Source: Planctomycetota bacterium
Lineage (GTDB): Bacteria; Planctomycetota; UBA8108; SXIK01
Reading direction: 5' to 3'
Assembly (NCBI GenBank): GCA_965223265.1
Contig: OZ244999.1
Coordinates: 7,904,001-7,968,000, forward strand
Length of the DNA: 64,000 bases
In this document: positions 1 through 64,000 of the stretch, in pieces
How positions within the stretch are numbered: position 1 is the first letter of the stretch
How the letters are laid out: each line of letters starts with the position of its first letter
The notes under the pieces: generated by a model
Seen by the model: the letters and a program-made list of their open reading frames with translations, nothing else
Told to the model about the DNA's origin: nothing
Database searches by the model: none
Program-made: the position numbers and the translations under genes

Positions 1-2179
1 TCTTGCTCGACCAGCGAGTCTCGATGCGATAGCCCCGACGACGAACTTCCGCAGCGATCTCAAGCGCTGCCTCGTATCGCGACGGATCGAGACTGCGGTT
101 TTGGCGTCGGATCTCATCCTCGAACCGCTTTCCGAGAGTGAACTCGGCGGCGACTCGTAGCTCCGCCGGGATCTCGAACCCGGCGCTGTGCAGCATCTCA
201 AGTGTGCGATGATTCTCCTGATAGAGGTGCGCGTACTCCTCGGAAAAGCGTCGGATCAGATTCTCGAAAACGATTTTCGAAATCCTCGCCCGACCATCCG
301 GCAAGACATGCTCAAGCCCATACTCGTCGGGACCGAATTCCTGCTCAGTCATGCGCAGGATGCGCGGCAACGGATCTTTGTGGTAGGACGCCCACAGATC
401 GGTTTCGCCGCGGCGAAACCGATCCATTCCCGGGAAGGGCCTAACCGCACAATAGAAGTCTACTCCGCCGAAATGAATCGCCGCAAAAATCGCGTCCAGC
501 TGCTTCGTAGTTCGTCGCGCCTCGAGACAAACACGTCCTGTCGATAGCGTCAGCCGCCCCAAGCGCTGGCGGCGAGAGTCGCGAATCTCGTAGGAGTGGT
601 CGTAGATCTCACCGCGCTGAGCCGGCGCTTCTACGAGAGTTGAAAAAGCGATGTTCGCAACAATGCCTCGGCGGGTGACGCGCGACGGATTGACGAAACG
701 GCGAAAGATGTCCGCACCGTTGCCATACTCGGAGACGTTGCTCTCGGCGACCGAGAGGCGGTCGAGAAAGTCGTCGCGGATGGATTCTTTGCCGCTCTCG
801 TCCCACAGATCCAGGACGCGACCGGCATACTTCATCACCTGCAGCGTCTCGATCCCTGAAAGATCCGAGAAAAACCATCCACAACTCGTGTACATGAGGA
901 GAGCATGCCGCTGCATTTCAAGCAGCGTCAGCACTCGCGATTGATCCGCGGCACGCAGCCGCCGGCCGACGAACCGGCGCAGGAAGTCTTCTGGTGGTAC
1001 TGTCGCGTCGAGAAGGACGTCAACGTACGCATCTCGCACATCCCACGGGTTCTCAAACAGTTCCGATGCATCGGTGGCAAAAAGGTCGGCCGCCCGATCT
1101 CTCAGATGATCGAGGGCTTCGCGTAGCGGTCCGCGCCAGGCTTGATTCCACCCCATTTGTCCACCGGTGTTACAGCCACAATCGCGGCACCAGCGCCCGA
1201 CTCCGTGGGCGCAGCTCCAGGCGGTGCCTTCACCGTTCGGACCGGCTTTAATTTCGACTTCGTGTGTCGGCGGGTGATGCTCAAGGTACTCGCCATAGTT
1301 TGTGATCCAGAATCCGCGTGCAACCGCTTCATGCTCGAGCGCATAAGCGAGTGAGCGATCGCCAAAGTGAAAATGGTGCCCGTAGCTTTCTCCGTCCGTC
1401 GCGGTCTGCACGATGCGCCCCTCGCCGCCGTGCGACCGGCTGAGCAAATCCACAAGCGCCTGACTGCTGGAGAGCCCGCCTTCGAACGCAATGGCGCGGG
1501 CGATCGTGCCGTCGTAAAAGAAAACCGCGATCGAGCGCCCAGATCCGTCGCGATGCATGTACTTGTAGGCGATACCGGGGTCGATGCTGCCATCGCTGAC
1601 GTCACGCCAGTCGCTGCCGCCTCCCGAACGCACCCGCTCGGCTTGGTGCGGCGAAAGAATAACGTACTTCAGTCCCTCGTCGATGAGCGCCTCGATCGTA
1701 TCGTTGTCGCAAGCGGTTTCGGAAAGCCAGAGGGACTCCGGCTCACGCTTGAAGCGCCAACGAAAATCCGCCATGCCCCAGCGGATTTGGGTGCGCCGGT
1801 CTCGCTCGTTAGCAAGCGGCAGGATCATGTGGTTGTACGCTTGAGCAATCGCGTTGCCATGACCACCATGCCGTTTGCAGCTCTGCCGATCCGCCTCAAG
1901 AATGCGCCTGTAGACGCGGGGATGAGTCTCCTCAATCCAGGAGAGGAGCGTCGGTCCGAAGTTAAAACTGATGTTCGTGTAGTTGTTGACGATGCCCGAG
2001 ACGCGGCCGTAGCCATCAACGATGCGCGCGTAGGCATTCGCTCGGTAGCACTCGCTGTAGATCCGTTCGTTCCAGTTGTGAAACGGCGCCGCACTTTCTT
2101 CCCTCTCCACAAGTCCGGTCCAGGGATTCTCACGCGGCGGCTGATAGAAATGACCGTGAATCACAAGTGCTGTTGTCAT
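1..2179 (-). CDS. Glycoside hydrolase family 57 / DUF3536 protein (3' end runs off the window)
   Basis: Not in the ORF track because it has no stop in the window. Manual minus-strand translation from ATG 2179 gives MTTALVIHGHFYQPPRENPW...TNYGEYL...TAWSCAHGVGRWCRDCGC...WNQAWRGPLREALD...MYTSCGWFFSDLSGIETLQVMKYA, hallmark motifs of GH57-DUF3536 proteins; frame checked at 1318 and at the window edge. Confidence 0.9.
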   Translation of the reverse strand, partial: MTTALVIHGHFYQPPRENPWTGLVEREESAAPFHNWNERIYSECYRANAYARIVDGYGRVSGIVNNYTNISFNFGPTLLSWIEETHPRVYRRILEADRQSCKRHGGHGNAIAQAYNHMILPLANERDRRTQIRWGMADFRWRFKREPESLWLSETACDNDTIEALIDEGLKYVILSPHQAERVRSGGGSDWRDVSDGSIDPGIAYKYMHRDGSGRSIAVFFYDGTIARAIAFEGGLSSSQALVDLLSRSHGGEGRIVQTATDGESYGHHFHFGDRSLAYALEHEAVARGFWITNYGEYLEHHPPTHEVEIKAGPNGEGTAWSCAHGVGRWCRDCGCNTGGQMGWNQAWRGPLREALDHLRDRAADLFATDASELFENPWDVRDAYVDVLLDATVPPEDFLRRFVGRRLRAADQSRVLTLLEMQRHALLMYTSCGWFFSDLSGIETLQVMKYAGRVLDLWDESGKESIRDDFLDRLSVAESNVSEYGNGADIFRRFVNPSRVTRRGIVANIAFSTLVEAPAQRGEIYDHSYEIRDSRRQRLGRLTLSTGRVCLEARRTTKQLDAIFAAIHFGGVDFYCAVRPFPGMDRFRRGETDLWASYHKDPLPRILRMTEQEFGPDEYGLEHVLPDGRARISKIVFENLIRRFSEEYAHLYQENHRTLEMLHSAGFEIPAELRVAAEFTLGKRFEDEIRRQNRSLDPSRYEAALEIAAEVRRRGYRIETRWSSK

Positions 2180-2336
2180 GGCGGAGGCTGCGCATGGGGT
2201 TTCGCCGACGGGCGGCTGATGAGTCGACAAGGTCGACGGCGATGGGTCGTGCCTGACTCGCGGCTGGACTCGTGGACCTCAGATTGAACGATTCCACTGA
2301 CCCAACCACTCCTGATAACGTCGGCACATGGAGCTT

Positions 2337-4010
2337 TCATTCTGAGTCGAGGCCGATAAGACGAAGAAGTCCGCGAAGCGGCACGTGGATCCAGTACGGC
2401 CGGTGGTCGAGCTCGTATCCTACTTCGTAGAGAACCTTCTCCAGTTGAAACGCCTCAAGCCACGCGGTCGACGCGGCGGCATCCGCAGGCAAAAGGTTCG
2501 TCCCTTCAAGCTGCTCGCGGTGCGTCGACACGAAACGGCAGCACACCGCGCGCTCCCAATCGCTCGCGAGCGACGCCAGCTCGGGTCGTTGATGACTGGC
2601 GACGGCCGCGGCGTAGGAAAACGACCGCAGCATGCCCGCAAGGTCGCGAAACACCAGCGAGCGACGTCGCCGCTCCGCGGCGCTTCGGTTCGGTTCGCCC
2701 TCGAAATCGAGCACCCAGACTCGCTCGTCGCGCCAGAGAACTTGGCCGAGGTGGAAGTCGCCATGGCAGCGGATCGCCATGATCGGCTCGAAGCCGAGCG
2801 GATCGATGGCAGCCAGCTCAGAGAGTGGCCGCCGCAGCCGCTCTTCCTCACCAAGGAGGCGCTGGATCAATTCACGCGCCGGCGGCGCCGCGGTGCGCTC
2901 CACGCCTCGCAGCCGCTCGACCAGCGCCGCGATCTGCGCGTCAAGCTCTTCGATCATGCGGGTGCGGTCCGAAGCAGCCAGCTGCTGCGGACGCATCTCC
3001 GGGCTGGTCGCGCGTCCAAACGCTAGATGAAACGCCGCGGTCGAGATCGCGAGCTGGTCGACGAAACGCGGGGACTGTGGCATGAGCGCGCTGCTCATCG
3101 GCGGAACATGACTCGCCACGGCGCGCGTCGGGGCGTCGTCGCGATCGCTCGCGTCATCTGCTGCAGAGTCCAGAAAACTGCTGAGGTTTCGCTGCGTCAG
3201 AGCCCAGCCATCCTCAGCACCCTCGATGTATTGCGAGATGACCGCCAACGTCGAACAGCTGCCATCGCTCGCTGTGAACTCGAGCGTGCGGTGGAGGCGT
3301 GGTACACAGGCGACACCCGTCGACGAGAGATAGTTCGTCAGCTCAACCTCTGGGTGAACTCCGGCGGTCAACCGCCGGTAAATCTTGAGCAAGCGATCAC
3401 TCCCAATCCGAACAAGAGAATTGCTCGAATCCACGTCTTGAGGCATCAACCGTTCGACACTTTCGTCGCTGTCGCCCGACGTCGCGCCACCACAGGCGCG
3501 CCAACGAAGCTCGCCGTCTGCTGTCTTGATCGGCTCGTCGCAGCGAGTCGCGACGAGCGCCGCCAGCCCTTGCTCTGCTACTGCGTCCAGGAGCAGCGCC
3601 GCATGACTACCGAGTTCCACCGTGCCGACGATCAACGCCGAGCGATCCCCGATCGAGTCAGCATGTTCGATCGCAGCGCCGTCACCTGCGCGCCCGCCGG
3701 CGGGAAGCACTGGACTCAACGACAGAGGAACGAAATAGCGCACTTCCTCCCCGCCTGCTGCAACGACTCGACAAACCGAAACGAACAATGCTCCTCCTGT
3801 CCGCCGTTCGACACGGTGCCAAACCTCGACAGTGACGTCGAGTGAATCGGCATCGCTATCGAGGAACCACCTCTTCCCGCATAGAAAGTGAGGCAAAGCA
3901 TGCCGCTCGAGCCATCGACGCACGGACTCGTCGAGACGGTCGAGACTCGCTTCTGAGGTGGAGAGAGGTGGGCTATCTCCCGACGGCACGTCCGCGTCGT
4001 TCGAGTTCAT
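2337..4010 (-). CDS. Maltokinase (Mak/Pep2-type) phosphotransferase
   Basis: KRWF N-terminal motif, SSNSLV..LLKIYRRL..G.HPEVE, RCHGDFHLGQVL, LDFEGEP, RDLAGMLRSFSYAA, LEK.LYE..YEL..RP.W. Start moved to ATG 4010, just after the lhgO stop. Confidence 0.85.
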   Translation of the reverse strand: MNSNDADVPSGDSPPLSTSEASLDRLDESVRRWLERHALPHFLCGKRWFLDSDADSLDVTVEVWHRVERRTGGALFVSVCRVVAAGGEEVRYFVPLSLSPVLPAGGRAGDGAAIEHADSIGDRSALIVGTVELGSHAALLLDAVAEQGLAALVATRCDEPIKTADGELRWRACGGATSGDSDESVERLMPQDVDSSNSLVRIGSDRLLKIYRRLTAGVHPEVELTNYLSSTGVACVPRLHRTLEFTASDGSCSTLAVISQYIEGAEDGWALTQRNLSSFLDSAADDASDRDDAPTRAVASHVPPMSSALMPQSPRFVDQLAISTAAFHLAFGRATSPEMRPQQLAASDRTRMIEELDAQIAALVERLRGVERTAAPPARELIQRLLGEEERLRRPLSELAAIDPLGFEPIMAIRCHGDFHLGQVLWRDERVWVLDFEGEPNRSAAERRRRSLVFRDLAGMLRSFSYAAAVASHQRPELASLASDWERAVCCRFVSTHREQLEGTNLLPADAAASTAWLEAFQLEKVLYEVGYELDHRPYWIHVPLRGLLRLIGLDSE

Positions 4011-4029
4011 TTCGCTGTCCGCAAAGCCT

Positions 4030-5292
4030 TCAACTGAGCCACTCCTCCCCCGATCCCGCGACAGCTGCACCAAGCTCGAACGCCGAGGCTGCTTGGTGGA
4101 CGATTTCGATCGCGATGCTGAGCGACGCGGTTGCCGCCGGGGACGGCGCGTTGCACACATGCAGGAATCGCGGCCGCGCCACGATAACGAAGTCATCGAC
4201 CATTTCGCCACTGGGACGGATTGCTTGGGCCCGCACGCCCGAGCCGCCGGGGACGAGATCGTCGACTTGAATCTCCGGGATCAAACGAGCGAGCGCGGCG
4301 ACGAACGCCCGCTTGCTGAATGACCTCGCCAGCTCTCCCATCCCGGTGCGCCAGTATTTCAGCGCCATACGCCAAAACCCGCCGTACCCAAGCGTCTCGA
4401 ACATGTCACCGAGACGAATCTGCGACTTTCGGTACCCCTCGCGTGCAAGAGCGAGCACCGCATTCGGTCCAGCTTCGACGCCGCCGTGCACCAGGCGGGT
4501 GAAGTGAACACCCAGAAAAGGGAAGCGTGGATCTGGAACGGGGTAGATCAACGCGCGGACGAGATCGTGGCGATGCGCTGCCAGTTCGTAGTATTCGCCA
4601 CGGAACGGGACGATCTTCATCTCAGGGGCGGCGCCTTCGAGCCGAGCGACGCGATCTGAGTGCAGCCCGGCGCAGTTGACGACGAAACGCGCTCTCAAGG
4701 GATCGCGATTCGTTTCGAGAACGACTCCGTCCGCTTCATGACGCACTCTACTCACCTTGGTCTCGAGGCGCACTTGACCGCCGCAGCCGCGGAACAGCTC
4801 ACCGAACCGCTCGGCGACGCGGCAGTAGTCGATGATCCCAGCGCTCGGCACGTGGAGAGCCTGCACCCCCGCAACGTGCGGCTCGATCTCCCGCAGTCGT
4901 TCGGGGCCGATCAATGACACACCTGGAACGCCGTTCGCTTTGCCGCGTCGGTGCAGCTCTTCGAGGCGCGGCAACTCCGATGCGTCGACGGCGACCACAA
5001 CCTTGCCACAAACTTCGAAGGCAATCTCATGACGGCGACAAAACTCCTTCATGAGCTCCGCGCCAGTGACGCAGTTGTGAGCCTTACGTGATCCAGGCTT
5101 GTAGTAGAGGCCAGAGTGAATGACGCCGCTATTGTGTCCCGTCTGGTGCTGCGCTAGCCCGGACTCCTTCTCGAGCACGACGAGACGCAAGTCGGGATAG
5201 CACCTACTCAGTCGGTACGCAGTCGCGAGTCCGACGATACCGCCGCCGACGACGGCGATGTCAGCGTGATGTTCCGGTGGTGCCGCGCTCAT
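4030..5292 (-). CDS. lhgO: L-2-hydroxyglutarate oxidase
   Basis: FAD motif VGGGIVG, HQTGHNSGVIHSGLYYKPGS, IVPFRGEY, YPVPDPRFPFLGVHFT, GVRAQA, NAPSPAATASL. Start trimmed to ATG 5292. Confidence 0.9.
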   Translation of the reverse strand: MSAAPPEHHADIAVVGGGIVGLATAYRLSRCYPDLRLVVLEKESGLAQHQTGHNSGVIHSGLYYKPGSRKAHNCVTGAELMKEFCRRHEIAFEVCGKVVVAVDASELPRLEELHRRGKANGVPGVSLIGPERLREIEPHVAGVQALHVPSAGIIDYCRVAERFGELFRGCGGQVRLETKVSRVRHEADGVVLETNRDPLRARFVVNCAGLHSDRVARLEGAAPEMKIVPFRGEYYELAAHRHDLVRALIYPVPDPRFPFLGVHFTRLVHGGVEAGPNAVLALAREGYRKSQIRLGDMFETLGYGGFWRMALKYWRTGMGELARSFSKRAFVAALARLIPEIQVDDLVPGGSGVRAQAIRPSGEMVDDFVIVARPRFLHVCNAPSPAATASLSIAIEIVHQAASAFELGAAVAGSGEEWLS

Positions 5293-5366
5293 GAGTCCGC
5301 GTATCATAGATCCATTGGGTCTCCCTCCACAGCTTTTTCCACCGCTAGTAGTGCAGGTGTTTTGCA

Positions 5367-7214
5367 ATGCGCCGATCGACGCCGACACGCCTTTCCCGAC
5401 GCCACTTTCTCGTTAACTCAGCACTCGGTGTCGGAGGTGCAGCCGTTGCACTGCCAGCAATGGGTGCGCCGGTCCCGGATGGCCCGCCACCGTCTTCGCG
5501 GCGCGGGGATGTCGTCAACGTGGCTGCGATCACGACGGAGTACAGGCCGTGGTCCCACGCCGACGTGATCATCGGCCGCTTCATCCAGGGGTATAGCTTG
5601 GACGTCGAACCAAGCTGGACGCCTGTCAAGGTCCGCGCGCTCTACGTCGAGCAGTTTCCCGAAACGGATCTCAGCCGTGCCATCTGCAAGGCTTATGGAG
5701 TGCCGATCGTGCGTTCAATTCGTGAAGCGATTCTCGATGCGCGCGGCGGGTTGGCCGTCGACGGCGTGCTGCTGATCGGCGAACACGGACGCTATCCGTA
5801 CAACGACCGCGGCCAGCATCTCTACCCGCGGCGGCGGTTCTTCGACGAAACCGTGGCGGCGTTCAAAGAAGCAGGCGCGGTCGTTCCTGTCTTCAACGAC
5901 AAGCATCTGGCGCCGCTGTGGGAAGACTCGAAACACATGTACGAGACGGCGAAGGCGATGGAGATTCCTTTCATGGCCGGTTCGTCTTTGCCGCTTGCGT
6001 GGCGGCGGCCGTGGGTTGAGATTCCCCTGGGGTCTGAGATCGAAGAAGCGGTTGGCGTTGGTTATGGCGGCATCGAAGCGTACGGATTCCACGCCCTCGA
6101 AACGATGCAGTGCATGCTCGAGCGGCGTGCCAACGGCGAGAGCGGCGTGCGTGCCGTTCAGTGTCTGGAGGGTGAAGAAGTGTGGAAGGCGATGGACGCC
6201 GGGCGGTTTTCGCGCGAGCTCCTCGAATCGGCACTTTCAAGACACTCACCGCCACTCACACGCAACTACCGCCAGGCGGACCGGACGGCAGCGTTTTTCA
6301 TCGAATACGTCGATGGACTTCGTGCTACATGCGTCATGCTGCCGAGTCTAGCGTCGAACTTCCTCTTCTCGGCGCGGCTGAAAGGCTACCGTGAACCGGT
6401 GTCAACACTCGCTTGGCTGCAGGAGCCTCGGTTCGGACACTTCTCGTACTTGTCGAACGCGATCATCCGCATGTTCATGACGGGAAAGCCCTCCTACCCC
6501 GCCGAGCGCACCGTGATCACCTCGGGGGTCATCGCGCGCGCGATGGATTCTCGAGCCGAGAACCACCGACGCATCGAGACTCCCGATCTCGCCATCAGCT
6601 ACGAGCCGATCGACAACGAAATGGGCGCCTATCGCCACCCTGACGCTGCGAATGATCGCCACGGCGGTTGGATCGAGCTCTTCAACGGCGAGAACCTCGA
6701 CGGCTGGTTAGTGCGCGACTACAAGCACAAGCCGCGCTGGGAGGTGAAGGATGGCATTCTCACCGGAAGCGGCGGACAGGGCTACATTGCGACCATGGAG
6801 GAGTTCTCCGACTTTGAACTCTTCGCCGAGGTGAACATCTCTGACACCGCCGGCGGACGAGGTAACAGCGGCATCTACTTTCGCTGCCAGTTTCACGACG
6901 ACCTAACGGTTGAGTACCCGCGTGGCTACGAGGCTCAGTGCGACCACGGCGATGCCGCGAACCCGACCGGCAGCATCTACAACCTCGGCCGCCGGGGTGC
7001 ACGCGCCGATCTGCCGAAGGTCGCGGACGGCGAATGGTTCACGCTACGCATCAAGGCCGAAGGCAAGCGGATCCGCACTTGGGTCAACGGTGCGGCGGCC
7101 GTCGACTGCATGGACGACGCGCATCGATACCGGAGCGGCTACATTCTGCTGCAGCAGCACCATCGAAGTGGTCTCGTTCGTGTCCGCGAACTACGCATCC
7201 GCCGGTTGGGCTAA
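5367..7214 (+). CDS. Tat-exported protein: oxidoreductase-like (Gfo/Idh/MocA-like) N-terminal part fused to a C-terminal DUF1080 (3-keto-disaccharide hydrolase) domain
   Basis: Twin-arginine signal LSRRHFL; AVDGVLLIGEHG, VFNDKHL, MAGSSLP, YGFHALE; C-terminus LFNGENLDGW...NSGIYF...GYEAQ...TGSIY...GYILLQQH is typical of DUF1080. Confidence 0.7.
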   Translation: MRRSTPTRLSRRHFLVNSALGVGGAAVALPAMGAPVPDGPPPSSRRGDVVNVAAITTEYRPWSHADVIIGRFIQGYSLDVEPSWTPVKVRALYVEQFPETDLSRAICKAYGVPIVRSIREAILDARGGLAVDGVLLIGEHGRYPYNDRGQHLYPRRRFFDETVAAFKEAGAVVPVFNDKHLAPLWEDSKHMYETAKAMEIPFMAGSSLPLAWRRPWVEIPLGSEIEEAVGVGYGGIEAYGFHALETMQCMLERRANGESGVRAVQCLEGEEVWKAMDAGRFSRELLESALSRHSPPLTRNYRQADRTAAFFIEYVDGLRATCVMLPSLASNFLFSARLKGYREPVSTLAWLQEPRFGHFSYLSNAIIRMFMTGKPSYPAERTVITSGVIARAMDSRAENHRRIETPDLAISYEPIDNEMGAYRHPDAANDRHGGWIELFNGENLDGWLVRDYKHKPRWEVKDGILTGSGGQGYIATMEEFSDFELFAEVNISDTAGGRGNSGIYFRCQFHDDLTVEYPRGYEAQCDHGDAANPTGSIYNLGRRGARADLPKVADGEWFTLRIKAEGKRIRTWVNGAAAVDCMDDAHRYRSGYILLQQHHRSGLVRVRELRIRRLG

Positions 7215-7298
7215 CGGGCCCGGCCCAGACAAACAGCAGCGCCGCCGCGGGAAAGCAGCCAAGCCCATATCTGCTTGGCGCCGCTTGTCGCGCGACGT

Positions 7299-8915
7299 CT
7301 ACATGGATCGCGTCTTCATCTCCGCAGGCATCTCCAGCTCCTGCTCGTACGTTCGCCCGCGGATCGGCGCCTCGCGATGAGCGCACGCCTTGTCGTATAG
7401 GAGGTTTCCCCACGGCGTCGGATACTTACCGGTCAGGCAACCAAGGCAAAGCTGGTTCTCGCCCGCCCCCATGGCATGGACGAGCTGGCGCACAGTTAAG
7501 TAGCGCAGGCTGTCGGTGCCGAGTTCACGCGAGAGAGTCTTCAATTCCTGAGGACTCAAATCGTCACCGCCAGTGCGGCCAAGAAAACGCGGCGCGAATA
7601 GCTCGCTGACCGTCGACATGTCGATACCGTAACTGCACGGCGCCATGATCGGGGGACAAGCGACGCGCACGTGCACCTCGCGGGCGCGACCCTGCTCACG
7701 AAGCATCCGCACGATCACCCGCAGCGTCGTCGAACGAACGATACTGTCCTCGACAAGAAAGACCCGCTTACCGGCCAAAACTTCAGGCAAAGCCGAGAAC
7801 TTCCGCATGACTCGCTCGGTCCGATTGCGACCTTCGATGAAAGTACGTCCGACGTATCGGTTTCTGATCAACCCCTCACGCGAAGGAATCCCAAGTCGGT
7901 ACGCCATGGCGTCGCATGCGGCTTTGGCGGTGTCGGGGACAGGCACGGCAACGCAATCTTCGGGATCGGTGTCGCGATCCTCGGAAGCAGCAAGTGCCTC
8001 GCCGAGTTGCGTTCGCGTCAAGTAGACCGCTCGACCGTTGATGTTTGACGCCACGTTCGAGAAGTAGACGTGCTCGAAGAAACAAAAAGCGCGGCGCGGT
8101 GCCTCTGCGAAGGTCGCGGTCCGTACGCCCTCGGCGGTGACGTGGACGAGAGTGCCAGGCTCGACCTCACGAACGTCCGAAAAGCCGCGGTTCTGAAGCG
8201 CGACGCTTTCCGATGCCGCCGCGAAAAGGTTTCCCTTGATGGCGTAGCAGAGCGGTCGAAAGCCGTAGGGATCGCGAGCCACGACCAAGTCGCCGTCGCC
8301 GTTCAAGAAGACGAGGCTGTAGGCACCGTCGATATGGTAGGCGATCTGTTGCAGCACCTGCACTACGTCCGGCTTCTGCGGTCGTTCGAGCGCGTAACAG
8401 ATGTGGTGCTGGAGGATCTCTGTGTCGCTCTCGCGCACGAGGTGATAGCCCTTCTCGACAAGCTCGCTTCGCAGCTGCGAGTAGTTGGCGACGTTGCCAT
8501 TGAAACCGAATGCGAACCACTTCCACTTGCGTCCATGCGAGACTTCGAACGGCTGAGCGTAGGATGGGTCATCGCGGCCGCAAGTGGCGTACCGCACATG
8601 GCCGATCCCCGCTCGTCCCGAATACTCGCTGAGGATCGACTCGAATTTCGCCGGGTCCGGGAGTGTCAGATGAAAAACGTCGCTGACGCTGCCGACCTGT
8701 TTGTACGTATCGATGACCTGCGCCGCATGCTCATTGTAGCGGGTGATCCCCGCCGCGAGTTGACCCCGATTCTGCAGGTCGATGAGCATGTCAGGAAGGA
8801 GGCGCACGACGTTGACACCGGCCTCCACGAACTCTCCCGGCTCGGCGTCGTCGGGGACGTGATCCATACGGTAAACCGCGGCAACGCCGCACTCATCGTG
8901 AATCGGATCAAGCAC
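7299..8915 (-). CDS. purF: Amidophosphoribosyltransferase (propeptide/Fe-S type)
   Basis: Short propeptide then ECGV (N-terminal nucleophile Cys), QNRGQ, GHVRYAT, CFFEHVYF, PVPDT, EDSIVR, ACPP and LCLGC cysteines. Confidence 0.95.
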   Translation of the reverse strand: MLDPIHDECGVAAVYRMDHVPDDAEPGEFVEAGVNVVRLLPDMLIDLQNRGQLAAGITRYNEHAAQVIDTYKQVGSVSDVFHLTLPDPAKFESILSEYSGRAGIGHVRYATCGRDDPSYAQPFEVSHGRKWKWFAFGFNGNVANYSQLRSELVEKGYHLVRESDTEILQHHICYALERPQKPDVVQVLQQIAYHIDGAYSLVFLNGDGDLVVARDPYGFRPLCYAIKGNLFAAASESVALQNRGFSDVREVEPGTLVHVTAEGVRTATFAEAPRRAFCFFEHVYFSNVASNINGRAVYLTRTQLGEALAASEDRDTDPEDCVAVPVPDTAKAACDAMAYRLGIPSREGLIRNRYVGRTFIEGRNRTERVMRKFSALPEVLAGKRVFLVEDSIVRSTTLRVIVRMLREQGRAREVHVRVACPPIMAPCSYGIDMSTVSELFAPRFLGRTGGDDLSPQELKTLSRELGTDSLRYLTVRQLVHAMGAGENQLCLGCLTGKYPTPWGNLLYDKACAHREAPIRGRTYEQELEMPAEMKTRSM

Positions 8916-8998
8916 TGCTCACCCTTTTCGTTGCTGCTCAAGGCGTTGAGGCCCGTCGCGATCGCCGCGAGGAGGCCGGGTGGAGAACCGGGGTGCTG

Positions 8999-9027
8999 AA
9001 TGTACCGCGTAAAGAGACCGCCGACAA
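8999..9027 (-). promoter_or_regulatory. Putative sigma70 promoter for purF
   Basis: Minus strand TTGTCG-N17-TACATT, about 85 nt upstream of the purF start. Confidence 0.5.
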
Positions 9028-9273
9028 GGCACGAAACCCTTCTTGGACCCGAGCGCCTGAAAAAAATGGTCTCCGTCCCAAACGCTGCAATCAAACGGCA
9101 AGTCAGAGCCACGATGGCGTCAATGCCGGTGTTTCGGGACGCCGCCGCGGGCGGCTCTCACGTCTCTCGTGGCGTGCCACTGGCCGCGCCGAGCGCGCTT
9201 CGGCGCTTCACGGTCGTTTTCTGCGGGCGCGGGGTCAGTGCGTGTTCGGTATCCGATAGCCGCCGAGTCGGCT

Positions 9274-10080
9274 TCACGAGCGGTTCGAGGACGCCGCGAA
9301 CGTGCTGCGCGTCAACTCTTCGCGATAATCGTCGACCCACGTTTGCAACCGCTTGCCAGGACAATCTGTCGTCCCGAGCCCATGTAGTGCACGAATCTCC
9401 CGGTGTGTGTAGACCTCGCCCGGCGCGATCGAAAAGCGTTCCCGCAGACGGTCTAGGCATCGCTTGAGCGCCAATGTCTGGGCGGAGGTGAGTCGCTGTC
9501 GGTCGAAGTTTCCGAGCGCCAGTACGCCCACATTGCCGACATTCGCGCCACCGGGTCCGGCGTGGGCGCCGACAAGGTCGAGTGACCGTCCCTGCCACAC
9601 GCGCCCGGCGCGGTCGACGATCAGATGGTAGCCAATGTCGACCCACCGTCGTTTCTGTTGGTGATTCTGTTGAATGCCTCGGATCAGCCGCGCGGTGGCC
9701 TCCCGCTCGTCCGACGAGACGTCCCGGTCGCCGACGTGGTGCACGGTGACGCGACGTGGGGAGGTTAACGGCTCGGTGGCGTCGCTCACCGGCTTCGCCT
9801 TCCAGTCCTCGCGTGACAAATCGAAAAACGGTGAGCTCGAACGCGAAATCCTCACGGCGCGATGATCGTCCCCGCTCGGCGCTGAGGTTTCGCCTAGATC
9901 CGCCGTCACGGCGCGCCGTTCGCGCCCGCGCCAAAACACAAAGTAACCAGAAGATGCCGCGATGGTGAGAGCCAACGTCAGCCACGCACCGAGGGAGGGT
10001 GCGCGAGCGTTTGGCGGACCGACTCGGACGCCATCGGTCGGCTCAGCTTCGCGCTCGATTTTCTCTTCGTCTTGATTCAC
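9274..10080 (-). CDS. Membrane-anchored N-acetylmuramoyl-L-alanine amidase (Amidase_2/PGRP-like)
   Basis: One N-terminal TM helix; VTVHH, WVDIGYHLIVDRAGRVWQGR, GAHA, YTHRE, TDCPG (His/His/Cys Zn ligands). Confidence 0.85.
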   Translation of the reverse strand: MNQDEEKIEREAEPTDGVRVGPPNARAPSLGAWLTLALTIAASSGYFVFWRGRERRAVTADLGETSAPSGDDHRAVRISRSSSPFFDLSREDWKAKPVSDATEPLTSPRRVTVHHVGDRDVSSDEREATARLIRGIQQNHQQKRRWVDIGYHLIVDRAGRVWQGRSLDLVGAHAGPGGANVGNVGVLALGNFDRQRLTSAQTLALKRCLDRLRERFSIAPGEVYTHREIRALHGLGTTDCPGKRLQTWVDDYREELTRSTFAASSNRS

Positions 10081-10208
10081 GTTCGCTTCCCCTCAAACAG
10101 CCGCCGGCACGAATCCTCCCGCGGCGCCATCACTCTATCGAGCGGCCGAAGAAAAACAACACGGCGGCGACCGATGCTCTGCTGACGTTCGTAACGAAAA
10201 CGTGCGGG

Positions 10209-10778
10209 TCAATCCGGCAGCAGGTCGAGCTGCGCCGCGAGGGATGGATTGGCCGCATCCCTCGTCGACAGGATCGGATCGTTGAGCGGCCAGTCGATAT
10301 TGATGTCCGGATCGTCCCAGATCACGCCGAACTCGTCCCCGGGGGTGTAGAGGTCGGTACACTTGTACGCTACTTCAGCAGTTTCGCTGAGAACGCAGAA
10401 GCCGTGAACAAAGCCGGGCGGCACGTAGAGCTGGAGAAAGTTCTCGGCCGAGAGCTCAAAGCCGACCCACTTCTTGAACGTGGGCGAGCTTCGACGCACG
10501 TCAACAGCGACGTCGAAGATCGCCCCGCTGAGCGCCCGCACGAGCTTGCCTTGAGGTCGCTCGCGCTGAGCGTGCAAGCCGCGCAGCGTCCCGCGCTGCG
10601 AACGCGAATGATTGTCCTGCACGAAAGTCGCTTCAATGCCGCCGGCAGCGTATTTTTCGGCATGATAGGTCTCCAGAAAGAAGCCACGGTCGTCCCTGTA
10701 GACATCAGGCTCTACAAGGATGACTCCTTCCAGGTCGGTCGCTGCGAACTTCATCTCAGCCAACCTCTTCCTCGACAA
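10209..10778 (-). CDS. rfbC: dTDP-4-dehydrorhamnose 3,5-epimerase
   Basis: [46 protein letters not shown]. True start may be the internal MKFAAT. Confidence 0.95.
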
Positions 10779-11634
10779 CCGTGAGCAGATACTGCCCGTA
10801 GTTGTTGTTCTTCATTTCCTGCGCGACTCGCAAGATCTGTTCACGATCGATGAAACCCATGCGCAGCGCGATCTCCTCGATACAGGCCACTTTGAGTCCC
10901 TGCCGCTCTTCGATCGCTTGAATGAACGTCGAGGCTTGAAGGAGCGACTCGTGCGTGCCTGTATCGAGCCATGCAATCCCGCGTCCCATGCGCTCGACTT
11001 GCAATTGGCCGCGATTGAGGTACTCGATGTTGACGTCCGTGATCTCCAGCTCACCGCGGGGGGACGGCTTGAGGTTCGCCGCGATATCGAGCACTTGGTT
11101 GTCGTAGAAGTAGAGCCCCGTGACCGCGAAGTGAGAACGCGGCGCTTGGGGTTTTTCTTCTAGGGAAACGGCGTTTCCCTCGGCATCGAATTCGACGACG
11201 CCGTAGCGCTCGGGGTCACTTACACGATAGCCGAAGACGGTGGCGCCGCTGCTGCGACCGGCGGCGCGCTGCAGGAGGTCGGCGAAACCGTGACCATAGA
11301 AGATATTGTCACCGAGCGCCAACGCGACCGAGTCATCACCGACGAACTCGCGTCCGATCAGAAACGCCTGTGCCAGCCCTTCCGGATTTGGCTGCACCGC
11401 GTAGCTCACCTCGATGCCGACGTCATGGCCGTCTCCGAGAAGGCGCTGAAACGAAGTCTGATCCTCCGGCGTCGTGATCACAAGGACGTCGCGGATGCCC
11501 GAAAGCATGAGTGTCGACAAGGGATAGTAAATCATCGGCTTGTCGTAGACCGGCACCAGCTGCTTGCTCACCCCTTTGGTGAGCGGAAAGAGGCGCGTCC
11601 CTGAGCCGCCCGCGAGAATGATTCCTTTCATCAT
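10756..11634 (-). CDS. rfbA: Glucose-1-phosphate thymidylyltransferase
   Basis: [57 protein letters not shown]. Confidence 0.97.
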
Positions 11635-12803
11635 GAGACTCCGCTGAGTTCTTTTTCGTTTCTTGATTGAGTCGAGCTTGCAGTGCGCAGCGACGTGGAA
11701 CAGTCGGATTTGAGCTCGGCTTGACGCACGAGGCGAAACGCCTGCGATAGGTTCGACGCCAGCGGCATGGCTCGCAACAGTCCAGCAGACTCGAGCGCGC
11801 GCCGGCTGCTGCGGGACGGAGAGGCGACGCAGAAAGCGACGCCGCGTTGCCGCGCGGTCAGCAGGCCCGACACGAGCGCTGAGACCCCCGCAGAAGCCAT
11901 GTGCTCAACCTCGGAAAGCTCCACGATAACCGCTGGCGCCGTCGAAGTCAGCTGGGCGACGAGGGTCTTCGCGTCATCTAGAGTCGTCGCGTCGAGTGAA
12001 CCCCGAGCGCGCAAGATCCATGCGTCACAGCCCCGTGCTGGAGCGATATCGAGCCCGAGGCCGCCGCCGTGACTTGGCGCGACCGGCCGTGAAGGGCGCG
12101 GAAAGATGCTGCCGCCGCGGCGAAGGCGCCAGGCTATGAACCGCGACAGGGTGACGAGACCGTAGCAGCGGCCGCCAGGTCGCGTGGACCGGGCGCCGAT
12201 CGCGAAGCGAAGATCCGCGGCAGTGGAGCCTGGAAAGTCAGTGTAACAGCGTCCGATGGCGTCGAGGAAGTGACCGTCGGAGTTTCCTAGCCGCGCCAGG
12301 TCGCCAGCGTTACGCTCTGCCTTACGATTCGCGAACACCTCAGTGAAGTTCGAGTTCTTCGTCTCGATCGCGTCGAAGGGCAGCTCGTGAACCAGATCGC
12401 CAACGCCCACCAGTCCACTCCAGCGCAGCCAACTTGTGTACGGATGCGCGGCGACGGCGATTCCACCTTGCGCGTGGATCGCGCCGATCGTCTCGGCGGC
12501 GGACATACCAGGCGGGATTCTCTCGGAAAGAAAGAGCGCGAGCACATGACCGTCGCTCGACGACACTTCTTCCCCAACGATGATCTCGAGATCGCCGTAA
12601 ATTTCCGGATGTTGCGCAGCGAACTCCTTCGCATGCCGAGCACCATCGAGTGTGTCGTGGTCAGTGATGGCCAGAACGCGACAATCCGGCCGCAAGGCGT
12701 AGTAGTTGAGCACGTCTTCCGGCGCTGCAGTGCCGTCGCTGAACGTCGTGTGGATGTGCAGATCGGCTCGCGACCAGCCGCGGGGAAGAGTGTTTGGTGC
12801 CAT
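11631..12803 (-). CDS. PHP-family phosphoesterase fused to a C-terminal STAS (anti-sigma antagonist) domain
   Basis: DLHIHT, ITDHDT, GEEV, AAHP, NSDGH metal motifs; C-terminal RGSLD...[20 protein letters not shown] pattern; stop overlaps the rfbA start (ATGA). Start trimmed to ATG 12803. Confidence 0.8.
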
Positions 12804-12904
12804 ATGAAGTGCGCCGGACGCGACGGCGTCCGAATGTTGTAGTGAGATTGCGAAAGGCGCTGCCGCGCTCAGCGCGCTGTGGCGGCAGAAATCGTGAGCA
12901 CGGC

Positions 12905-12920
12905 GCATTGAGCTTGCCAG
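12905..12920 (-). promoter_or_regulatory. Possible sigma54 -24/-12 promoter for PHP-STAS-rfbA-rfbC
   Basis: Minus strand CTGGCAAGCTCAATGC (GG-N10-GC), about 100 nt upstream of ATG 12803. Confidence 0.35.
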
Positions 12921-13296
12921 GCGGTTTCCTGCGGTCTGCGCGAGGGAGACACGCCGCAGATGAGACGGGGGGATTCGACGCGGCGGGGTCCACGTTTCTT
13001 CACGGTTTCGCCTTCGGTGGTCGGCGCCGAGAACAAAAGCCGCGAGTTTTTTCGGACGGTGGAGTGGCCCGCTTCGTTCGATGTCTATCGACTCCGACAG
13101 GCGGACTGGCCTGTCGAAAACCGCTGAAAAAGATCTTGCGGCCGAAAAACTACCCTTTCGCATCCGAGACCCGCGGGCTAGATCGGACGGCGGCGGCCAA
13201 ACTGAAAAGAAGGATGTGGAAAGCGTCGCGGTCCGGACCAGCAATCTGGGGCCAATTTGGTTCCCCCGAACCGCTCCGAAAGCGCAGACCCGCCCG

Positions 13297-14391
13297 CTAA
13301 ACCCCTGGTTCTTCCGTTAGGCCGAGACGCTCACGTCGATACTTGCCGCTCTGGACGTCGCCGCACCACTCGGCGTTCTCCAAGTACCACTGCACCGTGC
13401 GACGCATGCCTTCGTCGAAACCCCACCGCGGCGTCCATCCGAGCTCGTCGCGGATCTTCTGCGCATCGATCGCGTAGCGCCGGTCGTGGCCGGGTCGATC
13501 GGTGACGAACGTTTTCAAATCGACGTAAGACTTGAGGTTTCGTCCGCCGACGCGAGGATTCTCAGGCGCTGGTTTGAGCTCGTCGAGCAGCTCGCAGATT
13601 TTGTCGACAACCTGCAGATTGGTGCGTTCATTGCCGCCACCGATGTTGTATTTCTCACCGAGCCTACCGCGCTGCAGCGCCAGAAGTATTCCTTCGCAGT
13701 GATCCTCAACGTAGAGCCAATCACGCACGTTGCCGCCGTCGCCATAGATCGGCAACTGTTTCCCCTCGCACGCGTTCAGGATCATGAGCGGGATGAGCTT
13801 TTCGGGAAACTGGTAGGGCCCATAGTTGTTCGAGCAATTCGTGATGACGACAGGCAAGCCGTAGGTTTCGTGATAGGCGCGCACGAAATGGTCAGCCGCC
13901 GCCTTCGATGCTGAGTAGGGCGAGTTTGGAGCATAGGGCGTGGTTTCAGAAAAGAGTCCAGTGTCGCCGAGGCTGCCGTAAACTTCGTCCGTCGAAACAT
14001 GAAGAAAGCGGAAGTCGTTGGCGCTCTTCCCGCCGCCCGACGCGAGGTAGCTCCGTGACACTTCGAGAAGCTCGAACGTGCCGCCGACGTTCGTCGTCAA
14101 GAACGCGCGCGGCCCGTCAATCGAACGATCGACGTGCGATTCCGCGGCGAAGTTCACGACACTCGTCGGACGCGTTTCGCGAAAAACGGATTCCATGGCG
14201 GCGCGGTCCGTGATATCCGCCTCGACAAATCGAAAGCGCGGCGTGTTGGCGACGTCCTTGAGACTGGCTAGGTTGCCCGCGTAGGTCAAACAATCGACGA
14301 TGACGACGTTCGCATCGGTGTGGGCCAAGACATGGCGGACAAAATTCGAGCCGATAAACCCGGCGCCACCCGTAACGATCATCGTTTCCAT
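13297..14391 (-). CDS. rfbB: dTDP-glucose 4,6-dehydratase
   Basis: [50 protein letters not shown]. Confidence 0.97.
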
Positions 14392-14687
14392 GCAATCGTG
14401 CTCCTACTAGCTCCGCGAAAGACGCCCGGCTCGTGCTGCGTCACGTCGACGCGCCCGCAGAGTAACGGAGCGGGTGTGCCGGAGCAAGCCGATCCTACCA
14501 CACCGCACGCAGAGGCGCCGCCGACCCGTTCGCGGTGGAGCGGTCGCGCCGTCGTTGATCGCGACCGCGCCTGGCTTTTTTTCGCATTGAACTCACACAA
14601 GATTTCGTATCGTGTCGTCGCGAGGAGCTTGACGACTCGACCCGAGGTGTGCTTCCTGCACAGTAAAGATCGCGTCGGCAGTCCTAG

Positions 14688-14853
14688 CCGTCTGACGAGA
14701 GCGTGCTTTGAGCTGAAGACCGGTCGCTTCGCGTCCAGATCTGCCGGCGCGAACGCAGGTCATCTCCGAGCCCTCTTCTGTAAGGCATTTGGCGGGGCTC
14801 GCCGCCGCGGGAAAAGGCCGGTTGTCAGCCCATGCCCTTTTTTCAACGGGCTG
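14688..14853. mobile_element. Degenerate 166-bp MITE-like element (same family as 39729-39797)
   Basis: Left part CCGTCTGACGAGAGCGTGCTTTGAGCTGAAGACCGGTCGCTTCG aligns without gaps to the 39729 element; right end TTTTTCAACGGGCTG is identical; flanks CTAG/ATAG. Confidence 0.65.
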
Positions 14854-14857
14854 ATAG

Positions 14858-15110
14858 CTCGAGTTTGGCCATTTCGCGCCGGCCTGGCCGGACGAGTTTC
14901 GCGGGAATTCAAAGGCCCATTCGACTTTTTAGTACCCTGAGAACCCTTGTGCATGTTCAAAAACTCCTGTCCGGCCCTTCGGGGAACGCCAGGAGCGCCG
15001 ATGCCTGCGCCCGTCCTCCGCCACGATCGCAGCGGGATCGCGTTGTCGTCGCTCCTTGGCCTCGACGCTCCTGGCGTTCCCAGGCTCGACGCGAAATGGC
15101 CAAACTCGAG
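14858..15110. mobile_element. 253-bp MITE-like element with perfect 21-bp terminal inverted repeats
   Basis: CTCGAGTTTGGCCATTTCGCG (14858-14878) / CGCGAAATGGCCAAACTCGAG (15090-15110); internal perfect 16-bp inverted repeat 14982-14997/15066-15081. Confidence 0.7.
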
Positions 15111-15208
15111 GCTAGCGCTGGCCACGGCGCGACTTACGGTGCCGCTGTAGGAATCTTGCGAGAAGTGGGGGTTGAACTTGCTCGACGCTGCGTCATAACG
15201 AGAGATCC

Positions 15209-17263
15209 ATGAGTTCCCAACACCACACAAACCCGTACGGCCTGGCGTATCAGCCGAATGCGCGCCCGGAGAACTACAACGTCGTGGTGATCGCCATCGA
15301 CGACCTTCGTGCCGATCACCTCTCGGCGAACGGATACGGGCGCGAAACGACGCCGCACCTCAAACACCGCCTGGCCGACGCAACTCGATTCACCAACTGT
15401 CACTCGCCCGTCGGCTGGACGCTTCCCGGCTGCGCTTCGATCATCACCGGGCATCTACCGGACGATCATGGTTTAGTCGACCACAACCATAAGTTCGCCA
15501 AACCGAAGATCGGCCACTACCTAGGCGACGACTACTTTCGCGTCGCGATAACGAACAACGGCAACACCGTCAGCGATCAGATCGACCGCGAGACACTCGA
15601 ACGCCTCGGTCTCAAACGCCGGCCGGCGAAGTGGAAGTTCTTCGACTGGAACAGCGGTTTCGACGAGTTTCACTGGTTTCCGCGAGAAGACTACCTGCAA
15701 CCGTTCGAACGTGCCAACGAGCTCCTCGAACGATTCACTGCCGCGGAGTTTGATCGACCGTGGTTTCTTTTTTTTCACACCAACGTCGTTCATGACTACC
15801 ACATGCATCGCCAGTGTTACCTCGACGGCGCGCGCTGGCTCGACGCACCGATCGACCCATCGCTTCACGTTTTCCGCGACGGTCCGGAGGTTTGGCGTGA
15901 ACCGCCGTCCGCGCTCGGCCCGCGGCGTCTTCACGAACAGATCGTCGCCAAGTACGACGGTGGCATTCGTTTCATGGACGAAAAGGTCAACGACATCCTC
16001 TCGCGCGTGAACTTCGACGACACCCTTGTCATTTTTACGAGTGATCATGGCGAGGGATTCGACCCGGAGCACGGCCGCGTGCATCACTGCGGGCGACTGC
16101 ACAGCGATCTGACCTACGTTCCACTCATCGTCTGGCTGCCTCCTGCGCTGAGGCAGCGTTTTGAGCCGCCCGCGACAGAGGAGCGTTTCTGCTCCACGAT
16201 CGACATCACACCGACGCTGCTGACACTGCTCGGCGACGCGGTTGCGGGATTTCCAGGCAGTTTCCTCTTCGATTTGCCGACGCATCGTCGACTCGAGGGC
16301 TGCGACCGCGGCTACATCTATTGGAACGAAGACTGCTTGCGAGAGAGCTATGACACGTGCCGCATTGAGATTCGCTCGGAGCTCACCTATCCGCTCAAGA
16401 GGATCGCCGCGCGGAAGAACGACACGGTGCGCGAGTCGGTCTACAATCTCGCTTACGATCCGCTCGAACATCACAACCTCGTCGACCCGGCGCTAACGCC
16501 AAGCCAATCGGTAGAATCGATCAGCTTCGTCGTCGTCGTCAACGACTTCGAGGAGCTGCGCAACAACCTCTTGAGTAGCCCCATCGTGCACAGCGACCGT
16601 CACCAATGGGTGATTGTTGACAATCGTGACAACCGGCGTTCGACAAGTATTTCGCAGCTCTACCACGAGGCCCTTGTGGACGCCGATCATGACCTCGTTT
16701 TCTTCATGCACCAAGACGTCTATTTGCCGCATGGCTGGGAATCGCGCACCGCGGCAGCGCTGCAGGACCTCGAGGACATGGATGCCCGCTGGGGTGTGAT
16801 CGGCGCTGTCGGCGCGTGTCCGCCGATCACGGGCGAGTCCAAGCAGCTCCGGGGTCGGTGGTGTGATCCGAGCGGCTACCACTTCGACGGACCCCTGCCG
16901 CACGAGGTGCAGGCACTCGACGAGCAATGGATCGGAGTCCGCAAGAGCCGCGGCATCACCTTCGATGCGAACCTTCCCGGATTCCACTGCTACGGTATCG
17001 ACATCTCCCTCAGCGCGCGCAGCCGCGGTTTGAAGAGCTACGCCATTGACTCGTTCGTATGGCATAAGTTTCGTGACGCAAGCGGTCGGCTCGTCGGCGG
17101 GCGCGCAGACTCTCCTAAGATCCAACGGCGCTGGTCGCGCGAGTTCATGGCTGAATTCATGCCCTCCGCCGACTTCGTCAGGCAAAAATGGCGCAAATAC
17201 CTTCCCTTCCAGACGACGTCTTGGAACTGGGACGCCGACTCCTCGGCAGCCCGGTCTTCCTGA
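15209..17263 (+). CDS. Sulfatase-like (AlkP superfamily) domain fused to a C-terminal GT2-like glycosyltransferase
   Basis: IDDLRADHL.ANGY.RETTP, WTLPGCASIITG, YDG.I.FMD, FTSDHGE; C-terminal ISFVVVVN...FMHQDVYLP...GFHCYG.D. Confidence 0.8.
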   Translation: MSSQHHTNPYGLAYQPNARPENYNVVVIAIDDLRADHLSANGYGRETTPHLKHRLADATRFTNCHSPVGWTLPGCASIITGHLPDDHGLVDHNHKFAKPKIGHYLGDDYFRVAITNNGNTVSDQIDRETLERLGLKRRPAKWKFFDWNSGFDEFHWFPREDYLQPFERANELLERFTAAEFDRPWFLFFHTNVVHDYHMHRQCYLDGARWLDAPIDPSLHVFRDGPEVWREPPSALGPRRLHEQIVAKYDGGIRFMDEKVNDILSRVNFDDTLVIFTSDHGEGFDPEHGRVHHCGRLHSDLTYVPLIVWLPPALRQRFEPPATEERFCSTIDITPTLLTLLGDAVAGFPGSFLFDLPTHRRLEGCDRGYIYWNEDCLRESYDTCRIEIRSELTYPLKRIAARKNDTVRESVYNLAYDPLEHHNLVDPALTPSQSVESISFVVVVNDFEELRNNLLSSPIVHSDRHQWVIVDNRDNRRSTSISQLYHEALVDADHDLVFFMHQDVYLPHGWESRTAAALQDLEDMDARWGVIGAVGACPPITGESKQLRGRWCDPSGYHFDGPLPHEVQALDEQWIGVRKSRGITFDANLPGFHCYGIDISLSARSRGLKSYAIDSFVWHKFRDASGRLVGGRADSPKIQRRWSREFMAEFMPSADFVRQKWRKYLPFQTTSWNWDADSSAARSS

Positions 17264-18033
17264 TCGGCTGCGCACGCTCGGGCACATCGATCTTGGGTGA
17301 AGCCCTCGCCGCGCAGGAGCGGGTCGCGTACCTCTTTGAAGCCAGCCGCATCTGGAACGAGCTGGTGCCACCACGCGGCGATCATCGCCTCGAGGCAGCA
17401 GACGCGACCGCCGAGGTAGCGCCGACGATCTATCACGCTCTCGCTGACGCCCGCCAGGAACTTGCTGGCGATCTCTTCGTCGAGAAGAATCCGAAGCACG
17501 TGATCCGGATCCCGTTTCTCCGCGCGCTCTTTCCGGCGGCGCGATTCGTTCACATCATCCGTGACGGCCGTGATTGCGTCGCCTCGCTCATGTTCCGCAA
17601 CCGCGGCTCGACATGGGGACACCTGGAGATTCCCGGTTGGCAGGATCTACTCGCTCGCTACCCGAAGGAGAATCACATCCGCTGTGCTCATCAGTGGCGC
17701 TTCGCAGTCGAGACCGCACGCGCCGACGCCGCAGCTCTCGATCGCGATGCGTACCTCGAGGTGCGCTACGAAGCACTCGTGTCGCATCCGGCGGCCACGG
17801 TGGGCTCCGCGCTTCGATTCATGGGTCTCGACACGACACACGACGTGACCAAGTTCCTAGCGAAGATACAGAACGAAACCGCTGGCAGCTACCACGCCAA
17901 GAAACAGGTGCGACACTACGTCGAAAACCACAAGCTCCGGGTGGGCCGCTATGCGGAAAACCTCTCCGCGGCTCAGCTGCGCGACGTTACCGACGTCTGT
18001 GGCGACCTTCTGGCTACCCTCGGATACGAATGA
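17188..18033 (+). CDS. PAPS-dependent sulfotransferase (Sulfotransfer_3-like)
   Basis: FLIGCARSGTSIL (5'-PSB loop), VEKNP, FVHIIRDGRDCVAS (3'-PB), VRYEALV. Start is ATG 17188 or TTG 17221; overlaps the upstream gene. Confidence 0.88.
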   Translation: MAQIPSLPDDVLELGRRLLGSPVFLIGCARSGTSILGEALAAQERVAYLFEASRIWNELVPPRGDHRLEAADATAEVAPTIYHALADARQELAGDLFVEKNPKHVIRIPFLRALFPAARFVHIIRDGRDCVASLMFRNRGSTWGHLEIPGWQDLLARYPKENHIRCAHQWRFAVETARADAAALDRDAYLEVRYEALVSHPAATVGSALRFMGLDTTHDVTKFLAKIQNETAGSYHAKKQVRHYVENHKLRVGRYAENLSAAQLRDVTDVCGDLLATLGYE

Positions 18034-18064
18034 GTGAGAACGATCGATCCTTCGGCGCATTGCT

Positions 18065-19219
18065 ATGACTGAGCCTGTCTCAACACTTCACATCAACACT
18101 GAGCCGACGTGGCGTGGCGGCGAACAGCAGACGCTTTACCTTCTGCGCGGCCTCGTCGCACGCGGTCACCCGGTGTCTCTCTGCGCCCAGAAAGGCAGCC
18201 CCATGGCGACTCGCGCCCGGGAAGCCGGCATTTCCACGCAGGAGCTGCGCATGCGCGGCGAGGTCGACGTTGTGGCGGTCATCAAACTGGCACGGGAAAT
18301 GAGGCGACGCCGACCAGACCTCGTGCACTTTCATACCTCACACGCGCACAGCTTAGGCGCCCTCGCGGCGAGCTTGCTGGGACGCCGTCGTCCAAAGACT
18401 CTGCTGACGCGTCGCGTCGACTTCTCAATCTACCGCCACTCCTTTCTCGGGCTCAATCATCTCAAGTATCGCGGCGTCGACCACATCGTCGCGATCAGTC
18501 GCGCCATTCGCGATGTACTTCTGGCCGACGGCATCGCGGCCGAACGGATCGACTGTGTGTCGAGCGGGATTGACCCAGAGCGTTTCAATGGTGTTGCGCC
18601 GTGCGACCTCCGCGCCGAACTCGGAGTTCCAGCGGAGACGAAACTCATCGTCAACGTCGCCTTCTTCGCCGATCACAAAGGCCAACGCTATCTCGTCGAA
18701 GCTGCGCCCAACATCCTGTCCGAGTTTCCACAGTGCGCCATTTGCTTGGTCGGCGATGGCGGTCTGCGGCCGCAGCTCATGCAGCTCGCCAAAGATCTTG
18801 GTGTCGCCGAGCGTGTGTTCTTCCCCGGATTTCGCCGGGATGTGCCCGAGATTCTCAAGGCCGCGGACATCTACGCTATGCCGAGCCACAAGGAGGGACT
18901 CGGCACCGCGATTCTCGATGCACTGATTTGCCGACTTCCGGTCGTCGCGACCCGAGCTGGTGGGATTCCAGAGATCGTCCACGATGGAGTCAACGGCTTC
19001 CTCGTGCCGGCTCGAGACAGCGTCGCGCTTGGGGACGCGCTCCTGCGTCTCCTTCGCGACCCGGCGCTGGCGGCCGCTATGGGAGATGAGGGACCGCGGA
19101 TCGTCGCCTCCGAGTACACGGTCGATGCGATGGTCGAAGGCAATCTGGCCGTGTACGCAAAGCTCCTCAACCGCGATCGCGGCGCAGAGAGTGTGGCCGC
19201 CGCCCACAAGCGAGAGTGA
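18065..19219 (+). CDS. Glycosyltransferase family 4
   Basis: WRGGEQQ, KGQRYL, PGFRRDV, PSHKEGLGTAILDA, GGIPEIV. Confidence 0.92.
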   Translation: MTEPVSTLHINTEPTWRGGEQQTLYLLRGLVARGHPVSLCAQKGSPMATRAREAGISTQELRMRGEVDVVAVIKLAREMRRRRPDLVHFHTSHAHSLGALAASLLGRRRPKTLLTRRVDFSIYRHSFLGLNHLKYRGVDHIVAISRAIRDVLLADGIAAERIDCVSSGIDPERFNGVAPCDLRAELGVPAETKLIVNVAFFADHKGQRYLVEAAPNILSEFPQCAICLVGDGGLRPQLMQLAKDLGVAERVFFPGFRRDVPEILKAADIYAMPSHKEGLGTAILDALICRLPVVATRAGGIPEIVHDGVNGFLVPARDSVALGDALLRLLRDPALAAAMGDEGPRIVASEYTVDAMVEGNLAVYAKLLNRDRGAESVAAAHKRE

Positions 19220-19248
19220 ACGGAGGAGTGCCCGGGCGCGACGGGAGG

Positions 19249-21777
19249 CTATCGAGGCGTCCGCTCAAGCGTGACGCTGACGTCCACCTCCTCACTGCGG
19301 AGCGCGTCGACGGCAAAGAGCATGTCGGGCAAGTCGGCAGCGCGCCGCCACTCGAGGTATCGAAGGTCGTCGACGAGGAGCACCGACGTACCTGAAAGCG
19401 GCGGCGACAACTGGACGTACATCATGACCGCGTTGGGCTCCAGCCCGGCGATCCCGTCGAAGAGCCAGCTCGGTGGTTCGAAGTGAATGCTATGCCAGGC
19501 GTCGTCATTGTCGATGTCGAGGGGAAACTCCTCACGGCGGAGCAGATTGGATTCGGGGTCAGTCGTCGGGTCCGTGTCGTCGAAGTCGTAGACATCGAAA
19601 CGCACGCTCGGAATCCCGTCGCCGGTGAGTCGCGCTTGCATGTGGACGCTATATCTCGCCTCACCGTCGCTCGGGAGATAGACCGTGTCAACACCCACCG
19701 TCGACTCGACGTAGCTGCGGTGCTGTGGAAACGTAATCCGCGCAACCGGCCGCACAAGCACCGCGGCGCTGTTCGAGGCGCTACGACGAAGCCGCAGGCT
19801 GCGCACACCGGACGGCGCGACGTCAAGGACTTCGATGCGTTTGAAGGTGTCGTTCGTCTGCCACTGCGCGCCGCCGCGAGCCTCGGCGTCGGCGAGATCG
19901 TCCTCGAAGCTTCCCCAACCGAAGAGGTCCTGGCCAAAGAAGAGAGAATGCGGCAGCGCGGTGTCCCCTGGTCCGCGCGACCGAATCAGGCGCGAGCTCG
20001 CCACATCGACGACGTCTTCAGCGGTCAAGTCGAACGCCACGTTTTCGAGCACCGGCGAGCCTTCGAGAATGAGCGCAGAGTTGTTCTCGAGTTCAAAATC
20101 CGCCGCGACTCCTGAGACGCTGCGCTCGACGCTGATCACCCCAAGATCCGTGCGCTCGGATCGCAGTGGCTGCACCGAACGCTCGCGTACCATCTGGATC
20201 AGCTGCTCCGCCGTCGCGCCGCCGAGCGGCACGGGACGGTATCGCTCAAGGGCAAACGGATAGAACCTCGCCTCGATCACCGCGTCTTCTTCAAAAATCA
20301 CGCGCACGACGCCCGAAGGAAACGTGGCAAGGAAGTCTTGGTCAAAGATGAAGTTGCCGAGGCTGTAGGCGATGAGCCGCCCTTTGTACCACTCGAAGCC
20401 TTGAAGCACATGGGGGTGGTGGCAGATCACCAGGTGAGCGCCTCTGTCGATCGCGCGGTGCGCCGCCGACTCGGTCAGCTTCGACTTGACCGGCAGGAAC
20501 TGAAACCCGCTGTGGAGCTGCACGATGATGAGATCGCACCCTTGGGCTTTGAGCGCGTCAATGTCCGCCTCCATGCGGTCGCGGTCGTAAGGATTCGCCC
20601 CGCCATGCCCGCGCCGCGCGACCCAATCCTGCAGCTCGGGGTAGACCGCCACGAGGGCCGCCCAATAGTCGGTCAACTCCGCCTCGGCGAGCCCGCCCTG
20701 GTGCGTCTTGAACTCGCGCCACGCCGCGCCGATGCGCTGCGACGCCGTCGGCACGGTCAGCGTCGGACCGGTGAATCCAAAGCTGCGCTCCTCGTACTGC
20801 CACGCCTCTTTTTCGGGGAGCGACGGCGGCGGGTCACCGAGCGGCAAACTGTCGTTGACGAAATCGCCGTTGACACTGGTGTACGAAAGAGAACCAATGA
20901 GATAGCCGTCTTGCACAAACGTCTGGCGTGCCTCGGCCTCGGCGACATCGCGGCCAGCCCCGACGCACGGGAAACCGGCGTCCTTCAGCGCGTCGACGGT
21001 CGACGCGACCCCGAGATCGAGCCAGTCGCGCGCGTGGTTGTTGCCGAGCGTGATCACGTTCGGGGCCAGCTCGTCGAGCAGGTCGACGGTCTCTGGCGGT
21101 GAGATGAGGAGAAACCGCTTCTTCGGATAAGCCTGGTCAATGGTCAACGTGCCGACGACGGTCTCAAGGTTCAGCGACCGAACCCCGGCGGCGCGAAAGA
21201 GAGGCGCCGCGGCCGCAACCACCGCGCGCGCGCTGTCGCCGCCGTCGCCGGGCGTGACCACCGCCGTGTCGTCGCGGACGGGGTCGATGTAACGCCTGCC
21301 GAGCATCGCATCACCCGCGAAATGCATGCACACCCGGCGCTCGCCAGCCGGTCCCACGTCCTCAACCATCGTCACGCGCACCTCGCTTCCGACCATGCTG
21401 CGGTCGAGGACAACGGGCGATGAGAAATAGCCCTCGGCCTCGACGACGACGAGAATCGTCTGGTCGATCTCGACGAGCGAGAAGCGCCCGTCGCTGTCGA
21501 CCACGCCGCCTGTGGAGCGCATCGCCGTCGGTTGCGGTCCCGCCGCGGTTCCCGCCCCCGGCGTGCTCAGACCATACGCGATGTACGCGGCATCGCTCAC
21601 GGGCTGATCGTCCCCATCGACGACAACAACGTCGACGGCATACTCCGGCACGCTCAGAAGAGGAGGGTCCAACGGCGCACTGCTCGGCGCACGCTCCGTC
21701 GAGTCACACCGCAGGGCCGAAGAAGCGACGGCCACGAGACAGCAAAACGCATACTTGGAACTTCGTAGGCAGCCCAT
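19249..21777 (-). CDS. Exported CapA/PGA_cap-family metallophosphoesterase with extra N- and C-terminal beta domains
   Basis: Signal/lipoprotein-like N-terminus; AGDAMLGR, NLETV, LGNNHARD, QLHSG, HHPHVLQG, YSLGNFIFDQ. Confidence 0.8.
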   Translation of the reverse strand: MGCLRSSKYAFCCLVAVASSALRCDSTERAPSSAPLDPPLLSVPEYAVDVVVVDGDDQPVSDAAYIAYGLSTPGAGTAAGPQPTAMRSTGGVVDSDGRFSLVEIDQTILVVVEAEGYFSSPVVLDRSMVGSEVRVTMVEDVGPAGERRVCMHFAGDAMLGRRYIDPVRDDTAVVTPGDGGDSARAVVAAAAPLFRAAGVRSLNLETVVGTLTIDQAYPKKRFLLISPPETVDLLDELAPNVITLGNNHARDWLDLGVASTVDALKDAGFPCVGAGRDVAEAEARQTFVQDGYLIGSLSYTSVNGDFVNDSLPLGDPPPSLPEKEAWQYEERSFGFTGPTLTVPTASQRIGAAWREFKTHQGGLAEAELTDYWAALVAVYPELQDWVARRGHGGANPYDRDRMEADIDALKAQGCDLIIVQLHSGFQFLPVKSKLTESAAHRAIDRGAHLVICHHPHVLQGFEWYKGRLIAYSLGNFIFDQDFLATFPSGVVRVIFEEDAVIEARFYPFALERYRPVPLGGATAEQLIQMVRERSVQPLRSERTDLGVISVERSVSGVAADFELENNSALILEGSPVLENVAFDLTAEDVVDVASSRLIRSRGPGDTALPHSLFFGQDLFGWGSFEDDLADAEARGGAQWQTNDTFKRIEVLDVAPSGVRSLRLRRSASNSAAVLVRPVARITFPQHRSYVESTVGVDTVYLPSDGEARYSVHMQARLTGDGIPSVRFDVYDFDDTDPTTDPESNLLRREEFPLDIDNDDAWHSIHFEPPSWLFDGIAGLEPNAVMMYVQLSPPLSGTSVLLVDDLRYLEWRRAADLPDMLFAVDALRSEEVDVSVTLERTPR

Positions 21778-21856
21778 CGAAAGAGAGTACGATGGGTGGA
21801 ATTCTTCGACCAGCCGTTCGACCAGCCGTCGAGCCCGCGGTCGCAGCGCAAGACAC

Positions 21857-23209
21857 CTACTCGTAGCGCAGCGCGTCCACGGGCTTTTTGCGCGCCGCGC
21901 GCCAAGCCGGGAGCGCGCTGCAAATCGTGGCCACGACCACCGTTGGCAGGATGATGGACAGCAGATCCGAGGCGTGAAATTGCACCGGGATGCGGTCCAT
22001 GTAGAACACCGTCAGTGGAAACACCTCGTACCCGGTGAGGAGCTTGACCCAGCGCTGGATCGTGTTGACGAAGTACGCAAACCCGAGGCCGTAGACCGAA
22101 CCGATCAGCGTGCCGACCAAAGCAAGCACGACGCCCATGCGCAGAAAGATGCTGGCCGCACCCCACTGCGTCGCTCCCATGGACTGCAGGACACCGATGT
22201 CGCGCGTCTTCTCAACGACCTGGACCGTCAAAATGATAAAGATCATGAAGCCACCGAAAAGAACGGTGAGCCCAAGGATCAAACCCGTCAGCGCCTTCTC
22301 GACTTTCAGCGCTTGAAGAAGCGCGGCCTTCTCGTCGAACCACGTGCGCGTCGTCGAGAAGAAAACGCGTTCGCGCTCCAGCAGCTCCCGGATCTCGTCG
22401 CGCAGCCCAGCGAGGCTCGCGTCGTCGCGACGATCGGGCTCAGCCGCGATGCGCACACCCGACGCCAACTTCTGGCCTCGATCCGTCTGCAGACCGAGGA
22501 ATTCATCGGCGACATCCATCGACATGAGCAGACCTTTCCAGTCGAGTTCGTAGATCCCGGTTTTGAAATAACCGACGACGCGGAACTCGCGGCTGACGGG
22601 ACGCTGGGTGGTCGGCGAAAAAGCGGTGAGCGAAATCCTCTTGCCCGGATAAAGCCCCTCTCGCAGGGCCTCGCGGCCCGCAAGAATCGGCGGCAACACT
22701 TCCTTCGGGGGGTCGGACCCACGTGAACGCCACAATCCGTGCTCGACCCAGTCGGCCGCGAAGTACTCGGCAGCCGAACGCGGCGCGTCGGGCCCGAACA
22801 CGAGCCGGTTCACGAGCGCCGCTTCCACGTACTTCGTAAACTCCCCGACTTCACGTTCACGCTCGAGATCAAAAGCGCGGACAAATCGGGTCTGAAGCTC
22901 TGGGCCGTACGTGAGCTCGTTGCGATAGAGCACCATGATGTCGACAAACGGAGTGGCCGCCTGAACGCCTTCGACGCCGGCAACCAGTCGTGCCACGCGC
23001 TCGGGGTCGCGCAGGCCGATGTACTGAGTACCCCGCACAGACAGATCTGCACTGGTCCCGCGGATCTTCTGTTTGTGGTCCGTTCGGAACCCCTCCATCA
23101 CCGAGACAATGATGATCAGAAGCGCGACACTCGACGCGACGACTACCAGGGCAGCGAACGGAATCGCCCGGGAGAACAGATACCGCACGCAGAGAAACCA
23201 CTTGTACAT
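21857..23209 (-). CDS. LolC/E-family (FtsX-like) ABC transporter permease
   Basis: RYL, IIVSVMEGF, FKTGIYELD, VVEKTRDIGVLQSMGA, PAWRAARKKPVDALRYE. Confidence 0.9.
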   Translation of the reverse strand: MYKWFLCVRYLFSRAIPFAALVVVASSVALLIIIVSVMEGFRTDHKQKIRGTSADLSVRGTQYIGLRDPERVARLVAGVEGVQAATPFVDIMVLYRNELTYGPELQTRFVRAFDLEREREVGEFTKYVEAALVNRLVFGPDAPRSAAEYFAADWVEHGLWRSRGSDPPKEVLPPILAGREALREGLYPGKRISLTAFSPTTQRPVSREFRVVGYFKTGIYELDWKGLLMSMDVADEFLGLQTDRGQKLASGVRIAAEPDRRDDASLAGLRDEIRELLERERVFFSTTRTWFDEKAALLQALKVEKALTGLILGLTVLFGGFMIFIILTVQVVEKTRDIGVLQSMGATQWGAASIFLRMGVVLALVGTLIGSVYGLGFAYFVNTIQRWVKLLTGYEVFPLTVFYMDRIPVQFHASDLLSIILPTVVVATICSALPAWRAARKKPVDALRYE

Positions 23210-23295
23210 GAATTACAGTTCGCTCGCGACAGCAACCACGGCGGCCAGCACCCCGAATGCGGGTCCAGTGTAACGATTCGGTTTCGATCTGCTAC

Positions 23296-23426
23296 GCTCG
23301 AGTTGGGCCATTTCGCGTCGCAGCTGGAGGCACCGGGAGCGCGGAGTTTCTCCGGGTAACAAGAATCCTCACGGCTCTTGATTCCCCGCAAACGCATTCG
23401 GCTGGCTGCGGACAAGCTCGAGGCTA
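23296..23426. repeat. Second, shorter copy of the CTCGAGTT-terminated repeat family
   Basis: CTCGAGTTGGGCCATTTCGCGTCG matches 23/24 nt of the reverse complement of 15087-15110; degenerate right end GGACAAGCTCGAGGCTA. Confidence 0.55.
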
Positions 23427-23542
23427 TGGAAGATCTTCGGTAGCGAGCGTGGCGCGACACTTTTAGCGAATCGGTGCCCACGCGCTTGTGATACAATCCG
23501 CCTTTTGTGATCAATCCCCCCCGAACCCGTCGGTAGCGTCCC

Positions 23543-24841
23543 ATGCAGCGCGTTCTCTCTTCCGAAGCCCTCTCCCGAAGCGGGGAAACCGTGCGCCTTG
23601 CTGGCTGGGTGCACAACATCCGCAGCTTTCGCGAGGTCAACTTCTTCATCCTGCGCGACGCAGGCGGACTCATCCAGACGGTCATTGACCCCGAAAGCGA
23701 AATCGAAACGTCGGGGATTGGCAAGGAGTTCGTCGTTGAGGTGGAGGGCACGGTGCGCGCGGACGAACGAGCGCCGGGCGGCGCTGAAGTCCACCTCTCG
23801 CGTCTCAAGGTGCTTGCCGTCGCCGAGGAACCGCCACTTGAAATCAATCGCCCGGCGGTGATCGCCAAAACGCATCTCGACAAACTTCTGGACCATCGAC
23901 CGATCTCCATCCGCGCACTCCCGGTCCGGGCGGTCTTCTCAGTGCAGGCGTGCCTGGTGCACGCGTTCGGCGAGTATCTGCGGTCGCAGCGATTCGTCGA
24001 ATTCAAGAGCTCGAAGATCGTCGCCACCGGGACCGAAGGCGGCGCCAATCTCTTCTCCATCGACTACATGGGACGACCCGCCTTCTTGGCGCAGTCACCG
24101 CAGTTCTACAAGCAGATCATGGTCGGCAGCGGATTCGAACGCGTCTTTGAAGTCGGTCCAGTGTACCGAGCCGAAAAGCACGAAACCTCGCGCCACCTGA
24201 ACGAGTACACGTCACTCGATTTCGAAATGGGCTTCATCAACGACGAGCAAGACGTCATCTCCATGCACACAGGCGTCATTCGACACATGTGCGCGAGCGT
24301 CGCAGAGCGTTGCCGCAGCGAGATCGACCTCCTCGAAGCCGAGGTTCCCGTCGTCGGCGACGAGATCCCTCAGGTCACGTTCCAGGAAGCCTCCGAAATC
24401 GTTGCCGCGGCCGGCCATCGGCTGCATGGAATCGACCTCGATCCGGAAGCGGAGCGCCGACTGTGTGACTGGGCCCTGGCCGAACACGGTAGCGACTTCT
24501 TGTTCGTCGTCGGCTTCCCGCTCGCCGGTCGACCCATGTACACCGGATTTCGCGATGACGATGCGACCGTGTCGCGCAGCTTCGATCTACTTTTCCGTGG
24601 CCTCGAGATCACCACGGGAAGCCAGCGCATCCACGATTACGCCACGCTCGTCGCCAAGATGCGCGAGCGCGGACTGGTGCCGGATGAGTACGACAGCTAC
24701 CTGAGCGCGTTCCGCCACGGCATGCCGCCGCATGGTGGACTCGGGCTCGGGCTTGAACGCTTTACGATGCAGCTCGTCGGATTAAGAAACGTCAAACAAG
24801 CGACGCTCTTCCCCCGCGACCGCAGTCGCCTGACGCCGTAG
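23543..24841 (+). CDS. aspS: Aspartate--tRNA(Asn) ligase, archaeal-type non-discriminating AspRS
   Basis: Short form without GAD insert; GWVH, TEGGANLF, LAQSPQFYKQ, YRAE.H.TSRHLNEY, EITTGSQRIH, PPHGG.GLGLER, LFPRD. Confidence 0.92.
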   Translation: MQRVLSSEALSRSGETVRLAGWVHNIRSFREVNFFILRDAGGLIQTVIDPESEIETSGIGKEFVVEVEGTVRADERAPGGAEVHLSRLKVLAVAEEPPLEINRPAVIAKTHLDKLLDHRPISIRALPVRAVFSVQACLVHAFGEYLRSQRFVEFKSSKIVATGTEGGANLFSIDYMGRPAFLAQSPQFYKQIMVGSGFERVFEVGPVYRAEKHETSRHLNEYTSLDFEMGFINDEQDVISMHTGVIRHMCASVAERCRSEIDLLEAEVPVVGDEIPQVTFQEASEIVAAAGHRLHGIDLDPEAERRLCDWALAEHGSDFLFVVGFPLAGRPMYTGFRDDDATVSRSFDLLFRGLEITTGSQRIHDYATLVAKMRERGLVPDEYDSYLSAFRHGMPPHGGLGLGLERFTMQLVGLRNVKQATLFPRDRSRLTP

Positions 24842-24962
24842 AGACGAAATTCGACCGACTACGCCAGTCCGAGACGAAGGCGGGCTTCCTACGGTTAGGA
24901 CTTTGCGACGAACAGGATGGGCTGCCCGAGCGCCGCGACAGCGCGTCACGACGCTCAGTGTC

Positions 24963-25076
24963 GACAATTATTGTCACACGGCAGCGACAAGCGCCGCCGG
25001 CCGGGCTCGTAAACTCCTCTATTTGTGGAATCTCCGACTTCTCGGAACGACGACCGCGTGAGGCATGCCGGTTGCC
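24963..25076 (+). promoter_or_regulatory. Putative sigma54 promoter plus palindromic upstream activator site for the pilin gene
   Basis: AGGCATGCCGGTTGCC (GG 25062-63, GC 25074-75) and palindrome GACAAT-T-ATTGTC at 24963-24975, about 90 bp upstream. Confidence 0.55.
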
Positions 25077-25147
25077 GATAGATATCCTATACTCCTGCAG
25101 GGCAGTCTTTTTCGACACCCCGAACCGAACCCCATGCGAGGCAGAAG

Positions 25148-25603
25148 TTGAGTACATCGCGACGCGGAATCCTACCTGCCGCCGGATTCACTCTAGTCGA
25201 ACTCATGATCGTCGTCACGGTGATTGCGATCGTGACCGCCATGGCGATTCCGGCCGTTTCCCGCTCCCGCATGGGTGCCAACGAGGGATCTGCGGTGAGC
25301 TCGATCAAAGCGATCATCACGGCGAACCAGGTCTACGAAACCCGTTTCAACTCGTACGCCTCGCAGCTGACCGACCTGAGCGACTTGGGGATTATCGACG
25401 AGGTCCTCGGCGCAGCTGACGGGCCTCCGGGCAAGTCCGGATACGTTATCGACTACACCGGCACGCGGACGCAGTTCGAGCTCAACGTCGACCCCGTCGT
25501 GGATGGCGAAACGGGCATACGCCACTTTTTCGCTGACCACAGCGGCATCATTCGCTTTCGCGAGGGTGGTCAGGCGACCAGCACGGACACACCAATCGAC
25601 TGA
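25148..25603 (+). CDS. Type IV pilin-like protein
   Basis: Class III signal AG|FTLVELMIVVTVIAIV (Glu5), ANE.SA, KSGY, G.RHFF.D.SG.IR. Confidence 0.9.
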   Translation: MSTSRRGILPAAGFTLVELMIVVTVIAIVTAMAIPAVSRSRMGANEGSAVSSIKAIITANQVYETRFNSYASQLTDLSDLGIIDEVLGAADGPPGKSGYVIDYTGTRTQFELNVDPVVDGETGIRHFFADHSGIIRFREGGQATSTDTPID

Positions 25604-25788
25604 CGACGATCTCGCTCGTCGATTGATTGCCACCCCCCGGGCGCAGCGGGAAATCATCAAACTCGAGTTGCAAGCGGCGCGACTTGTCGGCAACATCGCG
25701 CTCTGGTGTTCGGCGCGCGGCAGTTCCTGACGCTGCGCGACCCTTTCCGACCCGCGCCGCAGTGCAAAGATCGCCACGCTGAGAAGCC

Positions 25789-26346
25789 ATGCCAAGCGGA
25801 ATGAAGCCGTCAACCTCTGCGCCGTTTCTGCTCGGTTTCTGGTTAGCTGGCAACCTAGCAATCTTCGGTGTTGTCAGCTCTACGTTCTATGGCATCCCAG
25901 TCGCCCTCGAAGTGAACCAGAAGTTGGCCGAACGCGCTGGCTTCGACCCAGATGATGAGGCGGCGCGCAAAAGTAGCCCCATCTGGGTGTTCTCCAGCGA
26001 ACTCAATCGCCTCTTCTTCCACCATTGGAACCGCATTCAACTCGCGATCGGGGTGTTGACGCTGATCGTCCTCCTGGCGCGCTGCCGTTGTCCGGGGGCG
26101 CTCACGTGCGCTGTGCTCGCGCTCGCGGCTGTCGGCGTGCTAGCGTTTTACTTGGAACCGCGACTCGTCGAGCTCGGACGCTCGCTCGACTTCGTGCCGC
26201 GAGAGCCCGAGAGCGAGTCGCTTAAAAAGTTCCATCTGCTGCACAAGATCTACACGGCGATCGCGCTCATCGAGGTCGCGCTCATCGCCGTCGCCTCACT
26301 GTGCGTCTGGATCACCAACCACAAGCGACTGAACGCGGGCGCCTGA
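25789..26346 (+). CDS. DUF4149-like small membrane protein
   Basis: Four hydrophobic segments; LLGFWLAG start and F..LH..Y near the C-terminus. Confidence 0.6.
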   Translation: MPSGMKPSTSAPFLLGFWLAGNLAIFGVVSSTFYGIPVALEVNQKLAERAGFDPDDEAARKSSPIWVFSSELNRLFFHHWNRIQLAIGVLTLIVLLARCRCPGALTCAVLALAAVGVLAFYLEPRLVELGRSLDFVPREPESESLKKFHLLHKIYTAIALIEVALIAVASLCVWITNHKRLNAGA

Positions 26347-26369
26347 TCTCGTTGCGTAGCCTCTACGCT

Positions 26370-26472
26370 CTTCGTGGCCTTCGTTTTCTTCTGTTCGATC
26401 CGTCACGCGATCAGCGATTCCAGGCTTGAGTCTATGCTCCTTCTTGAACAGAAGGTAGCGAAGAAAACGACG
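26370..26472. repeat. Inverted pair of 3x9-bp periodic REP-like repeats
   Basis: CTTCGTGGC CTTCGTTTT CTTCTGTTC (26370-26396) and GAACAGAAG GTAGCGAAG AAAACGACG (26446-26472). Confidence 0.55.
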
Positions 26473-26580
26473 GAAGACCTGCGAACTCTGCCTTTCGATT
26501 TCATAAGTCCGCCCGAATTGCCCTCTCCCCTCGCAGAACAAGTGTCGAAGTTGGGCTGGCTAGGACGAGGCAGCTCAGCT

Positions 26581-29500
26581 CTACTCAGCCGCCTCGAGCT
26601 CTTCCGGACCGTCAGCGTCGAGGAGCACCACGGGTCGACGCGAGACGGCATTGACGTTGCCGCGCAGGTACAGTCGCTCGAAGACCAGCGGCGGTAGTGT
26701 CGGCTGTGCTGAGACCATGGACTCGTCCGGGCCTTGGTCTTCAAGCGCCGGTGGGACGACAAGCAGTCGAGATGCCGTCAGCGCAGCCCCTGGCTCGAAC
26801 ATCTCCGCCCGCTCGGTCGTAACGTCAACGTCAAGGTGCGTCGCTAACAGCGATGCGGTGTCGCCGCCTTGATCCAAAACGAGGATGCCGGGCTCAGTCC
26901 CTGGAGGGACGACGTAGATCGTGCCGGCGCCGCCGACGGACTCGGAACGCGCCGGGTCCTCAAGAAGAACGCCGCCACGCGCCTCCACGCGCCGCAGCTC
27001 GAACTGACTCCACTCGGCGCAGCGGATCAGAACCCTCCCGCCGCCACCGCCGCCCGGTGCGCCTGCGTCGGTGGCGACGACATCACCGCCGCGAGCGACG
27101 ATGCGTCCACTGCCGGACAAACGCTCGCATTCCAGCACGACGCTGCCGCCAGCACCGCCGCCGCCCTGAGACCACGGCGCCCCATCCCCGTCAGCGGCGA
27201 TCACACCGTCCAGGTGTACCTCACCGGCACGGATGCGCACAACACCGCCTCCACGTCCGCGGCGTCCGAACGCTTCGGTCGCCGACGCGCTCGGGAGCCC
27301 GCCGCCGCCAGGAAACGCTGGCGCATCGAATGCATCGAACGGCAAGCTGTCCAAGTCGAGTGTGAACGCGTCGCGCTGCACGTCCGAGGCACCGCCGGCG
27401 ACCGCAACTTGCGGCGCGCCTGAATCCCCGCGCCCTCCCGGTCCGCCGTGGCTTCCACCCGCAGCGGTCGTCGCTCCTGGCGCATCGACACCGCGCGGCA
27501 AGGCGACGGCGATAGAGGCTTTCGCTTCACACCACGGCGCCTCGAGGTCCGTGCCACAAGCTGCGAAGCCGCAGCCGCTGACATCGATCCTGCTTGCGTC
27601 GTCGAGCTCCAATGTCTCGGTAACTTCGAGCACAAGCTCGCCCACCTCGGCGCAGAGTCGGTCGCTCAGCGTCACGTGCGAGCGTTCCAGGGAAAGCGCC
27701 AGAACATGAAGCGGGCCTTCGAGCGCAAGGGTGGTGTCGCGGAGCTCGAGGCGCTGGCGCGAAAAGTCAGTGAAGCGCGCCGGATTCGTCCCCACCGCGA
27801 TCTCGGCGGCATCTCCCAACCCATCGCCGTCACTGTCCGCATCACGTACTGAAGTTCCGAGTCGTACTTCAACGCCGTTGCCGATCCCATCGCCGTCGGC
27901 ATCCTCGTCGCCGTCGGCAACGCCGTCGCCATCGCTATCGGCCCGCAGAGGTTGGTAGCCGATCGCCAGCTCAAGCCCATCGCTGAGGCCATCGCCGTCG
28001 CCATCCGGCACGAGCGGGTCCGTGCCGAGCTCCGCTTCTTCGCGATTGGTAAGACCGTCACCGTCAGGATCTTCGCTGCCGTCGTCGACGCCATCTTCGT
28101 CGGTGTCGTAAAGCTCCGGGTTCGTCATGGTGCTGACAATCTCGTAGGCGTCCTCGAGGCCGTCCCCATCGCTGTCTGCAAGACCGGGGTCGGTGACGAA
28201 ACCGTCACTCCCGGGAACGACTTCTTCGCCGTCGTCAATTGAATCCATGTCGGTATCCGTCTTGGTCGGATCCGAAATCCAGCCGTCAGCGCCCGGAATG
28301 AGCTCTTCAGCGTCATCGATTCCGTCGCCGTCGACGTCATCGTCGATCGTGTCAGGCACGCCATCGCCATCGCTGTCGGCGTCCACCAGCAGTGCAAACG
28401 AGCCGACTCCAGCGACGTTCCCTTGAAGATCGATGCCAACGGCGCTGACGAACAAAACGTCACCAGGGAGAGCGCTCAGCGCTACCTGGTCCTGAAAAGT
28501 AAAGGGCGGCAGCGTGTCGCCGCGGCGCAGCTCGGCGTCGACGAAGAACTCCACGCGCTCGAGGTAGACATCATCGGAGGCACGAGCCGTGAGGGCGAAC
28601 GTCTCGCCGGGCAAAAAGGCGCTACGCTCACTGTCGAGCTCAAGCGTTCCCTGTGGCGCGACGCCAGCTCGATCGCCGCTGCTGAGAACCTGGACAGCGG
28701 AGAACGAACTGCTCTCAGCGGCGACAACGTACTCCTGGCTGAAACTAAGCTGCTCGATACCGCCGTCGTTTGCCGCCACCGAGCCGGCGGGAGTGATCTT
28801 GCCGTCCGGCTCGATCCGGTAGAAGAGCGCGAGCGTGTCAGCGTTCGGCGTGTGCCAGGCCAACTGGTTGCCGCGGACGGCGACAACATCGGCCGGATCG
28901 CCCGGTCGTTCGGGAGCCGCGGTGTCGATCACTTGCAGGTCGGTCGGATCGGCCGCCGAGATTGCAAACAGGCCGGCGGAGCCGTGCGCGACGTAGACGA
29001 ACTCGTCCGTTGCAGCGACATCTTGAAGCGGGCCGGCGGCGACCGGCAGAGCGAACTGTTGGCGCTCGACGATAGAAGTCGGGGTTGACGCGTCGACAAC
29101 GAGGAGTCGATTCGCACTCGGCCGCGTCACATACACCAGCGGCGCGCTGACGGCGAGACGCGTGCCCCCTGAGACACTCATCGAGTCGAGCTCCGTCAGT
29201 CCGCCGCCGGCGCCGCGCGTGAGCACGCGTAGCTGGGTCGTGGTCAGCAGATAGATTGTGCCACGATCCGCGACGACCGCCTCGGCAGTTGCGAGGTCAT
29301 CCCGCGTCTCGACAAACTGTGGGACCGACGGATCCGTCAGACTGAAGACATGGAGACCGTCGCCACCAGCGGCGACGTAAAGCCATTCGCCGTCTGCCGC
29401 GGCGCTGCGAAGATCGCCCGAGAGTTCCTGATCGTTCCGCAACGGAACCGAGTAGAGCGGTACGACGATTTGACGCGTCCGTAGTCGCCCAGTTGTCGTC

Positions 29501-30564
29501 AACACGTAGACGTGGTCGGTGACGCTGGTGGCCACCGCGGCGATGCTCTCAAAGACTTGAACCTTGAACTCAGGAGTAAATGGCGGTGACGACTCGTTGG
29601 GGTTTAGTGGGTCGCTGCCGCCGAATACCTCAGGTCCGTCGAGAACTCCGTCGCCGTCCGTGTCGTTCAGTGCCGGGTCCGTACCGACGTCGTTGACCTC
29701 GCTGGCGTCACCGAGGAGATCGTTGTCCGAGTCGTCATCGTTGGGCGCCGTGCCGAGAAGGAATTCCTCAACGTTCGTCAGCCCGTCTTCGTCGAGGTCA
29801 TCGTCGGCATCCGTTGGATCGTCGGGATCAAGTCCAAACGCCACCTCCCACGCGTCGGCGATTCCATCGCCGTCGCTGTCGAGCGCGATGTCGACGACGA
29901 CAAGAAGCTGCGCCGCCTCGCCGTCCGAGAGCACACGAATCCAGGTCGACCCGACACTCTCGGCGGTAACGAGTCCGCTCGGTGAAACGTTCGCCACACT
30001 CGAATCCATCGACTCGAAATCGACTTCCGATCCGAAGCCGAACAGAAGGACGTCGACGTCGACGCCTATTCGCGTTTCGGCAAGCACCGACACCTGCGCT
30101 GTCGCACCCGACGCGCCCAAGGTGATCGTGTTCGTCCCTTCGGGGCCCACCGCGCGCAGGTTGTAGAGCCGCCCGGCCGCCTCCAACCCCGCGGCATCCA
30201 GAGCGGCTTGGAACCCAAACTCGGCGGTGAGACGGAACGTCTCTGTCACCAGCGCCGCCGCGGGTCCAAAGACCGCTCCGACGTGATCGCGCATGTCGAA
30301 ACGGACCCTGAGCGGCACGTCAGTCGGAAGGCTGTCGAGACGATACCCGGGTCCCGAGCCAACGGCCGTGGGGTGAGATGCGGCTGCCGTGGCGTGGAGC
30401 TCGCGGCGCGGTGGACTGAGGCGGACATCGCCCGCTGCGAGCGCGTCAAACGGACTGACATCGTCCTGCGCGACGAGTGGCGTGGTCGGGGCTAGCGAGA
30501 TCATCGCGAGTGCTAGGAACATCGCCTGAGCCGTGGATACTCTCCTCGTACGTCGCATCGTCAT
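26581..30564 (-). CDS. Large secreted protein: Ig-like, bacterial TSP3-like Ca-binding repeats, LVIVD beta-propeller, Ig-like, more TSP3-like repeats, Gly-rich C-terminal domain
   Basis: Signal peptide ending LVA|Q; about 14 D-x-D-x-D-G-type repeats in two clusters; LYVAAGGDGLHVFSLTDP and VYVAHGSAGLFAISAADP blades; GGSHGG...GGGAGGSV...GGGGGGRV. ATG 30564 overlaps the RHS stop. Confidence 0.85.
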   Translation of the reverse strand: MTMRRTRRVSTAQAMFLALAMISLAPTTPLVAQDDVSPFDALAAGDVRLSPPRRELHATAAASHPTAVGSGPGYRLDSLPTDVPLRVRFDMRDHVGAVFGPAAALVTETFRLTAEFGFQAALDAAGLEAAGRLYNLRAVGPEGTNTITLGASGATAQVSVLAETRIGVDVDVLLFGFGSEVDFESMDSSVANVSPSGLVTAESVGSTWIRVLSDGEAAQLLVVVDIALDSDGDGIADAWEVAFGLDPDDPTDADDDLDEDGLTNVEEFLLGTAPNDDDSDNDLLGDASEVNDVGTDPALNDTDGDGVLDGPEVFGGSDPLNPNESSPPFTPEFKVQVFESIAAVATSVTDHVYVLTTTGRLRTRQIVVPLYSVPLRNDQELSGDLRSAAADGEWLYVAAGGDGLHVFSLTDPSVPQFVETRDDLATAEAVVADRGTIYLLTTTQLRVLTRGAGGGLTELDSMSVSGGTRLAVSAPLVYVTRPSANRLLVVDASTPTSIVERQQFALPVAAGPLQDVAATDEFVYVAHGSAGLFAISAADPTDLQVIDTAAPERPGDPADVVAVRGNQLAWHTPNADTLALFYRIEPDGKITPAGSVAANDGGIEQLSFSQEYVVAAESSSFSAVQVLSSGDRAGVAPQGTLELDSERSAFLPGETFALTARASDDVYLERVEFFVDAELRRGDTLPPFTFQDQVALSALPGDVLFVSAVGIDLQGNVAGVGSFALLVDADSDGDGVPDTIDDDVDGDGIDDAEELIPGADGWISDPTKTDTDMDSIDDGEEVVPGSDGFVTDPGLADSDGDGLEDAYEIVSTMTNPELYDTDEDGVDDGSEDPDGDGLTNREEAELGTDPLVPDGDGDGLSDGLELAIGYQPLRADSDGDGVADGDEDADGDGIGNGVEVRLGTSVRDADSDGDGLGDAAEIAVGTNPARFTDFSRQRLELRDTTLALEGPLHVLALSLERSHVTLSDRLCAEVGELVLEVTETLELDDASRIDVSGCGFAACGTDLEAPWCEAKASIAVALPRGVDAPGATTAAGGSHGGPGGRGDSGAPQVAVAGGASDVQRDAFTLDLDSLPFDAFDAPAFPGGGGLPSASATEAFGRRGRGGGVVRIRAGEVHLDGVIAADGDGAPWSQGGGGAGGSVVLECERLSGSGRIVARGGDVVATDAGAPGGGGGGRVLIRCAEWSQFELRRVEARGGVLLEDPARSESVGGAGTIYVVPPGTEPGILVLDQGGDTASLLATHLDVDVTTERAEMFEPGAALTASRLLVVPPALEDQGPDESMVSAQPTLPPLVFERLYLRGNVNAVSRRPVVLLDADGPEELEAAE

Positions 30565-33500
30565 GGGGCGAATCCTTGCTGTGAGTCGCGATCCCGCACC
30601 GGTTGACACGGAATCCCAGACGTCTCGGACGTTTTGCAGTTGAAGCTCGTCGAGGCGGGAGCATGCGAGCGCGGCTGAACTCCGCCTCGTGCGTTCGACG
30701 CGACGCTCGATCGTTCAGCGCTGCCGCCGAGCGGGTAGAGCTCGAAGAGTCGAGCGCGTACATCCGCGCCGGTGATTTCGCAGGGTCCCGCCGCGCCGTC
30801 GAGGCAGGCGCCAAGGATGTCATGCTTCGACACCACGTTCATCCGAAACGGTTCGAGATAATCCGCCTGCAGGCGCCTCGACACGCCACCGAGTCGACCG
30901 GCAAGACCACGAACGCGCGGTTGCAGGTAGGCGTTCAGTCCGAGTCGCGTGGGGAAGACCCCGTCGTCGGGCGTCAGGTAGCGGCCAATCTGTGGATCGA
31001 AATGGCGCGCACCGACGAGGTGCATGCCGACCTCGAAGTCGTGGTAGTGGCTGCCGAACGTGACGACGTTCTCAACGGTCGAGAAAGCCAAAGGAGATCC
31101 CACGGCGTTGCGGACCGTCGGCTTGCCATAAGCGTCATACGCGACGCTCTCGATGATCGCGGCATCGGCGCCGAGGACGGCACTGACGGAGTCGGAGCTG
31201 TCGTGAATCAAAGCCTCGGTGAACGCCGCGCCGGCCTCAGGTCTGAACACGCGGAACGCGGGGCGCCGCTCGACCTCGCCACTTCGCTTGTAGAGCTCCT
31301 CGAAGATGTACTGCCGCACACTGCCACCGCGGCGCTCTTCGATCAAATCGTCTCCGAAATGGAGGAACGCGAGCTCACCGGTGGGCTGGCGGAAATTCAC
31401 TGGAACGATGACGTTCTTGGCAGTGCGACGTCCGCGCCCACGGAAACGCGCGGCGTCGTGGCAGCCATACGCATCGTACTTGCTGCGCGCCACCGACACG
31501 CCGTCGCGCTGAACATCCAGCAGACGACCGAACGCGTCGTACACGAAGTCGACAGCGTCGGTGCCAACGAAATTCCCTGCGCCATCGTAGGTGAAGAATT
31601 CTTCTTCGTCGATGTCGATGTAGAAGTCACGGAGCTCGCTCACAGCGATGCGGACGATCGAAAAATCGACCTCCAAAAAGCGCCAATTGAAGTTCCCGTC
31701 CGTGAAGAAGACGATTTTCTCGAGCGGTGCCGCCGGAGGCGAACGAGGGTTGAAGACGTTGGGAAAAAAGCTCTTGAGGAAATACGTCGAGTCGTAGCGC
31801 CAGACGTCGCCCCTCAGCTCGGCACTGTGCAGCGGCAATTCGTACTCGCGGAAACCACTGCGATCCCGCCCGTACTCGAACGACCGAAGGAGCTCACCGC
31901 CCGCTGTCGAGTACGTGATCTCGACGAGCTCCCCGGCAGCGTCGTACCCGAACATGCGGTCGATCCCATCCCCGTCGGGCCTCACGAAGGCGACGCCGAC
32001 GCCGTTCCACAGCGACTTCTCACGCAAGAGACCGGAACCGAAGTGCCGGTAGCTCGCCAGCGGTACGCTGGAGTCTTCCAAGCCCGTGACGCGGTTGAGG
32101 CTGTCACGTGCCGCCGTGACGACGCGGCCGTCCGGGTAGCGAAGCCAAAGCCGTGCCCCGGTCAAGTTGTGGTGCGCCTCGACGGAGCGGTTGCCGACGA
32201 GCTCCGAGACCACATTGCCAAAGGAATCGTAGGCCACCTGCACACTGGCGTCGTCGCTCTGGTCGTCCGGGTCGTTGTTGTCAAAGAAGAACGTCGGACG
32301 GCCGAGCCCATCGTACTGAAATCGCTGCAGCGTCGTCCCAGAGATGCCTGCCGCGCGTTCGACTCGGCGCTCCACGACACGCCCACCAGCGTCGAAGGTG
32401 TGTTCGAACCGCGTCCCGTTGCCGTCGACGATCGCTCGCACCGTGCCGTCCGCATCACGTTCGTAATCCGCGAACGAGCCGTCTTCCCAAGTCTTTCGCT
32501 GGACACGCCCGGCTGCATTGTAGGTCAAATCGACACGCCGACCCGTGTCGTCGGTCCAAGCGGCAAGCCGGCCGTCGTCGTCGTATTCGTACGTTTCCTC
32601 GATAAGGCCATCACGGTTGAACGGATTGGTCGTATCGAGAGACGCGCCGCCTTCGCCGTCGCGCCGCAGTTCGTGCTGCGCCAACACCGGACGACGGAGA
32701 TTGTCGTAGCGAAACCGCAGTCGATTCCCAGTCGCGTTCAACTGCGCCAGCTGCACGGCGCTCAAAAGCGATTCGTGCGGCGCCAGTTCCGGATCGTTCT
32801 CGACATTGAGCGATGAACCCTTGGCGTCGCTGATCAGGAGGCGATTGCCGGCTGAATCGAACCTCTGGCGCCAGACGCCGCCAGCCGGATCGACCAAGAC
32901 CTTCAAGCGATTCAACTCGTCGAAGATTCGGACGATGTTTTGCGTCTCACGGAACTGCCCACTGACGTCGTAGTCAGGATCGTCAATCCCGGGAGTCGCC
33001 AGCACGTCCGGCGTCAAGAGTTCGCGAACCTCACGCACCGCATTGCCATTGGCGTCGCGTACATACGTGGTCCGGCTCACCCCGCCGCTCCGAGCTTCCT
33101 CGAGGCGGCCAGCTGCATCGTAAGCCCACTCGCTGACACCGGCGGCGGAGTCGTCCTCCCGCACGACGCGATCACTATCGTCGTACCAGAACTGCCGGCG
33201 ATGGCTTTCGGTCACCGGATTCGCCGCCAAGTCAAGAGCGCCGAACCGCCAGGCGACGGACTCCGCCACTCTGCCGCGCGCGTCGTAGCTCGACGCTCCG
33301 CGCTCGAGAAGCACGCGGCCGAAGTCGGTGGGTGCGCCGCCTGTCGCGGCGCCTGTCGGACTTTCGCCGCCGGCAGTGCCGAAGAAGAATTCATCGGTGA
33401 CATGGCCTTCTACATCGCGAGCGAAGAGATGCGTCGACCCGAGCGCATCGACCGCCGCGATGACGCGGCCAAAGCCGTCGCGCACCTCTCGCTTGCGCTC

Positions 33501-36500
33501 TGCTTCGCCATCGCCGTCGAGGTCGGCTGCGTCAATGGTCTCGACGACGCGACCGGCCGCGTCGCGAAGGAACGTCACCGCATCTTCCTCAGGTGAACCT
33601 ACGCCACGTGCGTGCTGAACGACAAGACCGCGTTCATCGTGAGTCCACGCGTCGTTTCGCCCGGCGGCCAGGTTCTGTAGCTCGACCAAGCGGCCAGCCC
33701 GGTTATAGCGTAGTTCCACCGTCACCGATTCCACGACTCCGTCTTCACCGCCGAAGACTTCTCGAACGATTCGTACGGGCCGACCCAGAAGGTCATACTC
33801 GGCGCTGGTCTCGAGCCAACGGTTGTCGCTGACGAGAAAGCTGACACCGGCGTCCGTGGCGCTGAAGTTCTCAAGCTGAACGAGTTCGAGGTGATCGTCG
33901 GCGTCGTAGAGGAACTGTCGACGATATCTCAGCGGCACCGGCAGACGCTCCTCGACGAGCTGGCCGAGGGCGTTGTGAACCAAGAACCGCTCGTTCCCCT
34001 GCGGATCGACAACGCGGGCTAGAAAGCCCCATACATCGTAGTCAAAACTCGTCACCAGTTCGCTCGCGTCTTCAACGATGCGACGCGCCAAGAATCCGCC
34101 GGTCGAGCCGTCAAGGTCGCCGCCTGGTGTTGTGCTACCGTCGCCCTCGGGATCGTTCTCCGGGTGGTACTCGTAGCGTAGGCTGCGGCCGTCCGCGTCC
34201 TCAGTGCGCGTCACTTGACCAAAAGCGTTGAAACGAGTCTGCCTCACAGATTCTGCACTGCTGCCGTCCGGGCGCGGCGTCGGTGGCAGAACCTCCCGCA
34301 CGATGTTGCCGTGCACCAGCACTTCACTACCGTCACCGTTGAGATCACCAAGGCCAAGGGCGACGCCAGCATGAGCCAACGCGGCAGCCATTTGCTCGTC
34401 GCTGGCGCCGGCGATCATCGCCAGCTGCGCGACGGAAGCGCCTTCCTGATAGTCCATGAAAAACGTGCGCCGAAAATCGCCGGCGACAGCACCAGCGGCA
34501 TTACCGCGTGGCGGAACAACTTCGATGGCAACGCCGTAGAGCGGATCGCGTCGGTACGTTTTCACCGCGACCGAAGGCGTTGAATCGAGGCCCAGGCTCG
34601 CTGCGCCCGGGGCCCCATGCCGTTCTTCCCGCACAAGCCCGTTCTGAGCCGAGCGCAACGGGGCACTCTCGTCGTAGGTGAAGACGACCCGCTCACCGCC
34701 CGGATCAGTGCGAGCCAAGAGAAGACCTTCGCGGCTCCACTGCCAGCGCGTCGCATAGAATGGCGGCGCCACTCCGGGAGGCGGCTGCGCGCGCGAAGGA
34801 TCCCGCGGCCGCACAGCGTCAAGCGTCGGCGATGTTATGACGCGCTCCTCGAGCGGTAGACCGGCGCCGCTCCACGTGAACTCGGTCACGAAACCCTCGT
34901 CAGTGGTGATCGTCGTCATACCCTGAGCGCCGAGAAGAAACGATTCCAGTTCAGCCGCGCTGTCGCTCTCCGCGCCAGAGGAGCCGCCACCAAAGAGTTC
35001 ATACGCGAACTCCACTGAACCTGAGACCGCGACACCGGAATCGTTGGTGCCGCCCCACTGCTGAGTGACGACGCGGTCGAACGCCGCCGCGCTGGGGTCG
35101 TCCTCATAGAGAACGGTCACTCGGGGTAGATCGGTGGACGACGTTTGACGCGGATCGATGATCTGCGTCAGGTTATGGTTGGATCGCTCGTCGGCAAAGC
35201 CGGTCGTATAGATGTACTCGGTGCGCTTACCGGCCGGAAAGTCGTTTCCAGATGGCGTCCCGACCACTGCCGGGCGTGTCACCGCAACCAAGTCACCACG
35301 AGAGTCGTACTCAAACACGACGCTGCGGCCAGTAAAGTCGGTGACCGATTCCACGCGTCCACGACTATCGTGCTGGTAGACGATCGTACGCCCCAGCGTG
35401 TCACGCACAGTATCGATCAAGCCGTCGCCACCACGCGCGAAGGTTAACTGGTTGCCACTACGATCGCTGATCGATTCCAAACGGCCGGCGGTCCCTGTCG
35501 CGTCCAGCGGGTGGTAGCGATAGCGTGTGCCGTCCGACAATCGTTCGACATAAAAACCTTCCGAATCGACGAAAAGTCGGGCGAATACACCGATCGGCGA
35601 CACGAAGCTGCCGCTCGAGCTGTCGAGAAGAAACTCGTCGAAGCGGCCGGCGCCGTCAGCGCGCACCACGTTGCCCGGCACAAAAGCTGAGAGCAGACGG
35701 CGATCCTCATACTCGTGCTCCCAGTTGTGACCGAGCGAAGCTTCGAAACGATGGCGACTCTCGTAGCGCCGGCGCAGTCGATACGGCAGCCCCCGACCGG
35801 GGATCTCGAGGTCGATCTCGTCGAGATAGAACTCTCCGGAGTGAGAATAGACCTGAAAACCCGCGACGTGCGAGGCGGAGCGCGCGCCGACTTCATTCCA
35901 GCCGGGCCGGGCGAATCGAAAACCACCGCTCACCGAGCCGACCTCGCCAAGGGGCGGGCCGCGGCGCGAAGCGATGTAAAAGCCGCCCGTCGACACTTGC
36001 GCAGAATCCAACAGTCGCACGGCAAGACGATCGTCGCTCACCAGACCTGGCTGCATCTCCACGAAGCCGCCGTGCGCGGCACGATACTCGAAGAGCGGCA
36101 CCAGCTCGCCGGCGCGCGCGTGGAGTTGTGGTAACGCGAGCTCGAGCCCGGTCAGCTGCACTTGCACCGGGAGGATCGAAATCGCGCCGAGCGGATGCAG
36201 CGCGTCCGACACGCGACCCGGCAAGGCGTCGAGATGCGGCGCGCTGAGCGCGATCGTCATCGCGTCGGCGCCGCCTGGGAGCGTCGCGCCGCCAGCGGCG
36301 AGCTCGAACCTCAGCCCCGGCACCGCTTCGAGGGTGGCGAGAACGTCGCGCCCCGGAAAGAGCGAGACGCTCCTGCGCCGCGGCGAATCCACTTGGCTAC
36401 GCTCGAGTGACAGCTGTCCGACCCAATTGGACCGGCCCGCAATGGTCTCGGCGCGAAACCGCGACCCGAACGTCTCGGTGGGGTCTCCGACTTCCACCAA

Positions 36501-39104
36501 CCCGACACCGACCGGTGCAGCGGCGATCACGAACGCGCCGTCGGTGCCGGTCGTCACTGCAAGCCCTGGTTCTCCGGGCCATCCGACTAGGCGAACGCTC
36601 ACACCGGCGTACGGCTCGCCGCGCTCGTCTGCAACGAATCCTGACAAACTGGTATCGGTGGCGGCGCCCTGAGCTACGCCACGCAGGGTGAAACGAACGG
36701 GGTCGACTCCGGCACGCGAGGCCTGAATCGTGCTCGTGGACTCCTCGCCAGATGGCACCGAGGCGCGAACCGACGCAACGCCCATGGCGTCGGTCGTGCG
36801 CACAGTGAGGCGCACGCCGTCGATCAACGCCGGGCCGTCAATCACTCGGAAAGCGATGCTCTCGTCGGCAAGCTCGCTGCCGAACCGGTCGAGCACGCGC
36901 ACACCGAAAGCCTGCGGCGCCTCACCACCGAGCGCCGCCGTCTGATGCCGGGGTCCATGCGGCACGAGCACCGTGTCTAAACTTGGAATCACCTCGATGA
37001 CGTAGGACTTGGGGCTGGCGAGGACGCCGACAGCGCGTATCTCGACGACGTGGCTGGCGGCCCCAGCACCGACGCCCGGCGAGAGCGAGACCGACGCCTC
37101 CCCGGCGCCGTCCGTGTCCACCTCGGTGCGCCGTTCACCTCCCGGGAATGAGCCATCGCCGCCGAGCACATCGAAGATGACAGGGCGCCCAACAAGCGGC
37201 GTGCCCGCGGCGCTATCGAGACGCACCGCGAGCAACTGTGGCAAAGGCGTGCCCGCATTGACGGTGCGCACCGGTGCACCCAAGAGCACGATCGCCGGGG
37301 CAGGATCGTTGCCGCGGACGACACGGAGATTCCGTGCTGTCTCGTTGCCCCGCCCGTCCGTCGCAACCAGCGCCAGATCGTTCGTACCGATGGCGAGAGG
37401 AACGTCGACGGTGAACGTGTCTCCTGCGATCGCCGCGACCACACCAGCGACCGTCAAGTCGATCGCCGCGTTCTGGCGCGGCGCGCCGCCAAGGTCCCAT
37501 ACGCGGCCCGAGATGCGAACGTTCGTCTCTTCGGTGCTGTGCCCGGAGGGTGATTCCAGAGCTGTCGATGGGGGGAAGAGTACCTCGACGCGCGGCCCGG
37601 CTGTGTCGACCACGAGTGAGCGTGATGTGTGAGCCTTGAGTGTGCCGGACTGCGCGGTCGCGACGACGTCGTGGACGCCAGCTGGAAGAGAAAGCTCCAT
37701 CTGCCAGGTGCTGCCAGTGACCTGCGCGCTCAACCCATTCACCATCACGGCACTGCCAGACGGGGTCACGCTTCCCGACATCAGAATCTGACTGGAAGCG
37801 ACGACGATCGATGGATCGCCGGACGGCGTGTCGATCGTGATCACCGGCAAGGTGTCGTCGACGTCGACCGGAATCGAAAGCTCGCCACTGTTGCCGACGG
37901 GGTCGCGAGCCACGACGAGTATCGCTTGCGGTCCCGGCGCCAGACGCACGACGGCAGAGAAGCTGCCGGCACCATCGACGGTGGCCCGCACCCCGTTGAT
38001 GTCGACCGTTGCCGCCAGGTCGTCGACGTCTCCAATCACGGTGACGACACCGCTGAGAAGATTCGCCCCCGCCGTCGGCTGGCTCACGGTCAAACCGGGA
38101 GGTGTCGTGTCCGGATCCGAGACGAGCGCCGGCTCGAGTGTGGGCAACGGCTCACCGGTGATCGGGTCCGTCACTTCGCCAGGTTCGACGCGGACGACCC
38201 GAACGGTCTCCACAGCGCTGCCCATGGCATTGGTCGCCTCGACGACGATGTCGCTATCGCCAAGCGCGACGTCGATGAGTGTGGAGAACGAGCCTTCGTG
38301 CGCCACGGGCGTCCCGTTGACCGTCAGCGCCGCGTCGGCGTCGGAGACGACGCCAGAGACGAGGACCATAGCCGAGGAGACTTCGGCGCCGTTGGGAGGG
38401 GAGACCACGTCGAGTAGTGGGGCTCCATCGGCGCCGGCGCGCACGCGCACCGTCACCTCAGTTTCGACGGTGCGAAAGAGCACTGACACCACCGCCTCGC
38501 CGACTCCTGTCGCGGTCAAGACTCCGAGCGCGTCGATCTGAACGACCTCCGGTTGCGTGCTCGAAAACGACACCGTCTCGAGGTCTTCCACCGGCGTCGT
38601 CGTGCCCTCGTCGTCAACCGCAACGATGCTCAAATGCAGCGTCTCGCCGACGACGTGAAAGATCACCTCACCTGGGACGACAAGAAGCTCCGCGGGAGGG
38701 TCGCGGCCGTTTTCGCACGGCAGATCAAGTAGCGGGTCGGTCGTCGGGTCGACCCCGAGCCCGGGATGCGGCGGTGGCGGCGCCGGGCTGTTGCTCACGA
38801 AGAGCCAATTGAGAAGATAAATGCCGTCGGAGATGTCGAGATTCTCCGAATCGTTCGCGTCGCACGCGTCGGAGCATGCGACCGGGTCAACGTTGCCGAC
38901 AAAGAGAAAATTGAGTAGGAAGATCGCGTCGCTGATGTCGACGTCATTACTGTCGTTGCAATCGGCACGCACGAACACTCCCTGCGCCTCGACCGTCAAA
39001 GGCGTGGCCCAAAGAGCCAGCAGCAGCGCGGCGAAGCTGAAGCGCTGCAGAAGTCTCAGCCCAACAAACTTTTTCGACGCAGCGGGGCGCGCACCCGCCG
39101 ACAC
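30561..39104 (-). CDS. Giant secreted RHS/YD-repeat protein with N-terminal dockerin-like domain, tandem Ig-like domains, carboxypeptidase-regulatory-like domain, DUF6531 and RHS core
   Basis: Signal peptide ending VEA|Q; FVRADCND...DISDAI..L.FLF...DACDAND...DISDG; DUF6531-like SGEFYL...DL.IPGRGL...R.Y.S...LGHNW.H; many YD repeats; RHS core YDAYG...ARHFDPQIGRYLTPD. Start uncertain (ORF open to 39299; GTG 39104 chosen). Confidence 0.9.
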   Translation of the reverse strand: MSAGARPAASKKFVGLRLLQRFSFAALLLALWATPLTVEAQGVFVRADCNDSNDVDISDAIFLLNFLFVGNVDPVACSDACDANDSENLDISDGIYLLNWLFVSNSPAPPPPHPGLGVDPTTDPLLDLPCENGRDPPAELLVVPGEVIFHVVGETLHLSIVAVDDEGTTTPVEDLETVSFSSTQPEVVQIDALGVLTATGVGEAVVSVLFRTVETEVTVRVRAGADGAPLLDVVSPPNGAEVSSAMVLVSGVVSDADAALTVNGTPVAHEGSFSTLIDVALGDSDIVVEATNAMGSAVETVRVVRVEPGEVTDPITGEPLPTLEPALVSDPDTTPPGLTVSQPTAGANLLSGVVTVIGDVDDLAATVDINGVRATVDGAGSFSAVVRLAPGPQAILVVARDPVGNSGELSIPVDVDDTLPVITIDTPSGDPSIVVASSQILMSGSVTPSGSAVMVNGLSAQVTGSTWQMELSLPAGVHDVVATAQSGTLKAHTSRSLVVDTAGPRVEVLFPPSTALESPSGHSTEETNVRISGRVWDLGGAPRQNAAIDLTVAGVVAAIAGDTFTVDVPLAIGTNDLALVATDGRGNETARNLRVVRGNDPAPAIVLLGAPVRTVNAGTPLPQLLAVRLDSAAGTPLVGRPVIFDVLGGDGSFPGGERRTEVDTDGAGEASVSLSPGVGAGAASHVVEIRAVGVLASPKSYVIEVIPSLDTVLVPHGPRHQTAALGGEAPQAFGVRVLDRFGSELADESIAFRVIDGPALIDGVRLTVRTTDAMGVASVRASVPSGEESTSTIQASRAGVDPVRFTLRGVAQGAATDTSLSGFVADERGEPYAGVSVRLVGWPGEPGLAVTTGTDGAFVIAAAPVGVGLVEVGDPTETFGSRFRAETIAGRSNWVGQLSLERSQVDSPRRRSVSLFPGRDVLATLEAVPGLRFELAAGGATLPGGADAMTIALSAPHLDALPGRVSDALHPLGAISILPVQVQLTGLELALPQLHARAGELVPLFEYRAAHGGFVEMQPGLVSDDRLAVRLLDSAQVSTGGFYIASRRGPPLGEVGSVSGGFRFARPGWNEVGARSASHVAGFQVYSHSGEFYLDEIDLEIPGRGLPYRLRRRYESRHRFEASLGHNWEHEYEDRRLLSAFVPGNVVRADGAGRFDEFLLDSSSGSFVSPIGVFARLFVDSEGFYVERLSDGTRYRYHPLDATGTAGRLESISDRSGNQLTFARGGDGLIDTVRDTLGRTIVYQHDSRGRVESVTDFTGRSVVFEYDSRGDLVAVTRPAVVGTPSGNDFPAGKRTEYIYTTGFADERSNHNLTQIIDPRQTSSTDLPRVTVLYEDDPSAAAFDRVVTQQWGGTNDSGVAVSGSVEFAYELFGGGSSGAESDSAAELESFLLGAQGMTTITTDEGFVTEFTWSGAGLPLEERVITSPTLDAVRPRDPSRAQPPPGVAPPFYATRWQWSREGLLLARTDPGGERVVFTYDESAPLRSAQNGLVREERHGAPGAASLGLDSTPSVAVKTYRRDPLYGVAIEVVPPRGNAAGAVAGDFRRTFFMDYQEGASVAQLAMIAGASDEQMAAALAHAGVALGLGDLNGDGSEVLVHGNIVREVLPPTPRPDGSSAESVRQTRFNAFGQVTRTEDADGRSLRYEYHPENDPEGDGSTTPGGDLDGSTGGFLARRIVEDASELVTSFDYDVWGFLARVVDPQGNERFLVHNALGQLVEERLPVPLRYRRQFLYDADDHLELVQLENFSATDAGVSFLVSDNRWLETSAEYDLLGRPVRIVREVFGGEDGVVESVTVELRYNRAGRLVELQNLAAGRNDAWTHDERGLVVQHARGVGSPEEDAVTFLRDAAGRVVETIDAADLDGDGEAERKREVRDGFGRVIAAVDALGSTHLFARDVEGHVTDEFFFGTAGGESPTGAATGGAPTDFGRVLLERGASSYDARGRVAESVAWRFGALDLAANPVTESHRRQFWYDDSDRVVREDDSAAGVSEWAYDAAGRLEEARSGGVSRTTYVRDANGNAVREVRELLTPDVLATPGIDDPDYDVSGQFRETQNIVRIFDELNRLKVLVDPAGGVWRQRFDSAGNRLLISDAKGSSLNVENDPELAPHESLLSAVQLAQLNATGNRLRFRYDNLRRPVLAQHELRRDGEGGASLDTTNPFNRDGLIEETYEYDDDGRLAAWTDDTGRRVDLTYNAAGRVQRKTWEDGSFADYERDADGTVRAIVDGNGTRFEHTFDAGGRVVERRVERAAGISGTTLQRFQYDGLGRPTFFFDNNDPDDQSDDASVQVAYDSFGNVVSELVGNRSVEAHHNLTGARLWLRYPDGRVVTAARDSLNRVTGLEDSSVPLASYRHFGSGLLREKSLWNGVGVAFVRPDGDGIDRMFGYDAAGELVEITYSTAGGELLRSFEYGRDRSGFREYELPLHSAELRGDVWRYDSTYFLKSFFPNVFNPRSPPAAPLEKIVFFTDGNFNWRFLEVDFSIVRIAVSELRDFYIDIDEEEFFTYDGAGNFVGTDAVDFVYDAFGRLLDVQRDGVSVARSKYDAYGCHDAARFRGRGRRTAKNVIVPVNFRQPTGELAFLHFGDDLIEERRGGSVRQYIFEELYKRSGEVERRPAFRVFRPEAGAAFTEALIHDSSDSVSAVLGADAAIIESVAYDAYGKPTVRNAVGSPLAFSTVENVVTFGSHYHDFEVGMHLVGARHFDPQIGRYLTPDDGVFPTRLGLNAYLQPRVRGLAGRLGGVSRRLQADYLEPFRMNVVSKHDILGACLDGAAGPCEITGADVRARLFELYPLGGSAERSSVASNARGGVQPRSHAPASTSFNCKTSETSGIPCQPVRDRDSQQGFAP

Positions 39105-39728
39105 GCAGCCGGTGATGCCAAGGCGCTCGATACTCTCCGGCGGTGCGCTCTGCGTCGCACTGCTTCGCCATGTTCGAGAGACGACGGGCTGGACCCAAAC
39201 GTTGTGCACAACTTTTCGCGGCACGCTAGCGCCCAGAGCTCTCACGGCGGCGAGAGATCCTCGACTTGAGCGCTGCGACAGACATGCCGTAAGGATCACG
39301 GCGACGTCTTTGCTCGCGTCCTGTTAAGTCAATTTGTCGACGGAGAGTGTGGGAAAGAGACGAACGACCCAAAGGCCGCCATTTTACCCGCCAGGTGCTG
39401 AAATAGCTGCTCTCACCCGCCATGCCCGGCGCGTCCTCGCGTGCGGCGCGGGGGCGCACCGGGAGCGCGCCTCGTTCGTGGACGAATCTTGTTGTCCAAG
39501 GGCTTACGCTGCCGTAGGATACGTCGTGTCGTGCAGTCCCCGACCTCTGCGTCCGGGCGGCCTAGGCGGCACCGAACGAAAAACGTACGCTCTAAGGTCA
39601 CGCGAACGGCGCCGGTACACCTGCAAAGGTGGACCTGGACGCGGGGTCACGTGCGTGTCTATGGGCGCGTCAGAAGTGAACTGAAGAAAAACAACTGCAG
39701 AAGCTGTCGACAGGACGACGGCTGCTAA

Positions 39729-39797
39729 CAGCCTGTTGAAAAAGTGCTTCGAGCCGAAAACTGGTCTCTTCGGCCGAATGACTTTTTCAACGGGCTG
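39729..39797. mobile_element. 69-bp MITE with 17-bp terminal inverted repeats and CTAA target-site duplication
   Basis: CAGCCTGTTGAAAAAGT / ACTTTTTCAACGGGCTG (16/17 match), flanked by direct CTAA at 39725-39728 and 39798-39801. Confidence 0.8.
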
Positions 39798-40025
39798 CTA
39801 AACCGAAGAGAAGAGAACGATCGCGGCGGCCACAGCGTCGTCGCGAGAGAGGACCCAAGAGTTTGGGGAGTCGTCTGCTCCCAGCGGCACGTGCCCTCAC
39901 TGCGAGGCTCTCATCGCGAGGCGGCGCGGCAAGCTTGGCGGACGTCTATTCAGGCTACGGCGGCCGCAGCTCATGGGTAACCGCGAGCGGTAAACCGTCG
40001 TGGATGGCAAGCAAAGGGACGAGGG

Positions 40026-43000
40026 ATGGTCAAAGCGAAAGCGCGCATCGGCCTGGAGCCGAAGATCGACGGTGTTGATTGCGTCGAGCGTGTCGCACAC
40101 GGACCGAACGCGGACCTGTTTCGGGCTCGCGTCGGCCGCCGTACTGTAGCGGTCAAGCTCTTCGCCGGCGAAAACATTGACCGGGACACCCTGTCAAAGT
40201 TCGTGCGCGGAGGCGAAACGGCCGTGCGCCATCCGAATCTTCTCCCAGTCCTGGACGTCGGCGTCGATGGGCGCGGCCGGCCATTCTACACCATGCCGCT
40301 GATCTCTGGAGATCCACTCAGCGCGGTGCTGGCGGCACGCAGCGGTGAGAGGCGGACGGCGCCATCGCTTTCTCCTCTCAGCTTGACGCCCTCGCCGGCG
40401 CACATGGCTACCATCGCACGGGAAGCAGCCGCGCTGTTCGCGGATGCTCTCGACGGACTTGAGATTGCTCACGCTGCAGGCGTCGCTCATGGCCGGCTGC
40501 ACCCGGGGAACTTAATCCTCACGCCTGCCGGCCGTTTGGTGATCACAGACTTCGGCCGCGCGGCAGCCAAAAAAGGCGCGACGACGGCTGGCGACCATGC
40601 GGCGCGCGTGCTCGCTGACATCCATGCCGTCGGCGTCGCGCTCGCTCGCGTCGTCGAGGCGGAATCCACACCCGACGGCGATAGCGCCGACGAGCGTCGC
40701 GACGGGCGTGACAGACCATCCGGCACGGTGACTGCGGGCGTTCCCGACTCCCTGCTGGCATGCATCGCCAAGGCGTCGGCAACAGACCCGGAGCAGCGCT
40801 ACCACAGCGCCGCCGCATTCGCCGCTGATTTGCGGCGTTTTCTTCGTCACGAACAGCCTCTTGCCTGCTTCGAGTCCTTCGCCGCGCAGATCGACGCGGT
40901 GGACGCGTCGACCGCGGCCGAATCGCAAGAGGCTGGAAGCCGCGACGGCGCTGCTTCGACCTCATCTCCGACTGTTGCACGCCGCAACCGCCTCGCGTCG
41001 CAGCTCGCCGAGCGCGACATCGCTTTGAAACAGGATCGAAAGACGCAGAGTCGGGGAACGGAAACGGAGGCAGAAGAGAGAAACGGAGACGCTAGCGCGG
41101 CTGCTTGCGACAGCGAGCGCAGTCACGACAGACGCTCGCATGACGAACTGATGGCTCGCGAGCGCGCCGCGCTCAACGCTGAAAAAGATGAAATCCGTCG
41201 CCGGGAAGATCGCCTGCGCAAAGCTGAGGTCGACCTCGGCGCGGCGCGCGCGGCGGTGATTGAAGCGGCGAACGAGAACGACGAGCTCCGCGACGAGCTC
41301 GAGGCGGCGCGGCGCGACCTCAGTGCCACCATGGAGCAGATGGACGTCGACTCCAGGCCGGAACAGTTCGCCGCGCCAAAGCGGGTGTCATTTGAATCCG
41401 CAAGCCGTGCGCGCCGTATGCCGGAAGAGGAGAGTGGCGACGCGAGGCTCTCGAGCGAGGCGACTCTCAGCCCCTACTCGCCGGCACTGCCGTCGCCGCC
41501 ACTGCGGCGCAAACTCGCATGGTGTGGCGCGATCGCCATCCTCTTTGTTGCCGCGGCGTTTGCCGGCAAGACGTTTTCGGCGTACAAAAAAGACCGCGAC
41601 GTTGCGGCGAGCCTCGAGAGTCTACAGCTCCGTCTTGCGGCTGGTGACTTCGCATCAGCGCGGAGCAAAGCCTACGACGTGCGCGACGATCGCCTGCGCT
41701 TGCCGCTCACAGAGCTCGTGAGCGCTGCCGCGGCTTCGAAGACTCTCGAAGACGCGATGGCCTCCGTGATCGCCGAGCGGCCGGCCGATGCCGCCCTGCA
41801 CCTCCGCAACCACGAAGCGCGAGGTGCGGGTCCGTCCGCGGCCTGGGAAGACTACGCGACGCATCTCGAAAGTGTTGCTCGCGAGAGAGCTCGAGATCCG
41901 GTCGAGGTCGGCTTGGACGCGACGAGCCTCAGCCGGCGGCTCGGCGCCTTGGCGATGCTGGAGCAGGAGATTCGCTCCGGCGGCAGGCAGTCGCTCGATG
42001 CGCTTCTGGCACTCCGCGCTCTCGACACACGCCAGCCGCAGCTCTGTCGCCACGCCCTAGCAGTACTCGCACATGCGCCGACAAGTCGACCGATCGTCGA
42101 CGCCCTCGATCTCCGGTCAAACGCCCCGGCAGTACACCTCGACGCCGGAACATTCGCGGCACTCTTCACCGCGTTGGAGGCGATCGGCGACGCCGATGCC
42201 ATCGCTCTGTTTTGTTCGTGGTCACTTCACGAGGTGCGCGCGCTGGAGCGACCTGATACGCAGATTCACCTGCGACCCAATCTGTACGTGACGTCAACCA
42301 AAGTAACGGCCGAGCGCCTCCGCGAGCGTTGGGTCCGCTTCATCGCGGCCCATGATCCAGCCGAGTTGGTGCTGCGAGCAGATGAGTTGCGTGACCATCC
42401 GGAACTCTTCCCAACGGTCATCCAAGTGATCGCGGCGTCGCAAGCAGCGGATGCAGATCGGACGCTCGCTCGCATTGCTCGACTGGACCTGCGGAGCGCT
42501 GGCCAGGCTTCGCTCGAGGGACTCGCTCGACTCGGGGCGACCGATCAGCTCTTGGAGTTTGCCATGGGCGCCTACCCTGTCGCCTTTAGACTGGCAGCCA
42601 TCGACACGATCCGTCGTGGATTTCTCGGCTCCTGCTTCAACGAGATACGAGCACTTGCACTGACAAGCCCGAGCAACGATGTGCGCACGGCGGCGTTCAA
42701 TGCCCTCCGCGAACACAGCCATGCAGCAGCGGTCGAAGTGATCCCGCGGGCGATCGACGATCTCGTGCTGAGGTCCACAGCGCTTGAATGGCTCAGCAGC
42801 CTACCACAGCGGCAGAGCGTCGCGATCGCGTCCAAGCTGCTGGGTCACGACCAACGGCTGGTGCGACAAGCCGCGAGCGACGTCCTCCGAGCAGCGACGC
42901 CGTTACGGGCGGCAGCGCCGTTGGCAACCCATCTTTTCGATCGTCGCACTTGGATTCGCAACGACGCGCGGCGGATGATTCTCGACAAGGCCGATGAACT

Positions 43001-43190
43001 GAAGACGAGCCACGACCTCCTGGGCGTACCGCTGGCCGCGGGGCTGCGCATCATGGCGACGCTGGCGGACGAAGACTATGGCACAGCCGAGCGAGTGCGC
43101 GAAGCGGCGGCGATCGCGCACGACGCAAAGAGCGCCTGGATTCGCGATTTCATTCGGCGCGGCAGCGCGTGGAGCACGAGCGCGCGGTGA
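40026..43190 (+). CDS. Membrane Ser/Thr pseudokinase with coiled coil, TM helix and C-terminal HEAT-like helical repeats
   Basis: VAVK, RHPNLLPV and DFG present, but catalytic loop reads HGRLHPGN; coiled coil near aa 375-440; TM LAWCGAIAILFVAAAFAG; VR.AA repeats at the C-terminus. Confidence 0.75.
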   Translation: MVKAKARIGLEPKIDGVDCVERVAHGPNADLFRARVGRRTVAVKLFAGENIDRDTLSKFVRGGETAVRHPNLLPVLDVGVDGRGRPFYTMPLISGDPLSAVLAARSGERRTAPSLSPLSLTPSPAHMATIAREAAALFADALDGLEIAHAAGVAHGRLHPGNLILTPAGRLVITDFGRAAAKKGATTAGDHAARVLADIHAVGVALARVVEAESTPDGDSADERRDGRDRPSGTVTAGVPDSLLACIAKASATDPEQRYHSAAAFAADLRRFLRHEQPLACFESFAAQIDAVDASTAAESQEAGSRDGAASTSSPTVARRNRLASQLAERDIALKQDRKTQSRGTETEAEERNGDASAAACDSERSHDRRSHDELMARERAALNAEKDEIRRREDRLRKAEVDLGAARAAVIEAANENDELRDELEAARRDLSATMEQMDVDSRPEQFAAPKRVSFESASRARRMPEEESGDARLSSEATLSPYSPALPSPPLRRKLAWCGAIAILFVAAAFAGKTFSAYKKDRDVAASLESLQLRLAAGDFASARSKAYDVRDDRLRLPLTELVSAAAASKTLEDAMASVIAERPADAALHLRNHEARGAGPSAAWEDYATHLESVARERARDPVEVGLDATSLSRRLGALAMLEQEIRSGGRQSLDALLALRALDTRQPQLCRHALAVLAHAPTSRPIVDALDLRSNAPAVHLDAGTFAALFTALEAIGDADAIALFCSWSLHEVRALERPDTQIHLRPNLYVTSTKVTAERLRERWVRFIAAHDPAELVLRADELRDHPELFPTVIQVIAASQAADADRTLARIARLDLRSAGQASLEGLARLGATDQLLEFAMGAYPVAFRLAAIDTIRRGFLGSCFNEIRALALTSPSNDVRTAAFNALREHSHAAAVEVIPRAIDDLVLRSTALEWLSSLPQRQSVAIASKLLGHDQRLVRQAASDVLRAATPLRAAAPLATHLFDRRTWIRNDARRMILDKADELKTSHDLLGVPLAAGLRIMATLADEDYGTAERVREAAAIAHDAKSAWIRDFIRRGSAWSTSAR

Positions 43191-43344
43191 AGCGAAGGGG
43201 ACGCCGGCGATCTCGCCAGGGGCTCGCTGGACCGCAGAGTCGAGAAGGGAAGAAGAAAGAACGGCAGCTGGACGCTATGCTATCTGGTCGCGTTAGATGC
43301 TTTTCGTCACCGTCGGGCGCACCCGCTCATTGCACGAGCTTCGT

Positions 43345-43968
43345 ATGACCAAGACCTGTACCCCGTCGAGGCTCACCTGCCTCGTACTCTTCCTCGTCGC
43401 TGCAGTCGTCGTGACCACGGTTGACCTCTGGTCGAAGCACGCTGTGTTCGAGTTTCTGCAGGTTGAGACGATCGACCCGGCTGGGCTTCCGTACGTCTCG
43501 CCGTACACGCAGACCCCATACGAGATCTGGCCAAACTTCTTCTGGCTCGAAGCCAACTACAATCACGGTGCTTTCAGCGGCTGGTTCTCCGGTCACACCC
43601 GGACGCTCGCGGTTGTTTCCGTCGTTGCACTTCTGATCATCCTCGCGGTTTTTCTCTACTCGCTGCGTCGAGGTGGGGTTCCAGAACGACTGTTTGCGCT
43701 CTCTATGGGACTCCTGTGGGGCGGCGCCGCCGGCAACCTCTACGACCGCGCCATGCTCGGGGGTGTACGCGACTGGATCCGTTGGCATGTGCGCATCGAC
43801 GGCGAGTACCCCTTAAACTCGTGGCGCATCAACCCTTGGCCGAACTTCAACGTCGCCGACGCGGCGATCTGTGTTGGTGTCGCGCTGCTCATACTTCGCG
43901 AGATTCGCGTCGCACGGCAGAAGCGCTCGCAAACTCAGTCGGCGGAGACGGAATCAAATCCTTGTTGA
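43345..43968 (+). CDS. lspA: Lipoprotein signal peptidase II
   Basis: DLWSK, N.GAFSG, GGAAGNLYDR, GVRDWI, PNFNVADAAI. Start trimmed to ATG 43345. Confidence 0.92.
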   Translation: MTKTCTPSRLTCLVLFLVAAVVVTTVDLWSKHAVFEFLQVETIDPAGLPYVSPYTQTPYEIWPNFFWLEANYNHGAFSGWFSGHTRTLAVVSVVALLIILAVFLYSLRRGGVPERLFALSMGLLWGGAAGNLYDRAMLGGVRDWIRWHVRIDGEYPLNSWRINPWPNFNVADAAICVGVALLILREIRVARQKRSQTQSAETESNPC

Positions 43969-44008
43969 TCGGCGACCGGCATCCTCTCGAGGCGCGCGGC
44001 ACGGGAGG

Positions 44009-45142
44009 TCATTCCACCCAGTCAGCTAAGAAAACGTTCGTGTCGTGCGGCTGACGGTTGAATCTGTTGGACGCCCAAACGAGCTGTTTCCCATCGGGAG
44101 AAAACATCGGAAAGCCGTCGAAGCTCTCGTAGTAGGTGACACGCTCGAGATCGCTGCCGTCGACGTTGATGAGGTAGAGGTCGAAGTTCCGCCCCTTCGG
44201 GTCCCCCACATTCGACGCGAAGATGATCTTCTCACCGGACGGATGAAAGAAGGGGCAAAAGTTCGCCGCTCCGTTGCTGGTAACCTGAGTGACGCCGCTA
44301 CCGTCCACGTTGGCGACGAAGATCTCCAACTGACTCGGCTCTACTAGCCCCTGCTGAAGTAAACCCTGATACTTGTCGATCTCTTCTTGGGTCTTCGGTC
44401 GACTCGCTCGGTAGCAGAGCTTGGTCCCATCCGGCGAGAAAAACGCGCCGCCATCGTAACCGAGCTCGTCGGTGACTCGCCGCTGGTTGCTGCCATCGGC
44501 ATTCATGACGTAGAGCTCGAGGTCCCCGTCGCGGACCGACGTGAACACGATGAGACGACCGTCGCGCGACACCGTCGCCTCGGCGTCGTAGCCGGGCGTC
44601 GCAGTCAGACGACGGAGGTCCGATCCATCCGGATTGGCGCTGAAGACATCGTAGGACGGATAGATCGGCCAGACATATCCCTGCGTGCGCGGGGGCGGTA
44701 GCGGACACTTCTCATCACCGAGATGCGTCGACGCGTAGACGATGCGCGAATCATCCGGATAGAAGTAGGAGCACGTCGTTCGGCCCTTTCCTGTCGACAC
44801 CATACGCCGCTCCGAACCGTCGATCCGCATGGTGAAGATCTGATCGCAGCCAAGATCGCCGTGCGTCGACTGAAAGATCAGCCGCTGGCCGTCGCCGGAA
44901 AAATAGGCTTCTGCGTTCTCGCCCTCGAACGTCAGTTGGCGCAGGTTCCGCAAGCGGGTTTCACCGGCCTCGGCGGCAAGCGCCCCAGCTGAGGAGGAAG
45001 TGGACTCGAGGCTATCGCTACTGCCGCACGCGGCGAGGCCCAAACAGCCCGCGACCCACACCACCGCAGCGACCAGTCGCAGCAATTTCCGGGGATTCGA
45101 TGCCAACGATGCGACGGCGATGTTTCGAGACGAGATCGTCAT
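44009..45142 (-). CDS. TolB-like PD40 beta-propeller lipoprotein
   Basis: Lipobox LAAC; GENAEAYFS, GRTTCSYF, GYDAEAT, GYDGGAFFSPDG, FDGFPMFSPDG. Confidence 0.88.
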   Translation of the reverse strand: MTISSRNIAVASLASNPRKLLRLVAAVVWVAGCLGLAACGSSDSLESTSSSAGALAAEAGETRLRNLRQLTFEGENAEAYFSGDGQRLIFQSTHGDLGCDQIFTMRIDGSERRMVSTGKGRTTCSYFYPDDSRIVYASTHLGDEKCPLPPPRTQGYVWPIYPSYDVFSANPDGSDLRRLTATPGYDAEATVSRDGRLIVFTSVRDGDLELYVMNADGSNQRRVTDELGYDGGAFFSPDGTKLCYRASRPKTQEEIDKYQGLLQQGLVEPSQLEIFVANVDGSGVTQVTSNGAANFCPFFHPSGEKIIFASNVGDPKGRNFDLYLINVDGSDLERVTYYESFDGFPMFSPDGKQLVWASNRFNRQPHDTNVFLADWVE

Positions 45143-45825
45143 GGTGTCTCTCTTCGATCGTAGGAGGAAAGGAATTGGTGCAGCTGATTGCTGATGAAGT
45201 CGGATGTGTGACGGAGATTCTTCTCGACTTGATTCAGCGTCGATGCCTGAAGCGGCTGCTTGAAGGTCCCCACGTTTTCTATGTAGAGCGCGCGAGGATC
45301 GCGCACGTAGGACTCAACGCGCGCATTGAAATTCTCGGTGTGTTCCTTGGTGCCCGGAAACACAAGGCGAAAGCCGAACACACTCGTCGGTCGGCCGATG
45401 AGCTGCAACTGATCCGGCTCGACACGAAACACGCTCCGTGCCAAGTATTCCGTAGCACTCGGAAAGCTATTCGGCGTAGTGATCACCCGCACCTTGTTCT
45501 GCTGCACCAGGAACGCCTGAACGCCCAGCTTCTCAAGCACGACGCGCAAAACCGCAACGGCTTTTTTGGCGAACTGCTCGACGGAGATTCCGGTGTGGTC
45601 GTCCGTCATCTGGATCCGATCACCAAGGAGATTCAGATGGCTGAAACCTTCGCGGTCTTGGGACTGCGTCGCGATGCGAGCGCCCCCTTGGATGCGATTG
45701 AAATCCTCGTATCCGCACGTGCGGCACACCTCGTGATACACTTCGCGCAGCTGCTCGGCAGAGTGCACGACTGGAACGTGCAGAAACTCCGCGATCAGGC
45801 TGATCGTTCGCGGCTCGCTGAGCAA
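45139..45825 (-). CDS. Conserved hypothetical protein (possibly TIGR04255-like)
   Basis: Globular-looking 228-aa ORF, GAGGAG RBS before TTG, stop overlaps the next start (ATGA). Family call is tentative. Confidence 0.6.
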   Translation of the reverse strand: MLSEPRTISLIAEFLHVPVVHSAEQLREVYHEVCRTCGYEDFNRIQGGARIATQSQDREGFSHLNLLGDRIQMTDDHTGISVEQFAKKAVAVLRVVLEKLGVQAFLVQQNKVRVITTPNSFPSATEYLARSVFRVEPDQLQLIGRPTSVFGFRLVFPGTKEHTENFNARVESYVRDPRALYIENVGTFKQPLQASTLNQVEKNLRHTSDFISNQLHQFLSSYDRRETP

Positions 45826-46010
45826 CGTGTGGTCTCCTCGTCTGTGGGCACAAAATCAGGGCCGTCCATCATGCTAAAGCAGCGATTCTGCCAACACATG
45901 CGCCGCGGGTAAACTCCAATTCACAAGCAAGTTAGGAAACCGGGATCGGTGCCGCACGTGAGTCGACGCGCGCCACCGGCCGACCCGAAACCGTCCATCG
46001 TGAACGCTGC

Positions 46011-48014
46011 TCACTCGAGGATCAGTCCCCAGTCCTTCAATTCGTCGCCGATATCGCTGAGACGCTTAGCGTTCTTCACGCCCTGAATGGCAATATACCT
46101 CTCACCAAGACGGTCAAAGGGCAGGTCGTGTCGTGCCAAGACCTTGGAGATGCGATCGGTACCCGACTTGGTTTGAGAGTGGAGCAGAAGCACTTTGCGG
46201 CGACGAACAATCTCGACTCCCTGAGTCCATTCGCGAAGCGAAAAGATCACGTTCGGCGGCACGACTCCGAAGGCGTGCTGCTGAAGAAAATCGCCGATGC
46301 GCTGCGATGACCAACCGGTTGCAAGGGCGCGCTTGACGCTCTCGCGACTGAGCTCGTAGCGTTTCACGTAACCCGATTCAAGACGGTCTGCGAACTGACT
46401 AACGCTCCAGTTCCATTCATCTGGAGCCTCGGGAAAGACGAGGATTTCGAAGTCGGGATTGACGATCAGCTGCGGGCCGTCCCCGAGCTCAGGTAACTGA
46501 TCGAGCTCCAGAATCGCAGCGCCGAGCCGAGAAAGCCGTAGCGAGTAAAACGCCCCGCCCCGGAAACCTACATCGACGAAGCCGACAACAGCCAAACGAT
46601 GCAGCAACCAGTAGGCGAGATCCTGACGTAGCTCACCTAGCGAGACGACGAGTTTTCGATTCGTAAAATTGTCCTGACGCACCTTCTCGTAAAGCGCACG
46701 GACATCGCCGTCCTCAAGGTCGAGGAGGTACCTGGCGATCACGCCATCGACAAGCGATTTGACGACCAACCACTGACCGACGCCGTTTCTCGCCAACTCG
46801 GCGAGGAAAATCTCTCGCAATCGACGTTGGTGAAAACTCCAACGCTCGCCAGTTTGATCGTTCACGTGGGCATCGAACACGACGCGAAGCTTCTCGGGCA
46901 GCGACTTGCCTCGCCACGCGCGGATCCTGATGTTGTCAAACGTCGGGCGTTGGCCTTCACGTTCGAGCCACCGAATCCGTTTCGCAAGCCCAACGAGAAG
47001 GGAAACCGGCGAGGTGACCAGCTCTTGGTGGTGGGCAATCGTCAACTTGGGACCGAGTCGGTCCTCGACCTTCTTGTAGACGGTGCCGGCGCGTGTGAAG
47101 ACTGCGTTTTCCGCCGCAAGCAGCGAGGGCAAACGGTCAAGATCGATAATCAGATCGACCCCGAGCGATACCTCGGAGTCGTTCTCATCGAAGGATTCGG
47201 CGGCGCGGTCGAAGCAATAGTCACAGATGAGCTCTTGGTAGATAACGACTGCCTGCTCGTCGAGATCGAGACCGTAGTTCTTGAGCGACACAAACCCTGT
47301 CGTGCCGAGCGAGCGAGACTCGAGCTCCGTGCGCCAACCGTCGTGGCAAAAGCCGCCCCCAGTGGACAACGTCCCGTCGCCGTCCAGCTCGGCTTTGCAT
47401 TGGCTCAGCGTCAAAATGCCGCCGTTGTCCAGCGCGGCCGAAGTGAGTTTGCGAAGATGCGCGTTCGGTATGGCGTCGAGTCGTTCGTTCAGTGACGCGG
47501 CGATCTCAGTCTCGTCCGCCCCGGACTCCGTTTCCGGGGCGGGCGGCGCTCGCCCGGTCCGACTGAGCATCTGCATGGGGTCGCGCTCCTCCAGTCGAAT
47601 GCTCGAGCGAAGAGTCTGCGCAAGCTCGCTCGGAATCGCGACGCGCGGCGACGAGTTTCCCGGCTGACGACGGGGCTGAACCACATAGCCGGCCGCGCGG
47701 AGCGTCTTGAGGATCGCTTCGATCTCGTAGTCCTCGAGACTGCTGACCTGGCGGTCTTGCCGCAGTTCATCGATCGACGTGCAGAAGCTGTCGCCGGCGA
47801 GCAGGAGCGCGACCAAAAAACCCTGGTGCGAGCGGCTCAGATTCTCGAACCGTTCCCTGACCAGGCACGCATCCGTCATGGCGACGAAAAGATTCTGCCG
47901 CAGTTCATCTTTACAGCTAACCAGACGATCGCTTGGGAACCAGTAAAGGTACCAGCTCTGCAGCTCGGCCTTCGTCAGATCAGCAAGCGTTTGCTTCAGG
48001 AGCGTCGCCGACAT
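46011..48014 (-). CDS. XPB-associated protein with C-terminal Helicase_C_3 (XPB/Ssl2 N-terminal-like) domain
   Basis: LIVNPDFEILV...FAD...YELSRESV.RAL..G......FL..H....VPPNV...LREW; adjacent to the XPB gene. Confidence 0.8.
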   Translation of the reverse strand: MSATLLKQTLADLTKAELQSWYLYWFPSDRLVSCKDELRQNLFVAMTDACLVRERFENLSRSHQGFLVALLLAGDSFCTSIDELRQDRQVSSLEDYEIEAILKTLRAAGYVVQPRRQPGNSSPRVAIPSELAQTLRSSIRLEERDPMQMLSRTGRAPPAPETESGADETEIAASLNERLDAIPNAHLRKLTSAALDNGGILTLSQCKAELDGDGTLSTGGGFCHDGWRTELESRSLGTTGFVSLKNYGLDLDEQAVVIYQELICDYCFDRAAESFDENDSEVSLGVDLIIDLDRLPSLLAAENAVFTRAGTVYKKVEDRLGPKLTIAHHQELVTSPVSLLVGLAKRIRWLEREGQRPTFDNIRIRAWRGKSLPEKLRVVFDAHVNDQTGERWSFHQRRLREIFLAELARNGVGQWLVVKSLVDGVIARYLLDLEDGDVRALYEKVRQDNFTNRKLVVSLGELRQDLAYWLLHRLAVVGFVDVGFRGGAFYSLRLSRLGAAILELDQLPELGDGPQLIVNPDFEILVFPEAPDEWNWSVSQFADRLESGYVKRYELSRESVKRALATGWSSQRIGDFLQQHAFGVVPPNVIFSLREWTQGVEIVRRRKVLLLHSQTKSGTDRISKVLARHDLPFDRLGERYIAIQGVKNAKRLSDIGDELKDWGLILE

Positions 48015-48374
48015 CCACCAAACGTCCGCTTCGACTCAAGTTCTTTACCAATGTTGTTACCCAACAACCTACTCCCCTGCGAGACACACAGGGCTCATCA
48101 TTATCGGTCTTTCCTGCCGACTTTACGAGAGCCCCCACGCCGATTTTATCATTGACAAAGCGAGACAACGCGCTCGTGCGTGCTGCCAGTGATCACCGCG
48201 TAGTTTCGTCCACGACGGCACGAGCAAAGGCAGACAACTCCTTGGTTACGCCGTCCCTCGGTGGGCAGCAAGCAAGCAAGCGACCACTCTGACGGCTCAA
48301 AGCTGCTTCAAAAGCAACGTTGTGCACATTCGAGAGGATCTGTTCGGAGAGCGCCGGTAGCTGGCCCAACTCGG

Positions 48375-50114
48375 CTAAGCGCTGTCCTGCCGCCGACGGG
48401 TGCCTTGGTCAATGATGGTGAAAGAGTAGCCTTGTTCGGTGAGGAAACGCTGTCGCTTCTCCGCGAATTCCTGCTCCGGAGTGTCGCGCGAAACAAGCGA
48501 GTAAAACACGGCGCGTCCACCTTTGCCCTTCGGACGCAAGATGCGTCCAAGACGCTGCGCTTCTTCCTGCCGTGACCCGAACGTCCCGGACACCTGAATA
48601 GCAACGTTCGCATCCGGCAGATCGATCGCGAAGTTGCCAACCTTGCTGACGATCAACACCGGAACTTCGCGGCGACGAAAACGCGCGTAGAGCTGCTCGC
48701 GCTCCTGGTTGGACGTTTTTCCGGTGATCAACGGCGCCCCTAGGTGCCGCTGGATGGCCTTCAAATGATCTAAGTACTGGCCAAGAACGAGGACGCTGTG
48801 CTCTCGGTGCTCACCGAGGAGCTCGCGGACAACGTCGATCTTCGCCGGGTTCTCAGAAGCCGCGCGGAACTTCTCGCGCCCATTGAGATCCACGAAGCCG
48901 TCGGCGATCTTGTCGGTCAGCGGCACGCGGATTTCGACACACTCGGCGTTCGCGATCCAACCTTCTGCCTCAAGACTCTTCCACGCGATGTCGTATTTTT
49001 TGGGGCCGACCAGGCTGAAGACTTCTCCCTCACGCCCGTCCTCGCGAACCAGAGTCGCGGTGAGCCCCAAACGGCGCGTCGCCTGAATCTGCGCCGTGAA
49101 ACGAAACACTGGTGCGGGCAGAAGATGAGCTTCGTCGTATACGATGAGACCCCAATTGCGCGCCGTGAACAGCTTGTAGTGGAGCAGCTCTTTCGTGCGC
49201 CGGTCGCGGTACGTCATCATCTGGTACGTGCTGAGGGTGATCGGGCGAATCTCCTTCACCTCACCGCTGTACTCGCCGATCATGTCCTCCTCCAGGTCGG
49301 TTTTGTCCAGCAACTCCCGCTTCCATTGCCGCAGCGCGGTCGTGTTGGTCGTCAGGATCAGCGCTTGCGATCCCACCCGCTGAAGACACCCGATGGCGAC
49401 GATCGTCTTTCCTGCCCCGCAAGGCAAAACCACGACCCCACTGCCGCCCGTCGCCCTGCCGAAGTCGTAGAACGCTTCCACCGCATCGCGCTGGTACGAT
49501 CGGAGGTGGAATGGCTTGCCCCCGCGTGCGACGTCACGCAGATTCATCGCGAGTGGCGCGCCGTCGACGTACCCGGCTTGATCGTGCACCGGGAACCCAA
49601 GCTTCAACAGCGCGACTTTGATCTGACCGCGTGATTCGGGCTTGAGGGGTAGAACTACGCTGGCATCGGCTGTCAACGGACTCGAACGTTTGGCGTCGAG
49701 CAACTCGAGTGCCTGGTCGCTGAAGAACTGCCGCAGACTCTTCGCCCTGCGAATTCTCTGGAGCGCATCCTCAAGTGTTGTTTCAAGACACAGCTTGCCC
49801 TGACATGAAACAAGCCGAACTTGCCCGTACCGCGCCATCGACAGAGAAACCTCGTCTCGGACATTTCTTGGCACGGGATACTTCGAGTATGTCGTGAGAA
49901 GATCGTTCACGTCGGCCACCGCGAGCCCAGACGCAGCGGCGTTCCATAGGGAAAGAGGCGTGATCCGGTAGACGTGAACGTATCGCGGACTCTTCTCGAG
50001 CTCTGCGAAGCGAGCCAGTTTGTCGCGAACCTCCTTGAATAGCGGATGCTCCACCTCGAGGAAGACCGTCTTGTCCGGCTGCACGATCAATGGATTCTTG
50101 GAGCTTTTTTCCAT
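48375..50114 (-). CDS. DNA repair helicase XPB (Ssl2/Rad25 family)
   Basis: PLIVQ.D, YRITPLSLWNA, LRSYQ, VLPCGAGKT, DEAH, LGLTATLVREDG, FAIDLPDA, GSRQEEAQRLGRILR. Start trimmed to ATG 50114. Confidence 0.95.
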   Translation of the reverse strand: MEKSSKNPLIVQPDKTVFLEVEHPLFKEVRDKLARFAELEKSPRYVHVYRITPLSLWNAAASGLAVADVNDLLTTYSKYPVPRNVRDEVSLSMARYGQVRLVSCQGKLCLETTLEDALQRIRRAKSLRQFFSDQALELLDAKRSSPLTADASVVLPLKPESRGQIKVALLKLGFPVHDQAGYVDGAPLAMNLRDVARGGKPFHLRSYQRDAVEAFYDFGRATGGSGVVVLPCGAGKTIVAIGCLQRVGSQALILTTNTTALRQWKRELLDKTDLEEDMIGEYSGEVKEIRPITLSTYQMMTYRDRRTKELLHYKLFTARNWGLIVYDEAHLLPAPVFRFTAQIQATRRLGLTATLVREDGREGEVFSLVGPKKYDIAWKSLEAEGWIANAECVEIRVPLTDKIADGFVDLNGREKFRAASENPAKIDVVRELLGEHREHSVLVLGQYLDHLKAIQRHLGAPLITGKTSNQEREQLYARFRRREVPVLIVSKVGNFAIDLPDANVAIQVSGTFGSRQEEAQRLGRILRPKGKGGRAVFYSLVSRDTPEQEFAEKRQRFLTEQGYSFTIIDQGTRRRQDSA

Positions 50115-50341
50115 GATGTCTCCCCCCGCCACTCTATTTCTACGACGTCGCGCGCGAGCCGATCGTCCGCACCCTTCACGTTCGTCGCGGTGCAGGCGGA
50201 TCAGGTCACCTGGTAGCACCTGCGGTCGAACCCGGCTCGCTTGCGACCCGCCTCGAATTTCGGGAGGGGTTCCGAACCGGCTGCGCTATGAGGCAAAACT
50301 CCCGCTTGCCACCGTCTCCCGCAACGACGATGCGCGCGTCA

Positions 50342-52957
50342 TCAATTCTCATCCTTCTCCGTGGACCCTCCCTCGTCTGGACGATCGGCAGGCTCTTCGT
50401 CGGCTGCGTTCGCTCCCGTCTCCGTTGTCGAGCTGTGCGCATCCGACGCGTTCTCAGAGCCGCCACCGTCCGTCCCTTCCCCCGTTGATTCCTCCTCTTC
50501 CTCCTCGCGTACGACCCTTTCCGCTGTTGTCAGGGTATCGCCGTCGCGGACGTTCATCAATCGGACACCCTGAGTCGCTCGACCGATGCTACGCAAGTCA
50601 CTCGCAGCCATCCGCATGAGGATGCCTTGACGCGTGATCATGACGATATCATGCTCATCGGTGACAGCCTTCAGAGCGACCACGCGACCGTTACGATCGT
50701 TGCTCTTGATGTTGATCGTACCGCCGCCATTTCGTTTCTGCAGGCGGTATTCAGTCAAGTCCGTCCGCTTGCCATAACCGTTCTCGCAGACCGTCAATAC
50801 GGTCAGCCCCTCGATCTTGGGGTCGGCAACGACCATGTCGACAACGGAATCGCTGTCTCGCAGCGAGATGCCGCCAACGCCGGCGGCAGTTCGTCCCATC
50901 GGTCGTGCGTCCGAGTGCTTGAATCGGATCGCCATGCCGTTCTTCGTGCCCAAGACAATCTCGTCTTCACCGCCGCAAATCGCAGCTCCGATCAACTCAT
51001 CTTCATCACGAATCTTGATCGCGATGATGCCGTTCTTTTTGGGGCGAGAGTACGCGGACAGAGCTGTCTTCTTAATCGTGCCCTCACGTGTCGCCATAAT
51101 AACGAACCGCTCGTCGTCAAATTCGCGCACGCACAGCTGCTGATTCACCGTTTCGCCAGGCTGCAATTCGATCAGGTTGACCAGTGATCGGCCACGCGCG
51201 GTCCGCGCCATATCCGGTAAATCGTACACCTTGAGCCAATAAACTCTGCCACGGTTCGTGAAAAACAGGATGTATGCGTGCGTCGAAGCGACGAAGAGGT
51301 CCTTGACAAAGTCACCTTCCTTGGCGGTCGAGCCGGTAATCCCTCGGCCGCCACGACCTTGACTTCTGTACACGGTCAGGGCGGTACGTTTGACGTACCC
51401 TTCCTGGGAAATGGTCACAACGACGTCTTCTTCGGTGATGAGATCCTCGATGGCGAGGTCTTCTTGCCACTCGATAATCTCCGTGCGACGCTCGTCGCCG
51501 TATGTCTTGCGAATGTCTTCGAGGTCTTCAAGGATGATTTGAAGCACTAGGTTCTCGTCGGCGAGGATCGCCCGGAAGCGCTCGATTTGCTCCTTCAGTT
51601 CCTTGAGCTCGTCTTCGAGCTTCTTCCGCTCGAGGCCAGTCAGGCGCTGCAAACGCATGTTGAGGATTTCTCGCGCTTGTATCTGCGAGAAATCAAAGCG
51701 CTGAATCAAAGCAGCTTCGGCTTCGTCGACGGTTGCCGACGATCGAATCAACTCGATGATCTCGTCGATGTGATCGAGGGCTTTAAGAAGCCCTTCGACG
51801 ATGTGTGCACGTTCCTCGGCCTTGCGGAGCTGAAAGCGAGTCCGGCGTCGAATTACTTCGATTCGATGCTTCTTGTACTCGTTCAGCATGTCCTTCAACG
51901 TCAACGTCTCGGGTCGACCGTTGACCAAGGCGATGTTGATGACGCTGTAGGTCGCCTGCAGCGAGGTGTACTTAAACAGCTGATTGACAACGACTTCTTC
52001 GTCGGCGTCTGACTTCAGTTCGATGACAAGACGGACTTTCTTGTCGCTTTCGTCTCGGACGTCGGAAATACCCTTGATGTTTCCATCCCGCAGTGCCAAC
52101 GAGATCCGTTCGATGATGTTGACCTTGTTCTCTTGGTAGGGAAGCTCAGTGAAAACAATCGAATTCTTTCGTTTCCCCTCTTCGATGTGGTACTTCGAAC
52201 GGATCTTTATGTGGCCGCGGCCGGTCTTGTAAGCCTGATGGATGCCGGAACGGCCACAGATCTGTGCACCCGTCGGAAAATCCGGCCCGGGAATGTACTG
52301 CATCAACTGTTCGACGGTGATCTCCGGGTTCTCAATCACCGCTTTGATGCCATCGCACACCTCGGTGACGTTGTGCGGCGGAATCCGCGTCGCGAGCCCG
52401 ACAGCAATCCCAGTCGATCCGTTGCAAAGCAAGTTCGGGAACCGTGCTGGCAGGATCGTCGGCTCATCGAGACGGTCATCGAACGTCCGCATCGTATCGA
52501 CCGTCTCCATGTCACAGTCCTGGAGAAGGTCGACGGTGGCGCGGGCCATTTTCGCCTCGGTATACCGCATCGCTGCCGGGGGGTCGCCGTCGACAGAACC
52601 GAAGTTGCCCTGTCCATCGACCAGCAGGTAGCGCGTGCTGAACGGCTGCGCCATACGCACCAACGTCGGATAGATCGCTGAGTCGCCGTGCGGATGGTAG
52701 TTACCCATGCACTCGCCCACGATCTTCGCGCACTTCACATACCTCGCCCGAGGCTGCAGGTTGAGGTCATCCATCGACACGAGGATCCGCCGCTGTGACG
52801 GCTTCAATCCATCCCGCACGTCGGGCAGTGCGCGGGAGATGATCACGCTCATCGCGTACGTTAGGTACGACTCTTTGAGCTCGTCCTCGATATCGTGATC
52901 GATGATTCGCTCTTGGCCGAACCCGCGATCGTCGTTGCCGTTTCCCTGATCAGCCAT
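50342..52957 (-). CDS. gyrA: DNA gyrase subunit A
   Basis: SYLTYAMSVI.SRALPDVRDGLKP, YHPHGD, AAMRYTE, GyrA-box QGRGGRG, acidic tail. Confidence 0.98.
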   Translation of the reverse strand: MADQGNGNDDRGFGQERIIDHDIEDELKESYLTYAMSVIISRALPDVRDGLKPSQRRILVSMDDLNLQPRARYVKCAKIVGECMGNYHPHGDSAIYPTLVRMAQPFSTRYLLVDGQGNFGSVDGDPPAAMRYTEAKMARATVDLLQDCDMETVDTMRTFDDRLDEPTILPARFPNLLCNGSTGIAVGLATRIPPHNVTEVCDGIKAVIENPEITVEQLMQYIPGPDFPTGAQICGRSGIHQAYKTGRGHIKIRSKYHIEEGKRKNSIVFTELPYQENKVNIIERISLALRDGNIKGISDVRDESDKKVRLVIELKSDADEEVVVNQLFKYTSLQATYSVINIALVNGRPETLTLKDMLNEYKKHRIEVIRRRTRFQLRKAEERAHIVEGLLKALDHIDEIIELIRSSATVDEAEAALIQRFDFSQIQAREILNMRLQRLTGLERKKLEDELKELKEQIERFRAILADENLVLQIILEDLEDIRKTYGDERRTEIIEWQEDLAIEDLITEEDVVVTISQEGYVKRTALTVYRSQGRGGRGITGSTAKEGDFVKDLFVASTHAYILFFTNRGRVYWLKVYDLPDMARTARGRSLVNLIELQPGETVNQQLCVREFDDERFVIMATREGTIKKTALSAYSRPKKNGIIAIKIRDEDELIGAAICGGEDEIVLGTKNGMAIRFKHSDARPMGRTAAGVGGISLRDSDSVVDMVVADPKIEGLTVLTVCENGYGKRTDLTEYRLQKRNGGGTINIKSNDRNGRVVALKAVTDEHDIVMITRQGILMRMAASDLRSIGRATQGVRLMNVRDGDTLTTAERVVREEEEEESTGEGTDGGGSENASDAHSSTTETGANAADEEPADRPDEGGSTEKDEN

Positions 52958-53130
52958 TTATAGAATTCTTCCATTCATTCGTTCGAGACGACTCGATGTG
53001 TCGCGAACGTTGTACCTCGAACCTTCGTTGTTCACGTTCTCCGTGCCGCGGACTGCAACGACGCACGCGACTCAAATCAATCGCGTCGCTGAGTTCCTTC
53101 GTCGCTGCCGTCGAGACACGATTCGATCTT

Positions 53131-56179
<3,049 letters not shown>

Positions 56180-56320
56180 AACTTGAATCTCTCAGAAAAT
56201 CGGCGAAGAACCCCACCACTTACTTCCACGTCGTCGACAGATCGATGTCTTCGCCGCACCGAAGACCTGAACACTGTCACCCACGCCGTCGCCCAAAAAC
56301 CCCAGCTGCGTACATTTCTT

Positions 56321-57427
56321 TCACGGCGTCAGCACTGGCATGACCATATGACGATAGTTGCCGCGACCACGAAAAGTGGCTGGCTTTTCTCCCGTCGAGA
56401 ACTCGACTCGAACCTCCTCTTCCGGTAGGCAACGAACCGCGTCAATCAGGTAATTAGGGTTGAAATGGATCTGAATCGCATCACCCTGCATTTCAACCGG
56501 CACTTCGATTTTCGAATCACCAATGTCTGCAACATTCGTCTGCAAGCGACAGACGTTGCCGTCAAAAGAAAACACGATGGATGCCGTCTCCTTGCTCGTC
56601 ATGAGACTAGCAGCTTTCACCGCGGCGAGGAGCTCACCACGTGACACCGTCACTTTCACTTTCGTGTCTTGCGCTACAATCAGGCGGTAGTCCGGAAAGT
56701 TCCCCTGGATCAACTTCGCGCTCAATCCTCCGCGCCCAAAACGCACGTGAATATCCGGCTCACGAAGTCCGATTTCGACCACCGGTTCGCCTTGCGCCAA
56801 GACCTTGAGAAGTGTGTCAACGACACGATTCGGAACAATTCCACGCACCGTGAGATCGCCCGGATTGTCGACCCGCAACCGATCGTAAGCGAGTCGCTTG
56901 CCATCCGTCGCAACCATGGTCAATTGATCGCTTTCGACCTCAAAGAAAACGCCTGTCAGCTGGTACCGCGCAGAATCATGCGAGGACGCGACCGCAACGC
57001 GACGGAGGGATTCGACAAACCCATCGCGTTCCACGCGCCAAAAGTCCTCACCCTCCGACTGTGGGAGCAAGGGAAACTCGGCTGGATCAACCCCGACGAC
57101 GCGTAGGTCATAACCGCCGGCGTGTAGACAGGCGCCAAAACCCTCGTCCTCCTTCTCCAAGCTAATCTTGCGCTCCGGCAGCTCACGGATGAGCGCTGCG
57201 AGTCGATTCGCTGGCAACGCCAGTTCGCCGCCTTCGAGTACTTCGGTGTGCTCAATGGTCACGTGCGCGCCGAGATCAAGGTCCATTGCCTCAACCTGAA
57301 GACGCTCGTCGTTGGCCCTCAGAGCGAAATTGAGCAGAATTGGCTTTGCCTTCTGACCCGGAGGGATGATTCCCAACAGCGAGTTCAGAGCTTCGGAGAG
57401 TTCGGCTCGGTCACATTGAATTTTCAT
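56321..57427 (-). CDS. dnaN: DNA polymerase III beta sliding clamp
   Basis: KPIL, EFP.LP, RYQLTGV, VATDGKRL, LIQGNFPDY, FNPNYL.D, MVMPV. Confidence 0.97.
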   Translation of the reverse strand: MKIQCDRAELSEALNSLLGIIPPGQKAKPILLNFALRANDERLQVEAMDLDLGAHVTIEHTEVLEGGELALPANRLAALIRELPERKISLEKEDEGFGACLHAGGYDLRVVGVDPAEFPLLPQSEGEDFWRVERDGFVESLRRVAVASSHDSARYQLTGVFFEVESDQLTMVATDGKRLAYDRLRVDNPGDLTVRGIVPNRVVDTLLKVLAQGEPVVEIGLREPDIHVRFGRGGLSAKLIQGNFPDYRLIVAQDTKVKVTVSRGELLAAVKAASLMTSKETASIVFSFDGNVCRLQTNVADIGDSKIEVPVEMQGDAIQIHFNPNYLIDAVRCLPEEEVRVEFSTGEKPATFRGRGNYRHMVMPVLTP

Positions 57428-57511
57428 AGGATTCTCATAACGTTCGCTGCCCGGATCGTTTCTTAGCCCCGTCCACTACCCGGTGTGCAGCGCTCGAGAC
57501 TCCACGCTCTT

Positions 57512-57886
57512 TCACTCGGCACTCTCGCTGATCGCCGCTGGCGTGATGCCGGTATCCGCAGAGTCTGTACTTTGGTTCCGCCTCAAGAGTAAGTACACGA
57601 ACTGCGCCGCCGCGAAGATCAGCACGAACGCTCCAGCAAGCGGCAACACACTCTGGCCAGTGACCGGACTGCCCCACGTCAACTCTGAAGCCAACCATGT
57701 CGTGACGTACGTCAAGAGCCACAAGAACCATACGAGGGGCGACTTCGCCGAATGAAACCAATGGCAACAAAGCAGTTGTGAACATCCCACCACCCAGAGG
57801 AGATGGAGAGGACCGTACCAGCTCTCCAGCAACTGAGCGCTGAAGAGCGCTAAGTGTGATCCGAGAAAAAGTCCGGTCACACCCAT
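57512..57886 (-). CDS. Hypothetical small membrane protein between the putative oriC and dnaN
   Basis: About 124 aa from ATG 57886 with 3-4 hydrophobic segments and an RR stop-transfer; no family recognised. Confidence 0.45.
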   Translation of the reverse strand: MGVTGLFLGSHLALFSAQLLESWYGPLHLLWVVGCSQLLCCHWFHSAKSPLVWFLWLLTYVTTWLASELTWGSPVTGQSVLPLAGAFVLIFAAAQFVYLLLRRNQSTDSADTGITPAAISESAE

Positions 57887-57984
57887 CCAACAAAAGATTT
57901 GGCACCGACTTAGGGAAACTGGCGTGAGCACTCCGATGCCTTTCGTAGGGGCCGCGAGAGGGGTCTGATCAGCCCCGCAAGAAC

Positions 57985-58320
57985 CTAAAAAATCCAAGCC
58001 GAAATTATAGTGTTTTGGTTGTTCAAAAATCAACCAAAAAGACCTTACTTAAGATGTTATTTTGAAAAGATTTACAGAAAATTCGTTGGGCTGCAAATCG
58101 ATCGTGGAGATTGTTGTAAGTATTTTTAATATATTGAGTTATGGAGGCGCCTAAAAAGTGTGCGGATTGGTCGTGCTTTTCTTCTCTTAAGAAAGAATTC
58201 ATCTATCTGATTCGTCATCAGATTTATGAGTGCTGTCGGACACTGCTTTGGCGCCGGAAAAGATGACATAAGATTATGTGTATTATAGACTTAAGCTTAT
58301 TCAGACGATGTGGAATTCGC
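57985..58320. other. Candidate replication origin (AT-rich region between dnaA and dnaN)
   Basis: The only strongly AT-rich tract in the window; contains three 25-bp TAAG-N15-GA(C/G/T)TTA motifs; no perfect TTATCCACA box seen. Confidence 0.65.
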
Positions 58321-58481
58321 GTCGAGATCGACCCGCATCGGCGTCGTTTTGGTGACGGCAGTCGGAGTGCTTTCTTTGGGCGTCCCGGAGGCCGTCGAGG
58401 TGCGACGGCGTCGACGGTCCACTCGTCGCCGGTGTCGTCGAACGTCGACCGGATTTCCACATCCACCCGGAGCCGGCGCGG

Positions 58482-59708
58482 TCAGGTGCGCGCGGCAGCG
58501 CTGGCTCGTTTTTCAAGCGCTACCAGCAGAGCCCCGGTCTTTGCCTCCCGTGCGGCTCGTTCTTCAACGCGATGCAGCGCATAGTGAACTGTGCTGTGAT
58601 CGCGACCGCCGAACTCTCCACCGATGTCGGCGAGCGAAAGGTGAGTGAGTCGACGGGCAAGATACATAGCTACCTGGCGTGGAAAAGTCGACGCCCGCGC
58701 CTTTGAACGCGACACTAGCTGCTCGTGGTCGACGTCGAAATAGCTTTCAACCGTCTCACAAATGGCGCTGAGCATCGTCCGCTTTTCCTGGCGCACGCCG
58801 TCGAAAAGATCGTCGAGCACCGTCTTTGCTAACTCTAAAGTGACCTTGCGGCGTCGCGCTCTGGCAAGGGCCAACAACGAGTTCAGCGCACCGGTGGTTT
58901 CCGGGAAATTGCCACAGATGGTGCGCGCCATGAGGTGCGCCACTTGGCGTGGCAGATCGACCCTGCGGCGCCTGGCTTGATCGATGAGGAATCTCTCTCG
59001 CGTCGCTTCGTCGACCTCTTGAAGGTGGGTCACAAGTCCCGACTGCAGCCGAGAGCGAATGCGTCGGGGAAACCCCTCGTAGGAGCGCGGGGGTTTTAGA
59101 GTGCTTATGAGCAACCATTTGCGGTGGTCTGAAAAACACTCTAGCAGATCGAAAAGCTCACTTTGAACCCAATCAACATTCGCGATCTCATGGACGTCAT
59201 CGATCGCGAGTACATCGCAACTGTCGTAAGCGGACTGGAGGAGCGGTTTTGTCGCCTTCGAATCCAAAGCGTTGCGAATCTGGCCGGGCAAATCGGCCCC
59301 GCGCCAGTACAGCACTCGTTTCTGCTTCCCCAGATGCCAGCGGCAAAGAGCTCGCAGGAGGTGAGTTTTCCCAGTGCCGTGGCTGCCGTGAACGAGGAAG
59401 GGGCTCGACTGGCCTGCGTCTGTACAGTTGTCGAACGCGGCCAAAAAAGCGTCGTCATTGCACGGCCCGCGCACGAACGTGCTGATGGAATCCGTGGCCG
59501 AGTCACCAGGGAGGCGGGCTTGGTTCGTCCCCAGCGACGCAGGATCCAACGAATCTCCTTGGATTTCCGCGCCGTGCCGCGATCCTGCTCCACGTTGATT
59601 CGCGTAGGTCGACCAAATGCTGGGTTGACTGGCACCCCAACCGAGGATTTCGCCGTCGGTCGGAGGCTGCGCCTCCCCTGCCGGACCACCGAAGCGTTGT
59701 GAACTCAC
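58482..59708 (-). CDS. dnaA: Chromosomal replication initiator DnaA (divergent, domain I not recognisable)
   Basis: FV.G..N..A, Walker A GSHGTGKTHLL, Walker B IDDVH, RIRSRL, domain IV RQVAMYL...SL..IG..FGGRDHSTV. Start uncertain (GTG 59708 chosen; ORF open to 59801). Confidence 0.88.
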   Translation of the reverse strand: MSSQRFGGPAGEAQPPTDGEILGWGASQPSIWSTYANQRGAGSRHGAEIQGDSLDPASLGTNQARLPGDSATDSISTFVRGPCNDDAFLAAFDNCTDAGQSSPFLVHGSHGTGKTHLLRALCRWHLGKQKRVLYWRGADLPGQIRNALDSKATKPLLQSAYDSCDVLAIDDVHEIANVDWVQSELFDLLECFSDHRKWLLISTLKPPRSYEGFPRRIRSRLQSGLVTHLQEVDEATRERFLIDQARRRRVDLPRQVAHLMARTICGNFPETTGALNSLLALARARRRKVTLELAKTVLDDLFDGVRQEKRTMLSAICETVESYFDVDHEQLVSRSKARASTFPRQVAMYLARRLTHLSLADIGGEFGGRDHSTVHYALHRVEERAAREAKTGALLVALEKRASAAART

Positions 59709-60059
59709 GGACCACCTGCGTCGCGAGCGACCTGGTATGACACCGATAGGCGCCGTACGAAACGGGATCAAGCTTGCGGACGCGTCCACCTCGCGATGCA
59801 AACCGCAAACAAACTCAAACAGCCAAAGTGCATCGACTTGTCAGGCAGCGCCTGCAAGACCGTGCCGACTGTTTTCCCGCCATTTGATTGAGCCTTCGGG
59901 TAGAATGCGGATCGTAGCATGGGTGGGATGGATGCGTCAATACGCAACGTGTCTCCCCGTATTTCGATCCCTCCCGCCGCCCCGCCGACGATTTGGTTTC
60001 GCAGACACGACGGCTCGGTTTCTTCGTGACCGTTGTCGGCGCAAGAAAGAAAGCCAACG

Positions 60060-60524
60060 ATGCAGAATGACCCGCCGAGCCCGCGCGAAGAAACACCCGC
60101 GGGTGCTCTCTCGCCGGACGATCTTGTTCCGGTGGAGGTTTGGCGGCTCGCCGTCTCTTCCCGTGAGGGCGAAGACAGCGTCGTGATCCTCAAAGAGAGT
60201 CACGGAGAGAGTTTGCTTCCCATCGCCGTGGGCTACTGCGAAGCCATGGGGATTGACCGCGCCGTCGAGGGCCGCACCGGTCGTTTTCCGCTTCGGCCGC
60301 TCACGCATGAGCTGCTTGTGGTCCTGACAGGACGCTTGCGGGCCCGCATCGAAAGGGGCATAATCACCCGCCTCGATCAAGGAACGTTCTTTGCTGCCTT
60401 GGTCATCGGCCATGCAGGCGGCGAAGAGCACGTCGACGCGAGACCGAGCGATGTCATCGCCGCGACACTTGAAAGTGGTAGCGTTCTCTACGCCGCGCGT
60501 TCTCTGCTCGAGAGCGACGATTAA
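60060..60524 (+). CDS. Bifunctional nuclease (DUF151) family protein
   Basis: VVILKE, LPIAVG..EA.GI, RPLTHELL, GTFFA.L, DARPSD.IA. Confidence 0.9.
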   Translation: MQNDPPSPREETPAGALSPDDLVPVEVWRLAVSSREGEDSVVILKESHGESLLPIAVGYCEAMGIDRAVEGRTGRFPLRPLTHELLVVLTGRLRARIERGIITRLDQGTFFAALVIGHAGGEEHVDARPSDVIAATLESGSVLYAARSLLESDD

Positions 60525-60588
60525 CAGGAACCGTGGCACACACACCCGGGGCCAAGACGTGGGACAAATTGAGCGAGACAAATGACGC

Positions 60589-60682
60589 GGAGAGGTGGCT
60601 GAGCGGTCGAAAGCGGCGGATTGCTAATCCGTTGTAGAGTGATTTAGCTCTACCCCGGGTTCGAATCCCGGCCTCTCCGCCA
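60589..60682 (+). tRNA. tRNA-Ser (GCT)
   Basis: GGAGAGG/CCTCTCC acceptor stem, anticodon loop TTGCTAA, long variable arm, GGTTCGAATCC, G73 and encoded CCA. Confidence 0.97.
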
Positions 60683-60807
60683 TTTTTGTTTCGTTTTCGA
60701 AGCGTCCCGCTCGAGCATCTCTTTCGAGCACCGAGGAGTAGCTTCCCTCTGCTACTGGCGAGCGTGACTCGGCGAGGTACGCTTCTCTTGGCTACTGGCA
60801 CCAGCTG

Positions 60808-61314
60808 TCAGTCGCTCGCGCTTTCCCCAGCGCCGATGGAGGGTAGCCGTACACCGAGGATCTCGGCTTCGCAGACAACGGCGCCCGCGACGATCCCTTG
60901 CGTCAGAAACACACTGCGCGTCGGCCGCAGAACCTTTGGTTGGGCGAGAAGAAAGAGCCGATCACCTGGCCGCACAGTATCGCGAAAACGCGCTTTGTCG
61001 ATGCCACCGAAGCCGTAGAAGCCGGCACAGTCTATCGCATGGTGGGAGTAGAACGAGCACAGCTGTGCCGAGGCTTCAAGCATGAGAACCGCGGGTAATA
61101 GCGGATCTCCTGGGATGTGACCGCGTATCCAGAACTCCTCGTCGGTGACGTCGTGCAAGCCGACGATCTGCTCCCGCTCGAGGTCAAGGTGCACGATCGC
61201 GCTGAGCTGTTCGAACTCGAAACGCTGCGGATTGACCGCGCGGATTTCGGCGCGGCTAAACTGCACCTGATCGAGGTTGATGTGCTGGAGGTCGAAAAGA
61301 AGTTTGCGGGCCAT
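60808..61314 (-). CDS. 3-hydroxyacyl-ACP dehydratase (FabA/FabZ family)
   Basis: NPQRFEF, FW.RGH.PG.PLLP.VLMLEA.AQ, ARFRD.VRPGD. Start trimmed to ATG 61314. Confidence 0.88.
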   Translation of the reverse strand: MARKLLFDLQHINLDQVQFSRAEIRAVNPQRFEFEQLSAIVHLDLEREQIVGLHDVTDEEFWIRGHIPGDPLLPAVLMLEASAQLCSFYSHHAIDCAGFYGFGGIDKARFRDTVRPGDRLFLLAQPKVLRPTRSVFLTQGIVAGAVVCEAEILGVRLPSIGAGESASD

Positions 61315-61536
61315 CGCCGGATTTCTTCGCGCCTGCGAATCGTCGGATGAATGACTCGAAAGTTTAGGAAACGACTTGAATCGCTGGCAACCAAAAAGCG
61401 CATCGTCCGAAGAGCCGAACATCCGGATTCCAACGATTCCGCTTGCGAACGTTTTGACTTGTCCCGAAGATGCTTTGATACAGGCTTCGGGCGACGTCGT
61501 CATGCAGCCTTGACGTTCTGACAACTTCGGTGAACG

Positions 61537-62094
61537 ATGAAAACGACGATGGAAGATCTGCGCAGCCGATTAAAGCGAAAGCTTGGGGCGTGCATTCAAA
61601 CAGGGCGGATCACGCTCAGTTCGGGACGGGAAACAGACTTCTACTTCGACGGGCGACTCGTGGCTTTGGAGCCTGAGGGATCGACTCTCATCGCGCAACT
61701 TGTGCTTGAAGAAGCGATCGCCGCGGGAGTCGATGCGGTGGGGGGGCCGACATCTGGGTCAGACCCGATCACGTCGAGCGTCGGCGTGTTGGCGTATCAA
61801 CAGCAGGTTCCCTTGCAGCTGTTTTACGTGCGCAAAGCGTCAAAGGAGCATGGCACCCGCCGCAGCGTCGAGGGCCCTCCGCTACCGTCGGGTGCGCGCG
61901 TCGCGCTGGTCGACGATGTGCTCACCACTGGCGGGTCGCTCCTGACGGCCCGCACTGCGCTGCTCGCAGAGGCGGACGTACGCGCTGACGTCGCCATCGT
62001 TGTGGTCGATCGTGAAGAAGGCGGTCGCGAACGTCTCGCAGACAGTGGCGTCGAGGTCCGGTCGCTGTTTCGGAAGGCAGATTTTCTGCCTTGA
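61537..62094 (+). CDS. pyrE: Orotate phosphoribosyltransferase
   Basis: LSSG..TDFYFD, YVRK..KEHG, LVDDVLTTGGS, VDREEGG. Confidence 0.95.
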   Translation: MKTTMEDLRSRLKRKLGACIQTGRITLSSGRETDFYFDGRLVALEPEGSTLIAQLVLEEAIAAGVDAVGGPTSGSDPITSSVGVLAYQQQVPLQLFYVRKASKEHGTRRSVEGPPLPSGARVALVDDVLTTGGSLLTARTALLAEADVRADVAIVVVDREEGGRERLADSGVEVRSLFRKADFLP

Positions 62095-62160
62095 CGCTGT
62101 TCTCGTTGCCCCGGATAATCCGACCCGCATCTCTCTCCGACGTGAGAAGAGCCTTGATCT

Positions 62161-62235
62161 GTGGGTGTAGCTCAGCGGTAGAGCACCGCGTTGCCAACGC
62201 GGATGTCGAGGGTTCAAATCCCTTCACCCACTCCA
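62161..62235 (+). tRNA. tRNA-Gly (GCC)
   Basis: Full cloverleaf: GTGGGTG/CACCCAC acceptor, anticodon arm CCGCG-TTGCCAA-CGCGG, T arm GAGGG-TTCAAAT-CCCTT, U73 and CCA. Confidence 0.93.
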
Positions 62236-62251
62236 CCGAATTCGATTCATG

Positions 62252-62285
62252 GAGCTAGGCGGCGACGCTTGGCTCTTTTTTTTTT
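62252..62285 (+). terminator. Rho-independent terminator after tRNA-Gly
   Basis: GAGCTAGGCG-GCGA-CGCTTGGCTC stem-loop followed by T10. Confidence 0.85.
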
Positions 62286-62323
62286 GCTCCGGACGTGCGC
62301 GTGGCGTTGCTGGTCCGCCGTGC

Positions 62324-63964
62324 TCACTCAAAAGCGAGTGGCGTTCCGTCATTCCAGAGAAGATCACGCACGACGACCACCGTCGGCGTGAACGGTGGCA
62401 GCCGGGTTGGATCGTTCAACTGGGGATCGAACTGCCAGTCCCGCTGCGGCGCGGCGTAGACGTACGGCGCTCCCCAGGGGCTCTTGGCCACCGCGCTTGC
62501 AAACAGGCGGGCGATGGACCCGCGGAGGCGCAGTGTTCTGCCGCGCCAGTCTTCGTGGAGACGAAGAAGGTTCTCGAAACGACTCGCTGGCCGTCCGCTC
62601 GCATTGACCGTCGGGACGTCACCGGTAACGATGCACATGTGGTAGCGTGTCGAGGAGGCCTGCGGGACGGCGCCAGGTAACTTCGAATCGTTCCAAGCGT
62701 TCGAGAGGAGATTCACGGCGTCGGCGATGACCGCGGCAGGTTTCGGCTGGACGACATTGAAGTCCCCTTGAATGTAGAGCGGCGCAGGCGTGACAAAGGT
62801 GAGTGGCCTTGCCAGTTCTGCGCCGTTTTTCAGGCGAAAGCCATTAGGGCGCGCCGCGGTGGCGTCGGTCCGGTGGGCGTAGATCAGCCCGTTGGCTGGC
62901 AGCCTTCCTGCCATCGTCAGCAGTTTCACGTCGACGTCGGTGAAATGAACGTAGGCGTCCTCACGCGCATCGAACAGGACCGACTCCTGCAGCGTCCCCT
63001 TGGGTAGAAGAACCTCACGCTCGTTTGCATCGAAAGCGCGACTGCCCACAAGGACGAGGTCAGCGTGTCGATGGTAGAATCCGCGCTCGCCGTTTTGCTG
63101 CAGCGCTTCAATGACCGTCCGGGCGGGCACTTCGGTGCGTCCAACGCCATGCTCGGCATCGGCGACGGTGCCCTTCCAGCGCTCGGGGGCGTCCCAGCGC
63201 CACTCGGCGCTGCGGGAGTCGTTCGCTGCGTCAAGGCTACGGTAGTGGCGCTCAACACCGGCGACGCGAACCGCGACCTCTCCCGCTCTGCCGCTGTGCG
63301 AAAGGCTGCCGGAACACTTCAGATATTCGCCGTCGACGAGGAGTGTCTCGCTTCCTCCCAAGCGTAGGTCGCCGTTAGCGTGCACTCGTCCGATGAGAGT
63401 CGAGGCGCGCGATGGTGCGATGTTGAGATCGCCGTTGCTCAAGACGCCGAATTGAAAGAGCGGCGTGCGCGCGAGCTCGATGACTCTTTCGACGGTGGCG
63501 CGGGCGCGGCTTTCCTCAACGTGGGCGGTGACGCGATATCGCTGTGAAACAACCTGCGCGCCATCGTCGCAGGTCGTTCGATCTGCAGGTCCGACCGCGG
63601 CGACCTCGTACTCGAACGATGCGCCCGCGATGAGAACGGCACCGCCGAATGGCACGGGCTCGAAATTTGGCGCCGCTTCCCGAAGGCGCTGGATCGCGGC
63701 CGCGACAACGCCTTCGGCCGCCGCGAGCGCGCGTGTGTGCTCGAGAGTTGTCCTGGCCTGCTTGCCGAGCTGATGGGTGGACGTCACGGCGGCACCGATC
63801 GCGAGCAAGACGAGAACCGAGATGACCAGCCCGAGGACCATCACCGACGCCCCGCGGCGATCGATCGCGGCACTCGCCGGGGAGCCGCGCGACGCGGTGA
63901 CGAGGCGACGCGGCCGCAGGTCGACGTGTCGGTGTCTCGGATGATGGCCGGCGATTTGGAGCAT
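62324..63964 (-). CDS. PilX-like minor pilin / pilus-associated protein with C-terminal beta-rich domain
   Basis: RRG|ASVMVLGLVISV without Glu5, A.AAAEG, PLFQF, GRVHANG, ADAVNLLSN.W.D, Y..P.R.W.FD, LPPFTP; AAGGA RBS before ATG 63964. Confidence 0.75.
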   Translation of the reverse strand: MLQIAGHHPRHRHVDLRPRRLVTASRGSPASAAIDRRGASVMVLGLVISVLVLLAIGAAVTSTHQLGKQARTTLEHTRALAAAEGVVAAAIQRLREAAPNFEPVPFGGAVLIAGASFEYEVAAVGPADRTTCDDGAQVVSQRYRVTAHVEESRARATVERVIELARTPLFQFGVLSNGDLNIAPSRASTLIGRVHANGDLRLGGSETLLVDGEYLKCSGSLSHSGRAGEVAVRVAGVERHYRSLDAANDSRSAEWRWDAPERWKGTVADAEHGVGRTEVPARTVIEALQQNGERGFYHRHADLVLVGSRAFDANEREVLLPKGTLQESVLFDAREDAYVHFTDVDVKLLTMAGRLPANGLIYAHRTDATAARPNGFRLKNGAELARPLTFVTPAPLYIQGDFNVVQPKPAAVIADAVNLLSNAWNDSKLPGAVPQASSTRYHMCIVTGDVPTVNASGRPASRFENLLRLHEDWRGRTLRLRGSIARLFASAVAKSPWGAPYVYAAPQRDWQFDPQLNDPTRLPPFTPTVVVVRDLLWNDGTPLAFE

Positions 63965-63976
63965 CCCGTCGTCCTT

Positions 63977-64000
63977 TCAGTTCCGCATGAAGACTGCGCC
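63977..64000 (-). CDS. 3' end of an upstream gene (probably a minor pilin, PilW-like)
   Basis: Reads GAVFMRN-stop just before the PilX-like RBS; a terminal xRN is common in PilW-like proteins. Only 8 codons visible. Confidence 0.4.
   Translation of the reverse strand, partial: GAVFMRN

Follow-up and report, generated by a model that had tools for sequence, protein, structure and literature searches.

The window analysed here, a stretch of 64,000 nucleotides from a member of the Planctomycetota, contains two neighboring minus-strand open reading frames, at 30561..39299 and 26581..30609, that encode very large proteins (4174 residues combined); all features located below lie on this strand. 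The first gene (30561..39104), identified by its ORF, its translation, and its Pfam and NCBIfam matches, encodes an RHS/YD-shell protein of 2847 residues when read from a GTG at 39104. This start is uncertain, with alternatives at 39245 and 39299, and the database copy of the protein (P0123) begins 47 codons upstream of the GTG. Its first 40 or so residues (38985..39104) plausibly form a Sec signal peptide, recognized by eye from a basic n-region followed by FSFAALLLALWATPL and ending ...LTVEA/QG (site VEA/QG), where AQG is kept in the consensus of 17 orthologues. The second gene (26581..30564), identified in the same way and through its homologues (P0004-P0018), encodes an exported protein of 1327 residues from an ATG at 30564, called the partner below, and the predicted signal peptide ends ...LVA/QDD. 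The stop codon of the RHS gene and the start codon of the partner gene share an ATGA (30561..30564), and the same ATGA occurs at three orthologous loci (L002, L003, and L004). Because the two genes overlap in this way, there is no room for a small ORF between them. Both the overlap at 30561-30564 and the export of a second, 1327-residue protein had been proposed in the original prediction and are seen in the sequence.

Neither protein was seen to carry an anchoring signal, whether a lipobox, a transmembrane segment, or a sorting motif. A promoter and terminator scan of 25000-40200 returned nothing above chance: no promoter-like site, and 11 terminator-like ones where 12.5 were expected. An ORF of 125 residues that overlaps the pair (30446-30823) matched no family. 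Among the 36 neighboring ORFs scanned in the 64-kb window (10 + 26; the ORFs at 24792-25157, 121 residues, and 39334-39684, 116 residues, fall outside the scan), no T6SS, PAAR, VgrG, SpvB, or TcA family was detected, in keeping with the earlier statement that T6SS/PAAR/VgrG and Tc genes are not found nearby. Nor does the RHS protein or its partner contain a trafficking marker (PAAR/VgrG/T6SS, the SpvB part of TcB, or LXG); both carry a Sec-type signal only.

The RHS protein begins with a module containing two Asp/Asn-rich loop motifs (residues ~46-135; 38700..38969) and invariant cysteines, namely C49, C77, C81, and C130 in an alignment of 17 RHS orthologues (A1). This N-terminus had been described as dockerin-like; the motifs do show such a resemblance, but Dockerin_1 gave no Pfam match within residues 40-230 even at E<=1, and the likeness, as judged from the sequence, is one of motifs only. 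An Ig-like stalk follows (residues ~140-905; 36390..38687), in which Pfam identifies Big_2-like and Glucodextran_B Ig domains (the latter at 4e-26), together with Big_1 (18.3 bits) and a weak CarboxypepD_reg match (23 bits against a cut-off of 32.3), both under their cut-offs. The stalk region can be aligned with that of stalk-bearing relatives (L006, L007, L009, L012, L014, and L029). Between the stalk and the shell lies a predicted beta-sandwich (residues 909-1049; 35958..36380), modeled by AF2 as strands with pLDDT of 70-86 (model residues 20-160), for which there is no Pfam family; lenient Pfam and PDB searches returned nothing, and the Atlas gave weak TTR/CarboxypepD_reg-like leads only, in clusters below 0.9. 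This pre-shell sandwich co-occurs with partner genes across loci. A low-confidence linker of 20 residues (model residues 161-181, protein residues ~1050-1070) stands just ahead of the shell.

The DUF6531 and YD-repeat shell itself (residues ~1079-2655; 31140..35870) is identified by Pfam (RHS_repeat at 4e-47, DUF6531 at 3.6e-10), by NCBIfam (TIGR01643 at 9e-34), by PDB sequence matches, which are to Rhs effectors only, and by an AF2 model with a pLDDT of 85.1. These matches and the signal peptide bear out the predicted exported RHS/YD protein of about 2850 residues. In a Foldseek comparison of the shell model, ranks 1-12 are all Rhs cores (E from 5e-44 to 1e-36), ranks 13-29 are the bacterial teneurin-like protein (TLP; 9IFO, rank 13) and teneurins (ranks 16-29), and Tc BC structures occupy ranks 30-48. 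Full-length orthologues (A1, n = 17) are 36-47% identical across 94-97% of the length, and the shell is kept in full in all 17. A pseudogene reading was rejected on the basis of at least 16 full-length orthologues with 36-47% identity that retain the whole frame of 2750-2850 residues.

Beyond the shell, the Rhs-associated core is degenerate (residues 2656-2755; 30840..31139). TIGR03696 matches over profile positions 1-60 of 76 only, at 32.9 bits against a cut-off of 32.5. The Arg-x-x-Asp-Pro start is kept (R2700 and FDP at 2702-2704), both DPxG motifs are absent, and the core closes with a clade-specific PGLPGxxGE...RRA..LEPFR. In a gapless hand alignment with canonical relatives, a near-invariant glycine (G2736) takes the second Asp position of DPxG...DPxG. 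The window protein has no DPxG...DPxG bipartite aspartyl-protease cleavage site, and in the absence of these motifs the usual release step is absent as well. The 92 residues that follow LEPFRM (30564..30839) form an unconserved tail; Pfam finds no family in residues 2728-2847, and no C-terminal toxin domain family among them. All orthologues in A1 end soon after the conserved ...GARHFDPxLGRFLT..PLxLNGYLxPGLPGLPGEV.G.GS..RRA..LEPFRV, with tails of low complexity that vary in length and sequence. DPxG is missing from the best 21 matches (E<=3e-18) of an exhaustive search across 1.84 billion representatives, all of which end 39-119 residues after FDP. In the window protein, 146 residues follow FDP, and this stretch has no DPxG either. 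The canonical RDPxG...DPxG is back from P0260 on (rows checked to P0270), except in P0262, which is without the motif; eight of the ten motif-bearing rows extend at least 200 residues beyond FDP, and the other two extend 92 and 133.

No small immunity gene lies directly downstream, where the RHS stop codon overlaps the start of the exported partner. The original prediction had noted the missing toxin end and immunity gene; the observation is true of the window and extends to the whole clade, which lacks DPxG and has unconserved tails. That the window protein and its clade are disarmed, with toxin end and cleavage motifs absent, appears well supported by these comparisons. The small size of the tail alone is no proof of harmlessness because, according to PMC13018210, the bacterial teneurin-like protein of solved structure has a toxic C-terminal piece of 92 residues.

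The partner is also modular. Toward the N-terminus, a beta-rich region and an Ig domain of the Big_2 type (residues ~55-224; 29893..30402) were assigned from Pfam and AF2, with the Ig domain at 134-224 predicted at pLDDT 71-92 and residues 1-130 predicted poorly; an HMM of this region (Nterm) has matches in partner-like ORFs of 8 loci. The TSP3 calcium-binding repeats start with a block (residues ~229-320; 29605..29880) that shows invariant D/E/G columns at 229-312 in the partner alignment (A2) and an NCBIfam MtsD match at 223-278. Next comes a seven-bladed LVIVD-type beta-propeller (residues 332-625; 28690..29571), supported by Pfam LVIVD (25.8 bits against a cut-off of 20.2) and by an AF2 model of 28 strands with pLDDT of ~90. 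Foldseek relates this model to G-beta and YVTN-type seven-bladed propellers and puts 1L0Q, an S-layer protein from an archaeon, at rank 2; the 49 rows listed include no teneurin and no Tc structure. A Big_7 Ig domain (residues 638-727; 28384..28653; Pfam and AF2), whose HMM (big7) has matches in partner-like ORFs, leads into a second TSP3 array (residues ~730-925; 27790..28377), with the best TSP3_bac stretch at 832-853 (2e-17 for the protein) and a CglD match at 727-888. The beta-propeller and calcium-binding repeats anticipated by the original prediction were thus recovered. The Gly-rich domain, likewise anticipated there, forms the C-terminal region (residues ~935-1327; 26584..27762), in one copy here and in two to four in relatives; lenient searches gave no Pfam family and no PDB relative for it, and only a partial NCBIfam AgmC_N match at 1031-1183 was obtained. 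The Atlas search for this domain and the pre-shell sandwich yielded, as a weak lead, G8 in 41% of one cluster. From its modules, the partner looks like a calcium-dependent adhesin.

The pairing of the two genes is real. The synteny proposed as a check in the original prediction was found at three of the four orthologous reference-genome loci (L002, L003, and L004), where a partner orthologue lies directly downstream; with the window included, all four clade loci that have the partner share the ATGA overlap, at 38-43% protein identity. At the remaining locus (L001), which is closest to the window in the tree, no partner orthologue follows the RHS gene; a lectin/dockerin-like protein and a different propeller/FN3 giant of 2841 residues are encoded there instead, which indicates that this specific partner is not obligatory. 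Contig-length fingerprints link two RHS orthologues to partners (P0132 with P0005, and P0135 with P0018); these 2 of 15 partner homologues are no measure of linkage frequency, the protein lists being incomplete and the homologue list (P0004-P0018) missing the L002 and L004 partners. A partner search restricted to the propeller returned 6 proteins and no new links to RHS orthologues.

More broadly, a partner-like ORF adjoins the RHS gene at 15 of 77 loci. Among the 55 evaluable loci, it is found at 12 of 13 with a stalk-bearing RHS protein and at 3 of 42 with a stalk-less one (Fisher p = 1.3e-8, uncorrected for relatedness). The stalk-bearing genes with such neighbors come from Planctomycetota, Pseudomonadota, Nitrospirota, Myxococcota, and Verrucomicrobiota. 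The C-terminal halves of the partner-like proteins vary freely, with Big_5 arrays, VWA, PPC, or Gly-rich domains, and five of the proteins (L029, L014, L011, L006, and L007) have no detectable propeller; the shared part is therefore the N-terminal Ig/TSP3 module, not the propeller.

Searching with the same sequence patterns retrieves relatives that are conventional armed toxins, whose ends vary. Of 48 complete RHS ORFs from these loci aligned through the core, 35 have DPxG and tails of 21-1098 residues, all at least 140 except one truncated tail of 21, and the four orthologues have no DPxG and tails of 37-81 residues. Eight armed-relative tails that were tested show no similarity to one another, and one contains a PT-HINT domain. 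At seven of the eight stalk-bearing armed-clade loci examined, the RHS gene is separated from the partner gene by ORFs of 119-376 residues. The Ig stalk also occurs in distant armed relatives from other phyla, which keep DPxG and have unrelated C-termini followed by small ORFs and then partner-like giants. Variable toxin C-termini plus immunity genes had been named in the original prediction as a pattern that would count against it; distant relatives, though not the toxin-less clade, show this pattern in part, with variable C-termini followed by small ORFs. A 26-row RHS alignment was used, and a shell tree was computed with FastTree from 47 rows, 30 loci with incomplete shells being left out. 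In this tree, the toxin-less clade has a long stem and is not joined to the main armed-plus-partner clade (deep node support of 70), and no armed group is singled out as its sister. The case for a single origin of the pairing comes from the stalk that the groups have in common and from the similarity of their partners.

Taken together, the data favor, with a probability of about 0.55, a model in which a toxin lineage has turned into a putative two-protein surface module, a coupled pair of an uncleaved cage and an adhesin-like partner. The two genes would constitute one translationally coupled operon, with both giants Sec-exported and acting outside the cell. The RHS protein belongs to a small, mostly planctomycete clade that has kept the Ig stalk and YD shell and has lost both DPxG motifs, the variable toxin domain, and the immunity gene, all of which relatives keep. 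With these features lost, it would probably be an uncleaved cage, empty or nearly so, that now serves as a structural piece. The partner family may be an ancient accessory that displays or anchors Sec-exported RHS toxins with a stalk, or binds their targets, and in the toxin-less clade the pair may now act as a joint, non-toxic surface or adhesion module. Contact between the two would be likelier through the RHS stalk and the N-terminal Ig/TSP3 module of the partner than through the propeller. To place the pair at the surface, rather than among released proteins, is a guess. A joint non-toxic role outside the cell, as originally envisaged, remains the best reading in view of the clade-wide loss of toxin features, the conserved neighboring partner, and the partner-like giants beside stalked relatives.

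The proteins could instead be independent adhesins that share a promoter and are co-expressed for attachment, with no contact or mutual dependence. We regard this as unlikely, although both are built from common surface-protein modules, another giant replaces the partner at L001, and the C-terminal halves of partner-like proteins are free to vary. Against it, the ATGA overlap persists in four of four partner-bearing clade loci despite the divergence of the proteins, the presence of partner-like genes goes with that of the RHS stalk across at least four phyla (12/13 versus 3/42 loci), and armed loci keep the partner beside the RHS gene despite immunity-like ORFs in between. The locus might also still encode a toxin system, in which the cage carries a small conserved peptide (the 45-residue PGLPG...LEPFR segment or the 92-residue tail) as its cargo, the target organisms are such that the producer needs no immunity, and the partner delivers or binds. 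The tail size of 92-119 residues is close to that of the toxic 92-residue domain described in PMC13018210, stalk-sharing armed relatives also have partner-like genes, and the shell is fully conserved in 17 orthologues. This possibility is nevertheless improbable, given that both DPxG motifs, and with them the usual release step, are absent in the window protein and the best 21 representatives, that the tails (39-146 residues after FDP) differ in sequence, are of low complexity, and in the window protein contain no Pfam family, and that the ATGA overlap leaves no space for an immunity gene.

A still less probable arrangement, which we consider very unlikely, is that of a split teneurin-like superfold, in which the propeller of the partner would bind the shell at its plug end, the position of the in-chain NHL propeller in teneurins and their bacterial relatives, to give a 1:1 machine. 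The order of parts in the RHS chain (Ig/TTR-like stalk, beta-sandwich, and 20-residue linker before the shell, with no propeller of its own) would fit this arrangement, as would the propeller of the partner and two RHS proteins (P0187 and P0201) with weak LVIVD-like matches N-terminal to the shell in the same chain. However, Foldseek places Rhs cores above the TLP and the teneurins; FN-plug, TEN_NHL, and TTR_TEN are not among the families listed for the RHS protein, whereas P0226, a true teneurin-like protein, scores for them; the propeller is seven-bladed and G-beta/YVTN-like, with no teneurin or Tc structure in its 49 listed rows; and five partner-like proteins are without a propeller. The teneurin-like anatomy put forward in the original prediction is not upheld by these results: the shell is nearest to classical T6SS-type Rhs cores, the propeller is a generic seven-bladed one, and the Foldseek check suggested at the time ranked classical cores ahead of teneurin-like entries.

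In comparison with canonical Rhs toxins (8QJA, 7Q97, and 8H8A; Sec-exported RHS), the window protein has in common DUF6531, the RHS repeats, its best shell match, and the Arg-x-x-Asp-Pro core start. It differs in the absence of DPxG...DPxG, a toxin domain, and an immunity gene, and no delivery marker occurs in the scanned window ORFs; the window system is further set apart by its Sec signal with the long Ig stalk that follows and by a conserved giant partner gene overlapping the stop. TLPs, as described in PMC13018210 (BiTLP, PDB 9IFO), resemble the window protein in being Sec-exported with Ig/TTR-type N-terminal domains before the YD shell, and resemble the window system in having no known delivery machine. 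They are described there with a polymorphic C-terminal domain of ~15 kDa that is cleaved and lies inside the shell, and with a small immunity gene directly downstream; the main text places them in six phyla, Planctomycetota not being among these. In the loss of DPxG, the toxin-less clade is like metazoan teneurins and unlike bacterial TLPs as portrayed in PMC13018210. A toxin role seems to have given way, in this clade, to a structural or adhesive one.

The window protein also differs from TLPs in having no FN-plug and no in-chain NHL propeller, and its shell is nearer to classical Rhs cores. FN-plug_TEN1-4 is not among the families of the RHS protein at E<=0.01, and neither TEN_NHL nor another propeller family is present in it, whereas the positive control P0226 scored 3.3e-06 and 7e-17 for FN-plug_TEN1-4 and TEN_NHL, respectively. 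TEN_YD-shell is not in the Pfam list of the window protein; the families precomputed for P0123 and its orthologues do include PF25023. The propeller of the window system resides on a second protein, is of a different type, and has 7 blades. Tc (ABC) toxins, with a TcB-TcC cocoon and a giant TcA, likewise place an RHS cocoon gene beside that of a very large partner, and their cocoon and partner are connected through a propeller. Unlike in Tc toxins, no SpvB or TcA family is found in either protein or the scanned window ORFs, Tc BC structures rank at 30-48 only, the cocoon is a single chain without a toxin or cleavage site, and the partner is composed of Ig, TSP3, and propeller parts rather than being TcA-like.

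Most of what is known of RHS/YD cages concerns their use as toxin containers. The 2026 paper on bacterial teneurin-like proteins (PMC13018210) counts it among the open questions how Sec-exported cages come to be displayed, targeted, and opened when neither a T6SS nor a TcA is present. The locus offers a candidate accessory protein family for stalk-bearing RHS proteins, and a natural clade in which toxin, cleavage site, and immunity gene are gone and cage and accessory appear to be kept under selection. Such a clade would be a bacterial counterpart of the toxin-to-adhesion-receptor change behind animal teneurins and would let a non-toxic role of the YD cage be studied in bacteria. A bolder version, possible but doubtful, would make the partner family the missing accessory (for display, targeting, or delivery) of stalked, Sec-exported RHS toxins in at least four phyla, docking on the stalk, and the planctomycete clade an independent replay of the origin of teneurins, its cage having lost cleavage, cargo, and immunity and been retained with the accessory as a cell-surface device for adhesion or recognition. 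If the two proteins do not interact, the locus would represent an ordinary co-expressed adhesin pair, one member being a decayed toxin scaffold.

Searches of the open-access literature found no report of an RHS gene that has an LVIVD/TSP3 giant as its partner, none of an RHS clade without a toxin, and no description of LVIVD/YVTN, CglD, or AgmC families as RHS-gene partners. The partner does have module-level counterparts. It has TSP3 arrays in common with the myxobacterial gliding proteins CglD and AgmC, to which its matches are partial and well below the NCBIfam cut-offs (79.4 bits against 400 for CglD, and 37.5 against 275 for AgmC_N), so that what is shared, as far as the profiles can tell, is modules and not family membership. 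With LVIVD/YVTN propeller surface proteins it shares LVIVD repeats, the propeller fold, and export, and with the archaeal S-layer protein 1L0Q the succession of a seven-bladed propeller and an Ig domain.

Two long ORFs lie on the minus strand of the window, that of the RHS protein at 30561..39299 and that of its partner at 26581..30609. If translation begins at the GTG at 39104, the RHS protein comprises 2847 aa and has a Sec-signal-like N terminus, in which basic residues are followed by FSFAALLLALWATPL and VEA/QG; the true start is uncertain, since the database copy (P0123) begins 47 codons farther upstream. Starting at the ATG at 30564, the partner comprises 1327 aa, and its signal peptide ends in LVA/QDD. 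The RHS stop codon and the partner ATG overlap as ATGA at 30561-30564. The original prediction of a very large Sec-exported RHS protein whose stop overlaps the start of a second exported protein, with no small immunity gene following, was thus confirmed at the same position. Several antisense ORFs of 200-737 aa (e.g., 30603-32816, plus strand) lie opposite both giant genes; they were not taken as genes because they are expected by chance at 63-67% G+C.

Pfam recognized RHS_repeat (4e-47), Glucodextran_B Ig domains (4e-26) and DUF6531 (3.6e-10) in the RHS protein, and NCBIfam a YD_repeat_2x match. The NCBIfam Rhs_assc_core match was marginal and truncated (positions 1-60 of 76; 32.9 bits versus a cut-off of 32.5). 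The proposed Ig array, DUF6531 and YD repeats were therefore recovered, whereas the dockerin-like N terminus was not recognized by Pfam even at E<=1, and the carboxypeptidase-like domain (CarboxypepD_reg), like Big_1, stayed under its cut-off.

A search of 5.8 billion proteins returned 18 close RHS relatives (P0124-P0141; 36-48% identity), 16 of them with 94-97% query coverage and lengths of 2717-2807 aa; the few with a source name are all from Planctomycetota. A decaying pseudogene is ruled out by the many full-length orthologues. In a 17-row orthologue alignment, conservation spans the full length, including four invariant cysteines of the N-terminal module, and all rows end shortly after the motif '...GARHFDPxLGRFLT......PLxLNGYLxPGLPGLPGEV.G.GS..RRA..LEPFRV', which is followed by short tails varied in sequence and length. 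Canonical relatives read '...YDPxxGRFLQRDPxGY.DGMGLYAYV.NNP.N..DPxGL' at the equivalent site. This sequence contains the bipartite DPxG-X18-DPxG, described in PMC13018210 as the aspartyl-protease site of RHS proteins and bacterial teneurin-like proteins. By gapless hand alignment, the first DPxG position corresponds to D2713-V2716, unconserved in the clade, and the second to G2736-G2739, of which G2736 is near-invariant; the core-opening Arg and FDP are retained (R2700, F2702-P2704).

The same picture emerged when RHS residues 2440-2847 were searched exhaustively with phmmer against 1.84 billion representatives. The best 21 non-self matches (E<=3e-18) all lack DPxG and terminate 39-119 aa past FDP, the window protein having the longest remainder, 146 aa. 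The canonical motif is back from P0260 onward (rows down to P0270 checked): 8 of the 10 rows carrying it have at least 200 aa past FDP and two have 92 and 133; the motif is absent from P0262, and P0259 is ambiguous. Together with a C-terminal tail that matches no Pfam family, the missing DPxG and short ends point to a clade that is small, with about 20 clusters at 50% identity, and toxin-less throughout, in agreement with the "disarmed" state originally claimed.

Patterns derived from the orthologue alignment, scanned against one genome per species (GTDB), identified 77 loci, four of which (L001-L004, from Planctomycetota or Planctomycetia MAGs) encode full-length RHS orthologues. In a FastTree phylogeny of 47 shell sequences, the window protein and these four form the toxin-less clade with a support of 100 and a stem of 0.83; an armed sister group, that is, one with DPxG and a variable C-terminal end, was not singled out. 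Co-location of the pair held at L002, L003 and L004, where the start of a partner orthologue (at L003, 746 aa up to the contig end) overlaps the RHS stop as ATGA, preceded by purine-rich stretches. It did not hold at L001, which is closest to the window in the shell tree: the region at L001 18577-29137 encodes a 641-aa lectin/dockerin-like protein (weak Dockerin_1 match) and then a 2841-aa giant that carries Lactonase/YNCE-type propellers and FN3 domains, but no LVIVD partner. Two metagenomic protein pairs lie on equally long contigs (P0132 and P0005, 18,895 bp; P0135 and P0018, 145,080 bp), and 13 other partner homologues have no such RHS match in protein lists from which the L002 and L004 partners are known to be absent. 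A homologue search restricted to the propeller added nothing useful on partner–RHS linkage.

More distantly, armed RHS proteins with a partner-like giant were found at L006, L007, L009, L012, L014, L029 and L075, the sources being Ectothiorhodospiraceae, Nitrospirales, Rhodobacteraceae, Pseudomonadales, Arenicella, a 'Deltaproteobacteria' MAG and Pseudohongiella. These proteins share 27-32% identity with the window protein from Ig stalk to core, and all carry DPxG and a further 185-307 aa. Eight armed tails compared with one another had no mutual similarity at E<=1e-3, and one contains a PT-HINT pretoxin domain. Downstream of each of the seven genes, on the same strand, is a giant protein whose N-terminal part comprises a signal peptide, the conserved segment '..C.V..LNR..QV..DG.W.L.NVP', Big_2 and TSP3 repeats. 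It usually continues with an LVIVD propeller and Big_7, and ends in a variable part (Big_5 arrays, CarboxypepD_reg with VWA, or Gly-rich domains). At L006, L007, L011, L012, L014, L029 and L075, RHS gene and giant are separated by one or two ORFs of 119-376 aa (one LRR, one DsbA-like, the rest without a family), which occupy the position expected of immunity genes; at L009 the gap is only 29 nt. The two ORFs at L007 17638-18599 (140 and 162 aa, no Pfam family) look like diverged copies, as expected of duplicated immunity genes. Variable toxin C-termini with putative immunity genes, which the original prediction had named as contrary to its proposal, thus occur in distant relatives only, and the clade is without them.

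Several loci depart from the usual layout. At L075 8378-18044, stalk (1034-aa ORF, 8378-11482) and shell (ORF from 11469) are two overlapping ORFs, through either a frameshift or a real split. Tandem same-strand RHS gene pairs occur at L030 9257-23351 and L046 9299-22151. The RHS proteins of L013, L017, L028, L033, L034, L047, L062 and L071, mostly from Acidobacteriota (a Dehalococcoidia MAG for L034, a Gemmatimonadota MAG for L071), have no plain DPxG in the core, yet have remainders of 148-329 aa, and may represent additional non-canonical types; Trp and Gly are extremely abundant in the L047 tail.

Partner-family profile HMMs and Pfam, applied to all 77 loci, placed partner-like ORFs next to the RHS gene at 15, downstream at 13 (L002-L004, L006, L007, L009, L011, L012, L014, L026, L029, L072, L075) and upstream at two (L020, L023). 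The propeller (with Big_7) and Gly-rich parts are separate adjacent ORFs at L020 2-3927, L023 1862-5649 and L026 15483-19562. Among the 55 evaluable loci (22 were left out as cut or with <2 kb downstream), a partner-like neighbour is present at 12 of 13 whose RHS protein aligns to the window stalk/sandwich, versus 3 of 42 without such alignment (Fisher p = 1.3e-8, a value that overstates independence, as the loci are mutually related). Presence of a partner-like gene follows the RHS stalk.

The partner matches TSP3_bac, LVIVD, Big_7 and Big_2 in Pfam, and shares modules with the gliding adhesins CglD and AgmC (NCBIfam) at scores far under the cut-offs. Its homologues (P0004-P0018) are 1735-2176 aa long; 14 of the 15 align to its first ~1000 residues at 36-43% identity. 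The Gly-rich domain, present once in the window partner, occurs in two or three copies in the homologues; it matches no Pfam family and has no PDB relative. In an AF2 model of residues 1-760 (21-row alignment; mean pLDDT 83.8), the first 130 residues are poorly predicted; they are followed by an Ig domain (134-224), a TSP3 stretch, a seven-bladed propeller of 28 strands (332-625) and a second Ig domain (638-727). The claimed beta-propeller and Ca-binding repeats were thus found. Foldseek against the PDB matched the model to generic seven-bladed propellers (G-beta subunits), with the archaeal S-layer protein 1L0Q (tandem YVTN propeller and PKD domain) at rank 2 and no teneurin or Tc entry among the 49 matches listed.

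The RHS model (residues 890-2089; 26-row alignment; mean pLDDT 85.1) runs from a beta-sandwich (909-1049) through a low-confidence linker of ~20 aa into the repeat sheet. Its Foldseek matches are led by T6SS-linked Rhs cores (ranks 1-12; E 5e-44 to 1e-36), followed by the bacterial teneurin-like protein 9IFO (rank 13; 6e-32), the T6SS effector RhsP (8H8B and 8H8A, ranks 14-15; 1e-31 to 1.5e-30), teneurins (ranks 16-29) and Tc BC cocoons with one teneurin entry and mosquito SGS1 (ranks 30-48); TM-scores are low for all because the shell was modelled in truncated form. No teneurin-specific family is among the Pfam matches of the RHS protein, whereas a genuine teneurin-like control (P0226) scored for TTR_TEN1-4, FN-plug, TEN_NHL and TEN_YD-shell. 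The RHS protein therefore falls outside the teneurin-like family as defined in PMC13018210, by FN-plug, NHL and YD-shell in a single chain. A propeller supplied in trans to complete a teneurin-like superfold, as the split-teneurin proposal held, finds little support, because the partner's propeller belongs to another type and is missing from several partner-like proteins. The functional parallel holds for animal teneurins, which have likewise lost cleavage motif and toxin; bacterial teneurin-like proteins, unlike the window clade, keep both. P0187 (3449 aa) and P0201 (3336 aa) are RHS proteins in which weak LVIVD-like propeller matches precede the shell in the same chain, and both functions may be naturally fused in them.

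RHS proteins as a rule have DPxG, a variable end and an immunity gene, and the lack of all three in one well-supported clade therefore represents loss. For a locus with two export signals, a gene overlap, clade-wide loss of toxin features and a pair that recurs as such or in like form, the simplest account would be an ancestral three-part module (stalked RHS toxin, immunity gene and accessory giant) minus its toxin–immunity cassette, whose removal would have brought the RHS stop onto the partner start. The partner family would have begun in an accessory role for Sec-exported RHS toxins, in their display, anchoring or target binding. Both proteins would work jointly outside the cell, probably in calcium-dependent adhesion or recognition, and the RHS stalk is predicted to contact the partner's N-terminal Ig/TSP3 module, because those parts co-occur.

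Possibly, the RHS protein still carries cargo in the form of a small conserved peptide, as the 92-aa C-terminal domain of the solved teneurin-like protein is toxic (PMC13018210); however, the cleavage site is missing, the tails are unconserved and there is no space for an immunity gene. The two proteins may also be independent adhesins, co-expressed and nothing more. The different neighbour at L001 and the freely varying C-terminal halves of the partners are consistent with this possibility, but the conservation of the ATGA overlap and the tie of partner presence to the stalk argue against it. The component parts are already known. Neither the pairing of an RHS gene with an LVIVD/TSP3 giant nor a toxin-less RHS clade was found described in the full text of open-access papers, and the conserved pairing and clade-wide disarming appear undescribed.

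Consistent with the claim that T6SS, PAAR, VgrG or Tc genes are not nearby, no T6SS, PAAR, VgrG, SpvB or TcA family was detected among 36 other window ORFs (the scan left out two short ORFs, 24792-25157 and 39334-39684). The pair is surrounded by housekeeping and envelope genes, with dnaA, dnaN, gyrB and gyrA at 50-60 kb. The row of gyrA, gyrB, a DciA-like gene, dnaN and dnaA (50342-59801, minus strand) coincides with G+C down to 0.54-0.57 and a cumulative GC skew minimum near 56-58 kb, and the chromosomal replication origin region probably lies within the window. Divergent from the RHS gene, a plus-strand gene (40026-43190) encodes a 1054-aa protein that combines a Ser/Thr kinase domain with HEAT repeats and has a weak NCBIfam match, far under the cut-off, to the MADS6 defence kinase.

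Follow-up and report, generated by a model that had tools for sequence, protein, structure and literature searches.

An origin-linked planctomycete DnaA that lacks domain I and several otherwise invariant initiator residues, and its divergent paralogue

In the initiator DnaA, the box VII arginines reach into the ATP site of the adjacent protomer, and a role is reportedly played by the sensor I aspartate; the Hda protein has no domain IV. Two residues, V211 and R245, are named as single-stranded DNA (ssDNA)-binding residues in an excerpt of PMC5835720. The sensor II arginine has been mutated in two species: excerpts of PMC3193534 describe the Caulobacter R357A protein as hyperactive, over-initiating and unable to replace the wild type, and cite E. 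coli R334A as blocking both RIDA and the intrinsic ATPase. Within the PVC group, part of PMC4989314 deals with DnaA1 and DnaA3 of Waddlia (Chlamydiae), DnaA1 being reported there as conserved across PVC; in the same excerpt, the ChIP data of the two paralogues were of insufficient quality for target calling. A literature search returned nothing on paralogous or short DnaAs of planctomycetes; in two papers among its hits, the passages on DnaA or paralogs concerned genome orientation and ortholog clustering only.

Here the dnaA gene of an uncultured Planctomycetia genome was analysed within a stretch of 64,000 nucleotides (hereafter the window, whose positions are used throughout). The cumulative GC skew of the whole genome has its minimum at ~7.95 Mb, that is, in the window, and dnaN lies downstream of dnaA, which bears out an earlier sequence-only reading that had placed this dnaA at the origin. 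The locus runs in the order dnaA, AT-rich spacer, dnaN and dciA, with the following features:

59550..59801, minus strand: in-frame upstream extension of the dnaA open reading frame (codons 1–84), low-complexity, with flat GC1/2/3 values and no domain I
58482..59549, minus strand: probable dnaA coding sequence, 355 aa (P0004), from the collection gene call, the TTG/AAGGAG start, codon periodicity, Pfam and AF2
58000..58300, no strand assigned: AT-rich spacer between dnaA and the next open reading frame, GC 0.30–0.40, with a change of GC-skew sign; candidate unwinding element/oriC
57512..58033, minus strand: 173-aa hydrophobic open reading frame between dnaA and dnaN, matching no Pfam family; a possible gene
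56321..57427, minus strand: dnaN (beta clamp), 368 aa, 58% identical to the dnaN of relative G001 and with phmmer matches in relatives
55769..56179, minus strand: dciA (helicase operator), directly after dnaN (PF05258, 32.9 bits; cut-off 24)

A related-locus scan with dnaN as the sole query yielded no loci, and one with a dnaN alignment yielded 16, from Planctomycetota/Planctomycetia MAGs. The spacer between dnaA and dnaN (57428–58481) was searched for TTWTNCACA, which we take to be the DnaA-box consensus; it holds no exact match and four with one mismatch, a count reached by 6 of 200 shuffles, while the relative G021 has three exact matches. The motif TTATCCACA with at most one mismatch occurs twice in the 64 kb (3.8 expected), neither site being near dnaA, and allowing up to two mismatches revealed no cluster at the origin. 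As no exact DnaA box was found near the gene, the DNA target of its domain IV is only predicted.

The dnaA open reading frame covers 58482..59801 on the minus strand (439 codons from a TTG). The gene end at 59708 given by the sequence-only reading corresponds to a GTG at codon 32 of this frame, and the gene call in a collection of 5.8 billion proteins (P0004) begins at codon 85, a TTG (59549), giving 355 aa. A Shine-Dalgarno-like AAGGAG lies 5 nt 5′ of that TTG. The GC1/2/3 values are 0.64/0.63/0.63 over codons 1–106, where no codon-position pattern is visible, and 0.65/0.46/0.65 over codons 107–439, where it is present. The true protein is probably the 355-aa product starting at 59549, composed of domains III and IV only (a tail of ~22 aa followed by the AAA+ domain III and the DNA-binding domain IV), and the extension 59550..59801 is probably untranslated. 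An assembly error or frameshift masking domain I was considered and rejected: no frame contains a domain I signal, and over 57400–60100 the contigs of two runs do not differ by a letter (the runs belong to different samples of one study, itself a possible source of the assembly).

Pfam recognised the AAA+ domain III (PF00308, 87.4 bits; cut-off 23) and the helix-turn-helix domain IV (PF08299, 91.6 bits; cut-off 31.5). TIGR00362 scored 248 bits, over model positions 111–433 only and below its full-length equivalog cut-off of 343.9. Neither the Pfam model of domain I (PF11638, DnaA_N) in the protein nor a domain I HMM built in this analysis, run against the six frames of 56985–61301, gave a match, in agreement with the earlier view that the domain is missing. 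An AF2 model of the 355-aa protein had a pLDDT of 91, its top Foldseek matches were the DnaA structures 8btg, 1l8q, 3r8f and 2hcb, and its domain III superposed on 8bv3 with an rmsd of 1.9; the protein is confidently predicted to fold as DnaA. Its motifs, numbered as in E. coli, are as follows:

59361..59387, minus strand: Walker A, GSHGTGKTH, intact (equivalents of K178 and T179); alignment
59265..59285, minus strand: GQIRNAL, with Arg at the V211 position (ssDNA-binding H motif); alignment
59193..59210, minus strand: Walker B, LAIDDV, intact; alignment
59163..59183, minus strand: ANVDWVQ, K243→V and R245→W; alignments
59088..59108, minus strand: sensor I, ISTLKPP, D269→L; alignments
59034..59066, minus strand: box VII, RRIRSRLQSGL, with R281, the Arg finger R285 and L290 intact; alignments
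58884..58913, minus strand: sensor II, GNFPETTGAL, R334→P; alignments and AF2 model
58674..58712, minus strand: basic loop, SRSKARASTFPRQ, with Lys at the R399 position and R407 intact; alignment
58578..58610, minus strand: DnaA signature, GGRDHSTVHYA, canonical (R432-D433-H434); alignments

The alignments comprised a phmmer alignment to B. subtilis DnaA (8btg), a MAFFT alignment with E. coli DnaA, and sets of 43, 149 and 20 rows. R334→P, D269→L, K243→V and R245→W recurred in all of them, in regions free of gaps, and the sensor I and sensor II changes, which had been aligned by eye in the sequence-only reading, were therefore recovered in every formal alignment. The intact state of Walker A and B, the Arg finger and the RDHSTV signature was confirmed too. 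V211→R is a further change that was missing from the earlier list. In the AF2 model the proline replacing R334 lies two residues ahead of the start of helix 215–231.

How unusual these changes are was judged from 119 diverse background DnaAs. D269, R334, R281, R285, D433 and H434 were each present in all 119, position 243 was K or R in all 119, and position 211 was I, L or V in 117; among the nearest representatives (n = 147), D269 was kept in 118 and R334 in 142. By contrast, R245 was R in only 22 of the 119, and position 399 was K in 55. Since these two positions vary in ordinary DnaAs, the changes found there do not represent losses: K243→V and R245→W had both been seen correctly, but only the former is a true loss, and the lysine at R399, also rightly seen, should not have been counted as one. 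Columns shared by at least 10 of 11 canonical DnaAs of group 1 (a clade described below) were taken as conserved. In domain IV the window DnaA keeps 23 of 28 of them, the same number as E. coli, while it keeps 30 of 65 in IIIa (E. coli, 52) and 9 of 18 in the lid (E. coli, 18). Set against canonical DnaAs (E. coli, B. subtilis 8btg, Aquifex 1l8q/2hcb/3r8f), the window protein shares the fold of domains III and IV, Walker A and B, the box VII arginines, the DnaA signature and a dnaN-adjacent site at the skew minimum; it differs in having no domains I–II, in the changes D269→L, R334→P, K243→V and V211→R, and in the absence of a nearby cluster of exact DnaA boxes, as judged with the consensus assumed above.

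A second dnaA, the existence of which had been anticipated, was found at 5.35 Mb in the same genome (paralogue 2; P0003, G000:C1:5353177-5354622, 552 aa). Domain I is still there (PF11638, 49.6 bits), and positions 211 and 243 carry V and K. The positions of D269, R334 and R281 are occupied by Ser, His and Ala, respectively, domain IV reads RSH where the canonical signature has RDH, and the TIGR00362 score of the protein (313.4 bits) is also under the 343.9 cut-off. Its conserved columns show a partial reverse of the pattern seen in the window DnaA, with 42 of 65 kept in IIIa, 6 of 18 in the lid and 14 of 28 in domain IV. Without D269, R334 and a canonical DNA-reading signature, paralogue 2 is not the 'catalytic' partner that the sequence-only reading had in mind. 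The loss of the sensor II arginine, one of the changes from which that reading derived a non-unwinding DnaA, is no evidence of an inactive initiator either, given the over-initiation by Caulobacter R357A described in the PMC3193534 excerpts. The loss is common to the window DnaA and the E. coli R334A and Caulobacter R357A mutants, but these are engineered and otherwise wild type, whereas here it is natural, is joined by other losses and affects both paralogues.

At least two DnaA_C matches occurred in 89 of 121 sampled genomes of the phylum, as expected from the earlier claim that two DnaA paralogues are frequent in the group, and paralogue 2 is a product of this widespread duplication. The Chlamydiae, with DnaA1 and DnaA3, likewise have multiple DnaA paralogues within PVC, a likeness in paralogue number. 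In a PMSF tree, a 23-row clade (group 2; SH-aLRT 100) excluded the window DnaA, which fell in a six-row clade (SH-aLRT 98) with dnaN-linked copies of families f1 and f2; groups 1 and 2 were named after the tree was seen. Under LG+G4 the window DnaA was again outside group 2, its position inside group 1 being unresolved, and constraining it into group 2 cost 10.7 lnL (p-AU 0.082), a placement that the AU test did not reject. These trees suggest, without being decisive, that the gene belongs to the canonical dnaN-linked group 1 lineage. Of the 19 group 1 rows, 18 had the R-D-H triad, against none of the 23 of group 2, which kept R281 in three; dnaN was found in the fetched flanks of 14 of the 19 and of none of the 23. 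In group 2, Pfam DnaA_N was matched in 20 of 23 rows. The group 2 paralogue thus shares DnaA domains III and IV with the window protein, and paralogue 2 resembles it further in lacking D269 and R334, but the group 2 type has a non-canonical 432–434 triad and is never dnaN-adjacent in the fetched flanks, while the window DnaA has RDH and is dnaN-linked. Families f4–f6 have the group 2 paralogue alongside a group 1 DnaA that is fully canonical, so that initiation was not necessarily the ancestral role of the group 2 paralogue.

The Hda model (TIGR03420) was also run over the genome; nothing passed its cut-off, the best match was the window DnaA itself (108–109.7 bits), and the other short AAA+ matches included an IS21 IstB. 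Since both paralogues lack the sensor II arginine and no Hda was found, a switch from DnaA-ATP to DnaA-ADP probably does not set the timing of initiation in this organism. The explanation that we favour, tentatively and at somewhat under an even chance, is that the window DnaA is a DNA-anchoring protomer which relies on paralogue 2 to melt the origin and load the helicase, the cell having no DnaA-ATP hydrolysis switch. In its favour are the position of the gene, its likely group 1 orthology, the well-kept domain IV beside a much less conserved domain III, the intact frame and fold, the fast rate of change and the lack of an Hda match above the cut-off. The ancestral dnaN-linked chromosomal dnaA would have been cut down to a 355-aa domain III–IV protein that would bind double-stranded origin DNA, hold ATP loosely without hydrolysing it, and anchor or nucleate the origin complex as one of its protomers. 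Capture of ssDNA and recruitment of the helicase would be supplied by paralogue 2, through its domain I, K243 and hydrophobic residue 211, and by DciA. A joint prediction of the 355-aa protein with residues 200–552 of paralogue 2 and ATP scored 0.31 against a mark of 0.32, favouring neither binding nor non-binding. Several observations count against the anchoring role: paralogue 2 has itself lost D269, R334 and R281, has a non-canonical domain IV and belongs to a type that co-occurs with a canonical group 1 DnaA in f4–f6; no exact DnaA box lies near the gene; the group 1 placement is not decisive; and loss of the sensor II arginine alone leaves the initiator active in the Caulobacter model described in the excerpts of PMC3193534.

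The window DnaA might, as an unlikely alternative, be nothing but an origin-bound regulator or transcription factor that would attach to DnaA boxes by its intact domain IV, block or mark the origin or control dnaN and its own promoter, and stay outside the unwinding oligomer, leaving paralogue 2 as the sole initiator. This would fit with domain IV being its best-kept part (the 23 of 28 columns noted above), with the repeated loss of AAA+ features from group 1 copies of the same order (R285→L and D236→N in G012 and D236→G in G005, both without domain I; R334→H and R281→P in G001), and with the retention by group 2 of K or R at 243, of R285 and of DD, each in 23 of 23 rows. A pure DNA-binding factor, however, would have no need of the Walker motifs, R281, R285 and L290 that the window DnaA has kept, and it is not obvious how paralogue 2, lacking the R-D-H triad, would find the origin alone.

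Still less likely is that the window DnaA is an autonomous but rewired initiator, one that melts the origin alone by means of other ssDNA-contacting residues and leaves the helicase to DciA. Its place at the origin marked by the GC skew, next to dnaN and dciA, agrees with this, as does the activity of the Caulobacter sensor II mutants in the excerpts of PMC3193534, but it lacks the hydrophobic residue at 211 and the basic one at 243 found in 117 and 119, respectively, of the 119 background DnaAs. A seeming precedent is planctomycete family f9, in four genomes of which (G074, G109, G154, G140) there is a DnaA of 340–344 aa without domain I. The short gene is the first of the record in three complete genomes, dnaN lies within 4 kb of it in G109 and G154, and the f9 genomes carry a longer second dnaA copy elsewhere. 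These proteins, however, are only 20–22% identical to the window DnaA, have ED in Walker B, N or T at 433 and a basic residue at 243, and belong to a different clade, inside group 2 in a quick LG+G4 tree; judged from their sequences, they seem to have arrived independently at a comparable architecture.

Lower again in probability is that the gene is decaying, with little or no function, under selection relaxed once paralogue 2 had taken over. The terminal branch of the window DnaA in the PMSF tree (2.08, against a median of 0.51) is the longest among the dnaN-linked group 1 rows, and its identity to G001 is 25–28% across alignments, where dnaN reaches 58%. The best non-self match in a library of 1.84 billion representatives was 38% identical, and besides the protein itself the matches listed from the 5.8-billion-protein collection did not exceed 37%. 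Several otherwise invariant residues have been lost together with domain I. Against decay stand the intact open frame (452 codons), the canonical degree of constraint on domain IV, the preserved Walker motifs and both box VII arginines, the confident predicted fold, and the Shine-Dalgarno-like site ahead of the 355-aa start. Finally, an Hda-like inactivator of paralogue 2 with a retained DNA-binding domain is very improbable: the window DnaA shares with Hda a short N-terminal tail and an AAA+ module, bearing an Arg finger, that resembles a lone domain III, lies beside dnaN, scores higher with the Hda model than any other protein of the genome (108 bits) and has in its tail NQARLPG, faintly like what we take to be the clamp-binding motif, but it has a full domain IV, it scores 109.7 bits with TIGR03420 where 194.8 are required, and its presumed target lacks the sensor II arginine required for stimulated hydrolysis.

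The explanation preferred here, an anchoring DnaA completed by paralogue 2, bears on how an initiator can be divided. It is possible, although we consider it doubtful, that the tasks which one DnaA fulfils at different positions of the E. coli origin complex are in this lineage permanently split between two genes, one for a domain III–IV origin reader and anchor and one for a paralogue with domain I and the ssDNA pore, and that replication is timed without an ATP-hydrolysis cycle. If the paralogues co-assemble, they would show a homo-oligomeric AAA+ initiator becoming a hetero-oligomer with specialised subunits, and the organism would, if the idea holds, be a bacterium that controls initiation without an ATP/ADP switch. 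An origin-linked DnaA without D269, R334, a basic residue at 243 and domain I is in itself a natural experiment, a test of which initiator functions a cell can lose or hand to another protein. With the DnaA duplication widespread in the phylum, the dnaN-linked copy remodelled repeatedly, and short origin DnaAs present in another family, the Planctomycetota hold promise for work on the evolution of the initiator and have apparently escaped study in this respect.

The window's genome is a single contig of 9.18 Mb, in which the window lies at G000:C1:7904001-7968000. Cumulative GC skew over the whole genome showed a minimum at ~7.95 Mb and a maximum at ~3.55 Mb, and within the window the sign of the skew switched near position 58000. 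The following features were recorded there (window positions):

58482..59801, minus strand: dnaA ORF, 439 codons from TTG
58000-58300, 300 bp: AT-rich spacer (GC 0.30-0.40 in a ~60% GC genome), candidate unwinding element, coinciding with the skew sign switch
57512-58033, minus strand: putative hydrophobic ORF of 173 aa between dnaA and dnaN, in what is otherwise a 1-kb spacer
55769-56179, minus strand: dciA, helicase operator (PF05258, 32.9 bits), directly following dnaN
60033-60524, plus strand: bifunctional-nuclease-domain gene (PF02577, 79.4 bits), divergent from dnaA

Downstream of dnaA the gene order is thus the hydrophobic ORF, for which no Pfam family was matched, then dnaN, then dciA, the last of these placing the helicase operator within the origin locus since it comes immediately after dnaN. 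When the DnaA box consensus TTWTNCACA was sought in the dnaA-dnaN spacer (AT-rich stretch included), no exact copy was found; four were present when one mismatch was allowed, a number reached in 6 of 200 mononucleotide shuffles, and the classic box does not appear to be enriched there. In G021, a relative at class level whose DnaA is canonical, the equivalent spacer contained three exact boxes. Positions 57400-60100 were identical, letter for letter, in contigs from two runs on two samples of one study, which may be the assembly's source.

Pfam recognized the DnaA AAA+ domain (PF00308, 87.4 bits) and C-terminal domain (PF08299, 91.6 bits) in the dnaA ORF, with no match to DnaA_N. The NCBIfam equivalog TIGR00362 scored 248 bits, under its cut-off of 343.9, covering model positions 111-433 only, and an HMM built from the domain I of relatives matched nothing in the six frames of 56985-61301. 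In a 5.8-billion-protein collection the gene is called as a protein of 355 aa (P0004) that begins with codon 85, a TTG at window position 59549, with AAGGAG 5 nt upstream; GC content by codon position was flat over codons 1-106 (0.64/0.63/0.63) and structured over codons 107-439 (0.65/0.46/0.65). On the strength of the gene call, the AAGGAG and the GC pattern, the protein most likely consists of a 22-residue tail followed by domains III and IV only. The tail (59483-59549, minus strand) contains, ~14 residues ahead of the AAA+ start, the sequence NQARLPG, which bears a faint likeness to the clamp-binding motif of Hda. An AlphaFold2 model of the protein (44-row alignment) had a mean pLDDT of 91 and a pTM of 0.76; its best Foldseek matches in the PDB were the DnaA structures 8btg, 1l8q, 3r8f and 2hcb, and its domain III fitted 8bv3 with an rmsd of 1.9.

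Five alignments were compared: a phmmer alignment to the DnaAs of B. subtilis (8btg), T. maritima (2z4r) and Aquifex (2hcb), a MAFFT alignment with E. coli DnaA from the K-12 record, and three others of 43 rows (relatives), 149 rows (nearest library representatives) and 20 rows. All agreed on the residues of the window protein and were gap-free around the sites. In E. coli numbering, R334 of sensor II is replaced by Pro (GNFPETTGAL), two residues ahead of a helix start in the AlphaFold2 model, D269 of sensor I by Leu (ISTLKPP), K243 and R245 by Val and Trp (ANVDWVQ), V211 by Arg and R227 by Asp, while Walker A (GSHGTGKTH), Walker B (DD), R281, R285, L290, R407 and the R432-D433-H434 triad are retained. 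In a background set of 119 diverse DnaAs (top matches from the 5.8-billion-protein collection), D269, R334, R281, R285, D433, H434 and a basic residue (K or R) at 243 were each invariant (119/119), and position 211 was I, L or V in 117; R245 was R in just 22, and 399 was Lys in 55. The sequence-only reading had described the changes at 334, 269 and 243, the lack of domain I, and the intact Walker motifs, box VII arginines and RDH signature; all of this stands, and none of the alignments restored the residues. Four of the six changes it listed are true losses of near-universal features, but those at R245 and R399 are ordinary variation, both positions being variable among the 119 DnaAs. The nearest representatives at 50% identity numbered 149, from which two of >900 aa were removed; among the remaining 147, D269 was present in 118 and R334 in 142. 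Since both were missing in five, the window protein is extreme but not wholly alone.

A second DnaA paralogue, proposed in that same reading, does exist: two genes in the genome, and no more, carry a DnaA C-terminal domain. Paralogue 2 (5353177-5354622, 552 aa) retains R285 and has a domain I (PF11638, 49.6 bits), with V at position 211 and K at 243; at 269, 334 and 281 it carries Ser, His and Ala, respectively, and at 432-434 RSH. The idea of a partner complementing the window protein thus held as far as domain I and the pore residues are concerned, but not the 'catalytic' role assigned to it, since both sensor residues are missing there too. No match to Hda above the cut-off was found in this genome, and one weak match to a DnaA model was explained by the IstB AAA+ module of an IS21-type istA/istB pair (L003, G000:C1:3298774-3302073).

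At least two DnaA matches were found in 37 of 41 related genomes (matches, not copy numbers, those in G012 and G016 being partly fragments of a single frame), and at least two DnaA_C matches in 89 of 121 genomes sampled across the phylum; three of the latter (G114, G121, G136) had four to six. A PMSF tree of 42 DnaAs extracted from 24 genomes contained a 23-row clade (group 2, SH-aLRT 100) and a 19-row set (group 1, SH-aLRT 94), with dnaN present in the fetched flanks of 14/19 and 0/23 rows of groups 1 and 2, respectively. The window copy fell in a 6-row clade (SH-aLRT 98) with dnaN-linked copies of families f1 and f2, its end branch (2.08, against a median of 0.51) being the second longest, behind that of the non-dnaN-linked G005 copy (2.28). 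The dnaN genes of G001 and the window are 58% identical, whereas the adjacent dnaA genes are 25-28% identical across alignments. Constraining the window copy into group 2 cost only 10.7 lnL (p-AU 0.082, the groups having been defined once the tree was known), and a quick LG+G4 tree kept the window copy apart from the group 2 clade (SH-aLRT 99) without fixing its position inside group 1. In view of these two results, its orthology with group 1 is argued more strongly by synteny and the R-D-H triad than by the tree.

In the 11 canonical group 1 rows of families f4-f6, position 269 was D in 10 and E in one, and R334 and K243 were present in all. Within the window's order, the degradation of group 1 DnaA is stepwise: D269 was kept in 2/8 rows, R334 was missing from just two copies, that of G001 (His) and that of the window (Pro), and 243 was non-basic in the window copy, G009 and G005. 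Pfam detected DnaA_N in 15/19 group 1 rows, and the only group 1 copies without domain I were those of the window, G012 and G005. The G012 copy (L052) also has R285 changed to L and D236 to N, the G005 copy (L046) D236 to G, and the G001 copy (L040) R334 to H, R281 to P and GKS-R in Walker A; different 'essential' residues are gone in each of the three, two of which are dnaN-linked. In group 2, the triad was found in 0/23 rows and R281 in 3/23, a basic residue (K or R) at 243 along with R285 and DD in 23/23 each, and His at 334 in six, all of the window's order.

The short architecture without domain I is not unique to the window copy. Family f9 (G074, G109, G154 and G140; L096-L098 and L102) has DnaAs of 340-344 aa that also lack domain I, with a longer copy elsewhere in the genome; the short dnaA is the record's first gene in three complete genomes and adjoins dnaN in G109 and G154. 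The short f9 proteins share 20-22% identity with the window copy; their residue 243 is still basic, Walker B reads ED and 433 is N or T, where the window protein has DD and D433. They also lie inside the group 2 clade, and the window copy outside it. Since both f9 copies belong to that clade, a canonical group 1 DnaA may be absent from f9. Full-text searches over the main text of the literature turned up no publication that deals with DnaA paralogues or short DnaAs in planctomycetes.

A 2006 study by Kawakami et al. reportedly tied the sensor 1 Asp to the unusually tight ATP/ADP affinity of DnaA, and loss of this residue predicts loose nucleotide binding by the window protein. The sensor II Arg, according to PMC3193534, is needed for RIDA and intrinsic ATPase activity, and the Caulobacter sensor II mutant R357A over-initiates and is no substitute for the wild type. 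On this basis, a DnaA without R334 is predicted to be locked in the ATP form rather than dead. V211 and R245 are described in PMC5835720 as domain III residues that bind ssDNA directly; the losses at 211 and 243, with that of domain I, predict that ssDNA is captured poorly and that no helicase is recruited through domain I. Constraint was compared by domain as follows.

Columns kept, out of those that 10 or more of the 11 canonical group 1 proteins conserve
Window copy: IIIa 30/65, lid 9/18, domain IV 23/28
E. coli DnaA: IIIa 52/65, lid 18/18, domain IV 23/28
Paralogue 2: IIIa 42/65, lid 6/18, domain IV 14/28

By these counts, ordinary DnaA constraint applies to the window protein's DNA-reading domain and not to its ATPase module. 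The reading tentatively preferred is that this protein is an origin-anchoring, oligomer-nucleating protomer. It is unlikely to be a pure origin-binding regulator, and that it is an autonomous initiator, rewired, is doubtful. A decaying gene is improbable, since domain IV keeps as many conserved columns as that of E. coli, and ordinary constraint there, and not on the ATPase module, counts against simple decay. An Hda-like factor can be given very little credence. As an anchoring protomer, the window protein would bind at the origin and nucleate the oligomer, melting would be supplied by paralogue 2, and helicase loading by paralogue 2 and DciA.
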